Assembly: GCA_903824935.1 (NCBI GenBank)
Contig: CAIJYT010000281.1
Span: forward strand, 1,755-65,754
Length of the DNA: 64,000 nt
Origin: an uncultured Bacteroidales bacterium
GTDB taxonomy: Bacteria > Bacteroidota > Bacteroidia > Bacteroidales > FEN-979
Reading direction: 5' to 3'
Each line of letters opens with the position of its first letter. Within the stretch, counting starts at the first letter, position 1. Both the position numbers and the translations under genes were made by a program. The notes under the pieces were generated by a model. The model searched no databases. It was not told the DNA's origin and worked only from the letters and a program-made list of their open reading frames with translations. Below are positions 1-64,000 of this stretch, piece by piece.

Positions 1-57
1 GGCCACGATACCCTGTTATTTAGGGAGTGCAAAGGTAAAAAAAATATTGAAAACCCA

Positions 58-417
58 TCAGGTTTTATTCCATTCAGTCGTGTAACTCACCTGCTTCATC
101 TTCCCTCCTACCGGCGGGTTCAGTTTGGAAATAATGATGTGAATTTTCGTGACAGACGGGAACTGCTCACAAACAGAATTGATAATACGGCGGGCAACAT
201 GTTCAAGCAGGTAGGATTTCTGTTCCATTTCAGCTTTCACGGCATGATACAGGCCTGAATAATTCACGGTATCGTGCAGATGATCACTTTGTTCAGCCCG
301 GGAGGTGTCTGTTTCTACATTGAGATCGACAATGAATTTTGTGCCGATGAGCTGTTCTTCTTTGAAACAACCGTGATAAGCGAAGAACTCCATTCCGTCT
401 AAAGTGATCTTACCCAT
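58..417 (-). CDS. folB: dihydroneopterin aldolase
   Basis: 119-aa ORF. Size and N-terminal pattern (ITLDGMEFFAYHGCFKEEQLIGTKFIVDL) are typical of the FolB family. Confidence 0.8.
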   Translation of the reverse strand: MGKITLDGMEFFAYHGCFKEEQLIGTKFIVDLNVETDTSRAEQSDHLHDTVNYSGLYHAVKAEMEQKSYLLEHVARRIINSVCEQFPSVTKIHIIISKLNPPVGGKMKQVSYTTEWNKT

Positions 418-504
418 AGCTTTAAGAATATAAAATTAGCAATTCCCCGAGCCGGCTAAATTATCAAAATCCGTCCAATTCTCGCCTGTTTTACTGATTT
501 TTAG

Positions 505-512
505 TAGCTTTG
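505..512 (+). promoter_or_regulatory. possible Bacteroidota -7 promoter element (TAnnTTTG) upstream of glnS
   Basis: TAGCTTTG lies 44 bp upstream of the glnS ATG in the divergent folB/glnS gap. Motif match only, and the motif is short. Confidence 0.3.
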
Positions 513-555
513 CACCCTCGTTCGCAGAGGCGGATGAGATAATACTAATAAGACG

Positions 556-2253
556 ATGGAAGACAATATTACGAAAAATGATGTTCCGGGAAGATCGCTG
601 AATTTTATTGAAGAAATCATAGAGGAGGATATTCGTACAGGAAAGAATGAAAGCAGGGTGCACACCCGTTTTCCGCCGGAGCCTAACGGGTATCTTCATA
701 TCGGCCATGCAAAATCGATATGCCTCAATTTCGGTTTAGGTAAAAAGTATAACGGCAAGACCAACCTGAGATTTGACGATACCAACCCTGTTAAAGAAGA
801 TGTAGAGTATGTTGATTCCATTAAGGAAGATGTACGCTGGTTGGGTTTTGACTGGGAAGACAGGGAGTTTTACGCTTCCGATTATTTTGAGCAGCTGTAT
901 GAGTTCGCACTGATCCTGATCCGCAAAGGTAAGGCCTATATATGCGATATGAGCCCGGAGGAGATCAGCGACACCAGGGGCACTCCAACCCGTCCTGGAA
1001 AAGAAAGCCCGTTCAGGAACAGGTCGGTTGAGGAAAACCTTGATCTTTTCGCCCGTATGCGGGCCGGGGAATTTCCCGACGGTGCCAGGGTGTTGAGGGC
1101 AAAAATTGACATGACATCGCCCAATATGCATATGCGGGATCCCATCATTTACCGCATCATCCATACTTCTCACCACCGTACCGGCGACAAATGGTGCATC
1201 TACCCTATGTATGATTTCGCCCATGGCCAGTCCGATTCGATAGAAAAGATAACTCACTCAATTTGCACACTGGAATTTGAGGTCCACAGGCCATTCTATG
1301 ACTGGCTTATACAGGAAATCGGCATTTATGCCCCCCGCCAGATCGAATTTGCCCGTCTCAATCTGAGCTATACTGTGATGAGCAAAAGAAAACTTCTGGA
1401 ACTTGTTCAAAATAAGTATGTAAGCGGATGGGATGACCCCCGCATGCCGACCATATGCGGCCTGCGCAGGCGAGGCTATACTCCCGAATCCATCAGAAAC
1501 TTTGCCGATACCATTGGTGTCGCCAAGAGGGATAATGTGATAGATATCAACCTCCTGGAATTTTGCATCAGGGAAGACCTGAATAAAAAAGCGTTACGTG
1601 TCATGGGTGTTCTGAACCCTCTGAAAATTGTCCTTGACAATTATCCCGACGACCTTGTTGAGCAAATGGAAGCTGTGAATAACCCGGAAGACCCAGCAGC
1701 AGGAATCAGGCAAGTCCCCTTTTCAAAGGAATTATATATTGAACAGGAAGACTTCATGGAGAACCCCGAAAGTAAATTCTTCAGGCTTGCCCCCGGCAGG
1801 GAAGTCAGGCTGCGTTCTGCTTATATCATTAAATGTGAATCAGTTGTAAAAGATCCGGATAACGGTCGTATAACGGAAGTACATTGTACTTATGATCCTG
1901 AAACAAAAAGCGGGATGCCGCAGAGCAACAGGAAAGTCAAGGGGACCCTCCACTGGGTTTCGTTAAGGCATGCCGTCAAAGCTGAGATCAGGGTTTACGA
2001 CAGGCTTTTTATAGTTGAAAACCCCGATAATGCAGAAGAGGGAAAAACCTATAAGGATTACCTGAATCCCGATTCTTTGCAGGTAACGACAGGATATATT
2101 GAGCCGTCAGTGGCCCATGCAGAAGCCGGCAGGAAGTTCCAGTTTGAACGCCTTGGATACTTTAGTGTTGATTATGATTCGACGGCCGAAAACCTTGTTT
2201 TTAATTGTGTAGTTACCCTGAGAGACAGGCGACCAAAAGAAAATGCCAAATAA
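556..2253 (+). CDS. glnS: glutaminyl-tRNA synthetase
   Basis: 565 aa. Class I HIGH motif ([12 protein letters not shown]) and KMSKS-like VMSKRK. The [10 protein letters not shown]...NLRFDDTNP block is typical of GlnRS. Confidence 0.9.
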
Positions 2254-2295
2254 ATTTGAATTTTTGCCGTAAGAGTAGTAATTTTGCAGCCGCAT

Positions 2296-2368
2296 TGTCC
2301 GATGGTGTAATTGGCAACACGTCTGCCTCTGGAGCAGAAGAGTCTAGGTTCGATTCCTAGTCGGACAA
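2296..2368 (+). tRNA. tRNA-Gln (anticodon CTG)
   Basis: Hand-folded cloverleaf. Acceptor TGTCCGA/TCGGACA, D stem GTGT/ACAC, anticodon stem TCTGC/GCAGA with loop CTCTGGA (U33, CTG, purine 37). 5-nt variable loop, T arm CTAGG-TTCGATT-CCTAG, discriminator A. CCA is not encoded. Confidence 0.9.
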
Positions 2369-2372
2369 CAAA

Positions 2373-2418
2373 AGAGACCATAAAAATTGATTTCAATTTT
2401 TATGGTCTCTTTATTTTT
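2373..2418 (+). terminator. rho-independent terminator after glnS and tRNA-Gln
   Basis: 18-bp perfect inverted repeat AGAGACCATAAAAATTGA / TCAATTTTTATGGTCTCT followed by TTATTTTT. Confidence 0.75.
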
Positions 2419-2453
2419 AGATATTTGTAATCAGGTAAATAAGCCCTGAAACG

Positions 2454-3626
2454 ATGATCAGAAAATCACTTTTATCAGTAATTGCAGGTTTGATATCCTT
2501 TGCTACCATTGGTCAGAATTACCCAATAGGCCACCGGACAATGAACTTTACCGATTCCTCAAGAAGCAACCGCTCCGTGCCCGCCGAAGTGTATTATCCT
2601 GCCCTCTCAGCCGGGGACAATGTTCCTGTTGCCACAGGTGCCTTCCCGGTGATTTCGTTCGGTCATGGGTTCCTGATGGTCTACAGCGCATATGCCTATC
2701 TGAAGGACTCCCTTGTTCCCCGGGCCTATATTATAGTGATGGTAAAAACAGAAGGAGGCATCTCCCCCAGCCATTCGGAATTCGGTAAAGACCTGGCTTT
2801 TATAATAACCCGGATGAAAACCGAAGGGAACACTGCTGCTTCACCTTTTTATCAGCATATCGACAGCACTTCCGCGATCATGGGGCATTCAATGGGCGGA
2901 GGGGCTTCTTTCCTGGCCTGCCAGAACAATGCCCTGCCTACAGCCATGATTACCCTTGCTGCTGCGGAAACAAGCCCTTCAGCGATACAGGCCGCCACTC
3001 AGGTTACTATTCCTTCGCTGGTATTCTCGGCCGATAAGGATTGTGTGACTCCCCCTGCCCAGAACCAGGTGCCGATGTACGATTCCCTGGCATCCTCGTG
3101 CAAGGTCTTTATCAATATAAAAGGAGGAGGACATTGCTATTTTGCCGACTACAACTTCACCTGCTCCCTTGGGGAAACCGGCTGCCAGCAATATTTCACC
3201 ATAACCAGGGAGCAGCAGCATGCGGCAACTCTTGACTTTCTTTATCCCTTCCTTGATTATTATTTAAAAAAGAACTCATCAGCCTGGGCGGTTTTTAATG
3301 ATTCGCTTACAGCTTCACAAAGAATAACTTATATGGAAGACTGTAGCACCAGCAGTACTGGAGATCTGAAGTTTAATAAGGAATACCGTGTTTTCCCAAA
3401 TCCTGCCGATGAATTTGTTTGTATTAAAAGCCTTGGTTCTGTCCAGGCCCCGCTTTCGGTAAGACTGTTTGACGTAAACTGCCGGGAGCTTGCATTCCGT
3501 ATGATTAATTCAAGAGATAAAGAAAACCTGAGACTGGATATTTCGGGAATCAATCCCGGATTTTACCTGCTCGAGATCAACACGGGAAAGCAATTCATCC
3601 ACCTTCCCCTCCTTAAAGGATTGTAA
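2454..3626 (+). CDS. secreted alpha/beta-hydrolase (cutinase/dienelactone-hydrolase-like esterase) with T9SS C-terminal sorting domain
   Basis: Signal peptide. Nucleophile elbow MGHSMGGG, then SADKDCV and GGGHCYF in Ser-Asp-His order. The C-terminal ~80 aa (VFPNPADEF...FYLLEINTGKQF) resemble a Por/T9SS CTD. Confidence 0.7.
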   Translation: MIRKSLLSVIAGLISFATIGQNYPIGHRTMNFTDSSRSNRSVPAEVYYPALSAGDNVPVATGAFPVISFGHGFLMVYSAYAYLKDSLVPRAYIIVMVKTEGGISPSHSEFGKDLAFIITRMKTEGNTAASPFYQHIDSTSAIMGHSMGGGASFLACQNNALPTAMITLAAAETSPSAIQAATQVTIPSLVFSADKDCVTPPAQNQVPMYDSLASSCKVFINIKGGGHCYFADYNFTCSLGETGCQQYFTITREQQHAATLDFLYPFLDYYLKKNSSAWAVFNDSLTASQRITYMEDCSTSSTGDLKFNKEYRVFPNPADEFVCIKSLGSVQAPLSVRLFDVNCRELAFRMINSRDKENLRLDISGINPGFYLLEINTGKQFIHLPLLKGL

Positions 3627-3636
3627 ATCAGTAAAA

Positions 3637-4884
3637 TTATTTCCTTAATTTTTTGGACGACGGAACCTGCTCCAGCATTGTTGTTTCCTGGCGGTCAAAG
3701 TTTGAGGGGTTTAACGGGTTATACAGAAGGTTGATCATCTGGGAATAACCCTGGCTGTTTACGAAATCGATCAGCCTTACGTGCGCAAACACCAGGGAAT
3801 CCCTGCTGAACCATGGAAACATGTTGGTAAGAGCAGGCGCCACTTGTGGCAGCTGAAGGAAAGTTGCCGTATCAGGCCCGAACACAGTCCAGCTCACAAG
3901 GCCCTTGTAAGGACTGAGGAATTGCCAGGTGCCGGATGCGGCATCCAGGCTGCCGGATGATTTCACAGTCAGGCTGGTATTGGTTGAAGCAAAGGAGACA
4001 ATGCCGGCTGATATCTTTTTAAAGTCAGAAGGAATGTCGCCGTCGTTATGATAATACCAGGTCTGGTTTGAGGAATAAGTTTCCACCGCAGAAATATCTG
4101 AATGAAATACGGAGAATTTTGCCGGGGGATAATACGCATCAACGCTGTTAGCCGTTGTTCCGTTACCCAGCAAATCATCAAGCAAATAAGGAATGGGCGA
4201 ATTTACATTCCCGTCGGGAAAGCCCTGGATGCGGCATTCATAATACTCAACAGGAACAGGAAAGGTAATTGTTTTATGGTCGGGCACAAGGGTGTTGGAA
4301 AGATCAAAAGTATCGCTTGTGCTTACCTGTATCCCGCTGAACCATTTGTATTTCATTCCTGAGGACGTTGGGATCTCGAAATAAATATCATCGGTATTTT
4401 TATACAATTCGATAGGAAGGCCTAGAGTGAATGTCAGATTGGAATATCCTGAAGAAGATACCAGGATAGCATCACTATGGACCGGGACGTTCTTATACAC
4501 CGGGTTTACCTGTCCCGCCAGTGTTGCCCTGTAACCCTGGAGCTTCCACTCGGAAGGCTGAATGCATGTATACGTTTCAAGGGTGATTGCGAAACTATGC
4601 CAGTAAAGCTCCGATCTTACAATGGTGACTTCCATCAATGAGGGGGCAAAGGTTCCTGCCTGTCCGTAGAGCTTGTAAACACCGTCGGCCAGGCAAAACG
4701 TATCGGCAAGAACCTTTCCCTGCCTGTCCGAAACAAAGATCACTCCGCCCAGGGTCTGGTTAAAGTAAGCACCGGCAACATCTACAGTCATTAATAACGG
4801 CCTTGTTACAGGAGCCTCAGTCTTTTTTTTGCAGGAAGCAAAAAGAAGCAGGGAAAGGGCCAGGAATAAGAGGAGTTTTCTCAT
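3637..4884 (-). CDS. hypothetical lipoprotein
   Basis: 415 aa. Signal peptide plus lipobox (LLFASC). The start overlaps the upstream gene stop by 4 nt. No recognisable catalytic motif. Confidence 0.6.
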   Translation of the reverse strand: MRKLLLFLALSLLLFASCKKKTEAPVTRPLLMTVDVAGAYFNQTLGGVIFVSDRQGKVLADTFCLADGVYKLYGQAGTFAPSLMEVTIVRSELYWHSFAITLETYTCIQPSEWKLQGYRATLAGQVNPVYKNVPVHSDAILVSSSGYSNLTFTLGLPIELYKNTDDIYFEIPTSSGMKYKWFSGIQVSTSDTFDLSNTLVPDHKTITFPVPVEYYECRIQGFPDGNVNSPIPYLLDDLLGNGTTANSVDAYYPPAKFSVFHSDISAVETYSSNQTWYYHNDGDIPSDFKKISAGIVSFASTNTSLTVKSSGSLDAASGTWQFLSPYKGLVSWTVFGPDTATFLQLPQVAPALTNMFPWFSRDSLVFAHVRLIDFVNSQGYSQMINLLYNPLNPSNFDRQETTMLEQVPSSKKLRK

Positions 4885-5891
4885 TTTGGAAGGGTTTCAA
4901 TGTCGGCCTTGGGTTTCTTCCGGCTAAGGTCAAAGTCATGGGATACGCTGACAGCAAAAGAATATTTAGGGGTAAGCTGCTTCCCGTTGTAATACTTGTA
5001 AACGGGGATGTCGTAAAGAACCGAAACATTCCATTTACCGGCAATCGAATAACTAAGCTGGGGGGAAAGTATAAGCAGGTAATTTCCCGAATTGGGACGC
5101 ACACTGCTTCCGTTTTCATAAATACCGTTAAAATCATTGTCATGACTGCGCCATTCACCTCGGACTTGCACAATTGCAAAGAAATAAGGTATGATTTTTT
5201 TTGAGAAAAAGACCGAATTCAGTAAAACGCAACCATACTGGTACTTAAGCGCATCCGGGAAATTATATTCAAAACGGTTGAGCGTGAATAAACGGATTCC
5301 GACTGAAGGCCAGCCTTTGTTGAAGAACAGCATGCAATTAACAGCCCATGCGTTTGTTGAAGGCTGAACGTCACGGGAAAGCTGCACATAGTTAATTTCC
5401 TGGGGTTTCGTGGTAAACGGATAACGGAAACCGGCACCTGCCGTAAACTCTATCTGCCTGGAAGGCTTGATATAGATCCCGTATTTTAAATTTACTCCCC
5501 CGTCGGTAAAGCCATAACCGGTTTCCTTGATTTCAATGGTATCAGTACCGGCTATTTTAGGTTTAAATTCCTGGGTCTTATTGAAAAAATAACCGAAATC
5601 GACTTCTACGGTCAAACGCTTTGTAATCCCGTAACCAAATGCTATCCCTGAGAAGTTGTAATAAGAAAATTTAAGGGGAACATTTTCATCTGTTTTACTG
5701 TTGCCCTGGTAATATGTGTTGGAAAAAGAGTTCCTGTAATAGGCAACGAACCGGAGGCTGTTTTTCGCCAGCACACCTACGTAAACAGTTGCCCCTACCG
5801 GGCTTCCGGTTGAACAACATTGTGAATATGAAAATAGGGAGGAAAAGAGTAATACAGTGGAAAGAAGAGTAATTACCCTATTCATGAACAT
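4881..5891 (-). CDS. putative outer-membrane beta-barrel protein (family unknown)
   Basis: 336 aa. Signal peptide, a CC pair right after the predicted cleavage site (SYSQCCSTGSPVG), then alternating aromatic/hydrophobic strand-like segments throughout. Confidence 0.55.
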   Translation of the reverse strand: MFMNRVITLLSTVLLFSSLFSYSQCCSTGSPVGATVYVGVLAKNSLRFVAYYRNSFSNTYYQGNSKTDENVPLKFSYYNFSGIAFGYGITKRLTVEVDFGYFFNKTQEFKPKIAGTDTIEIKETGYGFTDGGVNLKYGIYIKPSRQIEFTAGAGFRYPFTTKPQEINYVQLSRDVQPSTNAWAVNCMLFFNKGWPSVGIRLFTLNRFEYNFPDALKYQYGCVLLNSVFFSKKIIPYFFAIVQVRGEWRSHDNDFNGIYENGSSVRPNSGNYLLILSPQLSYSIAGKWNVSVLYDIPVYKYYNGKQLTPKYSFAVSVSHDFDLSRKKPKADIETLPK

Positions 5892-6219
5892 GAATTATCT
5901 TTGTTTTACTGGCAGAATTCCCGTTTGCATCCTTGACTTCGCAGGTCACTGTGAAATTGTCGGCGTGACAAACAGTCCATTTTACAGCAGCTCCACTGCC
6001 TACAAAACTTCCATAGGAAGCAGTCCAATGGTAGCTCAGCCCGTCGCCGGAAGCAGTAGCTGAGAATGAGATCAGTCCATTGACGGCCATAGTAGAATCC
6101 GAAGCATTAAGATTTGAAAAAACAAGGGGCGTATTGGAGCCCGCACTGTCACTTTTCTTGGAACAGGACACCGCCATGATCAGAAATACGCTTAATATAA
6201 TAACTATATATCTCTTCAT
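5878..6219 (-). CDS. small PKD/Ig-like-domain lipoprotein
   Basis: The likely start is the internal Met (MKRYIVIILSVFLIMAVSC, lipobox) rather than the ORF-track start at 6288. The single beta-sandwich-like domain (ISFSATASGDGLSYHW...VTCEVKDANGNS) is PKD-like. Confidence 0.55.
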   Translation of the reverse strand: MKRYIVIILSVFLIMAVSCSKKSDSAGSNTPLVFSNLNASDSTMAVNGLISFSATASGDGLSYHWTASYGSFVGSGAAVKWTVCHADNFTVTCEVKDANGNSASKTKIIHVHE

Positions 6220-6305
6220 TTGACAGGGGTTTAAATGATTTAAACAGCTATTTGTCGGATTTTTAACGCTCAAAATTAATGAATTCATTTGACATATGAC
6301 GCATG

Positions 6306-7829
6306 TTATATGTTTCTTAATCCTTTCTTTATTCTTTCAAGGAAAATATCCCTGCCTAAAAGGACAGCAATATCCATCATACCCGGACCCTGGTTTGAGC
6401 CTACAACCAGCAGCCGTAAAGGATTCATCAGCTGGCCTGTTTTAATTTTACGGCTTGCAGTAAACTCCTGGATAATATTGTGAAGATGTTCATTATCAAA
6501 TTGTTGAATGTTTCCAACCAGGTTTGCAAATTCTTCTATAATGACAGGGGTGGCATCTGTCCAGATCTTCTGTTTCACATTCTGATCATAGGATTCGGGG
6601 GCCCTGAAAAAGAAAACCGTGTTCTTCCATAGGTCAGGCAGTAATTCTACTCTTTCCTTGACCAGGGAGATCGCCCTGAGAACAAATTCACGATCAGCGG
6701 ATATACCGTTAGCTTTCAGCACAGGATCAAGATATGTGAACAGCTCTTCATCGGTCTTTAGCTGAATATATTTATGATTGAACCATTTAGCCTTGGCCGG
6801 ATCGTACTTGGCACCGGATTTATTAATCCTGTCGATTGAAAAAGCCTCAATAAGTTCCTGCATTGAAAAGATCTCCTGTTCGGTTCCGGGGTTCCAGCCA
6901 AGCAATGCAATCATATTGATGAAAGCTTCAGGTAGATAGCCGTCTTCCTTATAACCATGTGAAACTTCATTTGCCAACGGATCTTTCCACTCCATAGGAA
7001 ATACAGGAAATCCAAGACGGTCGCCGTCCCTCTTGCTGAGTTTCCCGTTGCCGTCGGGCTTCAGGATAAGAGGCAGATGTGCAAATTGGGGCATGCTTCC
7101 TTCCCAGCCAAAGAACCTGTAAAGAAGAAGGTGCATAGGCGCCGACGGGAGCCACTCCTCCCCTCTTATAACATGGGTGATCTTCATCAGGTAATCATCA
7201 ACCACGTTGGCGAGGTGGTAGGTAGGCAGGCCATCTGATTTAAAGAGGACCTTGTCGTCAAGTGAGTCAGACAGAACATTAACTTCTCCACGGATCAGGT
7301 CTGTAAACAAGATGGTTTGATTTTCGGGTATCAGTATGCGGACGACATAGCGGTCTCCCCTGTCAATTCTGGACTTTACCTCATCCGTAGTCATGGAAAG
7401 ACTGTTTTTCATCAGCATCCTGGTCTTGATGCCGTATTGAAATTGTTCATGGCCGGTTGAGAACTTGTTCCTTGCTTCTTCCAGTTCAGATGCAGTGTCA
7501 AATGCGAGGTAGGCATGCCCTTTGTCGAGCAATATTTTAATATAATCCTTATAAATGGCAGATCTTTCCGACTGCTTGTAGGGGGCGCAGGGACCGCCCT
7601 TTGTAAGGTCCTCGTCAAACTCTAGCCCGCACCATTGCAGGGACTTGATAATATATTCCTCCGCCCCGGGAACGAAACGGTTCTGGTCGGTATCCTCAAT
7701 CCTTAAAATGAACTTGCCGTTGGTCTGCTTTGCGAAAAGATAATTGTATAAAGCTGTCCGCACTCCCCCAAGATGCAACGGCCCCGTAGGGCTTGGGGCA
7801 AAGCGGACACGTATGCCGATTGTTTCCAT
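6306..7829 (-). CDS. gltX: glutamyl-tRNA synthetase
   Basis: 507 aa. HIGH-type motif (PSPTGPLHLGG) and KMSKS-type KLSKRDG. The overall pattern is that of a bacterial GluRS. Confidence 0.9.
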   Translation of the reverse strand: METIGIRVRFAPSPTGPLHLGGVRTALYNYLFAKQTNGKFILRIEDTDQNRFVPGAEEYIIKSLQWCGLEFDEDLTKGGPCAPYKQSERSAIYKDYIKILLDKGHAYLAFDTASELEEARNKFSTGHEQFQYGIKTRMLMKNSLSMTTDEVKSRIDRGDRYVVRILIPENQTILFTDLIRGEVNVLSDSLDDKVLFKSDGLPTYHLANVVDDYLMKITHVIRGEEWLPSAPMHLLLYRFFGWEGSMPQFAHLPLILKPDGNGKLSKRDGDRLGFPVFPMEWKDPLANEVSHGYKEDGYLPEAFINMIALLGWNPGTEQEIFSMQELIEAFSIDRINKSGAKYDPAKAKWFNHKYIQLKTDEELFTYLDPVLKANGISADREFVLRAISLVKERVELLPDLWKNTVFFFRAPESYDQNVKQKIWTDATPVIIEEFANLVGNIQQFDNEHLHNIIQEFTASRKIKTGQLMNPLRLLVVGSNQGPGMMDIAVLLGRDIFLERIKKGLRNI

Positions 7830-7889
7830 ATGTTATTCTGAATTTGGGATGCAAAGGTAAGCTTATATCCCTTAAGCGCTGCAATTTCG

Positions 7890-7897
7890 TACTTTTG
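7890..7897 (+). promoter_or_regulatory. possible Bacteroidota -7 promoter element (TAnnTTTG)
   Basis: TACTTTTG lies 15 bp upstream of the ATG at 7912 in the divergent gltX/7912 gap. Motif match only. Confidence 0.3.
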
Positions 7898-7911
7898 CAT
7901 TTGTGAACTTT

Positions 7912-10900
7912 ATGGACGACGAAAACATTCTGATCGGTAAACTGAACGAGTTTACCAGGAAATATTACAAGAACAAAATCATCAGGGGAGTACTGATCAG
8001 CCTGGGTATATTGCTATCGCTTTACCTGGCTGAGATTTTACTTGAATATTTCAGCTATTTTCCTTCCCTGGCCAGGATCTTCCTTCTTTATTTATACCTC
8101 CTGGTCGCACTGGTTTGTCTTGGCCTTTTAATCGTTTCTCCTTTATTGAAATACCTTCGGATAGGCAAAACCATCAGCCGGGAGCAGGTGGCTGACATCA
8201 TCGGAAAACATTTTTCAGAAATAGGCGACAAGCTGCTCAATACACTGCAGCTGATAGAGCAGAAAGGTGACAAGCCCGAAAACATCGACCTGTTGCTGGC
8301 CAGCATAGAACAGAGAATCAAGGCGATAAGGCCTGTGCCTTTTACTAACATCATCCACCTTAAAACCAATTTAAGGTATTTGAAATTTGTCGTGCCTCCT
8401 CTGCTTCTCCTGGTACTTTTGCTTTTCCTGGCTCCTGCCATGATCTCAGATCCTACACTCAGGCTTATTCAGTACAACAGGAAATTTGATCCTCCAGCCC
8501 TGTTCAGGATCGTTATCCTGAATAAGGAGCTTAAAACCATGCAGCAGGATGATTTTACGCTTAAGATCGAGATCAGGGGAAATTCTGTGCCTGACGAAAT
8601 TTTTGTTAAAACCGGAATTTCAACATTCCCTATGAAACGGGAAAACAGGACGAACTATTCTTTTGTTTTTAGAGCCTTGCAGAGCGATTTCAGGTTTACT
8701 CTTCTTGCAGATGATAAAGAAACAGGTGAATACGTTATTTCGGTTTTTCCTAAACCGATAATATTGAATTTCGAGGCAAGGCTTGACTATCCTGTATATA
8801 CCGGGAAACCTTCAGAGATCTTGAATAATATCGGTGATTTCATTATTCCTGAAGGGACTACGGTTACTTGGAATGTCTACACCAGGGATGTTTCTTCGGT
8901 AAAATTCAGAATGCTTTCTGAAATAACCAGCCTGGAAAATAAAAATTCTAATGTTTTCATGTGGTCAAAAAGGATAATGGAATCGGTCAATTACTCGATT
9001 TTCCAGGAAAACGCATATTTCAATGCATCAGATTCCCTGAAGTACTCCATCACGGTTATTAAGGACGCATATCCGGAGATATCATTAAAAGAAACTGAGG
9101 ATACTGCTGATACGAAAAAAATGTTTTTCCAGGGTGTTATTAAAGATGACTACGGGTTTACAAGGTTGTTGTTTAATCTGACAAGAAAGAAGGAGAATGA
9201 TACGATAAACGAACTGATGAAATCTGAGGAGCTCAGTATTGATAAAAGAAATCCTTCACAGGTATACTTTTATTCCACAGATCTTTCGGCTATTGATATG
9301 GAACCTGGTGATAAGTATTATTATTATTTCGAGGTTTGGGATAACGATGGGATCAAAGGACCAAAGGCCTCAAGGACAACTCCCCTGTCGTTTGAAATTC
9401 CTTCCCTGGACAAACTTGCCGAAGCTTCTGATAAAAATTCAGAAAATATTGAAAGGGAACTAAACAAGAGCATTAATGATGCTAAGAATGTAAATAAAGC
9501 TATTGATGAGATTAACAGGAGGATGATAGATCAGAATGATGTGTCGTGGAAAGAAAAAAAGAAACTGGAGGATGTGATTAAGGGGAATGAGAATATTATC
9601 AAGCAGGTAGAAAATTTCAAGGAAAAGAATCAACAGAATATTAAGAATGGTGAACAGTATCTTGAGACGAGTGAAAGGATATTGGAGAAGCAGAGAAAAC
9701 TTAATGAGCTGGCAAACCAGCTGCTTACCGAGGAAATGAAAAAGACAATTCAGGAATTGAGGGATCTGCTTAACCATATGGATAAGACCAAGTTGAATGA
9801 GCTGCTACCCAAGATGAAGGAGATGAGCAAAAACCTGGAGCAGGATCTTGATCGTAATTTACAGTTATTCAAACAAATAGAGTTTGACAGAAAGCTGGAT
9901 TACAATATTACACAGCTTATGAAACTATCGGAGCTGCAAAAGAATATTTCAGAGAAAACGGCAGATAAGAGAAAAGCAGACGACCAGCTGAGCATGGAGC
10001 AAAAAGACATTAAGGAAAAGTATGATTCTCTGCAGAAAAACCTGGAGCAGTTACAAAAAGAGAGCAAGGAGTTGGAAAATCCACCGGATTTAACAAGCAC
10101 TGAGGACACCAGGAAATCGATTGACGAAAAGCTGTCAAAGAGTCAGGACCAGATGAAGTCTGATAAAATGAAGGATGCTTCAAAGAGCCAGAAGGAAGCA
10201 GCAGAGGAGATGGATGCTCTTGCCCAGAAACTTGGTGAGTTGCAGAGTGAATCAGAAGAAGAGACACAGGGAGAGGATGCGAATACTTTAAAATTGCTCT
10301 TGCAGGATTTAAATAAGCTATCATTCCAGCAGGAGGATCTCATTTACCGAACAATGAATATAAGCAGGAATGATCCTAAATTTCTCGGGCTTATAGACGA
10401 CCAGAAACTTATTAAAGACAAATTCAAAACAATTCAAGATACCCTTGAAAGAATTGCGAAGAGGGAAGTGATGATCAAAGGTATAATAATGAAGGAAGTT
10501 AATGCAATAAACAGCAACCTTGATATTTCACAAAAAAGTTTGACAGACAGGCTTACCCCTGCTGCCATGACAAGACAACAATATGCAATGACGGGAATGA
10601 ATAACCTTGCCTTGTTGTTGGATGAGGCATTGAAGCAGATGAAAGATGACATGGATAACGGGAAGACAGGTGGGAAGCAAAGTACTTGTAAGAAGCCAGG
10701 TAAGCCCGGGGGCAAGAAAAAGATGAATTCGATGACCAAGATGCAGGAAGAGTTGAATAAAAGTCTGGAAAAAATGAAGCAGGGAATGAATAAATCAAAA
10801 GACGGGAAGGGCCAGACGCGCGGTGAAGAGGATGCTGCGAATAAGGAAATAGCGCGGCTTGCTGCTCAGCAGGAAAGGATAAGAGAGGCTTTGCAGGAAT

Positions 10901-10995
10901 ATGAGAATGGCCTCAAGGAACAGGGAGTTAACGATAAGGGGAACATGAATACCGTTATAGAGAGGACATGGAAAAGAATGAAAGAGATATTCTGA
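7912..10995 (+). CDS. large membrane-anchored coiled-coil protein (DUF4175-like), 5' part of a frameshift-split gene
   Basis: ATG at 7912 (the ORF track starts at GTG 7903). N-terminal TM segments and a long K/E/Q-rich coiled-coil C-terminal half. It ends at TGA 10993-10995, but another frame continues (see 10968-11264). Confidence 0.7.
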   Translation: MDDENILIGKLNEFTRKYYKNKIIRGVLISLGILLSLYLAEILLEYFSYFPSLARIFLLYLYLLVALVCLGLLIVSPLLKYLRIGKTISREQVADIIGKHFSEIGDKLLNTLQLIEQKGDKPENIDLLLASIEQRIKAIRPVPFTNIIHLKTNLRYLKFVVPPLLLLVLLLFLAPAMISDPTLRLIQYNRKFDPPALFRIVILNKELKTMQQDDFTLKIEIRGNSVPDEIFVKTGISTFPMKRENRTNYSFVFRALQSDFRFTLLADDKETGEYVISVFPKPIILNFEARLDYPVYTGKPSEILNNIGDFIIPEGTTVTWNVYTRDVSSVKFRMLSEITSLENKNSNVFMWSKRIMESVNYSIFQENAYFNASDSLKYSITVIKDAYPEISLKETEDTADTKKMFFQGVIKDDYGFTRLLFNLTRKKENDTINELMKSEELSIDKRNPSQVYFYSTDLSAIDMEPGDKYYYYFEVWDNDGIKGPKASRTTPLSFEIPSLDKLAEASDKNSENIERELNKSINDAKNVNKAIDEINRRMIDQNDVSWKEKKKLEDVIKGNENIIKQVENFKEKNQQNIKNGEQYLETSERILEKQRKLNELANQLLTEEMKKTIQELRDLLNHMDKTKLNELLPKMKEMSKNLEQDLDRNLQLFKQIEFDRKLDYNITQLMKLSELQKNISEKTADKRKADDQLSMEQKDIKEKYDSLQKNLEQLQKESKELENPPDLTSTEDTRKSIDEKLSKSQDQMKSDKMKDASKSQKEAAEEMDALAQKLGELQSESEEETQGEDANTLKLLLQDLNKLSFQQEDLIYRTMNISRNDPKFLGLIDDQKLIKDKFKTIQDTLERIAKREVMIKGIIMKEVNAINSNLDISQKSLTDRLTPAAMTRQQYAMTGMNNLALLLDEALKQMKDDMDNGKTGGKQSTCKKPGKPGGKKKMNSMTKMQEELNKSLEKMKQGMNKSKDGKGQTRGEEDAANKEIARLAAQQERIREALQEYENGLKEQGVNDKGNMNTVIERTWKRMKEIF

Positions 10996-11264
10996 ATAAA
11001 CGTATTAGCCAGGAGACTTTGAACAGGCAGCAAAAAATACTTACAAGAATGCTTGAATCGGAAAAAGCAGAGGAAAAGAGAGATAAAGAAGAGAAACGTG
11101 AATCAACGGAAGCAAAAAATCAAAAATTGAGTAACCCTTCAGCAAATTTTGAGTATAAGAAGAATAACGCTGCAGGGAAAGAAATACTTAACTTTACTCC
11201 TGCTCCGGTAAATTTTTATTATAAAAGCAAAGCATCAGAGTACATCATTAAGATAGGGAAATAA
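10968..11264 (+). CDS. 3' part of the same DUF4175-like gene (frameshift-split)
   Basis: This frame is open from 10938. MEKNERDILNKRISQETLNRQQKILTRMLESEKAEE continues the coiled-coil protein. Removing one AG from the (AG)3 run at 10959-10964 fuses both parts. Confidence 0.6.
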   Translation: MEKNERDILNKRISQETLNRQQKILTRMLESEKAEEKRDKEEKRESTEAKNQKLSNPSANFEYKKNNAAGKEILNFTPAPVNFYYKSKASEYIIKIGK

Positions 11265-11265
11265 T

Positions 11266-11754
11266 ATGAAAAAAGACTACAGGGAGATTTCCGTTAAAGG
11301 GAAAGGAGAATTGCACAAGCTTGAAAAATTCGTTGAAGAGATTTGTGATTTTCACAACATAAATAACGAATATTTCGGAAATATACTTCTTGCTGCTACC
11401 GAGGCTGCTAGCATCCTTATATCTGTTTCTGGTACAGGTGATTTTTCTGACCTTGCTATAACATTTGAGAAAACGGTAAAAGGATTCACGTTCAAACTGA
11501 AATTTAACAATCAGGAAAATTTTAATGAACAGGAAAACTTTCTTGAGCAGGAGATACGGAAGCATAAACTGGCACGTGAGATTTATATAGTTAAAGCCCT
11601 TGCCGATGAGGTTACTATTTCTGTTAAAGGCGAATCAATCGTCCTTACGTTTTATGTTTCGAGCATGAATTATGAAAAATCCTTGACCCGGATCAATAAG
11701 CTTAAAGAATATTGGGTAAAAAAGACGAGCGCAGTAAATAAGGGAAATGAATAA
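11266..11754 (+). CDS. small cytoplasmic protein, tentatively HATPase/anti-sigma-kinase-like ATP-binding protein
   Basis: 162 aa. It starts 1 nt after the upstream stop (TAATATG) and overlaps ybeY by 8 nt. The product call is a weak recollection of a conserved Bacteroidota neighbour of ybeY. Confidence 0.45.
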   Translation: MKKDYREISVKGKGELHKLEKFVEEICDFHNINNEYFGNILLAATEAASILISVSGTGDFSDLAITFEKTVKGFTFKLKFNNQENFNEQENFLEQEIRKHKLAREIYIVKALADEVTISVKGESIVLTFYVSSMNYEKSLTRINKLKEYWVKKTSAVNKGNE

Positions 11755-12178
11755 AGCAATTCATTTTTTTAATAATAAGGTTAAGTACACTGTTCAAGAC
11801 AGGGCTGTTCTGGTTCATTGGATAACAGGGATCATTAAAGACAGAAGCAAGATCCCTGGGGATATAAATTTTATCATTACAAATGATAAAACCCTTCTGG
11901 AGATAAATTTAAAATATTTAAATACAGATACTTACACTGATATAATCACTTTTACTCTCTCAGAAGAAGAAGGAATTATCAGCGGAGATGTATATATAAG
12001 TATAGAAAGAATAAAAGAGAATGCAAAGATATACAATGTGGAGCTTGTGGAGGAATTCAGGAGGATTGTAATTCATGGAGTTTTACATTTGCTGGGGTAT
12101 AATGATGCATCAGCTAGTGAAAAGCGGCAAATGACTCGTTTAGAGAATAAGTATTTACTGTCATACCCGCGAAAGTAA
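11747..12178 (+). CDS. ybeY: rRNA maturation endoribonuclease YbeY
   Basis: 143 aa. Zinc-binding motif region HGVLHLLGYND. Confidence 0.85.
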   Translation: MNKAIHFFNNKVKYTVQDRAVLVHWITGIIKDRSKIPGDINFIITNDKTLLEINLKYLNTDTYTDIITFTLSEEEGIISGDVYISIERIKENAKIYNVELVEEFRRIVIHGVLHLLGYNDASASEKRQMTRLENKYLLSYPRK

Positions 12179-12197
12179 GGATAATGGAACCTGGATT

Positions 12198-12236
12198 TCG
12201 CGTTGAGATGTTTTGTAATCCAACGCGATTTTCTAT
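12198..12236 (+). terminator. possible rho-independent terminator after ybeY
   Basis: TCGCGTTG / CAACGCGA 8-bp GC-rich stem (15-nt loop) followed by TTTTCTATTT. Confidence 0.45.
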
Positions 12237-12335
12237 TTAATGAAGGAGCTTATTAAGAGAAGAAATCTTAATTGGGGATTTGCGCAAAATAGAAGTTGAT
12301 TAAGCAGAATAATAAGTACAATGCAATACTGAAAT

Positions 12336-12351
12336 TGTTCCACGTGAAACA
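12336..12351 (+). other. parS (ParB/Spo0J binding site), perfect consensus
   Basis: TGTTCCACGTGAAACA is identical to the 16-bp parS consensus TGTTNCACGTGAAACA. It lies about 45 bp upstream of the mnmG ATG. Confidence 0.85.
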
Positions 12352-12396
12352 AATTTGATCAAAGCAATTTCTGAAGGACAAAAGACGGGAAACAAA

Positions 12397-14277
12397 ATGT
12401 CGAGTTCTAAAGTAAAATATGATGTTATAGTCGTTGGAGGAGGTCATGCAGGATGTGAGGCTGCAGCCGCAGCTGCTAACATGGGATCCAGCGTGTTGCT
12501 GATAAGCATGAACATGACAAACCTCGCGCAGATGTCATGTAATCCATCAATCGGGGGAATTGCAAAGGGACAAATAGTAAGGGAGATTGATGCTATGGGC
12601 GGATATACCGGAATTGTTGCAGATAACACCATGTTACAGTTCAGGATGCTTAACCTCTCAAAAGGACCGGCAATGTGGAGCCCGAGAGCACAAAATGACA
12701 GGGTTTTATTCTCAGTGGAGTGGAGGAATGTTTTAGAAAAAATAAAGAACCTTGATTTTTGGCAGGACATGGTTTTTAGGATTATAGTTAAAGGACAAAA
12801 AGCTATAGGCGTAGAGACACAGTTAGGATTGGAATTTTTTGGTAGAACTATTGTACTTTCAAATGGAACTTTTCTTAACGGAATTATACATATTGGTACA
12901 AAACAGTTTTCTGGTGGTAGAATAGGGGAGAGACCTTCAAGAAATTTAACTGAAAACCTTAATGAACTTGGGATCGAATCAAACAGAATGAAAACAGGAA
13001 CGCCTGTGAGAGCTGATGGAAGATCTCTTGATTTTGAAAAAATGGTGGAACAAAAGGGCGATGAGAAACCAGAAAAATTTTCTTTTACAAAAACAAAAAA
13101 GCTTGAGAAACAGAGAAGCTGTTTCCTTACATATACTAACCCCGAAGTACACGATATTTTAAAAGAAGGGTTTGAAAGGTCTCCTCTTTTTACAGGTAGG
13201 ATCAAAGGTCGGGGCCCGCGATATTGTCCTTCTATTGAAGACAAGATCGAAAGGTTTGTAACTAAGGATAAGCACCAGTTGTTTATAGAGCCTGAAGGGT
13301 GGGATACTATTGAATATTATGTGAATGGATTCTCCTCTTCTTTACCGGAGGATATTCAGTTCAGGGCGCTACGAAAGGTCCCGGGTTTTAAAAATGCAAA
13401 ATTTTTCAGACCTGGATATGCCATAGAATATGACTATTTCCCGCCATCTCAGCTAAACTTTAACTTGGAAACTAAGACTATCGAAAACCTTTTTTTTGCT
13501 GGTCAAATTAATGGGACTACAGGTTATGAGGAGGCAGCAGCACAAGGTCTGATGGCTGGAATAAACGCTCATTTGAAAGTGAACAAAAAACCAGGATTTG
13601 TTTTAAAAAGATCAGAGGCTTATATTGGTGTGCTTATCGACGATCTTATCACGAAAGGAACAGATGAACCATACAGGATGTTTACTTCAAGGGCAGAATA
13701 CAGGACCTTATTACGACAAGATAATGCGGATTTCAGACTGACTGAAAAATCCTGCGATTTAGGCCTGGCAAGCAATGAAAGGTTAGAAAAGGTAAGAAAA
13801 AAATACGATTCGATTTACAGGATTCAGAAGGAACTGAAAAAAAAATCGATTTCCCCTGAAGATATAAATCCATTTCTGAAGGAAAGAGGCTTATCGGTGG
13901 TAAGGCAAAAGAACAGGATAGGGGCAATTGTTCAAAGACCCCAGGTAAAGCTTCTCGATCTTTATAATAAAGTACCAAGGATAAGGGAACTGATTGATGC
14001 AACGGGTGAGGTGGATTGCGAAGAAATATTAGAAGCTGAATTATTGATAAAATACAGCTCATATATTGATAAGGAGAAAGAGGTAGCCGATAAATTGGGC
14101 AGATTTGAAGATTATAGCATACCTGTTAAAATTGATTACCATGCAATAACCTCTTTGTCATCTGAGGCACGAGAGAAGCTTTCAAAGATAAGACCGGATA
14201 CAATTGGTCAGGCTTCCAGAATTAGTGGAGTGTCCCCGTCGGATATTTCTGTGCTTATTGTTTTTTTGGGTAAATAG
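12397..14277 (+). CDS. mnmG: tRNA uridine 5-carboxymethylaminomethyl modification enzyme MnmG (GidA)
   Basis: FAD-binding N-terminus YDVIVVGGGHAGCEAA and conserved GPRYCPSIEDK block. The probable start is ATG 12397 (the ORF track begins at TTG 12355). Confidence 0.95.
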   Translation: MSSSKVKYDVIVVGGGHAGCEAAAAAANMGSSVLLISMNMTNLAQMSCNPSIGGIAKGQIVREIDAMGGYTGIVADNTMLQFRMLNLSKGPAMWSPRAQNDRVLFSVEWRNVLEKIKNLDFWQDMVFRIIVKGQKAIGVETQLGLEFFGRTIVLSNGTFLNGIIHIGTKQFSGGRIGERPSRNLTENLNELGIESNRMKTGTPVRADGRSLDFEKMVEQKGDEKPEKFSFTKTKKLEKQRSCFLTYTNPEVHDILKEGFERSPLFTGRIKGRGPRYCPSIEDKIERFVTKDKHQLFIEPEGWDTIEYYVNGFSSSLPEDIQFRALRKVPGFKNAKFFRPGYAIEYDYFPPSQLNFNLETKTIENLFFAGQINGTTGYEEAAAQGLMAGINAHLKVNKKPGFVLKRSEAYIGVLIDDLITKGTDEPYRMFTSRAEYRTLLRQDNADFRLTEKSCDLGLASNERLEKVRKKYDSIYRIQKELKKKSISPEDINPFLKERGLSVVRQKNRIGAIVQRPQVKLLDLYNKVPRIRELIDATGEVDCEEILEAELLIKYSSYIDKEKEVADKLGRFEDYSIPVKIDYHAITSLSSEAREKLSKIRPDTIGQASRISGVSPSDISVLIVFLGK

Positions 14278-14281
14278 AATT

Positions 14282-14297
14282 TGTTTCACGTGGAACA
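14282..14297 (-). other. parS (ParB/Spo0J binding site), perfect consensus, inverted relative to the first copy
   Basis: TGTTTCACGTGGAACA is the reverse complement of the 12336-12351 site. Identity extends to 19 bp (14279-14297 vs 12336-12354). It starts 4 nt after the mnmG stop. Confidence 0.85.
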
Positions 14298-14303
14298 TTG
14301 CTA

Positions 14304-15185
14304 ATGGAACTATTGAAAAATTGTCCGGCATGTAAGTCCGGGTCCATAAAATCCTTTTTTAAAAGCAGGGATTATTTCCTTTCAAAAGAAGAATTCCTGG
14401 TAGAGGAATGCAATGAGTGCGGGCTGAGGTTTACAAATCCAAGACCAGGTTTTAGTGAGATCCTTAAATATTATGATTCGGCTGATTACATCTCTCATGA
14501 TTCAAGCAGGAAAGGATTGCTAACCTGGATTTATACCAATGCCCGTAATTACATGCTGAATAAAAAGTTCAATATTGTTTCGGCTTGTTCTAAAGGGAAA
14601 CATATCCTGGATATAGGTTGTGGAACAGGGGAGTTCCTGAATATTTGTAAATCCAGGGGATTTGAATCATACGGTGTGGAGCTCAATGAAAAGCCCAGGG
14701 AAGCAGCAATTCAAAATTACGGGCTTGAAATTAAGAAATCCCTGGACGATTATTTACTTGAGGATGCAAAATTCGACTGTATAACACTATGGCATGTTTT
14801 AGAGCATATTCATGATCTGGGCAATACCATGCATATGGTCAAACAGCTGTTGAAGCCCGAGGGCTCTTTGATAATCGCCTTACCAAATTCAAGTTCATGG
14901 GATGCGGTCCACTATGGTCAATTTTGGGCAGCCTATGATCTTCCCCGTCACCTTTATCATTTTAATAAATCCTCATTCGCAAAATTCGCTGGAATTCATA
15001 AATTGAAAATCATAAAGATTCTTCCACAGGTACTCGACTCGTTTTACATTTCATTACTGAGTGAAAAATACAGGACAGGGAAAAATAATTTTCTGAAAGC
15101 TTTCCTTAACGGAGCAATCTCAAATTTCTATGCAAGGAAACAGGGAAATGCTTATTCCAGCCTCATCTATATTCTGCATGCCTGA
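14304..15185 (+). CDS. class I SAM-dependent methyltransferase with N-terminal zinc-ribbon
   Basis: CPACKS...CNECG Cys pairs and SAM motif I ILDIGCGTGEF. The probable ATG is at 14304. Confidence 0.75.
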   Translation: MELLKNCPACKSGSIKSFFKSRDYFLSKEEFLVEECNECGLRFTNPRPGFSEILKYYDSADYISHDSSRKGLLTWIYTNARNYMLNKKFNIVSACSKGKHILDIGCGTGEFLNICKSRGFESYGVELNEKPREAAIQNYGLEIKKSLDDYLLEDAKFDCITLWHVLEHIHDLGNTMHMVKQLLKPEGSLIIALPNSSSWDAVHYGQFWAAYDLPRHLYHFNKSSFAKFAGIHKLKIIKILPQVLDSFYISLLSEKYRTGKNNFLKAFLNGAISNFYARKQGNAYSSLIYILHA

Positions 15186-15274
15186 ATTCCTTAATTTTAG
15201 GCTCACCAGTAAGCGATTAACCCAGGTGGGGCATTATCCTGACCAAAATAAAATAATGGTTTATAAGCGGCCAA

Positions 15275-18200
15275 ATGAAGTTTTCCTCATCAAATAGAAA
15301 ATCAATCAATTACGCCATTTTAGCCATCTTTTCAGGTTTTTTCTTCCTGTCGTGTCTGATCTTTCTTGAATTCATTCTAAAAACAACAAATCAAGCAGAA
15401 CAGGTTTTAAATAGAGTTGAAAACGTACTTCATAAGAAAGAGAAGCAAGCAATAAAAACATTAAATATAGTTATATATGATATTTGTCAGAATCAAAAAA
15501 CCCCAATCACAAATTTAAATTCAGGGCTGTTTTCTGAAATAAGAAAAAACGAAATAACTGTTCAATGCTATTTTGGAGATAGCCTGACGTATTGGTCAGA
15601 TAACAAGGTTGAGGAATTGAATATTTCCCAACTTGCAAAGAATGAAAGTATTTGCAAATTATCTAATGGCTGGTATGACATCCTCGTTTTAAACCGGGGA
15701 AATGTAAAAGCGGCAGCACTTATCCTTCTTAAGCAGGAATATTCCTTTGAGAACGATTTTCTGGAAAATTCATTCCAGGAGGATTTTAATGTACCCGGCA
15801 ATATCTCAATCACACTGAAGTCTTCTGGGAATATGGTACATAACCTTTCGGGGAATCCCTTGTTTTCATTTGACTTTACAGGGTTTGCACAATCATATGA
15901 AGGGTATTCCGCTTTGTTTTGCCTGTTTCTCATGTTGTCATTCCTTTCGTTCTGCCTGGCACTGTATTTTGGCTATAACGCAATCGATTGGTTAAAGGAC
16001 AAACCATGGCTTTTTGTTGCCTTCTTTACCACTGATGTTATTGTACTGCGCCTCTTGCAAGCATTTTTCAGATTCCCTTCAGCAGTGCATTCCACGGCCT
16101 TATTCTCACCCCTTTATTATTCCTCGTCAATAATTTTGCCTTCAGCCGGGGATTATTTATTCAATAGCCTGATACTGCTTTTAACCGCTTTTATTGCGCA
16201 TAAAAAATTGTTCAGGGAAAAATCCGTTTCCGGCAAAAGGGTTTTGCCCGAGAATCTGCAGGGCTGGATTGCTTCGGCATTCATTTTCTCAATATATATA
16301 TTACTTTGCCTCGGAATCGATGACCTTTTCAGAAATTCTTCCTTTTCACTTGACCTTAAAGATATTTCCAGGATAGGAATTCAGAGCATTATAGGTTTGT
16401 TGATCGTTTACTGCCTTTCACAATCATTCTTCCTGTTGTCAAGGACAGCCGGATCATACACTCTTTACTGCGGTACGTACACAAAAATTCTTTTCATTGC
16501 TGTGATAACTGCTGGAGTGTTTTTTACTGACCTGTTATGGTGGGATGGAATTACATCTCTGTTTCTTGCAGTACTTTTTGCTGCATACCTCTCCCTTGAG
16601 TTCTTTGTTCATGGGGAACAAGCAAAAAGCAGTCCGTTTGCAAATTTTATTTTACCCCTTGTATGGATAGCGATTCTGGTAACTTTAATTTTCAATACTG
16701 AGGGATTTTCAAAGGAAAAGGAAAAGCGCAAACTGATCGCCTTAAGGTTGGCAAGCGAAAAAAATCCGGTAACGGAATTGCTGTACAACAAGCTTGAACG
16801 CAGATTGCTGAACGACTCCTCGATTCTTGCCATGAGCAGGAATACCAATGCCATGAAGGAAGAAGACCTGGTAAAAAAGATCAGATCAGAATATATCAGG
16901 GATTTCTGGAACAGGTTCACGGTGCAGGTAACGGTTTGTACTCCTGGAAAAATGTTAAAGATCCAGCCAAGGGGGTATGTATTTAATTGTGAACAGTACT
17001 TCCGGCAGGTTTGTGATAAAATGGGAGAAAAAACTACAAATCCCGGCCTTTATTATCTTGATTACGGAAATGGAATAGAGACTTATCTTGGAATCATTGC
17101 ACCAGGCGATTCTGCTGAAGACCCAAAGACCAGAGGGTTTAAAATCTATATGGAATTCACAGCCAAAACGCCGGCTAAGGACATGGGATATCCCGAACTG
17201 CTGATAGACCGGAGGATCATGAATATCCCCGACCTGAGCAATTATTCCTATGCACTATATCAGAACGGTTCTCTGGTATATAAAACAGGGAAATATTCCT
17301 ATTCACTTGGGTTAAACAGCCCAATCCTTTCGGCAGGTAATTCCTCGTTTACTGCATCAGACGGTATGAGCCATTACAGGTATAACCTCAACAGATCAAG
17401 GGTTCTTATAATAAGTAAAAAAGAAGACAGTTTCCTTGCGGTGATATCACCTGCTTCGTACCTGTTCATTTTGTTTTCTTTCCTGACCCTGTTTCTGAAC
17501 CTGCTTTTCAGGCCTGGTATTTTCAGGGAATTCTCTTTTATGAGCCTGAAGAACCGATTCCAGATTGCTAACGTCGGTATAATTGTGATTTCTTTTCTTA
17601 TCCTCGGATGTCTTCTGCTGTATTTTCTGACACGCCTCAACAATATCAAGAACATGGATTCTTTTAATGAACGGACCCTGTCGGTCATGTCTGAGATGCA
17701 GGATAAATTCGGGGAGAAGGAAAAACTAGATCCATCAGATAATCCTTTATTAGAGGAAGATTTGCAGCAGTTGTCGGAAATGTTTTACACGGATGTCAAT
17801 GTGTATTCTGCCAGCGGGAGACTGATCCTGTCGAGCCGCCCGCAGGTATTTGACGAGGGGCTGATCTCCGACAGGATGAACATCACTGCATTTACTGATC
17901 TCAAAAGGTATAAGCAATCGGCATTTTTCCAGGACGAGAAGATAGGTTCGTATGATTATATTTCGGCATATTTTCCATTGCTGAACGACAAGAACGAATT
18001 ACTCGCATATGTAAACCTGCCCTTTTTCTCACGTCAGGAGGACCTGAAGAAGGAGATCAATGATTTTCTTGTGGCTTTTATGAACCTCTACATTTTATTC
18101 ATCCTGATCAGTGTTTTTGTATCCTTTGCCATTTCAAGATACCTGAGTGCACCCCTGGGGATATTGGTCAGCAGGATGGAAGGATTCAGGCTCGGGAAAC

Positions 18201-18994
18201 GAAACGAAAAGATCGACTGGAACCATCATGACGAGATCGGGCGGCTTGTCGAGGAATATAACCGCCTGATAGATGAACTTGCGTTCAGCGCCGAACAGCT
18301 TGCCCGCTCGGAAAGGGAAAGCGCCTGGAGGGAAATGGCACGGCAGGTCGCACATGAAATAAAGAACCCGCTTACCCCGATGAAGCTCAGCGTTCAGCAT
18401 TTACGCAAAGCCTGGGATGAGCAATCGGGTGATTTTAACCATAGGCTGCAGCGTTTTACAGGGATTATGACTGAGCAAATCGATTCACTTTCAGCGATAG
18501 CCTCCGAGTTTTCTGATTTTGCGAACATGCCCCTGCCGGTTGAAGAAGAACTGGACCTTATTGAGATCATAAGCTCTGTGATATCAATGTATTCAGGGCT
18601 GGAAAACATACAGATCGATTTTGAATCTTCAGAAATTTCATGCCGCGTTATTGGGGACAAGAAACAGATCATCAGGGTTTTCATGAATCTTTTGAATAAT
18701 TCGACCCAGGCAATCAGCAATAAGGAAAACGGAAAAATATCCATAGCTGTTTCAATCCAGGGAATGAGCTATGTTATTGTGATCAGGGACAATGGATATG
18801 GTATTCCTGATGAAATTGCCAATATGATCTTTCTTCCAAATTTTACAACCAAATCTGGAGGCGCCGGCCTCGGGCTTGCCATTGTTAAGGGAATCATCAT
18901 GAATATGGGTGGAGATATTACCTTTGTTTCGGGAAACGAAGGAACCACTTTCACTATTACTATCCCGGGACCAGATGATACAAAAGAAGTTTAA
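15275..18994 (+). CDS. multi-TM sensor histidine kinase
   Basis: 1239 aa with many N-terminal TM segments. H-box HEIKNPLTPM, N box NLLNNSTQA, G boxes DNGYGIP / GGAGLGLAIV. Confidence 0.85.
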   Translation: MKFSSSNRKSINYAILAIFSGFFFLSCLIFLEFILKTTNQAEQVLNRVENVLHKKEKQAIKTLNIVIYDICQNQKTPITNLNSGLFSEIRKNEITVQCYFGDSLTYWSDNKVEELNISQLAKNESICKLSNGWYDILVLNRGNVKAAALILLKQEYSFENDFLENSFQEDFNVPGNISITLKSSGNMVHNLSGNPLFSFDFTGFAQSYEGYSALFCLFLMLSFLSFCLALYFGYNAIDWLKDKPWLFVAFFTTDVIVLRLLQAFFRFPSAVHSTALFSPLYYSSSIILPSAGDYLFNSLILLLTAFIAHKKLFREKSVSGKRVLPENLQGWIASAFIFSIYILLCLGIDDLFRNSSFSLDLKDISRIGIQSIIGLLIVYCLSQSFFLLSRTAGSYTLYCGTYTKILFIAVITAGVFFTDLLWWDGITSLFLAVLFAAYLSLEFFVHGEQAKSSPFANFILPLVWIAILVTLIFNTEGFSKEKEKRKLIALRLASEKNPVTELLYNKLERRLLNDSSILAMSRNTNAMKEEDLVKKIRSEYIRDFWNRFTVQVTVCTPGKMLKIQPRGYVFNCEQYFRQVCDKMGEKTTNPGLYYLDYGNGIETYLGIIAPGDSAEDPKTRGFKIYMEFTAKTPAKDMGYPELLIDRRIMNIPDLSNYSYALYQNGSLVYKTGKYSYSLGLNSPILSAGNSSFTASDGMSHYRYNLNRSRVLIISKKEDSFLAVISPASYLFILFSFLTLFLNLLFRPGIFREFSFMSLKNRFQIANVGIIVISFLILGCLLLYFLTRLNNIKNMDSFNERTLSVMSEMQDKFGEKEKLDPSDNPLLEEDLQQLSEMFYTDVNVYSASGRLILSSRPQVFDEGLISDRMNITAFTDLKRYKQSAFFQDEKIGSYDYISAYFPLLNDKNELLAYVNLPFFSRQEDLKKEINDFLVAFMNLYILFILISVFVSFAISRYLSAPLGILVSRMEGFRLGKRNEKIDWNHHDEIGRLVEEYNRLIDELAFSAEQLARSERESAWREMARQVAHEIKNPLTPMKLSVQHLRKAWDEQSGDFNHRLQRFTGIMTEQIDSLSAIASEFSDFANMPLPVEEELDLIEIISSVISMYSGLENIQIDFESSEISCRVIGDKKQIIRVFMNLLNNSTQAISNKENGKISIAVSIQGMSYVIVIRDNGYGIPDEIANMIFLPNFTTKSGGAGLGLAIVKGIIMNMGGDITFVSGNEGTTFTITIPGPDDTKEV

Positions 18995-19460
18995 CCCAGC
19001 ACTGATACTGCCTCTTTACCTGGTGTTTATACTATTTTGCCTTTTGGCCTGCGTCAAGGACAGGCCTGCGGGGCAAAGGATTTACTTTCCATCGGGCACA
19101 TGGCAGAGATACCATATCCTTAAATTCGGGATCCCTGTCGGTGAAAGTGAGAAGTCCTATGACATTGTATTTGAACTGAGATGCAGGAAATCCTTTGACT
19201 ATGATGAGCTTCCGCTGAATATGGTCCTTGATACACCATCAGGAGAGGAGAGGATAAAAGAATACCAGATGCAGATCCGTGATAAAAACGGAATACCAGC
19301 AGGGACAGTAAACGGGGATACCTGCACTACCCGTATATTTCTAAAAAAGAACCTGTATTGTCCGAAAAAAGGAGTTTTAAAGGTTGAGATAGAAAACCTT
19401 AATCCGCGGATGGCAACTGAAGGTGTTTTTTCAGCAGGCATTATCCTTGTCAGGCGCTGA
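18975..19460 (+). CDS. gldH: GldH-like gliding-motility lipoprotein
   Basis: Start at ATG 18975 gives a signal peptide plus lipobox (FCLLAC). The central block KEYQMQIRDKNGIPAGTVNGD resembles the GldH EYQMANPDG region. It overlaps the upstream kinase by 20 nt. Confidence 0.6.
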   Translation: MIQKKFNPALILPLYLVFILFCLLACVKDRPAGQRIYFPSGTWQRYHILKFGIPVGESEKSYDIVFELRCRKSFDYDELPLNMVLDTPSGEERIKEYQMQIRDKNGIPAGTVNGDTCTTRIFLKKNLYCPKKGVLKVEIENLNPRMATEGVFSAGIILVRR

Positions 19461-19910
19461 AAGTATTTTCATGGCCTTTGATTTATCACGATTCATCTGG
19501 CTGACCAGTTGTGTGAGGTTTTTGAATTTTTTTTCTTTTCTAAGAGCCAGGATGACGGTTATTGAAATTTCAGTTCCGTAGAGATCTTCAGAAAAATCAA
19601 GAATATTTACCTCGATAACAACCCGTGTCCCGCCTATTGTGGGTCGCTTGCCTATATTACAGAGACCGAAAAATTTCGTCCCCTTCAGAAGAACAGACAC
19701 CAGGTATACTCCGTTTGGGATAGAAGGATAATTACTATCCGGGGGATGAATATTTGCTGTGGGAAAGCCTAAAGTTCTTCCCAGGTGATTCCCGTGAACA
19801 ACTGTTCCGCTGATAGTGTAGCCTTCTGATAATCCTGAAGAAACAGGATTATTCCCGTTTGAAGGTTTTACAGATGAGGAATATTTTGGCCCGGAATTCA
19901 TTAAGCCCAA
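19431..19910 (-). CDS. riboflavin kinase (RibF C-terminal-domain-only protein)
   Basis: 159 aa. GTVVHGNHLGRTLGFPTANI and E..ILDFSEDLYG...LRKEKKF blocks match the bacterial RFK domain. There is no FAD-synthetase domain. The 3' end overlaps gldH convergently by 30 nt. Confidence 0.75.
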   Translation of the reverse strand: MGLMNSGPKYSSSVKPSNGNNPVSSGLSEGYTISGTVVHGNHLGRTLGFPTANIHPPDSNYPSIPNGVYLVSVLLKGTKFFGLCNIGKRPTIGGTRVVIEVNILDFSEDLYGTEISITVILALRKEKKFKNLTQLVSQMNRDKSKAMKILSAPDKDNAC

Positions 19911-19933
19911 AACTACACAAAAAGAGGTTAAAC

Positions 19934-20830
19934 TCAGAGAGTCGGCTTATCTTTTTTGCTGTCCATTTTGATCATGAACAACTCCCATACAGCATACATA
20001 TAATGCGCCCATACGCCGGCAAGCATGATGACCAGGGTGATGATCATCCATAAAGGTGCGATAGGGGTCCAGAGTTCCCTGGAAGGTACCTCGGCTTTGT
20101 AGTATTGCTTTGGGACTCCCCAGTTGATGTTTGAGGTTCCCTGCACGAAACCATATTTATCATTCTCCTCGATCTTGGCAATGATTTTGAGGTTTCCAAG
20201 GGTATCTCCGACAATATCATTCGGGAATTCGAAACTTGCCTTACCTTCTTCATCGAGGGCGACTTCTCCGATTTTAAGCAGGCTGAACAGGCGGGGTACA
20301 TAAAGCAGTACCGTTTCCTTTGTAAGGGCAACTTCCTGTCCTTTCGCATCTTTCCGTGTGCCAGTCACATTCAGGTAACGGATCGAGTCCTGAACATTGA
20401 AAGTGATCCTGAGTTTTGCAGGTTCTGCAGTAAAACTCTCAGAAACCGAGGTGTATTTAGGGGTTCCGTCAAACCTTGACACATAGGTGATCATCCCGTC
20501 TTTGCCGGGACGCAGTTTGGAGATCACAACATTCAGGACTGCATTCCCATCCTGGTCAGTAACTGCAGTTCCAAGCGGGATCATTGCATTTTCCTCCTTA
20601 CAGAAAAATCCTACCGTTGCATTCATTAAGCCATAAGGATCACTTTCCTTTTTAATGTAAAGGTTTGCTGTAAGGTTAACCGAATCGTTGGAAGTGCATA
20701 CATAGGAAAATGTAAGATGGGATTCCAGTATTGTGCTGCTGTCCTTTTTTTCTTCCGCACGTGTAAGCGAAGGAACCAGCAACACCGCCAGTATTGCCAG
20801 GGAAATGATCAGGTATAAATGTTTTTTCAT
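19934..20830 (-). CDS. bitopic periplasmic protein with Ig/carboxypeptidase-regulatory-like repeats and C-terminal TM anchor
   Basis: Start at the internal Met (MKKHLYLIISLAILAVLLVPSLTRA, signal peptide), 20 nt after the nrfD-like stop. The longer ORF-track start would overlap nrfD. C-terminal TM segment IAPLWMIITLVIMLAGVWAHYMY. Confidence 0.55.
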   Translation of the reverse strand: MKKHLYLIISLAILAVLLVPSLTRAEEKKDSSTILESHLTFSYVCTSNDSVNLTANLYIKKESDPYGLMNATVGFFCKEENAMIPLGTAVTDQDGNAVLNVVISKLRPGKDGMITYVSRFDGTPKYTSVSESFTAEPAKLRITFNVQDSIRYLNVTGTRKDAKGQEVALTKETVLLYVPRLFSLLKIGEVALDEEGKASFEFPNDIVGDTLGNLKIIAKIEENDKYGFVQGTSNINWGVPKQYYKAEVPSRELWTPIAPLWMIITLVIMLAGVWAHYMYAVWELFMIKMDSKKDKPTL

Positions 20831-20850
20831 GGGGTTACGAATGAAATGAT

Positions 20851-22164
20851 TTATACTAAAACGTCGTCCGGATTGGATTCCTGTGTATTCCCGGCAACGT
20901 TTACAATCGGAATGAATTTGGAGGCCAGGGTAAAGAGAAGACAGAACATAGCAATCCCGGCAGCAGTGAGGCTCCATTCAACCCAGGTTGACTGGTAAAT
21001 GCTCCATTCGGGGCGGCTGTCCTGGATGGGCAGGTAAGGTGATTGCAGTGTCGGTATAACAATCAGGTAGCGGTTGAGCCATAAGGCTATGATCACGACT
21101 ACAGCGGCAAGAGTGATGTTGGTTATTGTACGGAGTTTTGCGATTCCGACCACCAGCAGGGGCAACAGAACGCCGACATAGTTCGAAATGATAAAGGGCC
21201 AGTAGAATTCCTTGAACAGCAGTTGTATAAGAAGTTCATCATTCTTCTCTGATCCATACCATTTAGTCAGGTAGTCGCTGAATGTAAAATACCCGAAAAA
21301 TGCCGCAAGTACAAGCATGATCAGGCCTACTGCAACAAAATGTTTTTTAGTAATGTACTGTTCAAGATGGTAGACTTTCCTGAAAAACCACATTGCAACA
21401 ATGAGCACCGCACTTCCTGAATATACCGCAGCGATTACGAAATACGGTCCGAATATGGTGCTGTGCCAACCCGGTTGTAAAGTCACGCTGAAGATCCAGG
21501 CCAATACAGAGTATACTATGATTGCGATGGCAATAACCATGGTTGCCATGATGTTTGTGGCCCTCTCAAGGCGCTTTTTTTGTTCTTCCGTTCCGGTGTA
21601 CCCGAGAGCAAGCGCTTTATACAGTTTTTTTCTCCATTTCGGAAGTTGAAGTTCTTCAAAATCCCTCATGTTGGCAAGGTCCCTGAGAACAGCCAAATAC
21701 AGGAATATGAAGCAGCCGAAGATATCTGTTGAAATTGCAATAACGTCCCAGGTGATAGGCGACTGTATACGGCCATGCAGTACAAGATAATGCAGTTTAT
21801 CGAGCCTGCCGATGCAGAGCAGGATATAACAGGGCCCGATAAGAAGGGAAATTATAGTAATGAATTCCGCCATCCTGATTACAGGTTTTCTCCATGCGGT
21901 CTTGAACAGATGCAGGGTTCCCGAAATAAGAGCACCAGCATAACTGACCCCCATGAAAAAGATGAAGTTCACAATATAAATGCCCCAGACAACATTATCG
22001 CGCATACCTGTAACGATATGACCTTTGGTCACCTGCTGGATAAAAGCGTAAACACCCAATCCTATAACTGAAAGGAGGAAAAGGATCCAGACATACCCCT
22101 GTACGCTCGTTCTTTCTATCTGAGGGGCAAATTCCTTCAGTAATTGTTTTTCATTGTTTTCCAT
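20851..22164 (-). CDS. NrfD/PsrC-family polytopic membrane (quinone-interacting) subunit
   Basis: 437 aa, roughly 10 hydrophobic helices. N-terminal pattern GHIVTGMRDNVVWGIYIVNFIFFMGVSYAG and HGRIQSPITWD are typical of NrfD/ActC/PsrC-type proteins. Confidence 0.8.
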   Translation of the reverse strand: MENNEKQLLKEFAPQIERTSVQGYVWILFLLSVIGLGVYAFIQQVTKGHIVTGMRDNVVWGIYIVNFIFFMGVSYAGALISGTLHLFKTAWRKPVIRMAEFITIISLLIGPCYILLCIGRLDKLHYLVLHGRIQSPITWDVIAISTDIFGCFIFLYLAVLRDLANMRDFEELQLPKWRKKLYKALALGYTGTEEQKKRLERATNIMATMVIAIAIIVYSVLAWIFSVTLQPGWHSTIFGPYFVIAAVYSGSAVLIVAMWFFRKVYHLEQYITKKHFVAVGLIMLVLAAFFGYFTFSDYLTKWYGSEKNDELLIQLLFKEFYWPFIISNYVGVLLPLLVVGIAKLRTITNITLAAVVVIIALWLNRYLIVIPTLQSPYLPIQDSRPEWSIYQSTWVEWSLTAAGIAMFCLLFTLASKFIPIVNVAGNTQESNPDDVLV

Positions 22165-22166
22165 GG

Positions 22167-23126
22167 CTACAGCTTATGTTTTTTTGCGTAAGGTGTATTG
22201 ATATATCGGTTCTTGACACTCTCGTCGAGATCATTGAATCCACGGTCGACAGGGAACTGCCGGTCAACGGGAGGCAGGTAATATACGCAGGGCCTGGTTC
22301 CGAGCACTTCAAGATAACGGTATCCTGCACGGTCACGGATCAATTCACTGAATTTGAAGGTTTCGGTTCCGTTAGTCACTGTATCTTCATCAACATCACC
22401 AAAATAAATAACGCCCATAGGGCAGGAGGAAACACAGTAGGGGACTTTTCCAACCCGTATCAGGTCAGGGCAGAAATCGCATTTGGAAACCGTCCCCTCC
22501 TTGGCCGGGCTCGAAGCCTCGGGTGAATAAGGTTCTTTATCCTCATCGTATTCAGGGTAATGCTTCCAGGCAAACACCCGGGTGGAGTAGGGGCAGCCTG
22601 TCATGCAGAATTTACATCCGATGCAACGATTATTATCAATTAACACAATACCATCGGTACGTTTGAAAGTCGCACCCACCGGGCATACGCTGACGCACAA
22701 GGGATTGTCGCAGTGAAAACAGGGCTTTGGAAACCAGTATGGCGAGGTTTTTTCGGAATCCTGTAAAAGATAGACTTTCATGAATTCCTGGCTTTTGGGA
22801 AGGTGGTGGGCTTTCTGGCATCCCTGGACGCACTTTCGCGCATTTTTACATTTGCCCAGGTCGATAACCATTACAAACTTCTTTCCCGGAATTCCTTTGT
22901 GAGCCTCTTCAATTGACACCCTCGGAAGTTTGAGTTTAGCTTTATCAACTTCCATGATCTCGCCGTTGGTTGTCAGGACTTTAACTTTTTCCCCGCTTTC
23001 GCCGGAGGGATTTTCAGAATATGCATTCAGAAGGCCGCCTCCAACGGCAACACCGGCACCAGCCAGCAATCCTTTTTTGAGAAACTGTCGCCTGGAATTT
23101 TTTTGATTGTTCTGTTCTTCTTCCAC
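22167..23126 (-). CDS. Tat-exported NrfC/PsrB-like 4x[4Fe-4S] ferredoxin subunit
   Basis: Twin-arginine signal SRRQFLKKG. Cys clusters CKNARKCVQGC, CFHCDNPLCVSVCP, CIGCKFCMTGCP and CDFC...CVSSCP. Confidence 0.85.
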   Translation of the reverse strand: MEEEQNNQKNSRRQFLKKGLLAGAGVAVGGGLLNAYSENPSGESGEKVKVLTTNGEIMEVDKAKLKLPRVSIEEAHKGIPGKKFVMVIDLGKCKNARKCVQGCQKAHHLPKSQEFMKVYLLQDSEKTSPYWFPKPCFHCDNPLCVSVCPVGATFKRTDGIVLIDNNRCIGCKFCMTGCPYSTRVFAWKHYPEYDEDKEPYSPEASSPAKEGTVSKCDFCPDLIRVGKVPYCVSSCPMGVIYFGDVDEDTVTNGTETFKFSELIRDRAGYRYLEVLGTRPCVYYLPPVDRQFPVDRGFNDLDESVKNRYINTPYAKKHKL

Positions 23127-23149
23127 GATAGCTGAAAATTAATTATGGA

Positions 23150-23764
23150 TTAATGATACCCGTTGAAAATACTTTTGAAATTACTGAAAGCTGTCTTTCC
23201 GAATGTGCAGAAATAAAGATGTACACACATGAAGATGGTAATAACAAAACCACAGAAAAGATGCAGCAGGTCAGTGTAATCCAGGCCGCTGATCCCGATC
23301 AGTCCGTTCACTGTAAGGTCGGGATATAATAAGCCTAATCCCGAGATGATCGCCAGAGGTATAATGGTGTACATCACGGCAACATAGGAAAATTGCTGAA
23401 GGGGGTTGAATTTTGATTCGGTTGTAACAGGAAAAGGAGCCGGTTCCTTTTTAAAAACACCTATAGTATAATGATGAAACTGTATTTTAAGGCGTTTAAA
23501 GAAACCTTTGACCTCGATCACATAGTAACCCCCGTTTTTGGTGAAGAGGTTGCCGATAAAAAAAAGGATATAGTTAAATGACAGGAGAACACCGGCGACA
23601 TTATGAATGGCAACAGCTACATTGAATCTCACTGTAATTGTGGGATTTGAAAACTGGATACTGAGTCCGGTTATGATCAGCAACAGGCATAAAACTGCGT
23701 TCAGAACGTGCCACAATCTTATCCAAACGGGGTACAGGTATATAGGTTCGTTATGATTTTCCAT
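23150..23764 (-). CDS. b-type cytochrome membrane subunit (PhsC/FdnI/Ni-hydrogenase cytochrome b-like)
   Basis: 204 aa, about 4 TM helices with conserved-looking His (RLWHVLNA, AIHNVAG, LLHLFCG, CVHLYF). Confidence 0.7.
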   Translation of the reverse strand: MENHNEPIYLYPVWIRLWHVLNAVLCLLLIITGLSIQFSNPTITVRFNVAVAIHNVAGVLLSFNYILFFIGNLFTKNGGYYVIEVKGFFKRLKIQFHHYTIGVFKKEPAPFPVTTESKFNPLQQFSYVAVMYTIIPLAIISGLGLLYPDLTVNGLIGISGLDYTDLLHLFCGFVITIFMCVHLYFCTFGKTAFSNFKSIFNGYH

Positions 23765-23766
23765 GG

Positions 23767-24783
23767 TCAGTGTGATTTTTGGATACGAATAACAGCATGA
23801 ATCAGGATTGCGAGTATTGTAAGGCTGAACAGGACAATGCTTATGATATTCAGTGTGTTGTTCTGATCCGGGCCGATAGTGGATGTTTCGCTCAGGAACA
23901 GGCCTTTGAACAATCCCTGCTTTTTAATGTTTTCCTTCACCTGGTATTTGAATAGTGAAGCATAAAGGATTGAATTTTTTGCATGGCAGGATTCACATTT
24001 TTTAACAGCCATATTTTTAGGCATGATTTCATGGGCTATGAGCAGGGTGTCCTTGTTGCGGGCATGACATTCAATGCACCGTACATTGATGAAATGTGTT
24101 GCCTGGTTCGGCAGCCAGTCATGTTTCTGAAGGATATTAGGCTGCTGCTTGTTAGTGAGCAGTTCATATTTAGTTACGTCACCATGGCAGTTAAGGCATA
24201 TAAGATTATCGTATGCCACGGTTTCCTGCAAATTTTCATTGGTTCGTGCATTGATACGGTAAGTATGAGGGTTATGGCACATCCAGCAGGTAAACTCCTC
24301 GCTGTGCTTCTGGGAATGAACACTTGACATAAAATTCGAGTCGATTTTTTCAAACTGGAATTTTGCATATTTCTCATCCCCTCCGTGGCAGTCGATGCAA
24401 TTTGCTTTTGACTCCATGCGAAGATTTCCCGGGTGGGGGAATGTGAGGTAATCCTCCGAATGGCAGTCGGTACATTTAAACCCTTTATGGTTTGAAACGT
24501 AAAATTCATTACGGTCAATGATAAGCTCCGAATACATCCTTTTATAGCTTATTTTCTTCGATTCGGCATTTTCAAAGGTATACTTTGACTGTCCGTGGCA
24601 CCTGAGACATTTTTCATTGACAGGGAACTGTTCAAGGTTGACGATTTTAGTATTTTCAACCGGCTTGACTTTTTTTCCTGAAGAGGATGAGTCAGTGCTT
24701 TTAACCAGTGCAAAAGCGACGGCAAAGAGCAGGAGGAGGAACAATACAACCCAGGCAGGACGGATATTTGCTCGGTAGATCAT
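23767..24783 (-). CDS. heptahaem c-type cytochrome with N-terminal signal/anchor and C-terminal TM helix
   Basis: Seven CXXCH motifs: CLRCH, CTDCH, CIDCH, CWMCH, CLNCH, CIECH, CESCH. C-terminal hydrophobic segment IISIVLFSLTILAILIHAVI. Confidence 0.85.
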   Translation of the reverse strand: MIYRANIRPAWVVLFLLLLFAVAFALVKSTDSSSSGKKVKPVENTKIVNLEQFPVNEKCLRCHGQSKYTFENAESKKISYKRMYSELIIDRNEFYVSNHKGFKCTDCHSEDYLTFPHPGNLRMESKANCIDCHGGDEKYAKFQFEKIDSNFMSSVHSQKHSEEFTCWMCHNPHTYRINARTNENLQETVAYDNLICLNCHGDVTKYELLTNKQQPNILQKHDWLPNQATHFINVRCIECHARNKDTLLIAHEIMPKNMAVKKCESCHAKNSILYASLFKYQVKENIKKQGLFKGLFLSETSTIGPDQNNTLNIISIVLFSLTILAILIHAVIRIQKSH

Positions 24784-24827
24784 AGCAATGATGAGTTAAA
24801 TACTGGTAAAAATTATCAGGATTAAAA

Positions 24828-24868
24828 TAAATGGGTGTTTGCCGTAAATCCTGGCAAACACCCATTTA
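24828..24868 (-). terminator. strong hairpin (terminator or attenuator) between the monohaem and heptahaem cytochrome genes
   Basis: 16-bp perfect stem TAAATGGGTGTTTGCC / GGCAAACACCCATTTA with a 9-nt loop. On the minus strand it is followed by TTTTAAT. It sits 23 nt after the cytochrome c stop. Confidence 0.55.
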
Positions 24869-24891
24869 TATAATTACTTAAAGCACCTTGA

Positions 24892-25311
24892 TTACTTTTT
24901 AAGGGTGCGCATATAGGCAACCAAAGCCCAACGGTCACCGGCTTCGGGAATCTTCTTTTCGTAAGCAGGCATTTCATCGCGGCCTTTGCTTGTTTCGAAA
25001 TAAAGTTCTCCGTCGGTCTGTCCCTGGAAAGCAGCAGATGTGAAGTCTCCGGGGTTGGTTTTCAGTGAAGCAGCCTTAGGCCCGTCGCCGAGACCTTTGC
25101 TTCCATGGCATGATTTGCAATGTTTTGCCCAAAGATCTTTACCGTTATTGATAACGCCTGCATCCTTGAGGTTGGCAGCTGCTTTAGTGTTCTTGTCTTT
25201 GTCAGGAACATTCCAGGGTTTCTTGGCCTGGGAATAAGAATTTCCTGCAATGAAAAATACAGCAATCACCATGGTGATTAAAACTGTAATAATTTTCTGT
25301 GTTGTTTTCAT
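24892..25311 (-). CDS. monohaem class I cytochrome c
   Basis: 139 aa. Signal/anchor, single CKSCH motif and a distal Met candidate in DEMPAY. Confidence 0.85.
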   Translation of the reverse strand: MKTTQKIITVLITMVIAVFFIAGNSYSQAKKPWNVPDKDKNTKAAANLKDAGVINNGKDLWAKHCKSCHGSKGLGDGPKAASLKTNPGDFTSAAFQGQTDGELYFETSKGRDEMPAYEKKIPEAGDRWALVAYMRTLKK

Positions 25312-25342
25312 AATGGTTTTTGTTTTAAGGTTTCAGATTGAT

Positions 25343-26278
25343 TTAGAATGTCCAAAGGCGGGTCAGGTTGAACCCGAAAAGGATAAAGCCATTCCAGAAA
25401 TTGTTTGTGTTTGTTGCAGTTGTATACTGGGGAACAATTCCGTTTGCAGCCTCCATGAATATCTGGAAGGTATGGGTTGATGTTGAAATTTCCCAACCGA
25501 TTGACACGTTCTGGCAGGTTTGCATGCTTGAACTTTGCACAGTCATCCAATGGTTCGGATACCTTACAACGAACGCAGGATCATAATTCATGATAATAGG
25601 CTGTTCGAAAGCGATCATGATAGATGACTGCGGACTGACTTTAAGGCGGCCAAGAACTGAAATGGAAGCAACGTCACTCATTTTACTCGTGTCGGTTTTA
25701 TTGAAATGTGAGTAAGCAAGACCGATCTGCATAGAGAACATCTTACAGAAACGGCGGGCAAACATGAATTCATGGTACCATGAAAACCTGTCGGAGAATT
25801 TATAGTCAAGGCCGAAAACTTTACGGTCAGATGCATCCAGAGCGAGGTTGCCATAGTAACCAATGGTCAGAGGGGCTCCTCCTTTACGCTGGTGCAGGAA
25901 AGTGTACTTAACCTGCAGATCCTGTACCATATGATTTTTTGTGGTACCAAGTCCGATCATAAGGTTCTTGACGGGGGTGAAGTTCAGTCCCAGGCGGATG
26001 TTGGAAGCTCCCCACAGGCCCCAGATATCAGTCCATTTGTGCTGTATGGTACCGAAGCGATGCTCCAGGTTGAATTCCAGAGTTTTGGCAGTGGGTACTT
26101 CCACAGTCTGGTAATCGACAAAAATTCCGCTCTCAAAGGGTTTCTTTTCAAGGGGCTTTTTTGCAGGAGCAGCAACAGAATCAGTCGCTTCCTGTGCGAA
26201 AGCCAGAACCAGACCTGAGAAAAAGAATAATATACTGAGAGTAATCTTTTTAAGTGTCATAGCTATGTTTTTATTCAT
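25343..26278 (-). CDS. outer-membrane-type beta-barrel protein (possibly DUF5777-like)
   Basis: Signal peptide (LVLAFAQ), amphipathic strand pattern, C-terminal beta-signal-like end GFNLTRLWTF. The start could instead be the Met at 26260. Confidence 0.65.
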   Translation of the reverse strand: MNKNIAMTLKKITLSILFFFSGLVLAFAQEATDSVAAPAKKPLEKKPFESGIFVDYQTVEVPTAKTLEFNLEHRFGTIQHKWTDIWGLWGASNIRLGLNFTPVKNLMIGLGTTKNHMVQDLQVKYTFLHQRKGGAPLTIGYYGNLALDASDRKVFGLDYKFSDRFSWYHEFMFARRFCKMFSMQIGLAYSHFNKTDTSKMSDVASISVLGRLKVSPQSSIMIAFEQPIIMNYDPAFVVRYPNHWMTVQSSSMQTCQNVSIGWEISTSTHTFQIFMEAANGIVPQYTTATNTNNFWNGFILFGFNLTRLWTF

Positions 26279-26286
26279 GTTAATAC

Positions 26287-26643
26287 TTAATTATTTAATG
26301 CACCCTGGTTGACCCAGTTTTTGATCTTACCTGCATCGGTCGAATTGCAGTAACCCGACATACTCCCGGTTGAAACTTTCTGGTAGAGTATGCTTGAGGC
26401 AGCATCCCCGGCAACGACCAGTTTATTATCCATCAGGCTTTGATATGATTTTCCAGCCCTGAGGTCAGGCGAGGGACCACCCGGAACATGGCAGGTGCAA
26501 CCCGATAAAATCGGCTGTATGTCTGTCGCATAGCTTACTGGTGTGCTTGGTGAAGGAACATCCGGATAGATCTTGGCATATTCACAGGACACTAAAACGG
26601 AGAGCACCGTAAGAACGGATAAAAGGTTAATTAGCTTTTTCAT
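26287..26643 (-). CDS. small lipoprotein with cytochrome-c-like domain carrying CXCH instead of CXXCH
   Basis: 118 aa, lipobox VLVSC. DIQPILSGCTCH...IKNWVNQGALNN resembles PSCyt1-type haem-binding domains, but the motif is C-T-C-H (nt 26488-26499). Confidence 0.6.
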   Translation of the reverse strand: MKKLINLLSVLTVLSVLVSCEYAKIYPDVPSPSTPVSYATDIQPILSGCTCHVPGGPSPDLRAGKSYQSLMDNKLVVAGDAASSILYQKVSTGSMSGYCNSTDAGKIKNWVNQGALNN

Positions 26644-26693
26644 TTTTTAATGTTTGTGGTTACTGATTTTAATTTGTCGATTTTAAAATTTTA

Positions 26694-26731
26694 CGAAAAA
26701 AGGCTTCAGGATTGCTTATCCTGAAGCCTTT
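26694..26731 (-). terminator. rho-independent terminator after the hexahaem cytochrome gene
   Basis: The minus strand reads AGGCTTCAGGAT-AAGCA-ATCCTGAAGCCT followed by TTTTTTCG. It starts 22 nt after the stop at 26752. Confidence 0.8.
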
Positions 26732-26751
26732 CCTGGTAATTCATACAAGGA

Positions 26752-27846
26752 CTACGGTAATGATTGCATGTAAGCAATACCGGCATCAAGCATATCGCTG
26801 AAATAGGCGAAATTATGGATACCCATACTGCGGTCGGCAGCAACCATATTGAAGTTCCAGATTACAGCTAACTGGATCTGTGTGAATTTCTTGGGTTTGC
26901 TGGCACTCACGCCTTTAAGGAGTAAATAGGTGCTTGAACTTGCAACAGTGTCGATAATGTTTTTATTCCCGAGAAGGGTCATTAACGTCTTGTATTTAGT
27001 GTTAATAGTAGTTTGCGCACCATTATAATCGAAAGTTGTTCCGATTGCAGAATGACAAGGTTTGCAAACTGCAACGTTGTCACCGGTTGAACTGGATGAC
27101 ATAGTCCAGGTATGGCCTCCAACCATGTTACCCTGGGCAGGTCCCATATGGCAATTCCTGCAGGTTGCATTACCTTTATGGTTGGTACTGCGGAAAGCAG
27201 ATGAACCCATTTCGAAAGCGCCCTTACCGGCAAGCATGAGGAACTGAGGTCCATGGTGCGGTCCCCAGCGGTTGCTGGTAACTGAAAGTGAGTCGGTTCC
27301 TTTGGGGTTGGTAACCCAGGGGCTGGTTTTCCTTGCCTGGTGGCATTTTCCGCAAAGGTTTGATGTACCGTCGGTACCACCTGCCAGCTGAACAGTTAAG
27401 TCAATGGAAGAGGTAGTGTCAATGTAAGGATGAACAGGAGTAACATCCCTCAAAGCCCAGTCAGCCGGGGTATAAGTGGCATGAATGGTATGGCATGTGC
27501 GGCAGTTGATAGGAGCAGCATCATTATATGCCTGAGTCACAGTTGAACCGGTCTGCAGTTTTTCCAGGAATCCTTCATGGCTGTGGCAGCCAGAACATCC
27601 ACCACGGGCAGCTTCGGCAATCGTAGTTGCTGCAGCATGCTTGGAAGCATCATACTGGAAAATTTTTACGATAACGGTATCGCTGAAATTATGGCAATTG
27701 GTGCAGGTTGCATTGGCATCCTTACCGTTTGTTCCGTTTGCACCAGCGGGACCCTGGGGACCTTCTTTGGTACATCCGATAAAAATAAGACCGGAAACCG
27801 CCATAACCATGATCCCCGATAAAACTAACATGAGTAATCTTTTCAT
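26752..27846 (-). CDS. hexahaem c-type cytochrome lipoprotein with collagen-like N-terminal GXY repeat
   Basis: Lipobox LIFIGC and five GXY triplets (GPQGPAGANGTNGKD). Six CXXCH motifs: CTNCH, CSGCH, CRTCH, CGKCH, CRNCH, CKPCH. Confidence 0.85.
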   Translation of the reverse strand: MKRLLMLVLSGIMVMAVSGLIFIGCTKEGPQGPAGANGTNGKDANATCTNCHNFSDTVIVKIFQYDASKHAAATTIAEAARGGCSGCHSHEGFLEKLQTGSTVTQAYNDAAPINCRTCHTIHATYTPADWALRDVTPVHPYIDTTSSIDLTVQLAGGTDGTSNLCGKCHQARKTSPWVTNPKGTDSLSVTSNRWGPHHGPQFLMLAGKGAFEMGSSAFRSTNHKGNATCRNCHMGPAQGNMVGGHTWTMSSSSTGDNVAVCKPCHSAIGTTFDYNGAQTTINTKYKTLMTLLGNKNIIDTVASSSTYLLLKGVSASKPKKFTQIQLAVIWNFNMVAADRSMGIHNFAYFSDMLDAGIAYMQSLP

Positions 27847-27975
27847 ATTCTTTCAGTTTTTGTTAATAAATGCATTTGTATATAGCAGACAATGGTGCAA
27901 TAATCTTGCACGACAAAAATATTGATTTATGTTGTTAGAAAGTTAACAGACAGGTGAGATTTGTTTCAAAAAGAA

Positions 27976-27989
27976 CTGATATCCATCAA
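27976..27989. promoter_or_regulatory. near-consensus FNR/CRP-type box
   Basis: CTGATATCCATCAA has one mismatch to TTGAT-N4-ATCAA. It is centred 21 bp from the perfect box. Confidence 0.5.
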
Positions 27990-27996
27990 TTCTTTA

Positions 27997-28010
27997 TTGA
28001 TATAGATCAA
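27997..28010. promoter_or_regulatory. perfect FNR/CRP-type box
   Basis: TTGATATAGATCAA matches TTGAT-N4-ATCAA. It lies between the Crp/Fnr gene stop and the hexahaem cytochrome start, about 150 bp upstream of the latter. Confidence 0.65.
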
Positions 28011-28052
28011 TGATTACATAGGTAGATATCATCGGATCAGGGTTGGTCCGTA

Positions 28053-28748
28053 TCAGCCGGTCTCGCTGATCTGCTTAAGATGCTTGATATTGAGGATGTC
28101 AAAGAGATTTCCGTCGACCGAAAGTATTCCCTCCTCCTTGAATTCTTTGAGTATCCTGATCGCACTTTCCTTAGACATTCCCGAAAGGTCAGCAAGGTCC
28201 TGTCGTGAGATTGTCATGTTAAAAGGGTTGGCGCAATATATTTTTTCAGAGAGGTAAAATAATGCGTCAGCAATACGTCCATGCATTTGTTTCTGGGTTA
28301 GGCTGATCACCTGTTCAAAATTAAACAAGGTCTGCATGGATAGCCTTTTTATGAAACTTTCTGCAAAGTCGGGATTGGAACGGATAAGCTTTTTAAAAAT
28401 TGCAGTGTCGACAAGACATGCTGTGGTATCTTCTATCGCGGAAGCAGAATAATAATGCTTATTATCAATGTATACCCCCGGGCCGAAAATATAATCCACG
28501 GGCTTTACCAGGGCAAGGATAAGGTTCTTTCCGTATCCTTCAATGTATATTTTGGATAAACCTGAAGTTATGCATACAAAATGTGAAGACGGGGTCCCCT
28601 GCTTGAACATGATCTCTCCTGCCTTGTAAGCCACATGGAACCTCCCGGTGTTGATTTCACCAAGCTCATCAGTGCCTAGGCTTTTAAAAATGGAAGATTT
28701 GCAGCTGCAATCTGCACAATTAGTAAAAATCGGAGGTTTGCCGTTCAT
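28053..28748 (-). CDS. Crp/Fnr-family transcriptional regulator with N-terminal Cys cluster
   Basis: 231 aa. N-terminal CADCSC, a cNMP-binding-like beta-roll and a C-terminal HTH (RQDLADLSGMSKESAIRILKEF). Confidence 0.85.
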   Translation of the reverse strand: MNGKPPIFTNCADCSCKSSIFKSLGTDELGEINTGRFHVAYKAGEIMFKQGTPSSHFVCITSGLSKIYIEGYGKNLILALVKPVDYIFGPGVYIDNKHYYSASAIEDTTACLVDTAIFKKLIRSNPDFAESFIKRLSMQTLFNFEQVISLTQKQMHGRIADALFYLSEKIYCANPFNMTISRQDLADLSGMSKESAIRILKEFKEEGILSVDGNLFDILNIKHLKQISETG

Positions 28749-28941
28749 TCTTTCTCTTTCTCAACAAACTGATCCCGTCTTTTGTGAAAAATGATGGACA
28801 TAATTTAAAAACCAGTCAGTTTATTTAAAATCAATACGATAAACTACATTGATCTCACAAAATTAGAAAAAGAATTGACAAAAAACAAAAAAATAGTAAC
28901 TTTTTATCAATTGCAGGGTTGAGGAAAATCAACACTCTTGC

Positions 28942-29925
28942 TTAACGGGCCCCGAAAAGATAGGTGGCGATCTGAACTGCATTTGTTGCCGCACCCTTAC
29001 GCAGGTTGTCGGCAACAACCCATAAATTGAGGGATTTCGGCTGGCTTTCATCCCGCCTGATCCTGCCCACAAACACTTCATTCCTGCCTTTGGAGTAAAG
29101 AGGCATAGGGTAAAGATTTTCTGAAGGATTATCCTGGATAACAATTCCCGGAGTACTGCCAAGAAGGCTCAGAACGTCTTCAACTTTGAAATCATTCTCA
29201 AATTCTATATTGACCGACTCGGAATGGCCGCCGGTCACGGGAACCCTGACGACAGTTGCGGTGACCTGTATGGACTGATCATTAAGGATCTTGCGGGTTT
29301 CATTCACCAGTTTTTCTTCTTCGGTGGTGTAACCGTTCGGAAGGAAGCTTCCGCCATGAGGAAAAAGGTTCATATCAATGGGATGGGGATAGGCCATATC
29401 GCCTTTAATTCCCATTCTCTCATTTTCGAGCTGTCGAACAGCACGGATCCCGGTTCCTGTTACCGACTGGTATGTTGAAACCACAATCCTTCGGATCCTG
29501 TATTTCTGATGAAGCGGGGCAAGGACCAGGACCATCTGTATTGTGGAACAATTCGGATTTGCGATTATTTTGTGCGCACTGTCGAGCATGCCGGCATTTA
29601 TTTCAGGGACAACCAGGGGGATATCATTATCCATTCTCCAGGCCGAAGAATTATCTATAACTGTGATGCCTGCCCCTGCATATTTTGGAGCCCATTCTTT
29701 TGATGTTCCCGCACCGGCACTGAAAATGGCTGCATGGGGTTTAAGCGCAATCACATCAGTATGATCCAGAACCTTATATGTTTTCCCCTTAAATTCAATC
29801 GGCGAGCCAATGGATTTTTGGGATGCAACAGGGTAAAACGCATCAAGAAGGATATCACCTTCCTCCAGAACCCTGATTATTTCCCTTCCGACAAGTCCGG
29901 TTGCACCAACAACAGCAAGTCTCAT
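28942..29925 (-). CDS. asd: aspartate-semialdehyde dehydrogenase
   Basis: Start at MRLAVVGATGLVGRE (Rossmann motif). Active-site region IANPNCSTIQ. The ORF-track N-terminal extension is unlikely. Confidence 0.9.
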   Translation of the reverse strand: MRLAVVGATGLVGREIIRVLEEGDILLDAFYPVASQKSIGSPIEFKGKTYKVLDHTDVIALKPHAAIFSAGAGTSKEWAPKYAGAGITVIDNSSAWRMDNDIPLVVPEINAGMLDSAHKIIANPNCSTIQMVLVLAPLHQKYRIRRIVVSTYQSVTGTGIRAVRQLENERMGIKGDMAYPHPIDMNLFPHGGSFLPNGYTTEEEKLVNETRKILNDQSIQVTATVVRVPVTGGHSESVNIEFENDFKVEDVLSLLGSTPGIVIQDNPSENLYPMPLYSKGRNEVFVGRIRRDESQPKSLNLWVVADNLRKGAATNAVQIATYLFGAR

Positions 29926-30037
29926 AAATGATTTTTTTGCAAAGATAACGCAACAATTCATGCTTTAATATATCACTTTTCCGATCCGGGCGGATAAATA
30001 CCATAGTTATTGATACTGTTTACAATATGATTGCTCC

Positions 30038-30700
30038 ATGAAAAAGATATTGATCAATTTAATTATTCTTCTTCCCCTTGCCCTGTATTCACAGGTGAGG
30101 GATGATTTTTCTGACGGAAATTTCACCACAAATCCTGAATGGACAGGTGATACTTCTGCTTTTACCGTAAATACCCAGAATCAGCTTCAGCTGAATTCTT
30201 CAGGATCCGACACTTCCTTCCTGACCACTCAAGGTTTAAACAGTCCCTCCAGGGAATGGTCATTCTGGCTCAAAATGTCGTTCAACACTTCGCTTAACAA
30301 CTATGCCAGGATATATCTCGGTTCTGATTCCAGGGACCTGAAGGGGAATGTAAATGCAGTCTATATCCAGGCGGGAGGATCGGGCGACAGTTTGACCTTA
30401 TTCAGGCAGAGCGGAAATATTCATTTGCCGATTTTTAAATTTCCTTTTCTGAGGACGAACAAGACGGTAAATGTTTTCAGGATCAGGATATGCAGGGATT
30501 CAGCGGGCAACTGGGATCTTTATGCCGACAGCACAGGCGGAAAAGGTTCCTCAGGTATGGCTGCTTCACTGACAAGGGACGAGTTCCCTGTGAGTGGTTT
30601 GGGGTTTATTGCAGGTATACATCGAGCAATTCCTGCAAATTCTGGTTTGACGACATTTATGCCGGGGAGACACTTCATGATACCGTCCCGCCCGGTTTGA
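30038..30700 (+). CDS. 5' part of a frameshift-split secreted LTD-domain protein
   Basis: Signal peptide MKKILINLIILLPLALYSQ. The frame ends at 30700, but the conserved-looking continuation is in the overlapping frame (30490-31836). Confidence 0.55.
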   Translation: MKKILINLIILLPLALYSQVRDDFSDGNFTTNPEWTGDTSAFTVNTQNQLQLNSSGSDTSFLTTQGLNSPSREWSFWLKMSFNTSLNNYARIYLGSDSRDLKGNVNAVYIQAGGSGDSLTLFRQSGNIHLPIFKFPFLRTNKTVNVFRIRICRDSAGNWDLYADSTGGKGSSGMAASLTRDEFPVSGLGFIAGIHRAIPANSGLTTFMPGRHFMIPSRPV

Positions 30701-31836
30701 TATCAGCCGGTTTTTCCGACAGTCTGACCATAAGAATTAAATTCAGTGAAAGTATAGATTCGGCATGTTTAGCCGGGGATTCGAATTTTACGCTAAAAAA
30801 TAAGACTGTAAAATTGCTGAAAGCTCATATATCAAGAGAAGATCCATCAATATTATTTATACAAATAAACATACCTGAAAACAATTTATTTTGTGACAGT
30901 CTGCTGATCAAAAATATTTCAGATTTTTCAGGTAATTTCTTAACCGATACTTGTGATTTTATTTGTTATTATATTCCGGGTCCGGGTCTGCCCGGTGATG
31001 TATTAATAAATGAAGTTTTGTTCCATCCGGATGCGGCAGGGGCCAGGTTTATAGAAGTCTTAAATAATTCGGACAAAGCAATAGATTTACATACCTTGTC
31101 GGCGGATACTGCAGGCATTTCAGGGGAGCACCGGCAGTTTGAAATACTTTCAGAAACGGAGAGGATGCTGTTACCGGGAGGATTTTATGTTATTACTTCG
31201 GATTCGGAAAAATTATGTTCGAGGTACCATGTTCCATTTCCTGGCAGGATATCCGTTCCCCCTCATTTCCCGTCCATGGATCAGGATTCGGGATCCATTG
31301 TTTTATTTAACAACGGGGACTCTGCATTGATTGATGAAATGAGTTACGGCAGTAACATGCACCTGAAATTCCTTGAAAATACCGAAGGCGTATCGCTTGA
31401 GCGGATAAGCGCGCAAATGCCGTCAGGTCTCAGGGCAAACTGGCAATCGGCTTCAGGAACCTCAGGATATGCAAGCCCCGGGTACGAAAATTCACATTTC
31501 GCTGCAGATTCCGGGAAAGAGATTGATATTCATCTGAGTAGTACTGTCATTTCACCCGATAATGACGGTAAAGATGATTTTTTATTTATAACTCTGAATA
31601 AAGTTGAAGAAGGAACCCTGATCACGCTCAGGGTTTTTAATATCAGGGGGAATCTTGTCAGGACAATATGCAGTTGTTCAACAGCATCAGAAAATTCAAT
31701 GTTTATATGGGATGGCACCGGTGACAACAATCTCAGGGTTCCAATGGGATATTATATTCTTTTATCGGAGAGCATAAGTATATCGGGACGTCACTCCAGT
31801 GTGAGGAAAGCAATTGCTGTTGCGGAAAAATTATAA
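30490..31836 (+). CDS. 3' part of the same gene: lamin-tail-domain (LTD) protein with T9SS-type-B-like C-terminal domain
   Basis: WFGVYCRYTSSNSCKFWFDDIYAG block and LTD-like GDVLINEVLFHPD...FIEVLNNSDKAIDL. C-terminal ISPDNDGKDDFLFI...GYYILL. The real N-terminus lies in the 30038 ORF. Confidence 0.6.
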   Translation: MQGFSGQLGSLCRQHRRKRFLRYGCFTDKGRVPCEWFGVYCRYTSSNSCKFWFDDIYAGETLHDTVPPGLISAGFSDSLTIRIKFSESIDSACLAGDSNFTLKNKTVKLLKAHISREDPSILFIQINIPENNLFCDSLLIKNISDFSGNFLTDTCDFICYYIPGPGLPGDVLINEVLFHPDAAGARFIEVLNNSDKAIDLHTLSADTAGISGEHRQFEILSETERMLLPGGFYVITSDSEKLCSRYHVPFPGRISVPPHFPSMDQDSGSIVLFNNGDSALIDEMSYGSNMHLKFLENTEGVSLERISAQMPSGLRANWQSASGTSGYASPGYENSHFAADSGKEIDIHLSSTVISPDNDGKDDFLFITLNKVEEGTLITLRVFNIRGNLVRTICSCSTASENSMFIWDGTGDNNLRVPMGYYILLSESISISGRHSSVRKAIAVAEKL

Positions 31837-31840
31837 AGGA

Positions 31841-32545
31841 CTATATCCTGGCATAAGCGATGGTTGCCACCGAAATGTTTACCCCGGGGACAACCGACAG
31901 GGCTGAGATGCAGGATTCAAGCGTTGCCCCGGTGGTTATCACATCATCAACCAGCAGGATTGTTTTTCCTTTAAGAACCGCCTGATTTTGCACAAAGAAT
32001 ACATCCTGAACATTATTCCATCGCAAAAAGCGTGATTTATGGGTTTGAGTCTCAGTTTCGTTTTTCCGGTAAAGGCATTCGTTTGAACAGGGAATCTCCA
32101 TGGAAGCCGAAAGTCCAAGGGCAAACTGTTCGCTCTGGTTATACCCTCTTTTCAGATACTTTTTCCTGTGGAGAGGGACGGGTACAATGATTTCCGATTG
32201 TGACCATGGAGGGGAGGATCTCAGAATTTTTCCGAATTCCTCACCAAGAAATATCCCGATATCTTTACGCCCTTTATATTTCAGGGCATGGATCATGTTC
32301 TGGACCTTGCTGCCTTTATTGAAAAGCAGGAATGAAGTTGCGGAAAGAATTCGTGTCCGCCCCCAGAAGATCCTGCTCACGGGATTATCTATATCAAGAT
32401 GGAAACGTGTGCGAGGCAGGTGATAAAAACATGAATCGCAGAGAATTTTTTCATGTTTCCACAAAGAATTCCCGCAGCCGCTGCAAATCCGCGGAAAGAT
32501 AAGACAGAGAAAATCATCAGCCCACATGCACCTTAATCCGCACAA
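31841..32545 (-). CDS. ComF-family phosphoribosyltransferase-like protein
   Basis: N-terminal CxxC pairs (CSGCG...CDSC). C-terminal PRPP-binding motif ILLVDDVITTGATL. Confidence 0.8.
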   Translation of the reverse strand: MCGLRCMWADDFLCLIFPRICSGCGNSLWKHEKILCDSCFYHLPRTRFHLDIDNPVSRIFWGRTRILSATSFLLFNKGSKVQNMIHALKYKGRKDIGIFLGEEFGKILRSSPPWSQSEIIVPVPLHRKKYLKRGYNQSEQFALGLSASMEIPCSNECLYRKNETETQTHKSRFLRWNNVQDVFFVQNQAVLKGKTILLVDDVITTGATLESCISALSVVPGVNISVATIAYARI

Positions 32546-32640
32546 ATCAAAAAAGTGATAGGGAAAAGTTTATCAACACATGATCGGATTCAAAAAAAAT
32601 ACTGTAGGTTTGATAAGGTTTTCTGATCAAAAATTAAGTC

Positions 32641-34344
32641 ATGGAAGGCATACAGCAGGAAAAGCTTCTGGAAATAAAAGACCTGAAAGTAAGGTTTCGC
32701 CAGGGGAAAGATTCGACTCTTGCTGTTGACGGCATTTCCTTCGACATGGTTCCTGCCGAAACACTTGCCATTGTTGGCGAGTCAGGATCGGGTAAATCCG
32801 TAACCGCGCTTTCGGTCATGAAGCTTATCCCTGATCCGCCGGCGGAGGTTGAAGCCGGGCTGATGAGGTTCGTTGCCCCTGGTAAAAGGGCAATCGACAT
32901 CCTGACTGCAACTGAAAATGAAATGACGGGGATCAGGGGCAAGTACATGGCGATGGTATTCCAGGAACCCATGACTTCATTGAATCCTGTATTTACATGC
33001 GGCGACCAGGTTTGCGAAGGGATACGTTCCCATTTCGATATCAGCAAGACCAAAGCCGTTATGGCCACCCTTGAATTATTCAGGGAAGTGAGGCTTCCCC
33101 AGCCTGACAGGATATATAAAGCATATCCTCACCAGTTGTCGGGCGGACAGAAACAGAGGATCATGATAGCAATGGCCATTTCGTGCAATCCTTCCCTGCT
33201 TATTGCGGATGAGCCTACGACGGCGCTTGATGTAACTGTACAAAAGAAGATACTGCAGCTGCTTAAAAAAATACAGAAAAGCAGGAAGATGGGTATTTTA
33301 TTCATCACCCATGATCTGGGCCTGATCTCGGGTTTTGCCGACAGGGTGATCGTGATGTACAAAGGTAAAATTGAAGAGCAGGGCAGCGTCACGGATATTT
33401 TTAAAAATCCCCGGCAACCGTATACCAAGGGATTACTTGCTTGCAGGCCGCCGCTGAATGCAAGGCTGAAGAGGCTGCCGATGGTAGCCGATTTCATCGA
33501 AGGCAGGGGAATGAGCGGAACTGAAATACTCAGCCCTGTAGAACGGGATGAAAGACTTACCGGCATGTACAAGCTTGAACCGGTTCTCAAAGTAAGGGAG
33601 CTTGTGAAACAATTTGCGGGAACAAAGGCAGTGAACGACATCAATTTTGATGTTTTTCCGGGCGAAACCCTCGGTATTGTCGGTGAATCGGGCAGCGGAA
33701 AAACAACCCTGGCAAGAACGGTTCTTGAACTCATCCCTCCTGATTCGGGGAAGATCTTCTTCAAAAGCCATGACATTACGAGGATCTCAAGGGAAGAGAT
33801 GAAATCGCTCAGGAAACATCTCCAGATCATTTTCCAGGATCCATACTCCTCACTGAATCCCAGGCTCACCGCAGGTGCAGCAATCCTTGAGCCGATGAAA
33901 GTCCACCGCCTACATGGCAATGACAGGGAAAGGAAGGGCAAAGTTCTCGGGTTGCTGGAGAAAGTCGGTCTTAAAATTGAACATTACAACCGGTATCCAC
34001 ATGAATTCTCAGGAGGCCAGAGGCAGCGTATCTGCATTGCCAGGGCCCTGGCGGTGGAACCCCAGCTCCTCATTTGTGATGAATCCGTTTCAGCGCTTGA
34101 CGTATCCGTTCAGGCCCAGGTACTGAACCTGCTCAATGACCTGAAAAAGGATTTCGGGCTGACTTACATCTTCATTTCTCATGACCTTTCTGTCGTCAGG
34201 TACATGGCCGACAGGATTATAGTGATGAAAGACGGCAGAATCATGGAGACAGGAGATGCCGACAGGATATTCACACATCCCCAGACCGCATATACCGGTT
34301 CTTTGATAGAGGCTATCCCGCATCCTGATTTTCTTAAGATTTAA
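32641..34344 (+). CDS. ABC transporter ATP-binding protein with duplicated ATPase domains (peptide/opine type)
   Basis: Two Walker A motifs (GESGSGKS, GESGSGKT) and two signatures (LSGGQKQR, FSGGQRQR). No adjacent permease gene. Confidence 0.9.
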   Translation: MEGIQQEKLLEIKDLKVRFRQGKDSTLAVDGISFDMVPAETLAIVGESGSGKSVTALSVMKLIPDPPAEVEAGLMRFVAPGKRAIDILTATENEMTGIRGKYMAMVFQEPMTSLNPVFTCGDQVCEGIRSHFDISKTKAVMATLELFREVRLPQPDRIYKAYPHQLSGGQKQRIMIAMAISCNPSLLIADEPTTALDVTVQKKILQLLKKIQKSRKMGILFITHDLGLISGFADRVIVMYKGKIEEQGSVTDIFKNPRQPYTKGLLACRPPLNARLKRLPMVADFIEGRGMSGTEILSPVERDERLTGMYKLEPVLKVRELVKQFAGTKAVNDINFDVFPGETLGIVGESGSGKTTLARTVLELIPPDSGKIFFKSHDITRISREEMKSLRKHLQIIFQDPYSSLNPRLTAGAAILEPMKVHRLHGNDRERKGKVLGLLEKVGLKIEHYNRYPHEFSGGQRQRICIARALAVEPQLLICDESVSALDVSVQAQVLNLLNDLKKDFGLTYIFISHDLSVVRYMADRIIVMKDGRIMETGDADRIFTHPQTAYTGSLIEAIPHPDFLKI

Positions 34345-34354
34345 TAATGGCATT

Positions 34355-36511
34355 ATGGGAAAAAAATCATCCGTACAAAATACAAACGAGAGTGGCAATT
34401 TAGTCAGGCAGGTGCTGGAGGTATTTCAGCAAAATCCTTTCAGCAGCTTCAATTACAAGCAGGTCTCGGCGCGGCTTGGAATGAATGAACGTGCAGGCCG
34501 TGACATGGTGAGGCTGGTTGTTGAACGCCTTTTCATGGCGAAAGATCTTGTTCAGTCAAAAAGGGGGAAGTACCAGATCAACACCCAAAGCGAAAAGTTC
34601 CAGAAGGAAAACAGCAGGGAAGTCAGCGGAAGGGTCGATATGAAGCAAACCGGGAAAGCCTATATAATTACTGAAGATGGCTCCGGGGATGTATTCATTG
34701 CAGCTGAGAACACTCATCATGCCCTGCATGGCGATACTGTCAGGGTGAGCCTTTTCCCGATAAGGAAGGGGCATAAAAGGGAGGGGCAGATCGTAGAGAT
34801 CATTAAACGGCGTAAGCTGCAGTTTGTCGGCATCATAGAAGTGAGCAAGAATTTTGCATTCCTGATCCCTGATAATCCCTCTGTTCCTGTTGAGCTGCTG
34901 ATCCAAAAGCCTGATCTTAACGGAGCCCGGAATGGGGAAAAGGTTATTGCCGTGATCACCGAATGGCCTGATCATGCGAAGAATCCGTTCGGTAAAGTCA
35001 TACAGGTGCTGGGTAAACCGGGTGACAACCAGGTGGAAATGAAAGCCATCCTGGCAGAATATGATTTCCCCCTGTCATTTTCCAAAAAAGCTGAGGTAGA
35101 AGCTGAAAAGATCCCTGACGGAATACCCGCGGAAGAAATCGGCAAAAGAAGGGATTTCAGGAATATTTTCACTATCACCATCGACCCTGAAGATGCAAAG
35201 GATTTCGACGATGCGGTCTCCCTGAAAAAACTGCCAGGCAATCACTGGGAAGTGGGTGTGCATATTGCAGACGTGTCGTATTATGTCAGGAAGGGATCGG
35301 AGATCGACAAGGAAGCCTTTGAAAGGGGGACTTCGATATACATGGTGCACAAGACCATCCCCATGCTTCCCGAAAGGCTTTCGAACCAGCTTTGTTCACT
35401 TCAGCCGGATAAGGACAGGCTGTGTTTCTCGGCGGTATTTGAATTTGATGAGAATGGAAAGGTTGTAAAAGACTGGTTCGGCAAAACCATCATCCACAGT
35501 TGCAGAAGATTTTCCTATGAAGAAGTGCAGGCCGTCATTGAAGCAGGAAAGGGTGAATATGCAGAAGAAATAGGCGTTCTGAACGGGATTGCATTAAAAT
35601 TGAGGGAAGAAAGGTTTAAAAAGGGAGCGTTTAATTTCGAGACCCAGGAAGTAAGGTTCCGTCTGGATGAAAATGGCCGCCCGCTGAGTATCTACATCAG
35701 GGAGATGAAGGATGCAAATAAGCTGATCGAGGATTTCATGCTACTGGCTAATCGGAAAGTTGCCGAATGGGTGGGAAAGCAAAAACCGGATGTTCAGCCG
35801 AAAACCTTTGTTTACAGGGTTCACGACAAACCAAATCCTGAGAAGCTGGAAATTTTCACCCAGCTGGTCGAGAGACTGGGGTTTTCAATCAAGCTGTCCA
35901 CACAAAAATCAATGGCACATTCCTTTAACCAGCTTTTCCATGATATCAAGGGAACGGGAGCGGAGAACATGGTTGAAAGCGTTGCCATCAGGACTATGGC
36001 CAAAGCTTTTTATACCACCAAAAACATTGGGCATTATGGCCTGGCATTCGGGTATTACACGCATTTCACTTCACCTATACGGAGATACCCTGACCTGATC
36101 GTTCACCGTCTGTTCCAGGATTACCTCCTCGGTATGCCGTCGGTTCCGGCTGCGGAATATGAAATGCAGTGCGAGCATGCCTCGGATATGGAAAAACGGG
36201 CAGCCGACGCTGAGAGGGCCTCGGTGAAATACAAGCAGGCCGAGTACATGCTTGATAAAATCGGACAGGAGTTTGATGCACAGATATCTGGTGTAAGCAA
36301 GTGGGGGCTATTTGCAGAGATCATTGGCACAAAATGCGAAGGGATGATTAAACTGAGGGATCTCGATGACGATTATTATTACCTTGATGAGGAAAATTTC
36401 AGGGTGATAGGGCAGAGGCATGGAAATGTTTATAAACTTGGCGATAAAGTGAAGATCAGGGTGCAGAAGATAGACCTCTCTAAAAAGCAAATGGACTATA
36501 TGCTTCTCTAA
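34355..36511 (+). CDS. rnr: ribonuclease R
   Basis: 718 aa. RNB catalytic core (IDPEDAKDFDDAV, HYGLAFGYYTHFTSPIRRYPDL) and a C-terminal S1-like domain. Confidence 0.88.
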   Translation: MGKKSSVQNTNESGNLVRQVLEVFQQNPFSSFNYKQVSARLGMNERAGRDMVRLVVERLFMAKDLVQSKRGKYQINTQSEKFQKENSREVSGRVDMKQTGKAYIITEDGSGDVFIAAENTHHALHGDTVRVSLFPIRKGHKREGQIVEIIKRRKLQFVGIIEVSKNFAFLIPDNPSVPVELLIQKPDLNGARNGEKVIAVITEWPDHAKNPFGKVIQVLGKPGDNQVEMKAILAEYDFPLSFSKKAEVEAEKIPDGIPAEEIGKRRDFRNIFTITIDPEDAKDFDDAVSLKKLPGNHWEVGVHIADVSYYVRKGSEIDKEAFERGTSIYMVHKTIPMLPERLSNQLCSLQPDKDRLCFSAVFEFDENGKVVKDWFGKTIIHSCRRFSYEEVQAVIEAGKGEYAEEIGVLNGIALKLREERFKKGAFNFETQEVRFRLDENGRPLSIYIREMKDANKLIEDFMLLANRKVAEWVGKQKPDVQPKTFVYRVHDKPNPEKLEIFTQLVERLGFSIKLSTQKSMAHSFNQLFHDIKGTGAENMVESVAIRTMAKAFYTTKNIGHYGLAFGYYTHFTSPIRRYPDLIVHRLFQDYLLGMPSVPAAEYEMQCEHASDMEKRAADAERASVKYKQAEYMLDKIGQEFDAQISGVSKWGLFAEIIGTKCEGMIKLRDLDDDYYYLDEENFRVIGQRHGNVYKLGDKVKIRVQKIDLSKKQMDYMLL

Positions 36512-36512
36512 A

Positions 36513-38294
36513 ATGGACCTCGTTACTCCAAAAGATCTTGTTAATGCCAGCAATGCACTCCGGGTTTTCGGAGGAGAAAAGCTGGCCAGGGTCATTTTCA
36601 GGCTGCTCAGGCTTGATTTAATCAATAAGACATACAACAACAATTTTCACCTTCCGCCAGAGGAATTCCTTGATAAGGTGCTTGAGGAAATCAAGGTTAC
36701 CTATTCGGTTCCCGGGCAGGATATGGAAAGCATCCCTGCCGATGGAAGCTTTATCACTATCTCGAATCATGCATACGGAGGAATTGACGGGCTGATACTG
36801 ATTTCACTGATCAGAAAGCAACGGCCAGATTACAAGGTGCTGGTGAATTTTTTACTAACCAGGATCATTCCCCTGCAGAAATGGTTCGTAGGTGTGAACC
36901 CCTTTGAAGCGAATAAGGATGTGAAATCAAGTTTCGGAGGGTTGAAAGATGCCATCGTCCATCTTGGGAACAGTCACCCCATGGGATTTTTCCCTGCAGG
37001 AGAGGTCAGCAGTTATAAGCTCCGCATGAATTCCATAACCGACAGGGAGTGGCAGCATTCCATGCTTAAGTTTATAAAGAAAGCCAGGATCCCTATAGTT
37101 CCTGTTTATTTTGCAGGCCATAATAGTATACTGTTCAATTTTCTAGGTTTTGTTCATCCGGTTTTGCGCACCATCAAGCTTCCTTCGGAATTATACAATA
37201 AAAAAAGAAAGGGAATACAGGTCAGGATTGGGTCTCCTGTTCAGGTCAGGGAGCAGGATGAGTTTCATGACATTGAGGAATTCGGCAGGTTCCTTCGTAT
37301 GAAAACCTATATTTTGGGGCTTGACGGGAAGCCCGGGAAAGTCCGGGATAAGATCCTAACTCATTCACAGGAACCTGTTGTTGAGCCGGTGCCAGAATCA
37401 CTGGTGGCGGAGGAGATAAGGCAGATCAAGAACGAATTCCTGCTTTTCAGGGTCAAGGACAGCTTTGTTTTTTGCGCACCCTCGGCAAGGATACCGAACA
37501 TAATGAAAGAAATTGGCCGGAGAAGGGAAATTACATACAGGGAAGTTGGAGAAGGGACAAATAAAAGCTTTGATATTGACAGGTATGATCCTTGTTTTGA
37601 ACAGCTTTTCATCTGGGATGATAGCGAAAAGCAGCTGGTTGGAGGGTATAGGGTTGGAAAGGGCCAGGAGATTCTTGCAAAATCAGGGATGAAGGGGTTT
37701 TACATCACCAGCCTTTTTAAAATAAACAGGAAATTCATGCCCATTCTCAATGTTTCAATTGAACTGGGCCGTTCATTCATCATCAAAGAGTACCAGAAGA
37801 AGCCACTGTCGCTGTTCCTGCTCTGGAAGGGAATCCTTTACCTGCTTTTGAAAAATCCCAACTACAGGTACCTGCTCGGTCCGGTAAGTATCAGTAACGA
37901 ATTCAAACCCATCTCAAAAAGCCTTTGCGTGGAATTTCTGAAGGCCAATCATTTTAATTCGGAACTGGCCGGATATATAAAGGCAAGGAATCCATACAGG
38001 GCAAAATCTCCGAAGATCATCGAAAAAGAACTGTTCCTTAAGCATACAGGCAACGATACAGGAAAAATGGATGATTTCATCAGGGACTTCGACCCCCTTT
38101 ACAAAACCCCGATACTCCTGAAAAAATACCTGAGCGTGAATGCGGAAATCCTGGGTTTTAACGTCGACCCCTTGTTCAATAACTGCCTGGATGCACTGAC
38201 GATCCTTGACCTGTTTGAGGTCCCGTTTGCAACGATTGAGGGATTGGCGAAGGAATTCCAGGACCAGTCCCTGCTCGAAAGATTCAGAAAATAG
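36513..38294 (+). CDS. fused lysophospholipid-type acyltransferase / GNAT-like N-acyltransferase (OlsF-like aminolipid synthase candidate)
   Basis: 593 aa. N-terminal PlsC-like motif ITISNHAYGGIDG...FPAGEVS. The C-terminal ~300 aa resemble hemolysin/OlsB-type N-acyltransferase (FIWDDSEKQLVGGYRV...). Confidence 0.65.
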   Translation: MDLVTPKDLVNASNALRVFGGEKLARVIFRLLRLDLINKTYNNNFHLPPEEFLDKVLEEIKVTYSVPGQDMESIPADGSFITISNHAYGGIDGLILISLIRKQRPDYKVLVNFLLTRIIPLQKWFVGVNPFEANKDVKSSFGGLKDAIVHLGNSHPMGFFPAGEVSSYKLRMNSITDREWQHSMLKFIKKARIPIVPVYFAGHNSILFNFLGFVHPVLRTIKLPSELYNKKRKGIQVRIGSPVQVREQDEFHDIEEFGRFLRMKTYILGLDGKPGKVRDKILTHSQEPVVEPVPESLVAEEIRQIKNEFLLFRVKDSFVFCAPSARIPNIMKEIGRRREITYREVGEGTNKSFDIDRYDPCFEQLFIWDDSEKQLVGGYRVGKGQEILAKSGMKGFYITSLFKINRKFMPILNVSIELGRSFIIKEYQKKPLSLFLLWKGILYLLLKNPNYRYLLGPVSISNEFKPISKSLCVEFLKANHFNSELAGYIKARNPYRAKSPKIIEKELFLKHTGNDTGKMDDFIRDFDPLYKTPILLKKYLSVNAEILGFNVDPLFNNCLDALTILDLFEVPFATIEGLAKEFQDQSLLERFRK

Positions 38295-38295
38295 C

Positions 38296-39027
38296 TCAGG
38301 CCAGTTTATTTTTCTCGATCAGGTCAAAGAAATTCTTGCGGTAAGTTTCACTCACAGGGATGTATTTATCGAGGATCTTGATGCGGTTCCTTTCGATGGA
38401 TTCGATTTTATCCAGGGCGACGAAAAATGATTTATGAACCCTGCAGAACAGCGGCTCATGTAAAACCTCCTCAAGCTTTTTCGAATTCATGAGAGTCATG
38501 ATCCGCCTTGTTTTGGTCACAATTCTCCAGTAATCCCCCATGCCTTCCACATAAAGCACATCGGGGCATTCTATCCTTTCCATCCTGGTCTCGGTCTTCA
38601 CGAAGAAATACGTGGAGACGTTGTTTTTCGGGTCAGGGGCAGTAGTTTTCTCCCGAATACTGCTTTCCATCTGCATGCGTTCGTAAACTTTATTGACTCC
38701 TTTGAGGAACCTCGCAAAAGATATTGGTTTCAGCATATAATCGATAACGTCCAGGTCGAAACCCTGGATGGCATAATTTTCATAGGCCGTTGTGAAGATC
38801 ACGAAAGGAGGGTGCTGAAGTGAATTAAGCAGTTGTATGCCTGAAAGTTCTTCCATCTGTATGTCCAGAAAGATCAGTTCGACCTTTCCTGTGCGTATGA
38901 ATTCAATTGAATCCACGGCATTGTCGAAAGTTTTCAGGAGGTTCAGAAACGAAACTTTCGAGCAATAATCCCTGATGATATCAAGAGCCAGGGGCTCGTC
39001 ATCTATTGCAATACAATCTATCTGCAT
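38296..39027 (-). CDS. LytTR-family response regulator
   Basis: Receiver domain (IAIDDEP...LIFLDIQM) plus a C-terminal LytTR DNA-binding domain. The start overlaps the kinase stop by 1 nt. Confidence 0.85.
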   Translation of the reverse strand: MQIDCIAIDDEPLALDIIRDYCSKVSFLNLLKTFDNAVDSIEFIRTGKVELIFLDIQMEELSGIQLLNSLQHPPFVIFTTAYENYAIQGFDLDVIDYMLKPISFARFLKGVNKVYERMQMESSIREKTTAPDPKNNVSTYFFVKTETRMERIECPDVLYVEGMGDYWRIVTKTRRIMTLMNSKKLEEVLHEPLFCRVHKSFFVALDKIESIERNRIKILDKYIPVSETYRKNFFDLIEKNKLA

Positions 39028-40043
39028 CAGTTCCTTATCATTAATTCGACAATAAACACATCTTCAGCCGTGTTTATATTAAGGCTGTATCTCTGAGGAT
39101 AAAGAAGTTCAAGCCTGCGGCGTATATTGATAAGCCCTATTCCCCCTTGCTTATCATTCGGTGCATGCTGGTTTTTGCGGATGTAATTTTTAACACCGAA
39201 AACAATTTCCCCTGGTTCAACGTCTATGGTCACCATGATCCCCGGGGCAGGAACGGTGCGGCTGGCGTGTTTGAATGCATTTTCAACAAACGGGATCAGG
39301 ATCATGGGGGCAATGGTCTTTCCTTCTGAAGCCCCGTTGAGAGTAAGGGAAACGAAATCCTTATTTCTCAGTCTCAGCTTCTCAAGTTCTATGAAGCTTT
39401 TCAGGTATTCTATTTCTTTATCAAGGAGAACTTTGTCGGTAGTGGCATCATACAGCATATACCTCATGATGGAAGATAGTTTCATCACTGCTTCAGGCGC
39501 ATCATCAGATTTCTGGTAGACGAGAGAGTATATATTATTAAGGGTATTGAAAAAGAAATGGGGATTTACCTGTGAACGCAGCAGGGCAAGTTCACTGATC
39601 TGTTTCTGATTGGTGAAGTCGGCCTGGAGTTTCTGGTTCTCATACCAGTTGATAGCAAGGCGGATCAGGAGACTGTAAATAAAGAAAATGAGGATAAGGC
39701 GGATGTCGTTAAACACCCATTCCCTGTCGAGGTTCATTTTTGACATATCATAATGAACCAGGTACTTCCAGAAAGGGTATTCCATGCCTATCCTTACTGC
39801 CAGGATACCCCCTGCAAGAGCCAACCCGGTGAGGATGCTCAGGAGTTTGTTTTTAAGACTGAAAAGGAAGCTGAAGGAAAAAAAGAAAACATAGAAAGAA
39901 ACCATCCCTGTCAGCATATGAATTATAAGGTCAGGAACGAGAAAAGGCATTTCTTTACTACTGGTAAAATATGGGAAAATCGCCTGGTTGAAAATATACA
40001 ACCAGAAGACTGTGTGGATAATTATTTTGTACTTAAGTTTCAT
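39027..40043 (-). CDS. LytS/YehU-type sensor histidine kinase
   Basis: Multi-TM N-terminus. His_kinase motif QVNPHFFFNTLNNI and an HATPase C-terminus. Confidence 0.85.
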   Translation of the reverse strand: MKLKYKIIIHTVFWLYIFNQAIFPYFTSSKEMPFLVPDLIIHMLTGMVSFYVFFFSFSFLFSLKNKLLSILTGLALAGGILAVRIGMEYPFWKYLVHYDMSKMNLDREWVFNDIRLILIFFIYSLLIRLAINWYENQKLQADFTNQKQISELALLRSQVNPHFFFNTLNNIYSLVYQKSDDAPEAVMKLSSIMRYMLYDATTDKVLLDKEIEYLKSFIELEKLRLRNKDFVSLTLNGASEGKTIAPMILIPFVENAFKHASRTVPAPGIMVTIDVEPGEIVFGVKNYIRKNQHAPNDKQGGIGLINIRRRLELLYPQRYSLNINTAEDVFIVELMIRN

Positions 40044-40181
40044 CAGATTTCATTGAAAATCAAGGCTAATATATGAAAAGAATCAATGGACTGGTAAGAT
40101 AATCAGGCCTAATCTGCAATGAGGTTGATTCTGTCGATAAACCCGCTTAAAACGTCGCTGAAAAATCCGGGTGAAAACAAT

Positions 40182-40219
40182 AAAAATCCCCGGTAAGGAA
40201 GAGAACCTGTACCGGGGAT
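40182..40219 (-). terminator. rho-independent terminator after the S46 peptidase gene
   Basis: The minus strand reads ATCCCCGGTA-(14-nt loop)-TACCGGGGAT followed by TTTTTATTGTTTT. It starts 24 nt after the stop at 40244. Confidence 0.7.
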
Positions 40220-40243
40220 CATAAAAAAGGATTGTATTCAGAA

Positions 40244-42436
40244 TTACTTGATCAGGGTCAGCTCATTGACAAGGTTAGTTGCTCCTGCAAACTTATCGAT
40301 GATGAACAGAACGTAACGGATATCAACATTGATCGTTCTCTGAAGATCTGGTTCAAATGCGATATCACCGCTCATGGCCTCCCAGTTCCCGTCAAACGCA
40401 AGACCGATCAGCTGACCGTCGCCGTTGATCACAGGACTTCCTGAGTTGCCGCCTGTAATATCATTGGTTGTAAGGAAGCAAACGATCATATTGCCGTTCT
40501 CACCGTATCGTCCGTAATCCTTCTGCTGGTATAGATCCTTCAGTTTCTTTTCAACGATAAATTCTTCGTTATCGGGATCTTCCTTCTGCATAACACCTTT
40601 GAGGGTGGTTATATAATCATAGTGAACAGCGTCGGCAGGATAGTAATCAAGCACCTTGCCATAGCTCATACGCATGGTTGAATTGGCATCGGGATAATAT
40701 TTCTTGTCGGGATCCATTTCGCGGAGGCCTGCGACAAACATGCGGTTCCCGGCTGAAACGGTATTCCTGAGGTTGGTCATTGCGTTCGAATATTTCGCGG
40801 CAGTTTCATTCACGCTTTTTGAGAGTAACCAGGCAGGGTCTTTCTCAAGAGTTTTCCTGTTTGGTTTTGCAAGGAATTTATTGAGTTTTTCGGCTGATGC
40901 GAATATAGAGGTTGCATAGACATTATCAGCATATGCAGTATAATCTGTTCCGAATTCCCTGGTGATTTCTGCGAAGATTGCCGGCTGTTCGGCCTCTGGT
41001 ACATTTTTGAAATACAGTTTAAGGATCTCAGCCAGTTTCTTTTTCTCGATAGCCTGGTCTTTGTCCTTGAACAGGCCGGGAAGGGTTGACTTATATGCTT
41101 CAACAGCCCTGGCAAGTGCGTCCTTATCCTTTTTCTCATAGGCTTCATCAATGGCCGAGGCCCTGCCTGCTACCTGAACGATGTCAAGTCCGGCTGCGCC
41201 CATATTCGAATAATACATTGGAACGGCAACTTTGATCAGTGCAGCATAACCCTGCTTCAGGTCGTCGAGCACATGGCCGTACTTCTTCTGCCTTGCAGGA
41301 TCCTTGCTGTACCATGCAATAAAAGCATTCTCAAGTTCCTTTTTCTTTTCCTCGACATGGTTGCGTTTCAGCATCTTTGACTGGCCGATATAATTTTTCC
41401 AGGTATTTGCGATACCTGCATAATTAGCGGCATAAGCAATCTTTACGGCCTTGTCAACTTCCATTCTTTCTTTCATTATCTCCAGGTTTTTCCCGTAGAT
41501 ATCGATGATGGTAGGATACTGAACGGCAAGGTTGAATTCTATGCCGTAGGAAGTGAGGTAGCGGGAGGTCCTGGCCGGGTAACCCCAGATCATTGCAAAA
41601 TCATCCTTCTTGATCCCTTTCAGGCTGATAGGCAGATGGTAAGCAGGTTTCAGGGGAACATTGCCCTTTGAATATTTTGCAGGCTTCCCGGTAGAATCGG
41701 CATAAATACGGAAGATAGTGAAATCACCGGTATGCCTGGGCCACATCCAGTTGTCGGTATCGCCGCCGAACTTTCCTATGGAGGAAGGGGGTGCTCCCAC
41801 AAGTCTTACATCCCTGTATGTTTTATACACGAAAAGGTAAAATTCATTTCCGGAATAGAACGATTGCACCACTGCATCATATTTTCCGTCTTCTTCGGCT
41901 TTCTTTTTGATCTTGTTGCCGATACTACGGATTTTCATCAGCCGGTCAGCTTCTTTAAGGGTGTCGGAAAGCAATGGAACGACGGAATCTGTAACATTTT
42001 CCACACGGATAAGAAAAGATGCACACATCCTTTCATTGGGAAGTTCATCATTCTTGTTCATGGCCCAGAATCCGTTCGTGAGATAATCATGTTCGGTGGT
42101 GCTGTGGCTTTGAACGGCGTTAAAACCGCAATGGTGGTTGGTGAAGATCAGGCCCTGGTCGGAAACTACTTCGGCTGTGCAGAAGAAGCCCTGTCCGCCC
42201 CCGTTGGCTGAAAGGCCGACGATTGCATCTTTAAGGCTGGAATGGTTGATATTGTAAAGTTCCTCTGCTGTGAGGTGCAGCCCCATCTTCTGCATATCTA
42301 CATAATTGAGGCGGTCAAGTAAAAGCGGCAGCCACATTCCTTCATCGGGTGGGTTGTCGGCGATGGCATGAGTTGTGACAGTGATCATCAGCAAGGCAAT
42401 TGCTGCCCACATCATTTTTTTTAAATGGTATATCAT
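40244..42436 (-). CDS. S46-family dipeptidyl-peptidase (DPP7/DPP11-like)
   Basis: 730 aa with a signal peptide. Catalytic His region FTNHHCG and Ser region GGNSGSPV separated by a long helical insert, as in peptidase S46. Confidence 0.85.
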   Translation of the reverse strand: MIYHLKKMMWAAIALLMITVTTHAIADNPPDEGMWLPLLLDRLNYVDMQKMGLHLTAEELYNINHSSLKDAIVGLSANGGGQGFFCTAEVVSDQGLIFTNHHCGFNAVQSHSTTEHDYLTNGFWAMNKNDELPNERMCASFLIRVENVTDSVVPLLSDTLKEADRLMKIRSIGNKIKKKAEEDGKYDAVVQSFYSGNEFYLFVYKTYRDVRLVGAPPSSIGKFGGDTDNWMWPRHTGDFTIFRIYADSTGKPAKYSKGNVPLKPAYHLPISLKGIKKDDFAMIWGYPARTSRYLTSYGIEFNLAVQYPTIIDIYGKNLEIMKERMEVDKAVKIAYAANYAGIANTWKNYIGQSKMLKRNHVEEKKKELENAFIAWYSKDPARQKKYGHVLDDLKQGYAALIKVAVPMYYSNMGAAGLDIVQVAGRASAIDEAYEKKDKDALARAVEAYKSTLPGLFKDKDQAIEKKKLAEILKLYFKNVPEAEQPAIFAEITREFGTDYTAYADNVYATSIFASAEKLNKFLAKPNRKTLEKDPAWLLSKSVNETAAKYSNAMTNLRNTVSAGNRMFVAGLREMDPDKKYYPDANSTMRMSYGKVLDYYPADAVHYDYITTLKGVMQKEDPDNEEFIVEKKLKDLYQQKDYGRYGENGNMIVCFLTTNDITGGNSGSPVINGDGQLIGLAFDGNWEAMSGDIAFEPDLQRTINVDIRYVLFIIDKFAGATNLVNELTLIK

Positions 42437-42452
42437 AAAACAGTGTTAAGGG

Positions 42453-43133
42453 TTAGGGATGATTTAATGGCATATGAATTGAAATTCCACGATAATACTC
42501 CAGCAAAGAACCGGCTATAATGAAGGCGCCTATGATCATGAACAGCAATCCGACGATACGGTTAAGCCATACTTTCACCTGCGGGTTACCAAGGATCTTA
42601 ATCCGGTTGGCCAGAACGCACTTTAGTATATCGGTTGTCAGCACCATGAATAAGGTCCCGCTGAAAAAAAGCCCTACAGCCCGCTGGTCTCCACCATAGG
42701 TTGCATTGATTGCAAGCATGGACGTGATCCAGAACATCCAGAGAAACGGGTTGGCAATGTTGAGCACAAACCCTTTGAAAAAATAGGGGATAAGTCCCGG
42801 TTTCTTCACTTTAATTTCATTGATCGCCTCAACCTGTTCGGTCATCGGGATCTTCTTTAAGAAAGTGTAAACGCCGAAGATGCTCATAATTGCGCCACCT
42901 ATGATGCCGAGTATCAGATGGTAAAACTTGTCGTTTACGATCTGGGAAGCTCCGAAATAAAAACCGATCACCAGGGCCAGGTCACTGAAAAAGATTCCCA
43001 ATGCCAGGAAAATCCCTGTCTTTACACCATGTTTTACACTGGTCTGGAGAAGGGCAAAAAGGGCAGGCCCCAGGGTAATTGCAATGGTTATTCCCAGGAT
43101 CATACCCTCGAACAGAGGATGAAGTATTGTCAT
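42453..43133 (-). CDS. LysE/RhtB-family amino-acid exporter
   Basis: About 6 TM helices. N-terminal pattern GITIAITLGPALFALLQTS. ATG 43133 lies 1 nt after the upstream GH3 stop (the ORF-track start 43148 would overlap it). Confidence 0.75.
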   Translation of the reverse strand: MTILHPLFEGMILGITIAITLGPALFALLQTSVKHGVKTGIFLALGIFFSDLALVIGFYFGASQIVNDKFYHLILGIIGGAIMSIFGVYTFLKKIPMTEQVEAINEIKVKKPGLIPYFFKGFVLNIANPFLWMFWITSMLAINATYGGDQRAVGLFFSGTLFMVLTTDILKCVLANRIKILGNPQVKVWLNRIVGLLFMIIGAFIIAGSLLEYYRGISIHMPLNHP

Positions 43134-43134
43134 G

Positions 43135-44670
43135 CTATTGACAACCATAATTTTTAAGATGCTCTTCCCAGGATTTAAGCTGCTGGTTTTTCAGGACGCG
43201 GGGAAATTTATGAGCCCCTCCTTCCTTGCCCTGAGCTTTCATCCATTCATAAAAGACCTGCAAAGGTATTATTTCCGCCTGAATCTCCCTAATGGCTTCA
43301 AGTCTTTCAACCCGGTAATCATCATTCAGGACTTTCAGGTATTCATCCAGCTTCCGGGCAAGGATTAAAGCATCGGCATCTGAATCGGTTCCAAGGTACC
43401 ATTTATGGCCGAACAGGCTGCCGTTCCGGATACCGCAAACGGTGAACTCATTGATCTTAATATTCATCTCATCCTGAAGTAACTTTACCGCACGGTTCAT
43501 GTTGTCCTGCGACAGGTGTTCACCGCAGAGGCTGAGGAAATGTTTTGTCCTGCCTGTCAAAACAATCTCACAGGCAGCGGGATTTGTAAATTTCACGGTA
43601 TCCCCGATCAGGTACCTCCATGCCCCCGCGCAGGACGACAGCAGAAGGGCATAATTCTTTCCTTCGGCCACTTCCTCAAGGCTCAGGATTTCGGGATTTT
43701 CCTTCAGGTTGCCTTCTTCATCGAAATTCCTTTCATTGTATGGAATGAACTCAAAATAGATCCCGTTGTCGGTGATAAGGACCATGGAATTTTTGCTTTC
43801 GGGGTACTGGTATGCAATATAACCTTCGGATGAAAGATAGGATTCATTATAAACGATACTTTTTCCGAGAAGGTTCTGGAAGCTGTTAACGTAAGGTTCG
43901 AAGGAAACCCCGCTGTGCACATAAGCACCGAAATTTGGCCAGATCTCATGAATATTACGGAGCTTGTATTCTGCAATGATCCTCTCAAAGATGATCTGGA
44001 TCCAGGCGGGGACCCCTACAACGATGCCGATATCCCAATCAGGGGCATTACGGACGATCTCGTTAAGCTTCACCTGCCACTCCACCTCCCTGGAAATGCT
44101 TTTCCCGGGTTTGTAAAAATGCTGGAACCAGAACGGGATGTTTTTGGCGGTAATACCCGAAACATCACCCTGGTAATAGGTGCCGTTATACTGAAGGTGG
44201 GTGCTTCCGCCTATCATAAGAATTCCCTTTTCATAGAATTCATCGGGAAAATCATACTTGGTCGTGCTTACAAGCAGACGGATAGTCGCCTTCCGGATGG
44301 CCCAAAGCATATCGTTTGTCACCGGGATCTGTTTGGAAGAAGCATCGGCAGTGCCTGAGGTCAGGGCAAAATACTTGACCCGGCCTGGCCAGGTCACATA
44401 AGCTTCACCGTTCAGGCTCCTGTACCACCAGGCACTGAACATGGAATTATAATCATGAACCGGTACTGCTGCACGAAAACTGCAGACGAGATTTGCAGAA
44501 TCCAGGATCCCCGAAAAGCCGTAATGTTCCCCGAATGCTGTCCCCTGGGCCTTTGTAAGCAGCTTTCTCAGGACTTTCCTTTGTTCCCTAACCGGGTCCG
44601 CGTTTTTAATGTCAATAGGGAAACGTCGTATCTCGTATGCTTTTTTGATTATCGACCCAAGCAGCGGCAT
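43135..44670 (-). CDS. GH3-family (acyl-acid amido synthetase-like) adenylating enzyme
   Basis: 511 aa. Length and blocks (FALTSGTADASSKQIP, YLSSEGYIAYQ, GEHL) match the bacterial 'GH3 auxin-responsive promoter' family as I recall it. Confidence 0.7.
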   Translation of the reverse strand: MPLLGSIIKKAYEIRRFPIDIKNADPVREQRKVLRKLLTKAQGTAFGEHYGFSGILDSANLVCSFRAAVPVHDYNSMFSAWWYRSLNGEAYVTWPGRVKYFALTSGTADASSKQIPVTNDMLWAIRKATIRLLVSTTKYDFPDEFYEKGILMIGGSTHLQYNGTYYQGDVSGITAKNIPFWFQHFYKPGKSISREVEWQVKLNEIVRNAPDWDIGIVVGVPAWIQIIFERIIAEYKLRNIHEIWPNFGAYVHSGVSFEPYVNSFQNLLGKSIVYNESYLSSEGYIAYQYPESKNSMVLITDNGIYFEFIPYNERNFDEEGNLKENPEILSLEEVAEGKNYALLLSSCAGAWRYLIGDTVKFTNPAACEIVLTGRTKHFLSLCGEHLSQDNMNRAVKLLQDEMNIKINEFTVCGIRNGSLFGHKWYLGTDSDADALILARKLDEYLKVLNDDYRVERLEAIREIQAEIIPLQVFYEWMKAQGKEGGAHKFPRVLKNQQLKSWEEHLKNYGCQ

Positions 44671-44773
44671 CCTGAAATATTATTTGAAAAGTGTAAAATT
44701 ACTAAAAAAGATACTTAATTTCGAAACTGGTTTAACCCGGAGCATTAAGAAAATTAAGGCATTTGATAAGCTG

Positions 44774-45859
44774 ATGAAAAGAAAAATCATTCGTGGCCTG
44801 GTGATAGTTGCAGGCCTTGTGGTAATTACCGTAATCGGGTTTGTGTTGTTTCTTCAATTCACAGAGTACAACCCGGCCCCTATTGAAGTCGTTCAGGCGT
44901 CGGGGAAAGGCCGGCCTGTTCCCACAGATAAAAGAGAATTCACTTTCCTTACCTGGAATATAGGATATGCTGGCCTGGGAAAAGAGCTGGATTTTTTTCT
45001 TGACGGAGGGAAATTGGTTCAGCCCGGGAGAGAATATACTGACCGTTACCTGAAAGGGATCTCTGCCGATTTGAAATCATATGATACAGTCGACTTTATC
45101 ATGATACAGGAGATCGACAGAGATTGTAAGCGCACCTATCATACCGATCAGCTGGTAACACTCGAAAAAGTCATTCCGGAATACACAGCCTCCTTCGCAC
45201 TCAATTATAAGGTCCCGTACATCCCTGTTCCGGTTACCGACCCCATAGGGCTTGTGAATGCCGGGCTCTGTACGTTTTCGAGGCATACACCCCAGAACAG
45301 CGAAAGGCATGCCTATGATGCATTTTTTTCATGGCCTAAGCGACTGGTCTTTCTTAAACGATGTTTCCTTGTTTCCTCCTTTGAGGTCTGCGGAGGCAAG
45401 CAGCTCCTCGTAATAAACCTGCATAATTCGGCTTTTGACGAAACAGGTGAATTGCGAAGCAGGGAGCTTGCCATACTCAGGGATTACCTGCAGACTGAGT
45501 ATCAGAAGGGAAATTACATCATCGTGGGAGGCGACTGGAATATGAACCCAAGGGGGTTCAGGCAGGAAGCTATACTCTCGGGCGACAAGGTATTTTCAAT
45601 CAACCCCGGGATGGATAAAACTTTCATGCCCGGCTGGGATGTGGTCTATGATCATTTATTGCCGACCAACCGCAATGTGGATGGCCCTTATAACAAGACT
45701 GTTACGGGCACTACAGTGATCGATTTTTTTGTAATTTCCCCCAACGTAAATTTATTGAATTGTTTTACGGTGGATAAGGGATTCACAAACTCCGACCATA
45801 ATCCCGTTTTTGCGAAATTCAGACTTCAGCCCTATACCCCGGGTGTTTCATTGAATTAA
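44774..45859 (+). CDS. endonuclease/exonuclease/phosphatase (EEP)-family protein with N-terminal TM anchor
   Basis: Start at MKRKIIRGLVIVAGLVVITVIGFVLF. EEP-like blocks FLTWNIGYAG, MIQEID, GGDWNM, SDHNPV. Confidence 0.7.
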   Translation: MKRKIIRGLVIVAGLVVITVIGFVLFLQFTEYNPAPIEVVQASGKGRPVPTDKREFTFLTWNIGYAGLGKELDFFLDGGKLVQPGREYTDRYLKGISADLKSYDTVDFIMIQEIDRDCKRTYHTDQLVTLEKVIPEYTASFALNYKVPYIPVPVTDPIGLVNAGLCTFSRHTPQNSERHAYDAFFSWPKRLVFLKRCFLVSSFEVCGGKQLLVINLHNSAFDETGELRSRELAILRDYLQTEYQKGNYIIVGGDWNMNPRGFRQEAILSGDKVFSINPGMDKTFMPGWDVVYDHLLPTNRNVDGPYNKTVTGTTVIDFFVISPNVNLLNCFTVDKGFTNSDHNPVFAKFRLQPYTPGVSLN

Positions 45860-45869
45860 TCTATGACCC

Positions 45870-46760
45870 ATGCTAAGCAATGCCGAAAAATATTCAGTAA
45901 CAGATAGCACCACACTGATTGAATTCCTGGCGATTCGTTATCCGCAGTCATCAAAAACAGGAATTAAGAAAATGATAATTCACGGCAGCATCAGTGTTAA
46001 CGGGAAAATCGAAAGGAATCCCGCCCAAATGGTGAAAGCGGGTGATGAGATCATCTACCAGAGAAATACCATGGTTGCAAGACCCAAAGCCCCGTTCAGG
46101 CTGATATTTGAAGACGAACACATCATCGTTATCGAAAAACCTGCAGGCCTTCTCACATACGGCGACAAGGGAACCTCGGGCACATCCGCTTATAAGGAGA
46201 TGAAAGAGTATCTTTTCAAAAATTCAACGGGCCGATCCGAACTATTCATAGTCCATCGTCTCGACAGGGAAGTATCCGGGATTTTAATGTTTGCCCGTTC
46301 GGAGGCAATCCAGGAAAGACTTAAAGATAACTGGAAGGAATTTACGAAAAAATACCAGGCTCTGACTGAGGGTGTTTTCAGTGAAGAGAGCGGGGAGATA
46401 ACAAGCTGGTTGTCGGATGACAGGGCCGGGTTTAAAGTTTATTCTGGCAGGGAGCGGGATGGCGCCAGGTACGCTGAAACGAAGTGGAGTGTTCTGAAAG
46501 TCATGGAGGACTACACCCTGGTTGAGCTCCAGCTTGTTACTGGGAGAAAGAACCAGATCAGGGTGCATCTTTCCGATATCGGCCACCCCGTTGTCGGCGA
46601 CAGAAAATACGGGGCTGATGCGACATGGAAACGCAGAATAAGGCTTCACGGATATTACCTCAGGATTCGCCACCCGAAAACCGATGAATGGCTTGAATTC
46701 CGGAGTGACCTGCCAAAGGGCTTCCTGGTTCTGCACCCAAAGCATGAAAATTATAAGTAA
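45870..46760 (+). CDS. RluA-family pseudouridine synthase with N-terminal S4-like domain
   Basis: Catalytic motif HRLDREVSGILMFA and KKYQALTEG, RKNQIRVHL blocks. Confidence 0.85.
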   Translation: MLSNAEKYSVTDSTTLIEFLAIRYPQSSKTGIKKMIIHGSISVNGKIERNPAQMVKAGDEIIYQRNTMVARPKAPFRLIFEDEHIIVIEKPAGLLTYGDKGTSGTSAYKEMKEYLFKNSTGRSELFIVHRLDREVSGILMFARSEAIQERLKDNWKEFTKKYQALTEGVFSEESGEITSWLSDDRAGFKVYSGRERDGARYAETKWSVLKVMEDYTLVELQLVTGRKNQIRVHLSDIGHPVVGDRKYGADATWKRRIRLHGYYLRIRHPKTDEWLEFRSDLPKGFLVLHPKHENYK

Positions 46761-46765
46761 GAAGA

Positions 46766-47569
46766 TCAGGAACTGAAATTCCGCTGCCGCCTTGCCTCAA
46801 ATATTACGATGGCTGCAGAAACAGAGACATTCATTGAATCTATCGTGCCCCCCATGGGGATCTTGATGGAATGATCGGCTCCTTCAAGCCAGTTTTCACT
46901 GAGCCCTGTAGATTCAGTTCCCATTACAAAGGCTGCAGGACCTCTGAAATCGCATTCATGATAAAACTTATCGGCGCCAAGGGAAGTGGCATAGGAAGTA
47001 ATATGCTTAGAGCGCAGCCAGCCAAGTGTTTCTTTTACTGAGCTGACTGCAACCGGCACGGTAAAAATACAGCCGATGCTCGAACGCACGGCATTGGGAT
47101 TGTACACATCGGTAAGAGGATCACAGATGATGACTGCATCAAGATGTGCTGCATCCGCGGTGCGGAGAACGGCTCCAAGGTTACCGGGCTTTTCAACCGA
47201 TTCCAGGATCAGGAACAATGGGTTTGGGGAAAGGACAAGACTACTTAGTTCATACTGTCGGGGGCGCGCCAGGGCAACCAGCCCTTCGGCGTCGTTCCTG
47301 TATGCAATACGGTTGTATACCTGCAGGGAAACCTCGTACAGGCCTTCGACAGATGAATCTCCCACCATTTTTACCGCTTTTTCCTGAGGCAGAAGATCAG
47401 GGCAGAAGAAAACAGAATGTATCGAAAATCCGGCTGACATCGCCAGGCTGAATTCCCTCAATCCCTCAATAATGAACAGATCCTGTTTTTTCCTTTCACG
47501 GGATTTTTCCCCCAGCAAAAGCAGATTTTTAATGTTTGGATTTTGCAGGCTTGTGATACAGTTAATCAT
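46766..47569 (-). CDS. TrmH/SpoU-family RNA 2'-O-methyltransferase
   Basis: SpoU blocks LESVEKPGNLGAVLRTA, GTESTGLS, IPMGGTIDSMNVSVSAAI. The probable start is MINCITSLQNPNIK at 47569 (the ORF track starts at TTG 47620). Confidence 0.8.
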   Translation of the reverse strand: MINCITSLQNPNIKNLLLLGEKSRERKKQDLFIIEGLREFSLAMSAGFSIHSVFFCPDLLPQEKAVKMVGDSSVEGLYEVSLQVYNRIAYRNDAEGLVALARPRQYELSSLVLSPNPLFLILESVEKPGNLGAVLRTADAAHLDAVIICDPLTDVYNPNAVRSSIGCIFTVPVAVSSVKETLGWLRSKHITSYATSLGADKFYHECDFRGPAAFVMGTESTGLSENWLEGADHSIKIPMGGTIDSMNVSVSAAIVIFEARRQRNFSS

Positions 47570-47725
47570 ATGCCGAAGGTACAAAGAATTCGTAAATGGT
47601 GTTCCGCCTGTATCCATCAAAATTTTTAAACCACTTCAGATAAAGATTTTATAAAAAAAATAAGGCTTTTTTAAATGATTTTGAAAAAATTCCTGAACAG
47701 AATAGTATGAGTACAAAATTTTTTT

Positions 47726-47733
47726 TAAATTTG
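47726..47733 (+). promoter_or_regulatory. possible Bacteroidota -7 promoter element (TAnnTTTG)
   Basis: TAAATTTG lies 26 bp upstream of the Rrf2 ATG (47759). Motif match only. Confidence 0.3.
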
Positions 47734-47758
47734 CGCATTGAAGTACCACAAATATTTT

Positions 47759-48157
47759 ATGTCAAAAATTTTTGCATTATCGGAAGCCTCCTCAATTGCA
47801 ATTCATAGCATGGTTTTAATTGCCCGTGCAGATGTGAGCATGAACGCAGTAAAAATTGCGGAATTTACAGGATTCTCAAAGAATCATATAGCAAAAGTCT
47901 TGCAGAGGCTTGTAAAAAGCGACCTGCTGAAATCAGTCAGGGGCCCATCCGGCGGTTTTTCGATGAAAAAAGATCCAAAAGACCTCACCCTCCTCGACAT
48001 TTACCAGGCGATTGAAGGCCCGATTGAACTGAACGATTGTCCTCTGTCGTATGAGATTTGCAACTTTGATCGTTGCCTTATGGGAAACGTGATCAACAAG
48101 CTTACTTCTGAATTCAGGAAATTTCTTGAGGATCAAACCCTGGGCACATACATGTAA
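47759..48157 (+). CDS. Rrf2-family transcriptional regulator with three-Cys cluster-binding motif
   Basis: N-terminal wHTH (IAEFTGFSKNHIAKVLQRLVKSDLL). The Cys triad CPLSYEICNFDRC is spaced as in IscR/NsrR-type Fe-S regulators. Confidence 0.8.
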   Translation: MSKIFALSEASSIAIHSMVLIARADVSMNAVKIAEFTGFSKNHIAKVLQRLVKSDLLKSVRGPSGGFSMKKDPKDLTLLDIYQAIEGPIELNDCPLSYEICNFDRCLMGNVINKLTSEFRKFLEDQTLGTYM

Positions 48158-48210
48158 TTTTTTTTAAATCAAAAAAGGTAAAAAGATACCCAAATACGCC
48201 TATAAAGATT

Positions 48211-49071
48211 ATGTTAAGAAAGATCATTCAGATAGATGAAGAGAAGTGTAACGGTTGCGGGCTTTGCATTCCGAACTGCCAGGAAGGAGCTTTACAGATC
48301 ATAGACGAAAAAGCCCGGCTTATCAGCGACCTGTTCTGTGATGGACTCGGTGCATGTATAGGTCATTGTCCCGAAGGAGCTATCGAGATCATAGAGCGTG
48401 AAGCCGAACCATATGACGAGCTCACTGTCATTGAGATCCTGGTCGGGAAGGGAAGGAACACGGTGATAGCCCATCTTGAGCATTTGAGGGATCATCATGA
48501 AGAAGTGTTTTTACAACAGGCAATCAATTACTTAAAAGAAAATAACATTGATATGAGTACCGAAAATAACGAAGCATTTCATCATTCTACAGGCCATTCC
48601 TGTCCCGGATCACTGGCCAGGGATTTCACGGCAGAAGTATCAGGGATTAATGAAGGTTTATCAACAATTGCAGGGCCTGCAGAAGCGACCTCGGAGCTCA
48701 GGCAATGGCCTGTCCAGATGCACCTGCTGAATCCTTCGGCATCTTATTTCAGGAATGCCGATGTGGTGCTGGCGGCAGATTGTGCAGCCTTTGCAATGGG
48801 GAATTTCCATTCCAGGTATCTGAAAGGAAAATCACTTGCGATTGCCTGTCCGAAACTCGACAGCAACAAGGAATCCTATATTGAAAAGCTTTCGGAAATG
48901 ATCTCGGGCTCAAGAATCAACTCGCTGACCGTCATAATGATGGAAGTTCCCTGTTGCGGAGGATTATTGCAATTCGCGAAAACGGCCAGGGAAAAGGCAG
49001 GGCGTAACATCCCGATAAAAAAAGCCTACATCAGTGTGCAGGGAGAGGTCCTTGAAGAGGAGTGGGATTAA
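48211..49071 (+). CDS. 4Fe-4S dicluster ferredoxin-domain protein with Cys-rich C-terminal domain
   Basis: CNGCGLCIPNC and CDGLGACIGHCP motifs at the N-terminus. The C-terminal domain has ADCAAF, ACPKLD and VPCCGG. Confidence 0.7.
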   Translation: MLRKIIQIDEEKCNGCGLCIPNCQEGALQIIDEKARLISDLFCDGLGACIGHCPEGAIEIIEREAEPYDELTVIEILVGKGRNTVIAHLEHLRDHHEEVFLQQAINYLKENNIDMSTENNEAFHHSTGHSCPGSLARDFTAEVSGINEGLSTIAGPAEATSELRQWPVQMHLLNPSASYFRNADVVLAADCAAFAMGNFHSRYLKGKSLAIACPKLDSNKESYIEKLSEMISGSRINSLTVIMMEVPCCGGLLQFAKTAREKAGRNIPIKKAYISVQGEVLEEEWD

Positions 49072-49278
49072 GGCCTGCAATAATTTCCTCATCTTCAGGT
49101 CAGGGATCCAGGCAACGTTTCCGGAAAAAAGTGTTATTGCAAGCAGGTTTATTTATTTTATCAGATGGAACGCCATCACTCTCTTGTAAAGGTTGTTCCA
49201 TAACATAATTTTACTATTTTTGCATGCCTTATCAGGTGAAAAAAACTTTTTTATTTCTTTATTAAATTCCAAATCAGC

Positions 49279-52200
49279 GTGAAAAGATTTACATTAATTT
49301 GTGCACTTATCCTGACAGCGTTTGTTACAGGATCGGTTTCCGGGCAGGAAATCACAACGAAACTGACCCGGATTCAGTGTCCCGACGGAGTGGAGACCTA
49401 TGTTTGCAAGGCTATGTACTTTGACATTTCCCCTCCTCTCTCCGAAATGGCCAAAGCCAGTAATGCCCTTGTGAAGAAAAAGAAATTCAGGGAGAATGAA
49501 AACCCGATGAATCCGAAATACCTGACTTTCGGGTATCATCCCTTCCTGCTTCCCGAAGATCCTGTATGGCAAAAACAGAACGGAACATACATGCCTCAGA
49601 CCAACGGTCCCATTGTGGATTTTGAAGGAACGGGAAATATCGATAATGTAATGCCCCCGGATACTCAGGGGGATGTCAGCACCGACAGGTACATCCAGGT
49701 GATCAATTCAAGGTTGACAATATGGAACAAGACAGGAGGGTTGGTTCAGGCACAGATGCCGTTATCCACCATCTGGAACGGGATTCCTGCCCCCTATAAC
49801 GGAAGGAATGACGGGGACCCCGTAGTCCTCTGGGACCAGGCTGCAGGCCGATGGATGATCTCCCAGTTTTCCTTACCAAGCGCCAGCCAGAATGCAGAAT
49901 TAGTTGCAATTTCAGCCACTTCTGATCCCACAGGGACCTGGTACCGTTATGTTTTCATGTTCGGCAACCAGATGCCCGATTACCCGAAACTTGGAGTTTG
50001 GCCTGATGGATATTATTTGGCATTCAACCAGTTTGCAAATCAGTCATCATACAGTGGCACCGGTGCCTGCGCTTTGCAGCGCGACAAGATGCTGACCGGA
50101 GATCCAAGTGCAGCAATGGTTTATAAGACCCAGGGAACATCGGCTGCCAACCCCTGGGCTATGCTTCCAGCTGATTGGGATGGTACATCCGCTCCCCCGT
50201 CAGGCGCATCCAATTTTTTTATTTATTTTGATGACTGGAGTTCAACCACCACCCAGTATTTAAAAGTCTGGTCCTTCCATGTTGACTGGGCAACGACTTC
50301 AAACAGCACCTTTGCCCAGACAGATCAGATGACAACGGCTGCTTTTAATTCAACACTTTGTACAGACGCCACTGGCAGGGGACGCTGCGTTCCTGAGCCG
50401 GGCGGTTCAACAACAGCATATAAACTTGATGACCTGGCCGACCGCCTGATGTTCAGGAACCAATACAGGAATTTCGGGGGTTACCAGACCATGGTTGACT
50501 GCCATACTGTTAATGTCAGCGGCGGGCAGGCAGGATGCCGTTGGTATGAAATGAGAAATACGGGAAGCGGATGGAGCATTTACCAGCAGGGAACCTACGC
50601 ACCGGATGCAAATCACCGCTGGGTACCCAGTGTTTCCATGAATGGTAACGGTGATATTGCGTTAGCGTATTCAATTTCCAACAACTCCAATATTTATCCT
50701 TCGATCCGTTATACAGGCCGGCGTTCAAATGACGCCCTCGGCGTGATGACTGTTGCTGAACAGACTATCATTGATGGTACTGGTTCTCAAAATTATGCCA
50801 ATGATGGCAGGTGGGGAGATTATTCATGCATGTCTGTCGACCCATCCGATGACCAGACTTTCTGGTTTACCAGCGAATACGTGCAGACTACCGGCGGATG
50901 GACCTGGCAGACCCGCATTGCATCCTTCAAGTTCAGCAACCAGCCGATTGTTGTAACCACTGCTGCAACAGGTATAACCGGGATAGGGGCCACCCTGAAC
51001 GGGACCATTAATCCCAACGGGCTTTCATCAACCTATCATTTTGAATGGGGCACGACTACCGCTTATGGCAATAATACCTCGACGAACAGCGCAGGATCAG
51101 GTAGCTCGGCTGTAGCCGAAAGCGCACCCATTTCCGGGCTAATCGGGGGAACAACATACCATTTCAGGATTGACGGTACCAACAGTGACGGCACATCCAA
51201 CGGAAACGATATGACTTTCACTCCGGGTGCGGCCACGCTTACTACCACTGCTGCAACAAACATTACCATGACCACGGCAACTTCCGGTGGCAACGTGCTC
51301 GGCGACGGAGGCAGTACTGTTACTGCCAGGGGAGTTTGCTGGGGAACTTCAGCCAACCCGACAATCAGCGGGAGCCATTCAACAGACGGAGCCGGTACGG
51401 GAACTTTTGTAAGTTCACTCACCGGACTTACCGCCAACACCACATATCATATCAGGGCATACGCAACAAACAGTTTTGGCACATGGTACGGTAACGATCT
51501 TCAGTTTACAACACTTTGTTCTTACTATTCACTTCCGTTTACGGAGTCATTCAGCGCCACAACGATACCTTCCTGCTGGAGCCAGGTTGACCACCAGAGC
51601 AATGGCGAAGTATGGCTGTTCGGTGTTATTACCGGATATACAGGCCTGCCGGCACTTACCGGCAACTATGCTTATCTGTGCAGCCGTTGTTACGGCACCG
51701 GACAAACCCAGAATGCCGACCTGGTTACCCCGGTGCTGGATTGTTCAGCAAACAATAATGTCACCCTCGCCTTCAATCATTATTTCAGGCAGGGAGGAGG
51801 AGGATCCGCAACCCTTTCATACAGCATTGACGGGGGTACGACCTGGACTACGATACAGTCCTGGACTACCAGCACGGCGAACCCTGCAGCATTCAGCCAG
51901 GTCATTGCCGGGGTCGCCAACCAGTCCCAGGTCAAATTCAGATGGAATTATACGGGTACCTATGGCTACTGGTGGGCCGTTGATGATATCTCTGTAACAG
52001 GAACCACCACCAACACCCTTGCCGTGACACCTCCCAACCAGAACGTACCTGCCACTCCTGCAGGTTCAACCAATTTTACCGTGACATCCAATACTTCCTG
52101 GAACGCATCAAGCAACCAGGGTTGGTGTACTGTCACACCTTCAGGAACAGGCAACGGGACGATCACCGCGAATTACACCATAAACACCTCTGCAAGCCAG

Positions 52201-53598
52201 AGGGTTGCCACCATCACGGTCACTGCATCAGGCGCTACAACCGTAACGGTTACAGTCACACAGGCCGGAGCGACCCCGACACTGTCGGTAACCCCATCCA
52301 ACCAGAATGTACCGGCTACTCCGGCAGGAACAACAAACTTCACTGTGACTTCCAATGCCGACTGGACTGCAGCATCTAACCAGACCTGGTGTACGGTAAC
52401 TGCATCAGGTACCGGAAACGGGACCATTGTAGCCTCCTACGCCGTCAATCCAACTACCGTATCAAGGATAGCTAATATCACTGTAACTGTTGCAACACTT
52501 ACCCCTGTGGTAGTAACGGTGACCCAGGCAGCCGGGGCGCCCACCCTGACTGTTGTGCCACCTAACCAGAATGTACCGAATACACCTGCAGGCAGCACGA
52601 CCTTTACAGTAACATCCAATACTTCGTGGACAACCAGCAGCAATGCAGGCTGGTGCACTGTTACACCAGGTTCATCTTCAGGCGACGGCGTCATCACTGC
52701 AAACTACACGGAGAATACCGATACAATTTCCCGTACTGCTACCATTACTGTTACAGCAAGCGGTCTTTCGCCCGTGACTGTCACGGTAACCCAGGCTGCA
52801 GCACCTCACACACTCTCGGTTGTACCTTCGAACCAGAATGTGCCGGCATCTCCTGCAGGATCGACCCAGTTCAACGTAACTTCAAACTCCAACTGGACCG
52901 TTGTATCGGATCAGACCTGGTGCACTGTGAATTCTTCAGGATCCGCCAATGGCCTGATTACTGCCAATTATTCGGTGAATACCTCAAGCAGCAGCAGGAT
53001 TGCCAATATCACTGTGACGGTAAACGGGATATCGCCCGTTGTGGTCACTGTGACCCAAAACGGAACAAGTCCGACCTTATCGGTAACCCCTCCGAACCAG
53101 AATGTAGGTTATCTGCCCGGAACAACAAATTTCACTGTGCTTTCGAATTCTTCCTGGACCGCATCCAGTGATTCGGCCTGGCTTACCGTAACATCTGCAG
53201 GAACAGGAAATGGTACGATAAACGCAAACTTCATTCAGAATCCGTATTACATCACCAGGGTCGCTACAGTTACAGTGACGGTTGCAGGGCTGACTCCCCA
53301 GACCGTGACGGTTACCCAGGCGCAGTCGACAGTTTCGGTGCGCGAGCATTCAAGTGATGTTATCAGGATCATCCCGAATCCTTCCAAAGGTTCATTCCGT
53401 ATTGATGTCGGTGAAATGAAATACACCACCTTTATTGTGACTATAATGGATATCAGCGGAAGAATAATTATGCTAAAGGACTGCAGGGATCATGCCGATT
53501 TATTATTCAATCTGTCTAATTCACCTGAGGGATCTTATTTCATCAGGATCAATGCCGACAACCAGGAAATAACAGAGAAACTCATCCTGGCACGGTAA
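49279..53598 (+). CDS. 1439-aa multidomain T9SS-secreted surface protein (propeller-like N-domain, 2 FN3-like, MAM/anchor-J-like, 5 BACON-like repeats, T9SS CTD)
   Basis: GTG start and signal peptide. WGDYS-containing N-terminal domain, LNGTINPNG...YHFR and GVCWGTSANP FN3-like modules, five ~88-aa repeats. C-terminal RIIPNPSKGSFRI...YFIRINADNQ sorting domain. Confidence 0.8.
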   Translation: MKRFTLICALILTAFVTGSVSGQEITTKLTRIQCPDGVETYVCKAMYFDISPPLSEMAKASNALVKKKKFRENENPMNPKYLTFGYHPFLLPEDPVWQKQNGTYMPQTNGPIVDFEGTGNIDNVMPPDTQGDVSTDRYIQVINSRLTIWNKTGGLVQAQMPLSTIWNGIPAPYNGRNDGDPVVLWDQAAGRWMISQFSLPSASQNAELVAISATSDPTGTWYRYVFMFGNQMPDYPKLGVWPDGYYLAFNQFANQSSYSGTGACALQRDKMLTGDPSAAMVYKTQGTSAANPWAMLPADWDGTSAPPSGASNFFIYFDDWSSTTTQYLKVWSFHVDWATTSNSTFAQTDQMTTAAFNSTLCTDATGRGRCVPEPGGSTTAYKLDDLADRLMFRNQYRNFGGYQTMVDCHTVNVSGGQAGCRWYEMRNTGSGWSIYQQGTYAPDANHRWVPSVSMNGNGDIALAYSISNNSNIYPSIRYTGRRSNDALGVMTVAEQTIIDGTGSQNYANDGRWGDYSCMSVDPSDDQTFWFTSEYVQTTGGWTWQTRIASFKFSNQPIVVTTAATGITGIGATLNGTINPNGLSSTYHFEWGTTTAYGNNTSTNSAGSGSSAVAESAPISGLIGGTTYHFRIDGTNSDGTSNGNDMTFTPGAATLTTTAATNITMTTATSGGNVLGDGGSTVTARGVCWGTSANPTISGSHSTDGAGTGTFVSSLTGLTANTTYHIRAYATNSFGTWYGNDLQFTTLCSYYSLPFTESFSATTIPSCWSQVDHQSNGEVWLFGVITGYTGLPALTGNYAYLCSRCYGTGQTQNADLVTPVLDCSANNNVTLAFNHYFRQGGGGSATLSYSIDGGTTWTTIQSWTTSTANPAAFSQVIAGVANQSQVKFRWNYTGTYGYWWAVDDISVTGTTTNTLAVTPPNQNVPATPAGSTNFTVTSNTSWNASSNQGWCTVTPSGTGNGTITANYTINTSASQRVATITVTASGATTVTVTVTQAGATPTLSVTPSNQNVPATPAGTTNFTVTSNADWTAASNQTWCTVTASGTGNGTIVASYAVNPTTVSRIANITVTVATLTPVVVTVTQAAGAPTLTVVPPNQNVPNTPAGSTTFTVTSNTSWTTSSNAGWCTVTPGSSSGDGVITANYTENTDTISRTATITVTASGLSPVTVTVTQAAAPHTLSVVPSNQNVPASPAGSTQFNVTSNSNWTVVSDQTWCTVNSSGSANGLITANYSVNTSSSSRIANITVTVNGISPVVVTVTQNGTSPTLSVTPPNQNVGYLPGTTNFTVLSNSSWTASSDSAWLTVTSAGTGNGTINANFIQNPYYITRVATVTVTVAGLTPQTVTVTQAQSTVSVREHSSDVIRIIPNPSKGSFRIDVGEMKYTTFIVTIMDISGRIIMLKDCRDHADLLFNLSNSPEGSYFIRINADNQEITEKLILAR
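52015..53325 (+). repeat. five in-frame tandem coding repeats (264-267 bp period), BACON-like domains
   Basis: Repeat starts at 52015, 52279, 52543, 52810 and 53074. Each has TL.V.P.NQNV...T.F.VTSN..W...S...WCTV...G.G.G.I.ANY...N....R.A.ITVT....P..VTVTQ. Confidence 0.85.
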
Positions 53599-53623
53599 TA
53601 AATTTTTGGAAATTCATAAGGAT

Positions 53624-53668
53624 CGGAGTAGCTTTGTTAGTCGGATAACAAAGTTGCTCCGGTTTTTT
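53624..53668 (+). terminator. rho-independent terminator after the 1439-aa gene
   Basis: CGGAGTAGCTTTGTTA / TAACAAAGTTGCTCCG stem (two G-U-type mismatches) followed by GTTTTTTATT. Confidence 0.7.
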
Positions 53669-53735
53669 ATTAGCTGAATCCCGGCAGAATTGCAAGAAAA
53701 CATTGGTACAAACCCGCAAAACATAAAGATTGATT

Positions 53736-54188
53736 ATGAGCCTTGAAGAAAAGATCAACAATGACATCAAGACGGCCATGCTCGCGAGGGAACAGGAGAA
53801 GCTGGAGGCCTTGCGTGCCGTGAAGGCAGCCATTCTGCTTGAGAAGGTAAAGGAAAGCGGAACGGGGGCCCTGGATGAAGCGGCCGAGCTGAAAATATTG
53901 CAGAAGCTTGTAAAGCAAAGAAAGGAATCGGCAGAAGTTTACACTGCCGGAAAACGTGAAGACCTGGCCAAAAAGGAAATTTTCGAAGCAGCTATTATAG
54001 AAACCTATCTTCCCGGCCAGCTGGGGCAGGAAGAGGTTGAAGAAAAAATCAGGCAGATCATTGCCCAGGCCGGAGCCGCTTCGATGAAGGACATGGGGAA
54101 GGTTATGGGAATGGCCGGCAAAGAGTTTGCAGGAAGGGCAGATAATAAGATGATCTCTGAAATAGTGAAGCGCCTGCTTGGCGGATGA
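53736..54188 (+). CDS. GatB/YqeY-domain protein
   Basis: MSLEEKINNDIKTAMLAREQEKLEALRAVKAAILL is the typical YqeY N-terminus. ATG at 53736. Confidence 0.8.
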   Translation: MSLEEKINNDIKTAMLAREQEKLEALRAVKAAILLEKVKESGTGALDEAAELKILQKLVKQRKESAEVYTAGKREDLAKKEIFEAAIIETYLPGQLGQEEVEEKIRQIIAQAGAASMKDMGKVMGMAGKEFAGRADNKMISEIVKRLLGG

Positions 54189-55153
54189 GTATGGAATTTC
54201 TCACTCCCGCAAACTGGAAGGACTACGAGCTCATAGATACTGGAGGGCTTGAAAAACTTGAACGGTTTGGACCGTTCATCCTTTCGCGCCCTGAACCGCA
54301 GGCGGTATGGAAAAAATCCCTTCCCGAAAGCGAATGGGAAAAACTTTCGCATGCAAGGTACAGAAGGCAGAAGGGGAGTGAGCAGTCCAGATCGGAAAGC
54401 TCTGAAAAAGGGGAATGGATCAAGCTCAAAAAGATCCCCGACCAGTGGAGCATAAGTTTTAATTACAAAAACATGGATCTGCGGTTCCGGCTGGGGCTTA
54501 CCTCATTCGGGCACATAGGCATCTTCCCCGAGCAGGCTGTGAACTGGGAATTCATTTATGATTTTATCAGCGACAGGCATCCCGGGCCGGGGGAATTCAG
54601 AGTGCTGAATCTTTTCGCTTATACCGGGGGCGCATCCCTTGCCGCCAGGGCGGCGGGAGCGGATGTGGTGCATGTGGATTCATCAAAACCTACCCTGACA
54701 TGGGCCAGGGAGATCATGGAACTCTCGAGGCTTGACGGGATCCGCTGGGTTGCCGAAGATGCCCTCAAGTTCATCAGGCGGGAAGCCCGGAGAGGAAACA
54801 AGTATCACGGGATCATTCTTGATCCTCCCGCATATGGCCGTGGACCGGAAGGGGAGAAATGGATGCTTCAGGACAGCATAGATGAAATGATATCGCATTG
54901 CCGGGAACTCCTGCTTCCTGCCGAAAGTTTTTTGATATTCAGTCTTTATTCAATGGGATTTTCTGCCCTCATCGAGGAAAATCTTGTCTCTTCATACTTC
55001 AAAGGGGAAGGACATACCGGTACGGCTGAATTATATTTCCCCGACAGAAACGGGAGAAAACTTCCACTTGGTACAATGCTCAGGCTTAACAGCGGAGGCA
55101 AAATGGAAGGTCCGGATCAATTGCTGGATCCTTTATCCGGGGTTAACACTTAA
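54185..55153 (+). CDS. class I SAM-dependent (RlmI/RlmK-like) RNA methyltransferase
   Basis: VLNLFAYTGGASLAAR (motif I) and IILDPPAYG (motif IV). 4-nt overlap with yqeY. Confidence 0.7.
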   Translation: MSMEFLTPANWKDYELIDTGGLEKLERFGPFILSRPEPQAVWKKSLPESEWEKLSHARYRRQKGSEQSRSESSEKGEWIKLKKIPDQWSISFNYKNMDLRFRLGLTSFGHIGIFPEQAVNWEFIYDFISDRHPGPGEFRVLNLFAYTGGASLAARAAGADVVHVDSSKPTLTWAREIMELSRLDGIRWVAEDALKFIRREARRGNKYHGIILDPPAYGRGPEGEKWMLQDSIDEMISHCRELLLPAESFLIFSLYSMGFSALIEENLVSSYFKGEGHTGTAELYFPDRNGRKLPLGTMLRLNSGGKMEGPDQLLDPLSGVNT

Positions 55154-57738
55154 GGCATTAGCAGTGGATTGAACAAAAGCTTGTAGGTAGCCTGGGTTGA
55201 AGCCCTGAATTGAGGACCGAAACCGTAAAGCACCAAAGTTCCTTTCCCCTTTTTCAGCCATACCATAACCGATTTCTCAGACAGCTTTTCAGGCTTTTCA
55301 CAATACCCGCTCAAGAGGATATTATCTTCGGGGAATTTCCCGATCACCCTGCGGTCCATGTCAAAGTTGGGGATGGAAGTCGCGAATACCGGTTCACCCC
55401 TGAAGAAGATGCCTGTCGATAAAGGCATTCCGGCGGTCAGAGGGTTATCCACGACAAGGTCCATTGCAACCAGGGAGCCGGGGCAAAAAAGACCTTCTTT
55501 TGCAAGCCGTTTTGAGATATTGCTCACAGGCAAACGGAATTCCCTCGTAGTATCACCGGCTTTAACACTAAGCGTGCCTGTGAACAGTTCGGTAGAACCT
55601 CCCCAGGATAGTATTTTTCCACCCTGGTTCATGAAATCCATGAGTTTTGTCATGCCTTTTTTCCCTATGCCTTTAGTGAATTCGGGTGGATAAGAAGTCG
55701 GATAAGCCTGCCCGTCAGATTCGTATTTCCCTTCCATCAGAATGGATTTCTCATTATCGGGGAATATAACCAGGTCGTAGTCTTTGATGAAATCAGTTTT
55801 TTCAAAGTCCCCGGGGTGGATGACCGTATAAGGTACATGATAAGTGTCGAAGATATACCTTGTCCAGCCAGCATCCATATCGTGCATGAAGGTTTCCACA
55901 AGGGCAATCCTGCCCACTTTCACAGGGTTTGAAGGCAGGGCTGAACCCTGAAGCAGGAATTCCGGGGAAACATCCATAAGAGCAATAAGGCTGTCGAGTT
56001 TCGGGTTTTTGCCCTTGTCGCGCGTGATCACAAAGTCACCTTTGGCATTACGGTTCACTTCCAGGCCCTTGGCACTGGCCATGAAAACGGCTTTGAAGCT
56101 TTCATTGTTGTTCACCGGAAAGCATGCAGCAGCGTAATTTTCGGGAGCAGGTTTGTTCAACCGGAATGATCCCTCAAGAAGTTTGATGCGGGATGCAAGA
56201 TCCGGGATGAGGGAATCGACTTCAAAACAGCTTACTCCCCGGTGAAGGGGAAGGGACCAGCTTGCAATATCATAGGGCTTCATCACCTCCCCGTCGGGGG
56301 TATAATGACGAACAGGGTACTCCTGTTTTTCCATGACTTCTTTGATGAAAGCACGGAAAGGCTGGGCCAGCGGGATAACGATGCTTTTTTTGGCAACCAT
56401 CTGGTTGCTTACCAGGAGATCCGACTGCAGCTGGTATACTGCAATTCCATGGTCCATCAGCAGGTTCACCAGGGCCACCCATTCGCTGCGGTCGTGTTGT
56501 GCAGCCGGCATGATATAATAATAAGGGGCCTGGGTTTTTCCTTTGTTTACTTCATTCCTGCACATGTAATTCCTGAACTGAAGAATAGCAGCCCTGTTTG
56601 CAGCAGCAGTTTTAATCAGGGAATAAGTTGAAGAAGTTTCAAGGTTAACGATATCGGAAAGCCGCCACCAGCCTCCTTTCCAGGGTTCCGGGAAATTGAT
56701 GCTTTTCTTGTATTCCGAAAGCCCTTTGCCCTCAGCCACAAGTTCATTCTCCTCGCAATAAATCGGAGTGGCACCATGAACGCTGGCTGCTTCGGTAAGC
56801 AGGCCAATGACATTTTTCCAGAAACAGGTCTCGGTTGACCCCGGCCAGTAGTCATCAAAGAGATAATTCTGGCTGATCCCCTTAAGGCCATCCGCAGTCA
56901 TATCATTCATAAGATTTGAGCCGAACACGCCCATCCAGTTCCAGATCCCTGCATCAACATTCTCGGCAATAGGATCATGGGGAGGAGGGATAAAGTACCT
57001 TACGCCGTTCGAGCCCATCTGGTGTTTTTCGACCATGACCTGGGGGAACCAGTCCTTGCTGAAGAGGCCGTCTATAGCCCTGGTGTCTTCCTGGGTAAGC
57101 GAGATAAAATCACGGTTGTTGTCGTGGCCCGCATATTTATGATAAACCCTTGGAAGGGTTGCCCCTTCGAACTCCGTGCCCAGGTATTTGTAGTAATTCT
57201 CAACCACCATGTCCATGCCGTCGGGGTTATGGCATGGAACTGCCATGTAAACAACCTTGTCGAGGCACTTCAGTTTTACACTGTCGGTGGTGGTTGCAAG
57301 TTCATATGCAATGAGAGGTAATGACTGCGAAGGTGCAACCTCGTTGGAATGCATCGATAACGTGGCCAGAACGAAAACCCTGCCATCAGCGCACATTTCC
57401 CTGAGGGTTTCGCCTGAAAGGCCGGGATCAAGGGCAAGGCTGCGGTTGATCTGCTTCAGCCTGTCAAGATTTTTAATATTGTCTGCGGATGAGATGCACA
57501 CAGCATACATAGGTTTTCCCATAGGCGAATTTCCTATCTGCGCGAGTTTGACCCTGGGAGAGGACTGCTCAAGGAGTTTCAGGTAATCAACCAGTTTTTC
57601 ATAATTGAAAAGCTTGCGGTCTGCGCCGGGTTTAAAACCGAAAAAAGCTTCAGGGGTTTTGATATCCTGTGCGGGTGCTGTGTTTGCAACAATCGCGATC
57701 AATGCAAAAGCAAGGAGGACTTTAAAAAAAATACGCAT
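55150..57738 (-). CDS. M14-family zinc carboxypeptidase-like protein, large secreted form
   Basis: Start at MRIFFKVLLAFALIAIVANTAPAQ (signal peptide). HSNE zinc motif (SMHSNEVA) and CHNPDG block. Confidence 0.75.
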   Translation of the reverse strand: MRIFFKVLLAFALIAIVANTAPAQDIKTPEAFFGFKPGADRKLFNYEKLVDYLKLLEQSSPRVKLAQIGNSPMGKPMYAVCISSADNIKNLDRLKQINRSLALDPGLSGETLREMCADGRVFVLATLSMHSNEVAPSQSLPLIAYELATTTDSVKLKCLDKVVYMAVPCHNPDGMDMVVENYYKYLGTEFEGATLPRVYHKYAGHDNNRDFISLTQEDTRAIDGLFSKDWFPQVMVEKHQMGSNGVRYFIPPPHDPIAENVDAGIWNWMGVFGSNLMNDMTADGLKGISQNYLFDDYWPGSTETCFWKNVIGLLTEAASVHGATPIYCEENELVAEGKGLSEYKKSINFPEPWKGGWWRLSDIVNLETSSTYSLIKTAAANRAAILQFRNYMCRNEVNKGKTQAPYYYIMPAAQHDRSEWVALVNLLMDHGIAVYQLQSDLLVSNQMVAKKSIVIPLAQPFRAFIKEVMEKQEYPVRHYTPDGEVMKPYDIASWSLPLHRGVSCFEVDSLIPDLASRIKLLEGSFRLNKPAPENYAAACFPVNNNESFKAVFMASAKGLEVNRNAKGDFVITRDKGKNPKLDSLIALMDVSPEFLLQGSALPSNPVKVGRIALVETFMHDMDAGWTRYIFDTYHVPYTVIHPGDFEKTDFIKDYDLVIFPDNEKSILMEGKYESDGQAYPTSYPPEFTKGIGKKGMTKLMDFMNQGGKILSWGGSTELFTGTLSVKAGDTTREFRLPVSNISKRLAKEGLFCPGSLVAMDLVVDNPLTAGMPLSTGIFFRGEPVFATSIPNFDMDRRVIGKFPEDNILLSGYCEKPEKLSEKSVMVWLKKGKGTLVLYGFGPQFRASTQATYKLLFNPLLMP

Positions 57739-57763
57739 AAAAGGAGAATTAGGACAGGCAATA

Positions 57764-58900
57764 TTAATCATTCTCGAGGAAAAGATCAGAACTGATGCTG
57801 TCGGCAAAGAGTTTCCCCTTATCACTCAGGATAAAAACCCCCTCATTTTCAAGCAGGTCGGAATTGAGTATATATTTCTGTGCCTGATCTTTGAAAAACG
57901 CTGCATTGCTTTCACCAAAGGAGTTCCTGATATGTTCAAGGCTGGTTCCCCATTTGGTTCTCAATGAAGTCATCACATATTCATTGTATTTCTGCTGAAG
58001 GCTCAGGATCTCGGTTTCGAACTGCGGCTGGCCAGAATGAATAAGCCCGGCATACTTGTTTATACCGGCAGGGTTCCATTGCCGTGATATTCCGTTGAAT
58101 GAATGGGCCGACGGGCCGAGGCCCAGGTAATGCTCGCCATTCCAGTATGATGAATTATGTCGGGAATACAGGCCGGGATGGGAGAAATTCGAGATCTCGT
58201 AGTGCTCGTAATTAACCGACCCCAGGTACTGCATCAGCAGGCTGAACTGGAAAACTGTTTTCTCTTCGTCAGGCCCGGTGATGCTGTTTTTCCTGATCAT
58301 CACCTCCATCGCGGTTTTTGGCTCCACGGTAAGGGCATAGGCTGAGATATGCGGGATGCCAAACGATACAGCCTTTTCAAGGTTCGAGATAAACGCTTTA
58401 TCGGTTAAGGTCGGCATACCGTAAATGAAATCCACAGACATGTTTTGAAACCCTTTTTCAAGTGCGAGCCTCACTGATCTTTCGGCCTGCTCCCCGCTGT
58501 GTACCCGCCCCAGGTATTTAAGGTCTGCTTCTTCGAAAGACTGTATCCCTATGCTCAGCCTGTTGATACCTGCTTTTTTCCATTCATCCAGGTTTTCGGC
58601 TGTAATATCATCGGGGTTGGCTTCAAGGCTTACTTCGGTGCCTGCTTCCACCTTGAAAACAGACAACAATTTGTCGAGGATATTGCTGATCTGAACAGGG
58701 TTCAGGATTGAAGGCGATCCTCCGCCAAAATATATTGTGCTGATGGCCTGGTTGCCAAGGTAATCTTTCCTTATCCCAATCTCATGATACAGGGCGCTGA
58801 GAAAAACCTCTTCAGTTTTCAGGGAGGCAACAGAAAAGAAATTGCAATAGGGACATTTGCTTTTACAGAAAGGGATATGCAGGTAAATCCCGGCCATCAT
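57764..58900 (-). CDS. hemW: radical SAM HemN-like protein (HemW-type haem chaperone / oxygen-independent coproporphyrinogen oxidase family)
   Basis: N-terminal IYLHIPFCKSKCPYCNF (CxxxCxxC) and GGGSPS. 378 aa. Confidence 0.85.
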   Translation of the reverse strand: MMAGIYLHIPFCKSKCPYCNFFSVASLKTEEVFLSALYHEIGIRKDYLGNQAISTIYFGGGSPSILNPVQISNILDKLLSVFKVEAGTEVSLEANPDDITAENLDEWKKAGINRLSIGIQSFEEADLKYLGRVHSGEQAERSVRLALEKGFQNMSVDFIYGMPTLTDKAFISNLEKAVSFGIPHISAYALTVEPKTAMEVMIRKNSITGPDEEKTVFQFSLLMQYLGSVNYEHYEISNFSHPGLYSRHNSSYWNGEHYLGLGPSAHSFNGISRQWNPAGINKYAGLIHSGQPQFETEILSLQQKYNEYVMTSLRTKWGTSLEHIRNSFGESNAAFFKDQAQKYILNSDLLENEGVFILSDKGKLFADSISSDLFLEND

Positions 58901-58901
58901 G

Positions 58902-60470
58902 CTATTTTTTCATGATGATACGGAAAGTAGTTCCTTTGCCGATAGTGGAGGATTTTACGAAGATCTTCCCGCTGTGGTAGTTCTCGACAATTCTTTTTGA
59001 AAGAGTCAGTCCCAGGCCCCAGCCCCTTGATTTGCTGGTAAAGCCCGGGTGGAATATCGTTTTAAACCTTGATTTGGGGATGCCCTTGCCGGTATCACTG
59101 ATGTCGATATGGATATGGTCGACGTCGTCAGTTATTTCAATGGCGATCAGCCCGCTGCCATCCATGGCATCGACCGCATTCTTGCAGATGTTTTCGATGA
59201 CCCATTCAAAAAGATGGAGGTTTAGAGGGATTTCAATGACCTTGATGGGGGGAGGGCTTACCTCAAACTTAACTTTCTGTGAAGTACGTGTGCTGATATA
59301 GCCTACGGCATCGTGAACAACTTTCACGATATTCAACCTTTCAAGTTTGGCGGCAGAACCGATTTTTGAAAAACGATCGGTGATGGTCTCCAGCCTTTGA
59401 ACATCTTTTTCTATCTCGACCACGGTTTCATTATCAAGACCCTTGAGTTTGAGCAGTTCGATCCAGGCAATCATCGACGAAAGAGGTGTTCCCAGCTGGT
59501 GGGCGGTTTCCTTTGCCATCCCAACCCACACCTGGTTCTGCTCCGATTTCCTTGCGTAGCTGAAGAGCAGGTATGCAATGAACAGGAAAACAGCGATTAC
59601 AGCAAGCTGTACATAGGGATAATACTGAAGTTGCCTCAGCAGGAATGAATCTTCAAAATAGATAAGATGAACACCGGTATTTGCAAGGTTGACCTGGATG
59701 GGAGCGTTATGGGAAGCCATAGAATTGAGGGTATTCTCAACGAAGGCAGGATTCTCCATTTTCTTTTTCGGGATGTTGCCGTAGCTCGTCCAGTTCTTTC
59801 CGGTGCTGTCGGTAATGATCACTGGAACAGAGGCGGAATTCAGCACCACCTCCGAGAAAAAGGACTTGATCAGGTCGTCAATCACCTTCTTCAGTTCAGT
59901 AAAAATATTGGAATCGGTATAGTACAGGTAAAGCAATTTATCTCTGTAGTATTTAACAATGATGGGAGAATATTTTGTGTATTCTTTTTTAAGCTGCCCG
60001 TCGAGTTTTACACCTATCAGGGTATTGAGCGAATCCTTTCCCTGTTTAACATTCCTGGTGAAACTTATGATACCGTCATTGTCGGTGATGATCACGGGGA
60101 TGGTAGTGTTATTTGAAATGATCTCCAGGAAAAAGTTCAGGTCTTCATTGGAAACGGATGTTATGATCCTGCGCTGGGCCTCTGCGAGGGTAATAACCCT
60201 TCGCCTCTCTTCATCCTTGATCTGTTCAAACAGCTTGTTTGTTACATTAACGAGATCAGCCTTATGGTGGATGGCATCGGCCCAGATGGCGACGTTTTTA
60301 CGTTCATCCTTACGGATCTCGTTAACAAGGATATTCGTATAATACAAGGAGGTTGCCACGATGACGATAGCGATGGCAAAAAGAATTAGTTTCCAGCGTC
60401 TCTTCCTGAGGTAGATATCCACAATACGCTTTTTATAAACAAACGCCGGGATGGCGGTTTTATTTTTCAT
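58902..60470 (-). CDS. sensor histidine kinase
   Basis: Two TM segments flank a periplasmic domain. H-box ETAHQLGTPLSSM and HATPase boxes NAVDAM, DTGKGIP, GWGLGLTL. Confidence 0.85.
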   Translation of the reverse strand: MKNKTAIPAFVYKKRIVDIYLRKRRWKLILFAIAIVIVATSLYYTNILVNEIRKDERKNVAIWADAIHHKADLVNVTNKLFEQIKDEERRRVITLAEAQRRIITSVSNEDLNFFLEIISNNTTIPVIITDNDGIISFTRNVKQGKDSLNTLIGVKLDGQLKKEYTKYSPIIVKYYRDKLLYLYYTDSNIFTELKKVIDDLIKSFFSEVVLNSASVPVIITDSTGKNWTSYGNIPKKKMENPAFVENTLNSMASHNAPIQVNLANTGVHLIYFEDSFLLRQLQYYPYVQLAVIAVFLFIAYLLFSYARKSEQNQVWVGMAKETAHQLGTPLSSMIAWIELLKLKGLDNETVVEIEKDVQRLETITDRFSKIGSAAKLERLNIVKVVHDAVGYISTRTSQKVKFEVSPPPIKVIEIPLNLHLFEWVIENICKNAVDAMDGSGLIAIEITDDVDHIHIDISDTGKGIPKSRFKTIFHPGFTSKSRGWGLGLTLSKRIVENYHSGKIFVKSSTIGKGTTFRIIMKK

Positions 60471-60537
60471 CCCGGGTATAATGAATTGGAATACAAATAT
60501 ATTTACTTTTGTTACAGGAACTTAAAATCAGGAAATT

Positions 60538-62454
60538 ATGCGAACAAAATTGATGTTATCCCTGTTTATATCAGGGATTTTAACCATGGCTTTCATGATG
60601 GAAGGATGCAAACCCGCTAAACCGGCCCAGGTACGCCAGATACCTGTTGAAGATTTCTTCAGGAACCCTGAAAAAGCACGTTACCAGATATCTCCCGACG
60701 GGAAGTATTTCTCGTACATGGCTCCTTATCAGAAAAGGATGAACATTTTTGTACAGGAAACCGGCAAGGATAGTGCTGTAAGGCTAACCTCCGAAACCGA
60801 CCGGGATATTTCCAGCTATTTTTGGAAGAATCCCACCAGGATACTTTTTCTTAAGGATACCGGGGGCGATGAGAATTTTCGTTTATATGGCGTGAACGTA
60901 GACGGCAGCAACCTGAAGTGCTTCACTGATTTTCCAAAAGTACGTACTGAAGTTTTTGATGAGATGGAAAATTTCCCCACCGAAGTGCTTATCGGGCTTA
61001 ATAAGAGAAATCCCCAGGTGTTTGATCCTTTCCGACTGAATATTGAAACCGGAGAGATGAAACAGCTGGCCGAAAACCCGGGCAACATCCAGGGTTGGAT
61101 GATGGATCATGACGGGAAACTCCGGGTGGCAGTGGCTATTGTCGATGGCGTCAACAGCCAGATACTTTACCGCGAGAAAGAGACTGACAAGTTCAAACCG
61201 GTCCTGACCACGAGTTTTAAAGAATCTATGTCTCCTGCATTTTTCACTTTTGACAATAAAAATGTTTATGCGATTTCCAACCTCGGAAGGGATAAATCAG
61301 TGGTATGCGAATTTGACATTGCCAATGGCAAGGAGATCAAAACACTCTATGAAAACCCTGGCTTTGATGTCAGCGGCCTGAATTATTCCAAGAAAAGGAA
61401 AGTGCTTACGACTGCGGAATACGAATCGTCCAAAGCCGAAAAGTATTTCTTTGACGACGAAACAAAGAAGATCTACGAAAGGGTTCAGAAGGAAGTCGGT
61501 GATATGACAATTAACATCCCCTGGTCAACCAAAGCTGAAGATAAGTTCATTGTAAGAGCTTACAGTGACAGATCCCTGGGAGCATATTATATTTATGATA
61601 AGGCAACCGATAAGCTCACCAAGATCGCCGATGTCGGAGAATGGCTCAAGGCAGAAGAGCTCGCCGCGATGATACCCATTGAGTATAAGTCACGCGACGG
61701 CCTGACAATCCAGGGATACCTTACCCTCCCGAACGGGTATACCATGGAGACTGCAAAAGACCTGCCTCTGGTGGCTAACCCCCATGGCGGCCCATGGGCA
61801 CGCGACAGCTGGGGGTTCAATCCCGAAATACAGTTTCTTGCAAACCGGGGTTATGCCGTGTTACAGATGAATTTCAGGGGCTCCACAGGTTATGGAAAAA
61901 AATTCTGGGAAGATTCATTTAAACAATGGGGACTCACGATGCAGGACGACGTAAGTGATGGTGTAAAATGGCTGGTTGGCAAAGGTATTGCCGATCCAAA
62001 ACGGGTAGCCATCTATGGCGGAAGTTACGGTGGTTATGCAACACTGATGGGTATTGTTAAAGATCCTGATCAATATGCTGCTGCTATTGATTATGTAGGG
62101 GTATCGAACATGTTCACCTTTATGAACACTATACCGCCCTACTGGAAGCCCATGATCGACATGTTCCATGAAATGGTGGGTGACCCGAAGAAAGACAGTG
62201 CATTGCTGGCTTCTGTTTCGCCTGTTTTCCATGTTGATCAGATCAAGACTCCCTTATTTATTGCACAGGGGGCCAATGATCCAAGGGTCAATAAAGCTGA
62301 GTCGGATCAGATGGTGGAGGCTTTGAAGAAAAAAGGAGTGGTTGTGGAATACATGGTCAAAGACAATGAAGGCCATGGGTTCCATAATGAGGAGAACCGT
62401 TTTGATTTTTACAGGGCCATGGACAAGTTCCTCGGCGAACATCTGAAAAAATAG
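60538..62454 (+). CDS. S9-family prolyl oligopeptidase / dipeptidyl aminopeptidase
   Basis: Lipoprotein-like signal (MMEGC), N-terminal propeller region, catalytic GGSYGGY, then ...DPRV... and GHGF (Ser-Asp-His order). Confidence 0.85.
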   Translation: MRTKLMLSLFISGILTMAFMMEGCKPAKPAQVRQIPVEDFFRNPEKARYQISPDGKYFSYMAPYQKRMNIFVQETGKDSAVRLTSETDRDISSYFWKNPTRILFLKDTGGDENFRLYGVNVDGSNLKCFTDFPKVRTEVFDEMENFPTEVLIGLNKRNPQVFDPFRLNIETGEMKQLAENPGNIQGWMMDHDGKLRVAVAIVDGVNSQILYREKETDKFKPVLTTSFKESMSPAFFTFDNKNVYAISNLGRDKSVVCEFDIANGKEIKTLYENPGFDVSGLNYSKKRKVLTTAEYESSKAEKYFFDDETKKIYERVQKEVGDMTINIPWSTKAEDKFIVRAYSDRSLGAYYIYDKATDKLTKIADVGEWLKAEELAAMIPIEYKSRDGLTIQGYLTLPNGYTMETAKDLPLVANPHGGPWARDSWGFNPEIQFLANRGYAVLQMNFRGSTGYGKKFWEDSFKQWGLTMQDDVSDGVKWLVGKGIADPKRVAIYGGSYGGYATLMGIVKDPDQYAAAIDYVGVSNMFTFMNTIPPYWKPMIDMFHEMVGDPKKDSALLASVSPVFHVDQIKTPLFIAQGANDPRVNKAESDQMVEALKKKGVVVEYMVKDNEGHGFHNEENRFDFYRAMDKFLGEHLKK

Positions 62455-62468
62455 TTTGAGTAATAATT

Positions 62469-62502
62469 AAACAGCCGCTGTGGGAGACCACAGCGGCTGT
62501 TT
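62469..62502. terminator. bidirectional hairpin terminator between convergent genes
   Basis: Perfect 15-bp stem AAACAGCCGCTGTGG / CCACAGCGGCTGTTT with a GAGA loop. The A/T runs are built into the stem ends. Confidence 0.75.
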
Positions 62503-62529
62503 AATTTACATTTACAGAAAACCAGAGTG

Positions 62530-63627
62530 TCAGACGTATTTTTCTCCTTTTTCAAGCCTGACGTCATTCACGAACTGCCTGATCTGTTGTTCATCGGCTT
62601 TGCGGCAGACAAGCAGCACATTGTCTGATTCCACTACAATATATTCATTCAGGCCTTCAAGAATGACAACTTTGTCGTTAGGCATGTTCACGATGCAATT
62701 GGCAGAGTCATAAAGGATGACATTCTTTCCTACCACGGCGTTTGAATGTTTGTCCTTAGGGCGGTTCTCAAAGAGAGAGCCCCAGGTCCCGAGGTCCGAC
62801 CAGCCGAAATCAGCTGCAAGCAGGTACACATTGCTTGCTTTTTCCATGATCCCATAGTCGATGGAAATACTTTTACAGATGGTATAAGTATCCCTGATGA
62901 AAGCTTTTTCTTTGGGCGTTTTATAAAGTTTCATGCCTTTTTTAAACAGGATATCCACCTCGGGCAGGTGTTCTTCGAAGGCTTTCATGATGCTTTTCAC
63001 CGACCATACGAATATCCCTGAGTTCCAAAGGAAATCCCCGCATTTCAGGAATGTCACTGCAAGTTCATGGTTAGGTTTTTCGGTGAATGTTTTTACCTTT
63101 CTGATCTCCGGGTTTTTGGGATATACTTTGCCTTCGTTGAACTGTATGTAACCGTAACCCGTATCAGGCCTGCTGGGCTTGATGCCGAGGGTAAGCAGCC
63201 AGTCGTTTTCAGCACAGGCTTCAAGCGCTGATTTGATATTGCTGATAAAAATGTCCTCTTTAAGGATTATATGGTCGGAAGGAGCGACAACGATCCTGGC
63301 TTCCGGATCCCGCATGAGAATACGGTAGTTTGCATAAGCGATACAGGGGGCGGTATTCCTCCGTGACGGTTCAAGAAGGATCTGGTCGGGGATCATATCG
63401 GGGATCTGCAAGCGAACAAGGTCAAAATAGATCTCGTTGGTCACAACATAGATGTTTTCCCTTGGGCAGATCTTTTTGAACCTCCTGAAAGTTTGCTGGA
63501 TGAGGGTTTCGCCGGTTCCGAGGATATCAATAAACTGCTTGGGATGGCTGGTCCTGCTCATAGGCCAGAACCGGGCTCCAATCCCCCCGGCCATGATCAC
63601 GCAATAATTGTGTTTTGATTTTGTCAT
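62530..63627 (-). CDS. mannose-1-phosphate guanylyltransferase (nucleotidyltransferase family)
   Basis: N-terminal VIMAGGIGARFWPMSR sugar-nucleotidyltransferase motif. 365 aa. Confidence 0.8.
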   Translation of the reverse strand: MTKSKHNYCVIMAGGIGARFWPMSRTSHPKQFIDILGTGETLIQQTFRRFKKICPRENIYVVTNEIYFDLVRLQIPDMIPDQILLEPSRRNTAPCIAYANYRILMRDPEARIVVAPSDHIILKEDIFISNIKSALEACAENDWLLTLGIKPSRPDTGYGYIQFNEGKVYPKNPEIRKVKTFTEKPNHELAVTFLKCGDFLWNSGIFVWSVKSIMKAFEEHLPEVDILFKKGMKLYKTPKEKAFIRDTYTICKSISIDYGIMEKASNVYLLAADFGWSDLGTWGSLFENRPKDKHSNAVVGKNVILYDSANCIVNMPNDKVVILEGLNEYIVVESDNVLLVCRKADEQQIRQFVNDVRLEKGEKYV

Positions 63628-63760
63628 ACCACCTTGGACTATTCTTATGCAAACTTAATTATTAATCCTGCGAATAACAATATTTTTAATCTCTCCCCGC
63701 TAATTCCACGCAGCTTACTGCGGAATCCTGGGACGGGGCTTGCCCAGGGCTTCTTGCCAT

Positions 63761-64000
63761 TTATAAATTGCCAGGTTCAACCGGCAGGATCATGGCTTCC
63801 GGGCTGAAAAGGTATAAACGATTGGTTTTGAAACACTTACAACGGTATCGTTTCCTGAGTTTGTCCATTTTCAGGAAAACCCGTCCTGAACCTGTCTTGA
63901 AAAATGCACCTTCCTGTATCTCTGTGATGCGGATCAGGTCGCCCGGCGGGTCAAGGGCCTGGAAAAGCCTCTGCAGCCTGCTGTCGCCCGAAGCTGTTGC
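63761..64000 (-). CDS. 3' fragment of a gene running off the window (possibly SprT-like C-terminus)
   Basis: Open minus-strand frame from 64000 to TAA (63761-63763): ...DLIRITEIQEGAFFKTGSGRVFLKMDKLRKRYRCKCFKTNRLYLFSPEAMILPVEPGNL. The product guess is a weak recollection. Confidence 0.4.
   Translation of the reverse strand, partial: ATASGDSRLQRLFQALDPPGDLIRITEIQEGAFFKTGSGRVFLKMDKLRKRYRCKCFKTNRLYLFSPEAMILPVEPGNL

Follow-up and report, generated by a model that had tools for sequence, protein, structure and literature searches.

Two exact parS consensus matches beside mnmG in an uncultured Bacteroidales bacterium and the occurrence of such sites at other Bacteroidota mnmG loci

In the window, by which we mean the whole 64-kb stretch of DNA that was analysed, the gene mnmG (gidA) lies between two 16-bp palindromes which, judged by their sequence, are most probably functional chromosomal parS sites bound by ParB. 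Each of them agrees with the Bacillus consensus TGTTNCACGTGAAACA at 16/16 positions over the full palindrome that defines a chromosomal parS. From the base composition of the window 1.5e-4 exact matches were expected and two were observed, and we concluded that the matches do not result from chance. Sequence identity, non-random occurrence and positional conservation were established in this study. The placement of the sites around mnmG is, as the comparison of loci indicates, inherited and not accidental, since most of the sampled relatives keep about two parS sites tied to the mnmG transcription unit, and the position is very probably an ancestral, conserved one. Because the arrangement recurs in most of the related genomes we regard it as genuine, and as a centromere-like locus of an ordinary kind. 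In this uncultured, apparently freshwater Bacteroidota lineage the sites can be relied on as a marker of the ParB-bound partition region.

Established ParB biology suggests how such sites would work. ParB, whose gene would lie elsewhere in the genome, would attach to each palindrome as a dimer. The dimer would then form a sliding clamp in a CTP-dependent step and spread along the flanking DNA for several kb. ParA would move the resulting ParB-DNA complex, leading to the segregation of the chromosome region that carries mnmG. The same complex may also load condensin. Loading of SMC is the weakest of these steps, as no condensin homologue could be recognised in the two Bacteroidota covered by a Hi-C study of gut bacteria (PMC10197239).

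The two sites and their gene neighbourhood

The initial annotation had described two perfect parS sites at 12336-12351 (+) and 14282-14297 as exact reverse complements of each other, and this was borne out. Site 2 is located in the 26-bp spacer between mnmG and the methyltransferase gene, where it begins 4 nt past the TAG stop codon of mnmG and ends 6 nt before the ATG at 14304; from the end of site 1 to the ATG of mnmG there are 45 nt. These spacings, given earlier as 4 nt, 6 nt and about 45 bp, were confirmed. The reverse-complement identity of the two sites does extend beyond the 16-mer, as had been noticed, but its length is 20 bp (12336-12355 vs 14278-14297) and not 19 bp. The four matching bases outside the 16-mer are A/T and belong to AT-rich spacer. 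The earlier scan by eye had detected no further sites; this held, as no other match with up to three mismatches was found across the 64-kb window. The hexamer CACGTG occurs only four times in the whole 64 kb. Both parS sites recur in three contigs of this species that come from independent assemblies and are 99.8% identical. The species is represented in the ENA assemblies ERZ27245846, ERZ27313345 and ERZ18642052.

Table 1. Positions of the parS sites, the adjacent genes and candidate promoter elements in the window.
Feature	Position	Strand	Evidence or remark
ybeY endoribonuclease gene, upstream neighbour	11747..12178	+	Pfam YbeY 2e-26
Weak candidate Bacteroidota -7 element, GGGATTTG then CGC	12275..12282	+	partial TAnnTTTG match
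parS site 1, TGTTCCACGTGAAACA	12336..12351	.	218-bp ybeY-mnmG spacer; 16/16 match to TGTTNCACGTGAAACA
Alternative weak -7-like element, CAAATTTG	12350..12357	+	partial TAnnTTTG match
mnmG (gidA), tRNA U34 carboxymethylaminomethyl-modification enzyme	12397..14277	+	Pfam GIDA E = 4e-158
parS site 2, TGTTTCACGTGGAACA, reverse complement of site 1	14282..14297	.	exact minus-strand match
Class I SAM-dependent methyltransferase gene, downstream neighbour	14304..15185	+	Pfam Methyltransf_23 4e-26

The product of mnmG additionally matched the Pfam families GIDA_C_1st and SAM_GIDA_C. The gene is part of a cluster on the same strand with the order DUF4175 gene, two small ORFs, ybeY, mnmG and methyltransferase gene. 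Among 80 relatives, a ybeY homologue was found directly upstream of mnmG in 67, a methyltransferase homologue downstream of it in 53 and the DUF4175 gene in 48. The downstream methyltransferase was considered as rsmG/gidB and this was rejected, as no match to the GidB family was obtained in Pfam. The window also encodes type IX secretion sorting domains, GldH and BACON-domain proteins. The top relatives of its MnmG are all from Bacteroidota, the nearest one sharing only 68% identity.

A Noc-binding site (NBS), whose palindrome is ATTTCCCGGGAAAT, was ruled out for both positions by the central hexamer, which is CACGTG and not CCCGGG. Noc, a ParB paralogue of the Firmicutes, is not known to occur in other phyla.

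parS sites at other Bacteroidota mnmG loci

The survey comprised 80 Bacteroidota mnmG loci with up to 6 kb of flank each, which adds up to about 1 Mb. Within 300 bp of mnmG, parS sites with at most one mismatch were detected upstream in 55/80 loci and downstream in 33/80; both sides were occupied in 25 loci and either side in 63. When up to two mismatches were accepted over the same distance, 70/80 loci contained at least one parS-type site and 47/80 contained exactly two. The 48 kb adjacent to mnmG in the 80 loci held at least 103 sites with at most one mismatch, compared with 23 in 819 kb of outer flank and 4 in the interior of mnmG, and the density beside mnmG is about 75-fold above that of the outer flanks. 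For the 23 outer-flank sites, about 0.1 would be expected by chance according to our own estimate, which assumes a uniform base composition. Across the 80 loci the sites thus occupied orthologous positions, as is looked for in a chromosomal parS. Conservation of the motif across orders is strong evidence for functional DNA in an inherited position, and the earlier identification of the palindromes as parS-type ParB-binding sites is supported by this recurrence at mnmG in 70/80 relatives together with the 16/16 matches in the window.

Two layouts were distinguished. In the bracket layout the mnmG leader contains one site and the other begins mostly 0-8 nt past the stop codon; it was seen in Flavobacteriaceae, in Bacteroidales-labelled MAGs and in the present window, and the nearest relatives (L001, L026 and L073) have it as well. 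In the tandem layout, seen in Cytophagales, Chitinophagales and Crocinitomicaceae, mnmG is preceded by two sites 33-47 bp apart and its stop codon adjoins the start of the methyltransferase gene. No site with up to two mismatches was found at mnmG in 10/80 loci, including all four Saprospiraceae and the Lewinellaceae locus, and therefore the arrangement of mnmG with parS is not universal.

The two sites had also been described as lying in inverted orientation. The parS motif is a palindrome, and the orientation seen here rests on a single C/T position pair; an inverted orientation has no known mechanistic meaning in a palindrome. Among 30 relatives with the bracket layout, 17 had fully symmetric sites on both sides, four had direct copies and one had inverted copies of the opposite polarity, so that the pattern of the window was matched in 0/30. 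We therefore rejected the idea that the inverted arrangement or the 20-bp identity is significant: as orientation is not conserved, neither the inversion nor the four extra A/T bases carry a demonstrable meaning.

Partition genes and the replication origin

Genes for ParA, ParB and DnaA were searched for with Pfam profiles on 50 large ORFs and with tblastn, using Spo0J, Soj and DnaA seeds that were validated by Pfam. None of the three was found in the 64-kb window by either approach. By tblastn none was detected in the short extensions of the window, nor, in the 80 relatives, at a distance of up to 6 kb from mnmG. The mnmG locus, which had been called a partition locus, is thus not one in the parABS sense. 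As ParA and ParB are absent from the approx. 75 kb that were sampled, the existence of a cognate ParB in this genome is an assumption.

The assembled interval reached from approx. -1.4 to +73.6 kb in window coordinates, which corresponds to approx. 75 kb of the genome. The extension to the right (L086) added 9.6 kb with nothing relevant, and the extension to the left added approx. 1.4 kb with an mreD-like gene and a probable tRNA. Two metagenome scans for sequence further to the left found no match.

The box scan detected no enrichment of DnaA boxes in the window, and the ybeY-mnmG and mnmG-methyltransferase spacers were free of DnaA-box-like sequence. None of the intergenic regions of the window is longer than 218 bp and each has at most one box-like sequence. 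The best DnaA-box cluster, 3 boxes in 400 bp, lies in a coding region and was equalled in 19/200 shuffles. The GC skew was positive across the window and for 9.6 kb past its right end. An oriC inside the window was rejected, because no significant box cluster was obtained in the shuffle test and the GC skew did not switch sign. Between approx. -1.4 and +73.6 kb no oriC-like cluster, dnaA or GC-skew switch was found. As both a skew switch and a DnaA-box cluster are missing there, we concluded that the origin lies outside the assembled interval. On the assumption that the leading strand is the G-rich one, the origin would be found left of the window and over approx. 13 kb away from the sites. 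The description of the locus as origin-proximal was accordingly not upheld for this genome, given the lack of a DnaA-box cluster and the positive skew throughout.

In seven Cytophagales relatives an oriC-like DnaA-box cluster was found 2.5 kb downstream of mnmG. Its 5-8 DnaA boxes lie between genes, in a conserved spacer of approx. 370 bp, and are followed by an AT-rich stretch; the box counts were equalled in 0/200 shuffles. These clusters fit the usual linkage of parS and origin, as indirect evidence. As for single loci, L063 and L075 were significant in the DnaA-box test, and L070 was significant for a box cluster and a repeat array. L045 had three perfect DnaA boxes within 411 bp, a count that 4/200 shuffles equalled. 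In Blattabacterium the predicted oriC regions adjoin gidA, according to a review (PMC4009838).

The palindrome in the window is identical to the 16-bp parS of Spo0J/ParB in Bacillus subtilis, and the likeness to Bacillus includes the few clustered chromosomal copies beside the classically origin-linked mnmG/gidA. In Bacillus and many other bacteria, parS sites cluster around or inside the parAB (soj-spo0J) operon beside gidA-gidB. Unlike in Bacillus, neither parAB nor dnaA is found near mnmG in the window or in any of the 80 relatives. Both parS and its association with gidA and the origin are textbook knowledge, of which the sites in the window are another instance, and no new kind of system is seen in the mnmG-parS locus. 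Livny, Yamaichi and Waldor reportedly catalogued parS homologues across phyla in 2007. Our literature search returned no description of the mnmG-parS arrangement in Bacteroidota, which the survey of Livny et al. may already record. The addition made here is modest: in many Bacteroidota mnmG has about two parS sites attached to it, which follow one of two layouts and are uncoupled from parAB and dnaA. The mnmG-parS pair could help to anchor predictions of the origin region in Bacteroidota metagenome-assembled genomes.

In Pseudomonas there is a physical link of gidA (mnmG) with both the partition system and DnaA boxes in the gidAB-parAB/oriC region, where gidA shares a transcript with parAB and has the boxes in front of it (PMC13438810). 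This linkage is echoed by the DnaA-box cluster downstream of mnmG in the Cytophagales relatives. In contrast to Pseudomonas, the window has no DnaA-box cluster, rsmG or parAB, and only the parS sites stay with mnmG. A Hi-C study of gut bacteria found ParABS homologues in 12/12 genomes, among them two Bacteroidota, and several of the species, Bacteroides caecimuris among them, showed a large origin domain with which the parS clusters were associated (PMC10197239). The study covers the same phylum as the window and its detection consensus is that of the window sites; the genes flanking parS were not reported (PMC10197239). It also described dnaA as an unreliable origin marker in some gut bacteria (PMC10197239).

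Alternative readings and a possible transcriptional role

The palindromes could be operators of a transcription factor other than ParB that regulates mnmG, with a coincidental likeness to parS. Such a reading would account for the tight association with a single gene, whose leader contains sites, and for the fact that parB is not visible nearby. We consider it very improbable, as all 16 positions fit the cross-phylum ParB consensus, including both of its known half-site variants, and the relatives have 23 more sites away from mnmG, in the outer flanks, where about 0.1 were expected. Additionally, parS clusters of the same consensus coincide with the origin domain of Bacteroides caecimuris in Hi-C (PMC10197239). 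With 20 bp of reverse-complement identity around one gene, the two inverted copies might also be taken for the terminal inverted repeats of an mnmG-bearing mobile element or for the product of a recent duplication. This we regard as next to impossible: the order ybeY-mnmG-methyltransferase is kept in most relatives, the motif is found elsewhere as direct, symmetric or tandem copies, Pfam detected no transposase nearby, and the four extra matching bases are nothing but A/T in an AT-rich spacer.

Both palindromes lie in transcribed or intercistronic positions, as would be required if the downstream one were the terminator or an RNA hairpin of mnmG and the upstream one a structure of the leader RNA. 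No terminator-like site was called at either palindrome, a T-run is absent after both, and Rfam gave no match there. The predicted folds, -6.3 and -6.9 kcal/mol, were not better than those of shuffled sequence (z = -0.07 and -0.28), and a role as RNA structure is exceedingly unlikely. In the absence of a terminator or an unusually stable fold, the conserved element would act as DNA. Since a terminator, a fold better than shuffled and an Rfam match were all missing, the best explanation is that the palindromes are two chromosomal parS sites which load ParB.

In addition to their role as parS, the sites could have a second function, in which bound ParB controls transcription of the ybeY-mnmG-methyltransferase genes by a roadblock or by promoter occlusion. 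Modification of tRNA U34 would then be coupled to the occupancy by ParB, and the second function would add to the main explanation and not replace it. The converse may also be considered, namely that transcription of mnmG shapes the loading or spreading of ParB. The exact Bacteroidota -7 promoter motif TAnnTTTG was detected upstream of the first parS in 23 of the 62 relatives that have an upstream site, and in 21 of these 23 the distance from the motif to parS was 7-38 nt. Between parS and the ATG it was found in only 4 relatives; the background is 0.07 per 120 nt. As the -7 motif lies upstream of parS, we concluded that in these relatives parS is located in the 5' leader of mnmG, in a roadblock position. 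The position of the downstream parS, 0-8 nt past the mnmG stop across several families, also speaks for a second function. Against it, an exact -7 motif is lacking in the window itself, where two weak candidates are all that was seen, and the linkage to mnmG could simply reflect short spacers inherited in a conserved gene cluster. In other bacteria parS sites in or beside genes are common and have no known regulatory roles, which also counts against it. On balance we find this second function rather unlikely, and a regulatory coupling of ParB and mnmG is at most possible.

A precedent is provided by ParB1 of Vibrio cholerae, where ParB that binds parS and spreads regulates local transcription and can repress neighbouring genes (PMC4010829). 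This could serve as a model for mnmG and the methyltransferase gene. In Vibrio the repression was demonstrated by experiment (PMC4010829), whereas here only the location of parS within the leader of mnmG points to it. The mnmG flanks are thereby a specific place to seek ParB-dependent gene regulation. More speculative, and in our view improbable, is the idea that in most Bacteroidota the centromere is hard-wired to the mnmG unit, away from parAB and dnaA, and that ParB acts in cis on the expression of mnmG and the methyltransferase gene or that mnmG transcription directs the loading of ParB. If this were true, chromosome segregation or the CTP status would be tied to tRNA wobble modification.

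Two sequences in the window (Table 1) may represent -7 promoter elements. The GGGATTTG element lies 53 nt upstream of parS site 1 and resembles the TAtcTTTGCGC elements that precede parS by 7-38 nt in 21 relatives. The CAAATTTG element overlaps the final two bases of parS site 1. In several relatives the -7 motif was embedded in the 3' end of ybeY.

DnaA-box clusters near mnmG

An intergenic region some 370 bp long, 2.5 kb downstream of mnmG, was conserved in seven Cytophagales genomes; it was delimited here in L011 (L numbers denote individual Bacteroidota mnmG loci) and lay at about 10.2–10.9 kb in L019, L030, L052, L056, L058 and L076. It contained 5–8 DnaA boxes with AT-rich sequence directly after them. 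The region is a likely oriC. In Chitinophaga sp. Hz27 (L070) a non-coding tandem array was located 2.3–3.2 kb upstream of mnmG, each unit carrying the DnaA-box-like TTATRCACA. The array may be either an atypical origin or a locus that titrates DnaA.

Features at the mnmG loci and in the window
Feature	Location	Remarks
Conserved intergenic region, ~370 bp	L011 10352-10730	flanked by Big_5-domain gene and TPR gene, as in the other six Cytophagales genomes
Non-coding tandem array	L070 2783-3714	62/123-bp period, about 15 units
Second cluster	L070 65-444	6 DnaA boxes
mnmG-methyltransferase spacer, ~1.1 kb	L014 8044-8905	Tenacibaculum halocynthiae; five variant parS-like sites
Glutaminyl-tRNA synthetase gene	window 556-2253	
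tRNA-Gln(CTG) gene	window 2296-2369	
Glutamyl-tRNA synthetase gene	window 6306-7829	opposite strand to the two preceding genes, nearby
Gene cluster	window 19934-27846	minus strand; NrfD-like, 4Fe-4S, cytochrome b561, multihaem cytochrome c and DUF5777 beta-barrel proteins
Crp-family regulator gene	window 28053-28748	after the minus-strand cluster

Variant or absent parS-like sites

Three of the five variant sites in the L014 spacer had a CACATG core (TGTTCCACATGAAACA), and no canonical parS site was found upstream of mnmG in this locus. In the Saprospiraceae loci L002, L006, L020 and L064, and in L041 from the Lewinellaceae, no parS-like site with up to 2 mismatches was detected anywhere in the sequence retrieved around mnmG. 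This absence suggests that the centromere sites were lost or relocated in a lineage-specific manner.

Probable mnmG promoter and base composition

The Bacteroidota -7 promoter motif, as TAtcTTTGCGC, was found within the last ~40 nt of ybeY in L032, L034, L056, L065 and others, in a stretch that is conserved C-terminal coding sequence. This motif probably drives mnmG. In the window, G+C was 0.38 at 8000-16000, from the DUF4175 gene through mnmG, versus about 0.45 elsewhere, and the + strand of this stretch had a strong purine excess, with GC skew reaching 0.22 and AT skew 0.20 at most.

Other genes in the window

The minus-strand cluster looks like an anaerobic respiratory module. The tRNA-Gln(CTG) gene begins 42 nt past the glutaminyl-tRNA synthetase gene.

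Follow-up and report, generated by a model that had tools for sequence, protein, structure and literature searches.

Two different quinone-type membrane modules encoded side by side in a conserved, tightly packed Bacteroidales operon

The window analysed here, a 64,000-nucleotide stretch of DNA from an uncultured Bacteroidales bacterium to which all coordinates refer, carries a ten-gene cluster located entirely on the minus strand. This cluster is widespread among Bacteroidales MAGs. It includes a CRP/FNR regulator, and its inner-membrane end consists of five genes, which follow one another in the window's list of open reading frames as heptahaem c-type cytochrome, cytochrome b, NrfC-type ferredoxin, NrfD-type subunit and X298. 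Along the minus strand, the ten genes are:

28053-28748, minus strand: transcription regulator of the CRP/FNR family, heading the cluster (cNMP_binding and HTH_Crp_2 domains)
26752-27846, minus strand: MHC6, a lipoprotein multihaem c-type cytochrome (364 aa, lipobox FIGC, 6 CxxCH)
26287-26643, minus strand: Lipo118, a small lipoprotein of 118 aa whose C-T-C-H resembles a haem motif
25343-26278, minus strand: DUF5777 membrane beta-barrel protein (311 aa, PF19089 over its full length, E 1.8e-62)
24892-25311, minus strand: periplasmic class-I mono-haem cytochrome c (139 aa, PF00034/PF13442)
23767-24783, minus strand: CbcA-like heptahaem c-type cytochrome (338 aa, 7 CxxCH, N-terminal signal)
23150-23764, minus strand: CbcB-like di-haem cytochrome b of the FdnI/PhsC/HydC superfamily (204 aa, PF01292, E 3.8e-22)
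22167-23126, minus strand: Tat-exported NrfC-type ferredoxin with four cluster sites (319 aa, GTG start, Fer4_11)
20851-22164, minus strand: NrfD-family, ActC-like membrane subunit (437 aa, PF03916, E 1.2e-30)
19934-20830, minus strand: X298 (298 aa), membrane-anchored; a signal peptide precedes two Ig-like beta-sandwich domains, with a membrane helix at the C-terminus

The heptahaem c and cytochrome b genes are 2 nt apart, the cytochrome b and ferredoxin genes 23 nt, and the ferredoxin and NrfD genes 2 nt. This order, the gaps and the features of the four genes had been described in the original prediction and were confirmed by the open reading frame list and domain searches. X298 is a fifth co-oriented gene, 20 nt past the NrfD gene. 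A 347-aa open reading frame overlapping the end of the NrfD gene was rejected as an over-extension; gene calls on identical contigs begin at its Met50.

The remaining cluster genes are conserved to differing degrees. The regulator has weak Fnr, FnrL and FixK family matches, and most related loci have a homologue beside the cluster, at 69-90% identity where NrfC, NrfD and X298 are also present. MHC6 gives weak Cytochrome_C7 and MtrC-domain matches and none in a sequence search of the PDB; it diverges fast (median 30% identity), with 5 or 6 CxxCH motifs among orthologues. Lipo118 matches the LIC11213 family well under the cut-off, and its orthologues keep the Cys...Cys-His at variable spacing (CxCH, CxxCH or Cx4CH). 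Most of the 80 genome loci encode the DUF5777 barrel, which is probably located in the outer membrane; it was undetected upstream in six of them, all from deeper clades and without NrfC, NrfD and X298. In the mono-haem cytochrome, the CxxCH (C65/C68/H69) and M114-P115 are invariant among orthologues.

The heptahaem c and cytochrome b form a pair that is, on sequence comparison, homologous to Geobacteraceae CbcA/CbcB, as originally predicted. The cytochrome b is 32% identical to CbcB of Oryzomonas (Geobacteraceae; E 1e-33), while the heptahaem c is collinear with the multihaem c (CbcA) encoded just upstream of Geobacteraceae CbcB (25% identity, E 7e-15). Seven CxxCH motifs are found in 80 of 81 heptahaem c orthologues, and the C-terminal hydrophobic helix (residues 313-331) is associated with an invariant His329 and Arg333. 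The gene lies directly upstream of that for cytochrome b in every locus, and fusion proteins within the cytochrome b family join it to multihaem c domains only. Cytochrome b has four hydrophobic helices, and H19, H54, H168 and H182, together with a KFNPLQQ motif preceding helix 3, are invariant in 81 orthologues. Haem b binding is predicted from these motifs and, by analogy with FdnI, KFNPLQQ would mark the subunit's own quinone site. Its highest-scoring family model is PhsC (181 bits, below the 204-bit cut-off), with weaker scores for FdnI and HydC. Its histidine spacing corresponds to that of H18/H57/H155/H169 in FdnI. Unlike PhsABC and FdnGHI, however, the cluster encodes no molybdopterin catalytic subunit (PhsA or FdnG), and cytochrome b is partnered by a multihaem c in place of PhsB or FdnH.

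Geobacter CbcBA (Cbc5 cluster, GSU0594/GSU0593) shares the heptahaem c with a C-terminal membrane helix, its gene directly upstream of a four-helix PF01292 di-haem b gene, and a conserved anchor-helix His in the c-type subunit (Joshi et al.). Bacteroidetes cbcBA homologues were already listed by Joshi et al. 2021. The systems differ in their regulators, a sigma-54-dependent BccR in Geobacter and a CRP/FNR type here, and in that all four b-haem histidines lie within the b subunit itself here. NrfC, NrfD and X298 are absent near the Geobacteraceae locus, where CbcD and CbcE are, by description, a c-type cytochrome and a membrane protein rather than an NrfC/NrfD pair. The same c-to-b gene pair, again with no NrfC or NrfD nearby, is kept in Geobacteraceae, a Thermodesulfobacteriota-like contig, Chlorobi and Deferribacteres. 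The DUF5777 barrel and lipoprotein cytochromes were seen beside the pair in Bacteroidota loci only and are absent from the four loci sampled in other phyla.

The ferredoxin carries a Tat motif (SRRQFLK) and four Cys groups, and has no hydrophobic helix. Its best NCBIfam match is DsrO (168 bits, below the 200-bit cut-off) and its best PDB match is PsrB. Group I reads C-K-N-A-R-K-C-x3-C; when aligned to the CxxCxxCxxxC of PsrB, Ala replaces the second Cys, and the unusual spacing pointed out earlier is real. The substitution is invariant: in a scan of 57 sequences (three without a motif match), the second Cys is Ala in every matched orthologue, and all of these read CKNAR[KA]C except one (CKSARKC). 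The change predicts a [3Fe-4S] cluster at the first site.

The NrfD-like subunit has about ten hydrophobic segments and no cofactor. Its nearest counterpart by sequence is ActC, from alternative complex III (ACIII): its best PDB matches are ActC chains over their full length (6f0k_C, E 4.4e-53; 6btm_C, E 3.6e-46), full-length alignments to ActC of four solved complexes reach at most 184 bits, and the PDB sequence search returned no match to PsrC. Ser164, Asp169 and the gate residue Arg395 of ActC are retained as S135, D140 and R365, while His139 and Asp253 are replaced by C117 and I224; all five positions are invariant in 55 sequences. Quinol oxidation is predicted from these motifs, at a site that would face the P side like other NrfD-type quinone sites. 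Two of the three proposed quinol ligands of ActC are replaced, however, so the site may work differently, and the subunit may not bind quinol at all. ACIII (ActABCDEF) also shares a ferredoxin with one three-Cys site, and a membrane-anchored multihaem c plus a mono-haem c. In contrast to ACIII, the cluster lacks the pterin-like ActB1 domain, ActF (the second NrfD-like subunit) and ActD, has a di-haem b, and places the three-Cys site in group I (the distal cluster) rather than in the membrane-proximal group III of ActB.

Geobacter Cbc4 (CbcSTU) and Shewanella SirCD, likened here by description, likewise combine a periplasmic four-cluster ferredoxin with a cofactor-less NrfD/PsrC-type subunit and no pterin subunit, and in metal-respiring bacteria they link multihaem cytochromes with the quinone pool by electron transfer. 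However, they use their own dedicated cytochrome (CbcS or SirA) and have no adjacent di-haem b. X298 has no described counterpart. X298 has no redox motif in its sequence and no match in Pfam or NCBIfam, and every one of its 472 homologues is named hypothetical or Ig-like. An AF2 model (pLDDT 78) returned generic Ig-fold structure matches only. Conservation peaks at the juxtamembrane and membrane-helix region.

NrfC, NrfD and X298 behave as one removable unit. Across 75 species genomes, this trio is present in 52, wholly absent from 23 and never partial, X298 always being present or absent together with the other two, while the heptahaem c and b pair occurs in every genome. For instance, in a close relative lacking the trio, the flanks are identical and only 53 nt separate the cytochrome b gene from the downstream flavokinase gene. 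Presence is scattered across the cytochrome b tree, and orthologue alignments of cytochrome b, heptahaem c and mono-haem c contain no residues that track the trio. A stand-alone trio was seen once (locus L089), with its CRP/FNR-type regulator homologue transcribed divergently. Among 36 independently anchored metagenome loci (located through X298), the b/c pair lies in the same cluster in 35, and order and adjacency are identical in 34. Divergence of cytochrome b and NrfD is correlated (r = 0.88), which together with the 35/36 linkage indicates a dedicated functional partnership.

These data support the central part of the original prediction: a single conserved operon with very short gaps encodes quinone-type membrane modules of two different kinds. 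The order of the four genes in 52 species-level genomes is not due to chance, nor is the arrangement an accident of one genome. Loss of the trio without the pair, and its single occurrence alone, could be expected of two functionally unrelated operons that happen to adjoin. Yet with one strand throughout, gaps of 2-23 nt, both parts diverging together and this recurrent order and adjacency, such a reading is barely credible, and the co-occurrence counts effectively refute it already.

On balance, we lean towards two separable menaquinol:cytochrome c oxidoreductase modules that act as parallel entries feeding shared periplasmic haems. Gene content, homologies, conserved ligands, co-occurrence statistics and the loss of the trio as a block are observations, whereas electron direction, the sides of the quinone sites, energy coupling, the haem that accepts electrons from NrfC and the terminal acceptor are what we infer. 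The first module, always present, would comprise the di-haem b and the heptahaem c anchored beside it by the His-bearing C-terminal helix. Judging from its relatives FdnI and CbcB, the b subunit probably has a menaquinol-oxidising site that faces the cytoplasm, and sends electrons outward through its two b haems. Protons would be released inside and the membrane potential would assist, so that low-potential acceptors could be reached. CbcBA itself probably oxidises quinol at the N side without contributing to the pmf. The second, optional module (NrfC, NrfD and X298) would resemble the ActB(FeS)/ActC core of ACIII minus the pterin-like domain. The ActC-like subunit would oxidise quinol at a site facing the periplasm and hand the electrons on, through the ferredoxin clusters and the distal [3Fe-4S]-type site, to a c-type haem, most likely one in the adjoining heptahaem c or in the mono-haem c. 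X298 may be a non-redox structural subunit whose conserved membrane helix ties it to NrfD. Both modules would feed one periplasmic haem pool leading to the DUF5777 barrel and lipoprotein cytochromes. Class-I mono-haem cytochromes are usually high-potential, which fits poorly with an extracellular acceptor of low potential. If both modules were active on shared haems, a futile quinone cycle dissipating the pmf could also arise, and this risk argues for some form of wiring or gating. A single physical complex fits the near-exclusive linkage and very tight spacing equally well.

HmcABCDEF holds both a di-haem b and an NrfD-type subunit. The same is true of DsrMKJOP, where DsrM and DsrP occur within one complex, and the earlier statement that known complexes normally have just one of the two types was therefore overstated. 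DsrMKJOP similarly combines the di-haem b with an NrfC-type ferredoxin, an NrfD-type subunit and a membrane-anchored c-type cytochrome, and the best-scoring NCBIfam models for NrfC and NrfD are DsrO and DsrP, albeit far under the cut-offs (168 versus 200 and 85 versus 350 bits). A 2026 cryo-EM preprint proposes that quinol is oxidised at DsrP and that DsrM only relays electrons. This is direct precedent for an obligate supercomplex in which quinol would be oxidised only at the NrfD-like subunit, electrons would pass from NrfC to the heptahaem c, and b would act as a wire, not as another quinol oxidase. Some or all electrons would recross the membrane via the b haems, to reach a quinone site on the cytoplasmic side or a further partner. 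The DsrMK core with its later-added, NrfCD-type JOP module also parallels the core and add-on pattern seen here, and the rarity of the trio apart from the pair, the short intergenic gaps and the joint divergence are all in keeping with such an assembly. Nevertheless, we consider it unlikely: the pair occurs without the trio in 23 of 75 genomes, the trio stands alone once, and cytochrome b has no trio-linked substitutions of the DsrM-1/DsrM-2 kind. Moreover, cytochrome b belongs to PF01292 and not to the NarI/HdrE type of DsrM, and domain and family searches and gene calls identified no HdrD/DsrK-like cytoplasmic subunit in the cluster to match the catalytic DsrK. Returning quinol electrons to quinone would also lack a driving force. 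Other differences include seven haems instead of three in the c-type cytochrome and the absence of sulfur-metabolism genes from the cluster. The originally suggested division of labour, a b wire plus an NrfD quinol site, agrees with the DsrMKJOP preprint but lacks the cytoplasmic partner here, and cytochrome b keeps KFNPLQQ. Nothing points to the bifurcating or confurcating device also proposed.

A further alternative is that the system runs backwards, as a quinone reductase. An extracellular or periplasmic donor would then pass electrons through the outer-membrane components and c haems to menaquinone, reduced both by the b subunit (as an FdnI-like half of a redox loop) and by NrfCD (Qrc-like and electrogenic), and both routes would conserve energy. 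Quinone reduction is the role of FdnI and HydC, to which the b subunit is related and which have been characterised, and QrcCD offers an NrfCD-type precedent as an electrogenic quinone reductase with one [3Fe-4S] cluster. However, the only genetically studied CbcBA oxidises menaquinol towards Fe(III), and domain and family profile searches revealed no donor-oxidising enzyme in the cluster. CRP/FNR-type control and a Bacteroidales host that is probably fermentative suggest an anaerobic electron sink. We regard reverse operation as quite improbable.

In summary, the operon is a variant built from known building blocks and not a new kind of machine. It represents a CbcBA-type pair joined by a second, haem-free quinone module that is often missing from related species.

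The genes considered here close a ten-gene cluster encoded on a single strand. They form a set of five, running from a heptahaem c-type cytochrome gene to the gene of X298, a 298-aa protein with two Ig-like domains:

23767-24783, minus strand: heptahaem c-type cytochrome, 338 aa, with seven CxxCH motifs and hydrophobic segments at its N- and C-terminal ends
23150-23764, minus strand: cytochrome b, 204 aa, PF01292 (E 3.8e-22), best NCBIfam match the PhsC model
22167-23126, minus strand: NrfC-type ferredoxin, 319 aa, Tat motif SRRQFLK, Fer4_11, best match DsrO
20851-22164, minus strand: NrfD-like subunit, 437 aa, PF03916, best match DsrP
19934-20830, minus strand: X298, its start 20 nt beyond the NrfD gene, as called on identical contigs

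The first four genes lie where the original prediction placed them, and profile searches confirm each assignment. Successive gaps between these four are 2, 23 and 2 nt. A mechanical ORF of 347 aa (19934-20977, minus strand) overlaps the NrfD 3' end by 127 nt; X298 almost certainly begins at its Met50 (20830), which yields the 298-aa product of the gene calls on identical contigs. The heptahaem c and cytochrome b genes are referred to below as the b/c pair, and the ferredoxin, NrfD-like and X298 genes as the trio. The full gene order is CRP/FNR regulator, MHC6 (a 364-aa lipoprotein cytochrome with six CxxCH motifs), Lipo118 (a 118-aa lipoprotein with a haem-like motif), DUF5777 beta-barrel, class-I mono-haem c, heptahaem c, cytochrome b, NrfC, NrfD and X298. 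The rest of the window carries housekeeping and typical Bacteroidota genes, including tRNA synthetases, T9SS-sorted proteins, GldH and peptidases, and the closest public contigs are Bacteroidota and Bacteroidales MAGs. When 19400-29000 was scanned for promoters and terminators, promoter-like sites were fewer than in shuffled sequence and no internal terminator was convincing; the consensus applied does not fit Bacteroidota, which makes this outcome uninformative.

Several features of the flanking genes are recorded here in their own right. Directly downstream of the cluster lies a riboflavin-kinase-only gene of about 156 aa with a Flavokinase domain (window 19431-19910, minus strand; 13864-14334 in the related locus L001 and 10672-11142 in L009, where its position is kept despite trio loss). 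Its place beside a putative electron-export cluster may be coincidence or may be tied to flavin cofactors or shuttles. In Lipo118 (26287-26643, minus strand; orthologues L004-L042) the Cys...CH spacing varies, while a conserved IQPIF segment precedes it in all: the window and its closest relatives carry C-x-C-H (GCTCH), most orthologues carry CxxCH, and L011-L014, L017 and L018 carry Cx4CH. To our knowledge, CxCH is not a familiar haem-attachment motif. MHC6 (26752-27846, minus strand) has a short collagen-like Gly-x-y run (GPQGPAGANGTNGKD) right after its lipobox. Among the cluster's proteins it evolves fastest by a wide margin (median identity 30%), with five or six CxxCH motifs among orthologues and two copies in some loci; a PDB sequence search with MHC6 gave no match. 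For DUF5777, a literature search found no paper.

The suggestion that the b/c pair resembles CbcBA, a Geobacter cytochrome pair, was borne out by homology. Through a distant representative, the cytochrome b was linked to that of Oryzomonas (Geobacteraceae), with 32% identity over the full length (E 1e-33) and with four His and KFNPLQ in the alignment. The heptahaem c is collinear with the CbcA-like protein of the same locus (25% identity, E 7e-15), which comprises a BccR-like sigma-54 regulator, two small ORFs, the CbcA-like gene, cbcB and a further multihaem c gene. Judged by its sequence, the cytochrome b is a four-helix PF01292 subunit, predicted to be di-haem, with conserved ligand His. 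It has four hydrophobic helices, and H19, H54, H168, H182 and KFNPLQQ are invariant among 81 Bacteroidota orthologues. Seven CxxCH motifs occur in 80 of the 81 heptahaem c orthologues, and its membrane helix (313-331) serves as an anchor with His329 and Arg333 invariant in all 81. These features parallel the description of CbcB as a four-helix di-haem b and of CbcA as a seven-haem c with a His in its C-terminal helix (Joshi et al.). As in Geobacter, the heptahaem c gene lies directly upstream of the b gene, here with a 2-nt gap; the regulator differs, being a divergent sigma-54-dependent BccR in Geobacter but of the CRP/FNR type here.

Homologous cbcBA clusters have been noted in Bacteroidetes (Prolixibacter, Marinilabiliales, Labilibaculum), where the b protein bears a "thiosulfate reductase"-like annotation, and cbcB-cbcA fusions have been mentioned for Chloroflexi (Joshi et al., the only paper found in a literature search on CbcBA with Bacteroidetes). 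An all-against-all search of representatives showed the cytochrome b family to be small (574 representatives) and rich in fusions. Many CbcB-like members (e.g. P0245, P0249, P0313 and P0360) are proteins of 500-890 aa in which a multihaem c is fused to the cytochrome b, usually N-terminally, matching the reported Chloroflexi fusions; P0249 has a NapC/NirT-like domain after the cytochrome b. In ten long representatives scanned, the fusions were only to c-type cytochrome domains or to stretches without a Pfam match, and none joined NrfC, NrfD or an FeS domain, a type of fusion that was sought as a sign of one complex. Thermodesulfobacteriota-like contigs, and contigs of Chlorobi and Deferribacteres, carry the c and b genes in the same order without NrfC or NrfD. 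In a PDB sequence search, the cytochrome b had no match and the heptahaem c only a marginal one, and the AF2 model of the cytochrome b (pLDDT 59.6) was too poor for a fold search.

The second membrane module has a different affinity. The NrfD-like protein matches ActC of alternative complex III (ACIII) over its full length (6f0k_C, 184 bits, E 4.4e-53; also 6btm_C, 8k9e_C and 6lod_C, with E values across the four from 4e-53 to 2e-43) and matches ActF weakly; among solved structures only ACIII subunits were matched, and PsrC was not. By sequence it is an ActC-type subunit with ten predicted helices. The proposed quinol-site residues of ActC, His139, Asp169 and Asp253, were mapped onto the alignment together with Ser164 and the gate residue Arg395 (list from Calisto and Pereira, PMC8076601). 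Ser164 (S135), Asp169 (D140) and the gate Arg395 (R365) are kept, whereas Cys117 stands in place of His139 and Ile224 in place of Asp253. None of the five positions varies among 55 sequences, and with two of them replaced the quinol pocket appears to be a clade-specific variant. Other NrfD-family proteins have Asp, Glu, His or Ser where C117 stands.

The ferredoxin has a Tat motif and canonical Cys groups II-IV. An odd first Cys cluster had also been noted, and it recurs in the family: relative to CxxCxxCxxxC in PsrB, the second Cys of group I is Ala in every orthologue in which the motif was matched. The resulting C-x5-C-x3-C spacing is the classic [3Fe-4S] signature (SdhB/FrdB, NarH), and group I in the PsrB/NarH family binds the cluster farthest from the membrane. 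From this, an exit cluster that is distal and probably of higher potential would be expected. ActB has its three Cys in group III, beside the quinol site (Calisto and Pereira, PMC8076601). ACIII differs further in that its ActB has a pterin-like domain fused to the FeS domain, whereas the 319-aa ferredoxin here has Fer4 domains only. ACIII also has ActF, pentahaem ActA, ActD and ActE, while this cluster encodes NrfD once and nothing resembling ActA or ActD. As the cluster encodes no pterin-like domain, ActF or ActA, the system is not ACIII.

Nor does the cluster correspond to other systems with which its proteins share domains. For DsrMKJOP, scores fall below the equivalog cut-offs (DsrO 168 bits vs 200; DsrP 85 vs 350). 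That complex has a NarI-type DsrM, a cytoplasmic DsrK with a non-cubane cluster and a trihaem DsrJ, compared with a PF01292 b subunit, no DsrK-like gene and a seven-haem c-type cytochrome here. The ferredoxin reaches 106 bits against a cut-off of 378 for NrfC, and there is no NrfA-like gene; QrcC (117 bits vs 400) and QrcD (45 vs 570) are similarly distant, and no QrcB-like gene is present. For PhsABC, PhsC scores 181 bits against 204, and the cluster has no molybdopterin subunit. Geobacter Cbc5 (cbcEDCBA) was considered as a precedent for CbcBA combined with NrfCD and rejected: the Geobacteraceae locus has no Fer4 or NrfD gene, and the description of CbcD as a c-type cytochrome and CbcE as a membrane protein also counts against it. 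Hmc has both a cytochrome b and an NrfD module. DsrMKJOP contains both as well, so the premise of the original prediction that known complexes normally use one type or the other was wrong.

X298 was assigned to no family by profile search, and its 472 homologues are all unannotated. In its AF2 model (pLDDT 78), a signal peptide is followed by two Ig-like sandwiches and, at the C-terminus, a long helix; a fold search with this model returned generic Ig-like domains only, and the protein has no redox motif. The juxtamembrane and helix segment is nearly invariant. Together with strict co-occurrence with NrfCD, this suggests a structural subunit bound to NrfD.

The cluster is widespread among relatives. 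Scanning one genome per species with the cytochrome b alignment found relatives in 287 genomes, and the best 80 of the 287 were retained. Nearly all of these are labelled Bacteroidota (Bacteroidales, Prolixibacteraceae, Draconibacterium, Lentimicrobiaceae), and a few have another or no phylum label (L012, L036, L017, L061). The Draconibacterium orientale MAG L021 has the complete gene set. L017 bears an Alphaproteobacteria label; for each window protein, the identity of its locus is essentially that of the Bacteroidales MAG L018, and the contig is probably mis-binned or mislabelled. Searches by tblastn with the ten window proteins found the cluster, or much of it, in most of the 80 loci, and the heptahaem gene lies directly upstream of the cytochrome b gene in all of them. 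Where at least 3.5 kb was available downstream of cytochrome b (75 loci), the trio follows directly in 52, a frequency at odds with a rare juxtaposition confined to this genome. In the other 23 the whole trio is missing, and partial sets do not occur. At the junction between cytochrome b and the downstream sequence, none of these trio-less loci has a run of N, and the absence is genuine.

For instance, L009 shares flavokinase, GldH and sensor-kinase neighbours with the window, and its cytochrome b is 81% identical, but the flavokinase gene begins 53 nt after the cytochrome b gene. Part of this short spacer (CCTCTTTTT-GTAGTTTTGGGC) matches window sequence downstream of X298, suggesting deletion rather than insertion. 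On the cytochrome b tree, trio-less loci are scattered among trio-bearing loci, which implies repeated loss of the trio. With recently trio-less loci taken into account, no residue of the cytochrome b, heptahaem c or mono-haem c separated trio-bearing from trio-less loci over the threshold.

A reverse scan of metagenome contigs, using an X298 alignment led by the most divergent copy, gave 36 loci with enough upstream sequence. Cytochrome b lies immediately upstream of NrfC in 34 of them, and in one more (L126, 5686-10988) the trio precedes the mono-haem c, heptahaem c and cytochrome b genes of the same cluster. The sole remaining case is L089 (5649-8858), where the trio stands alone: a CRP/FNR gene is transcribed divergently from it, and no gene for a cytochrome lies within 8 kb; DNA polymerase III alpha, TPR proteins and an ATP synthase subunit are its neighbours. 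The co-occurrence statistics called for in the original prediction thus amount to linkage in 35 of 36 X298-anchored loci, alongside the 52 species loci. The trio can be lost without the pair, yet is almost always linked to it, making it dispensable to the pair but almost never found apart from it. Conservation within the cluster is highest for NrfC and NrfD (median identity 83%), followed by cytochrome b and heptahaem c (64-65%) and X298 (56%), and NrfD divergence tracks that of cytochrome b (r = 0.88).

The linkage in 35 of 36 loci, the tight spacing and the correlated divergence argue for a dedicated partnership, and a chance juxtaposition of the b/c pair and the trio is effectively excluded. 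At the same time, block-wise loss of the trio, the stand-alone trio of L089, the lack of trio-linked substitutions in the b and c proteins and the occurrence of the b/c pair without NrfCD in other phyla argue that the two modules are separable. The reading we favour, with somewhat better than even confidence, is that menaquinol would feed a single periplasmic haem pool through both modules in parallel. Electrons from the distal cluster of NrfC would pass to the heptahaem c or the mono-haem c, and the trio would be an optional route with a coupling different from that of the b/c pair. We infer which way electrons flow, which side each site faces, how energy is coupled and which acceptor is terminal; a reversed role, in which the system reduces quinone, seems improbable.

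In Geobacter, CbcBA is needed only at very low acceptor potential. CbcBA is proposed to oxidise quinol on the N side; the membrane potential would drive the electrons outward, and the pmf would gain nothing, a geometry that fits a role near the thermodynamic limit and a lower growth yield. In NrfD-type subunits the quinol site is on the P side, adjacent to the ferredoxin, and there are putative paths for protons (Calisto and Pereira, PMC8076601).

The main rival is an obligate supercomplex resembling DsrMKJOP, for which a 2026 cryo-EM preprint offers a close parallel: its conclusions are that quinol is oxidised at DsrP, that DsrM only relays electrons and that JOP was added to an older MK core. 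However, the present cluster has no cytoplasmic acceptor subunit, and its b subunit belongs to a different family, keeps a putative quinone motif and has no trio-linked changes, so we consider such a complex unlikely. A more speculative scheme, to which we give little credence, would join the five proteins in one dual-site quinol:cytochrome c oxidoreductase. Its periplasm-facing ActC-like and cytoplasm-facing CbcB-like sites would be coupled through shared c haems in a Q-cycle-like or potential-gated manner, from parts unrelated to bc1, with the Cys at the ActC His139 position and the distal [3Fe-4S] cluster as gating parts. If such a device were real, the cell would tune the number of protons moved per electron to acceptor potential.

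It is not yet settled how bacteria adjust their energy conservation to the potential of an external electron acceptor; in Geobacter three separately encoded quinol oxidases, ImcH, CbcL and CbcBA, are part of the answer. Here, a CbcBA-type and an ACIII-like NrfCD module stand in one operon. No principle is overturned, because mixed cytochrome b/NrfD complexes are already known. The cluster does add a new accessory subunit family, X298, and an ActC-like clade with Cys at a quinol-site position; in the limited literature searched, no description was found of a CbcBA-type pair with ActC-like NrfCD and X298 within a DUF5777/lipoprotein-cytochrome cluster. The main value lies in the presence/absence series, as repeated natural removal of the NrfCD module provides pairs ready for comparison. 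If energy coupling is not the same in the two modules, related strains that carry or lack the trio should show different growth yields and different lower limits of respirable potential. The cluster also makes many uncultured Bacteroidales of freshwater and sediment candidates for a respiration that is cytochrome-based and possibly extracellular.
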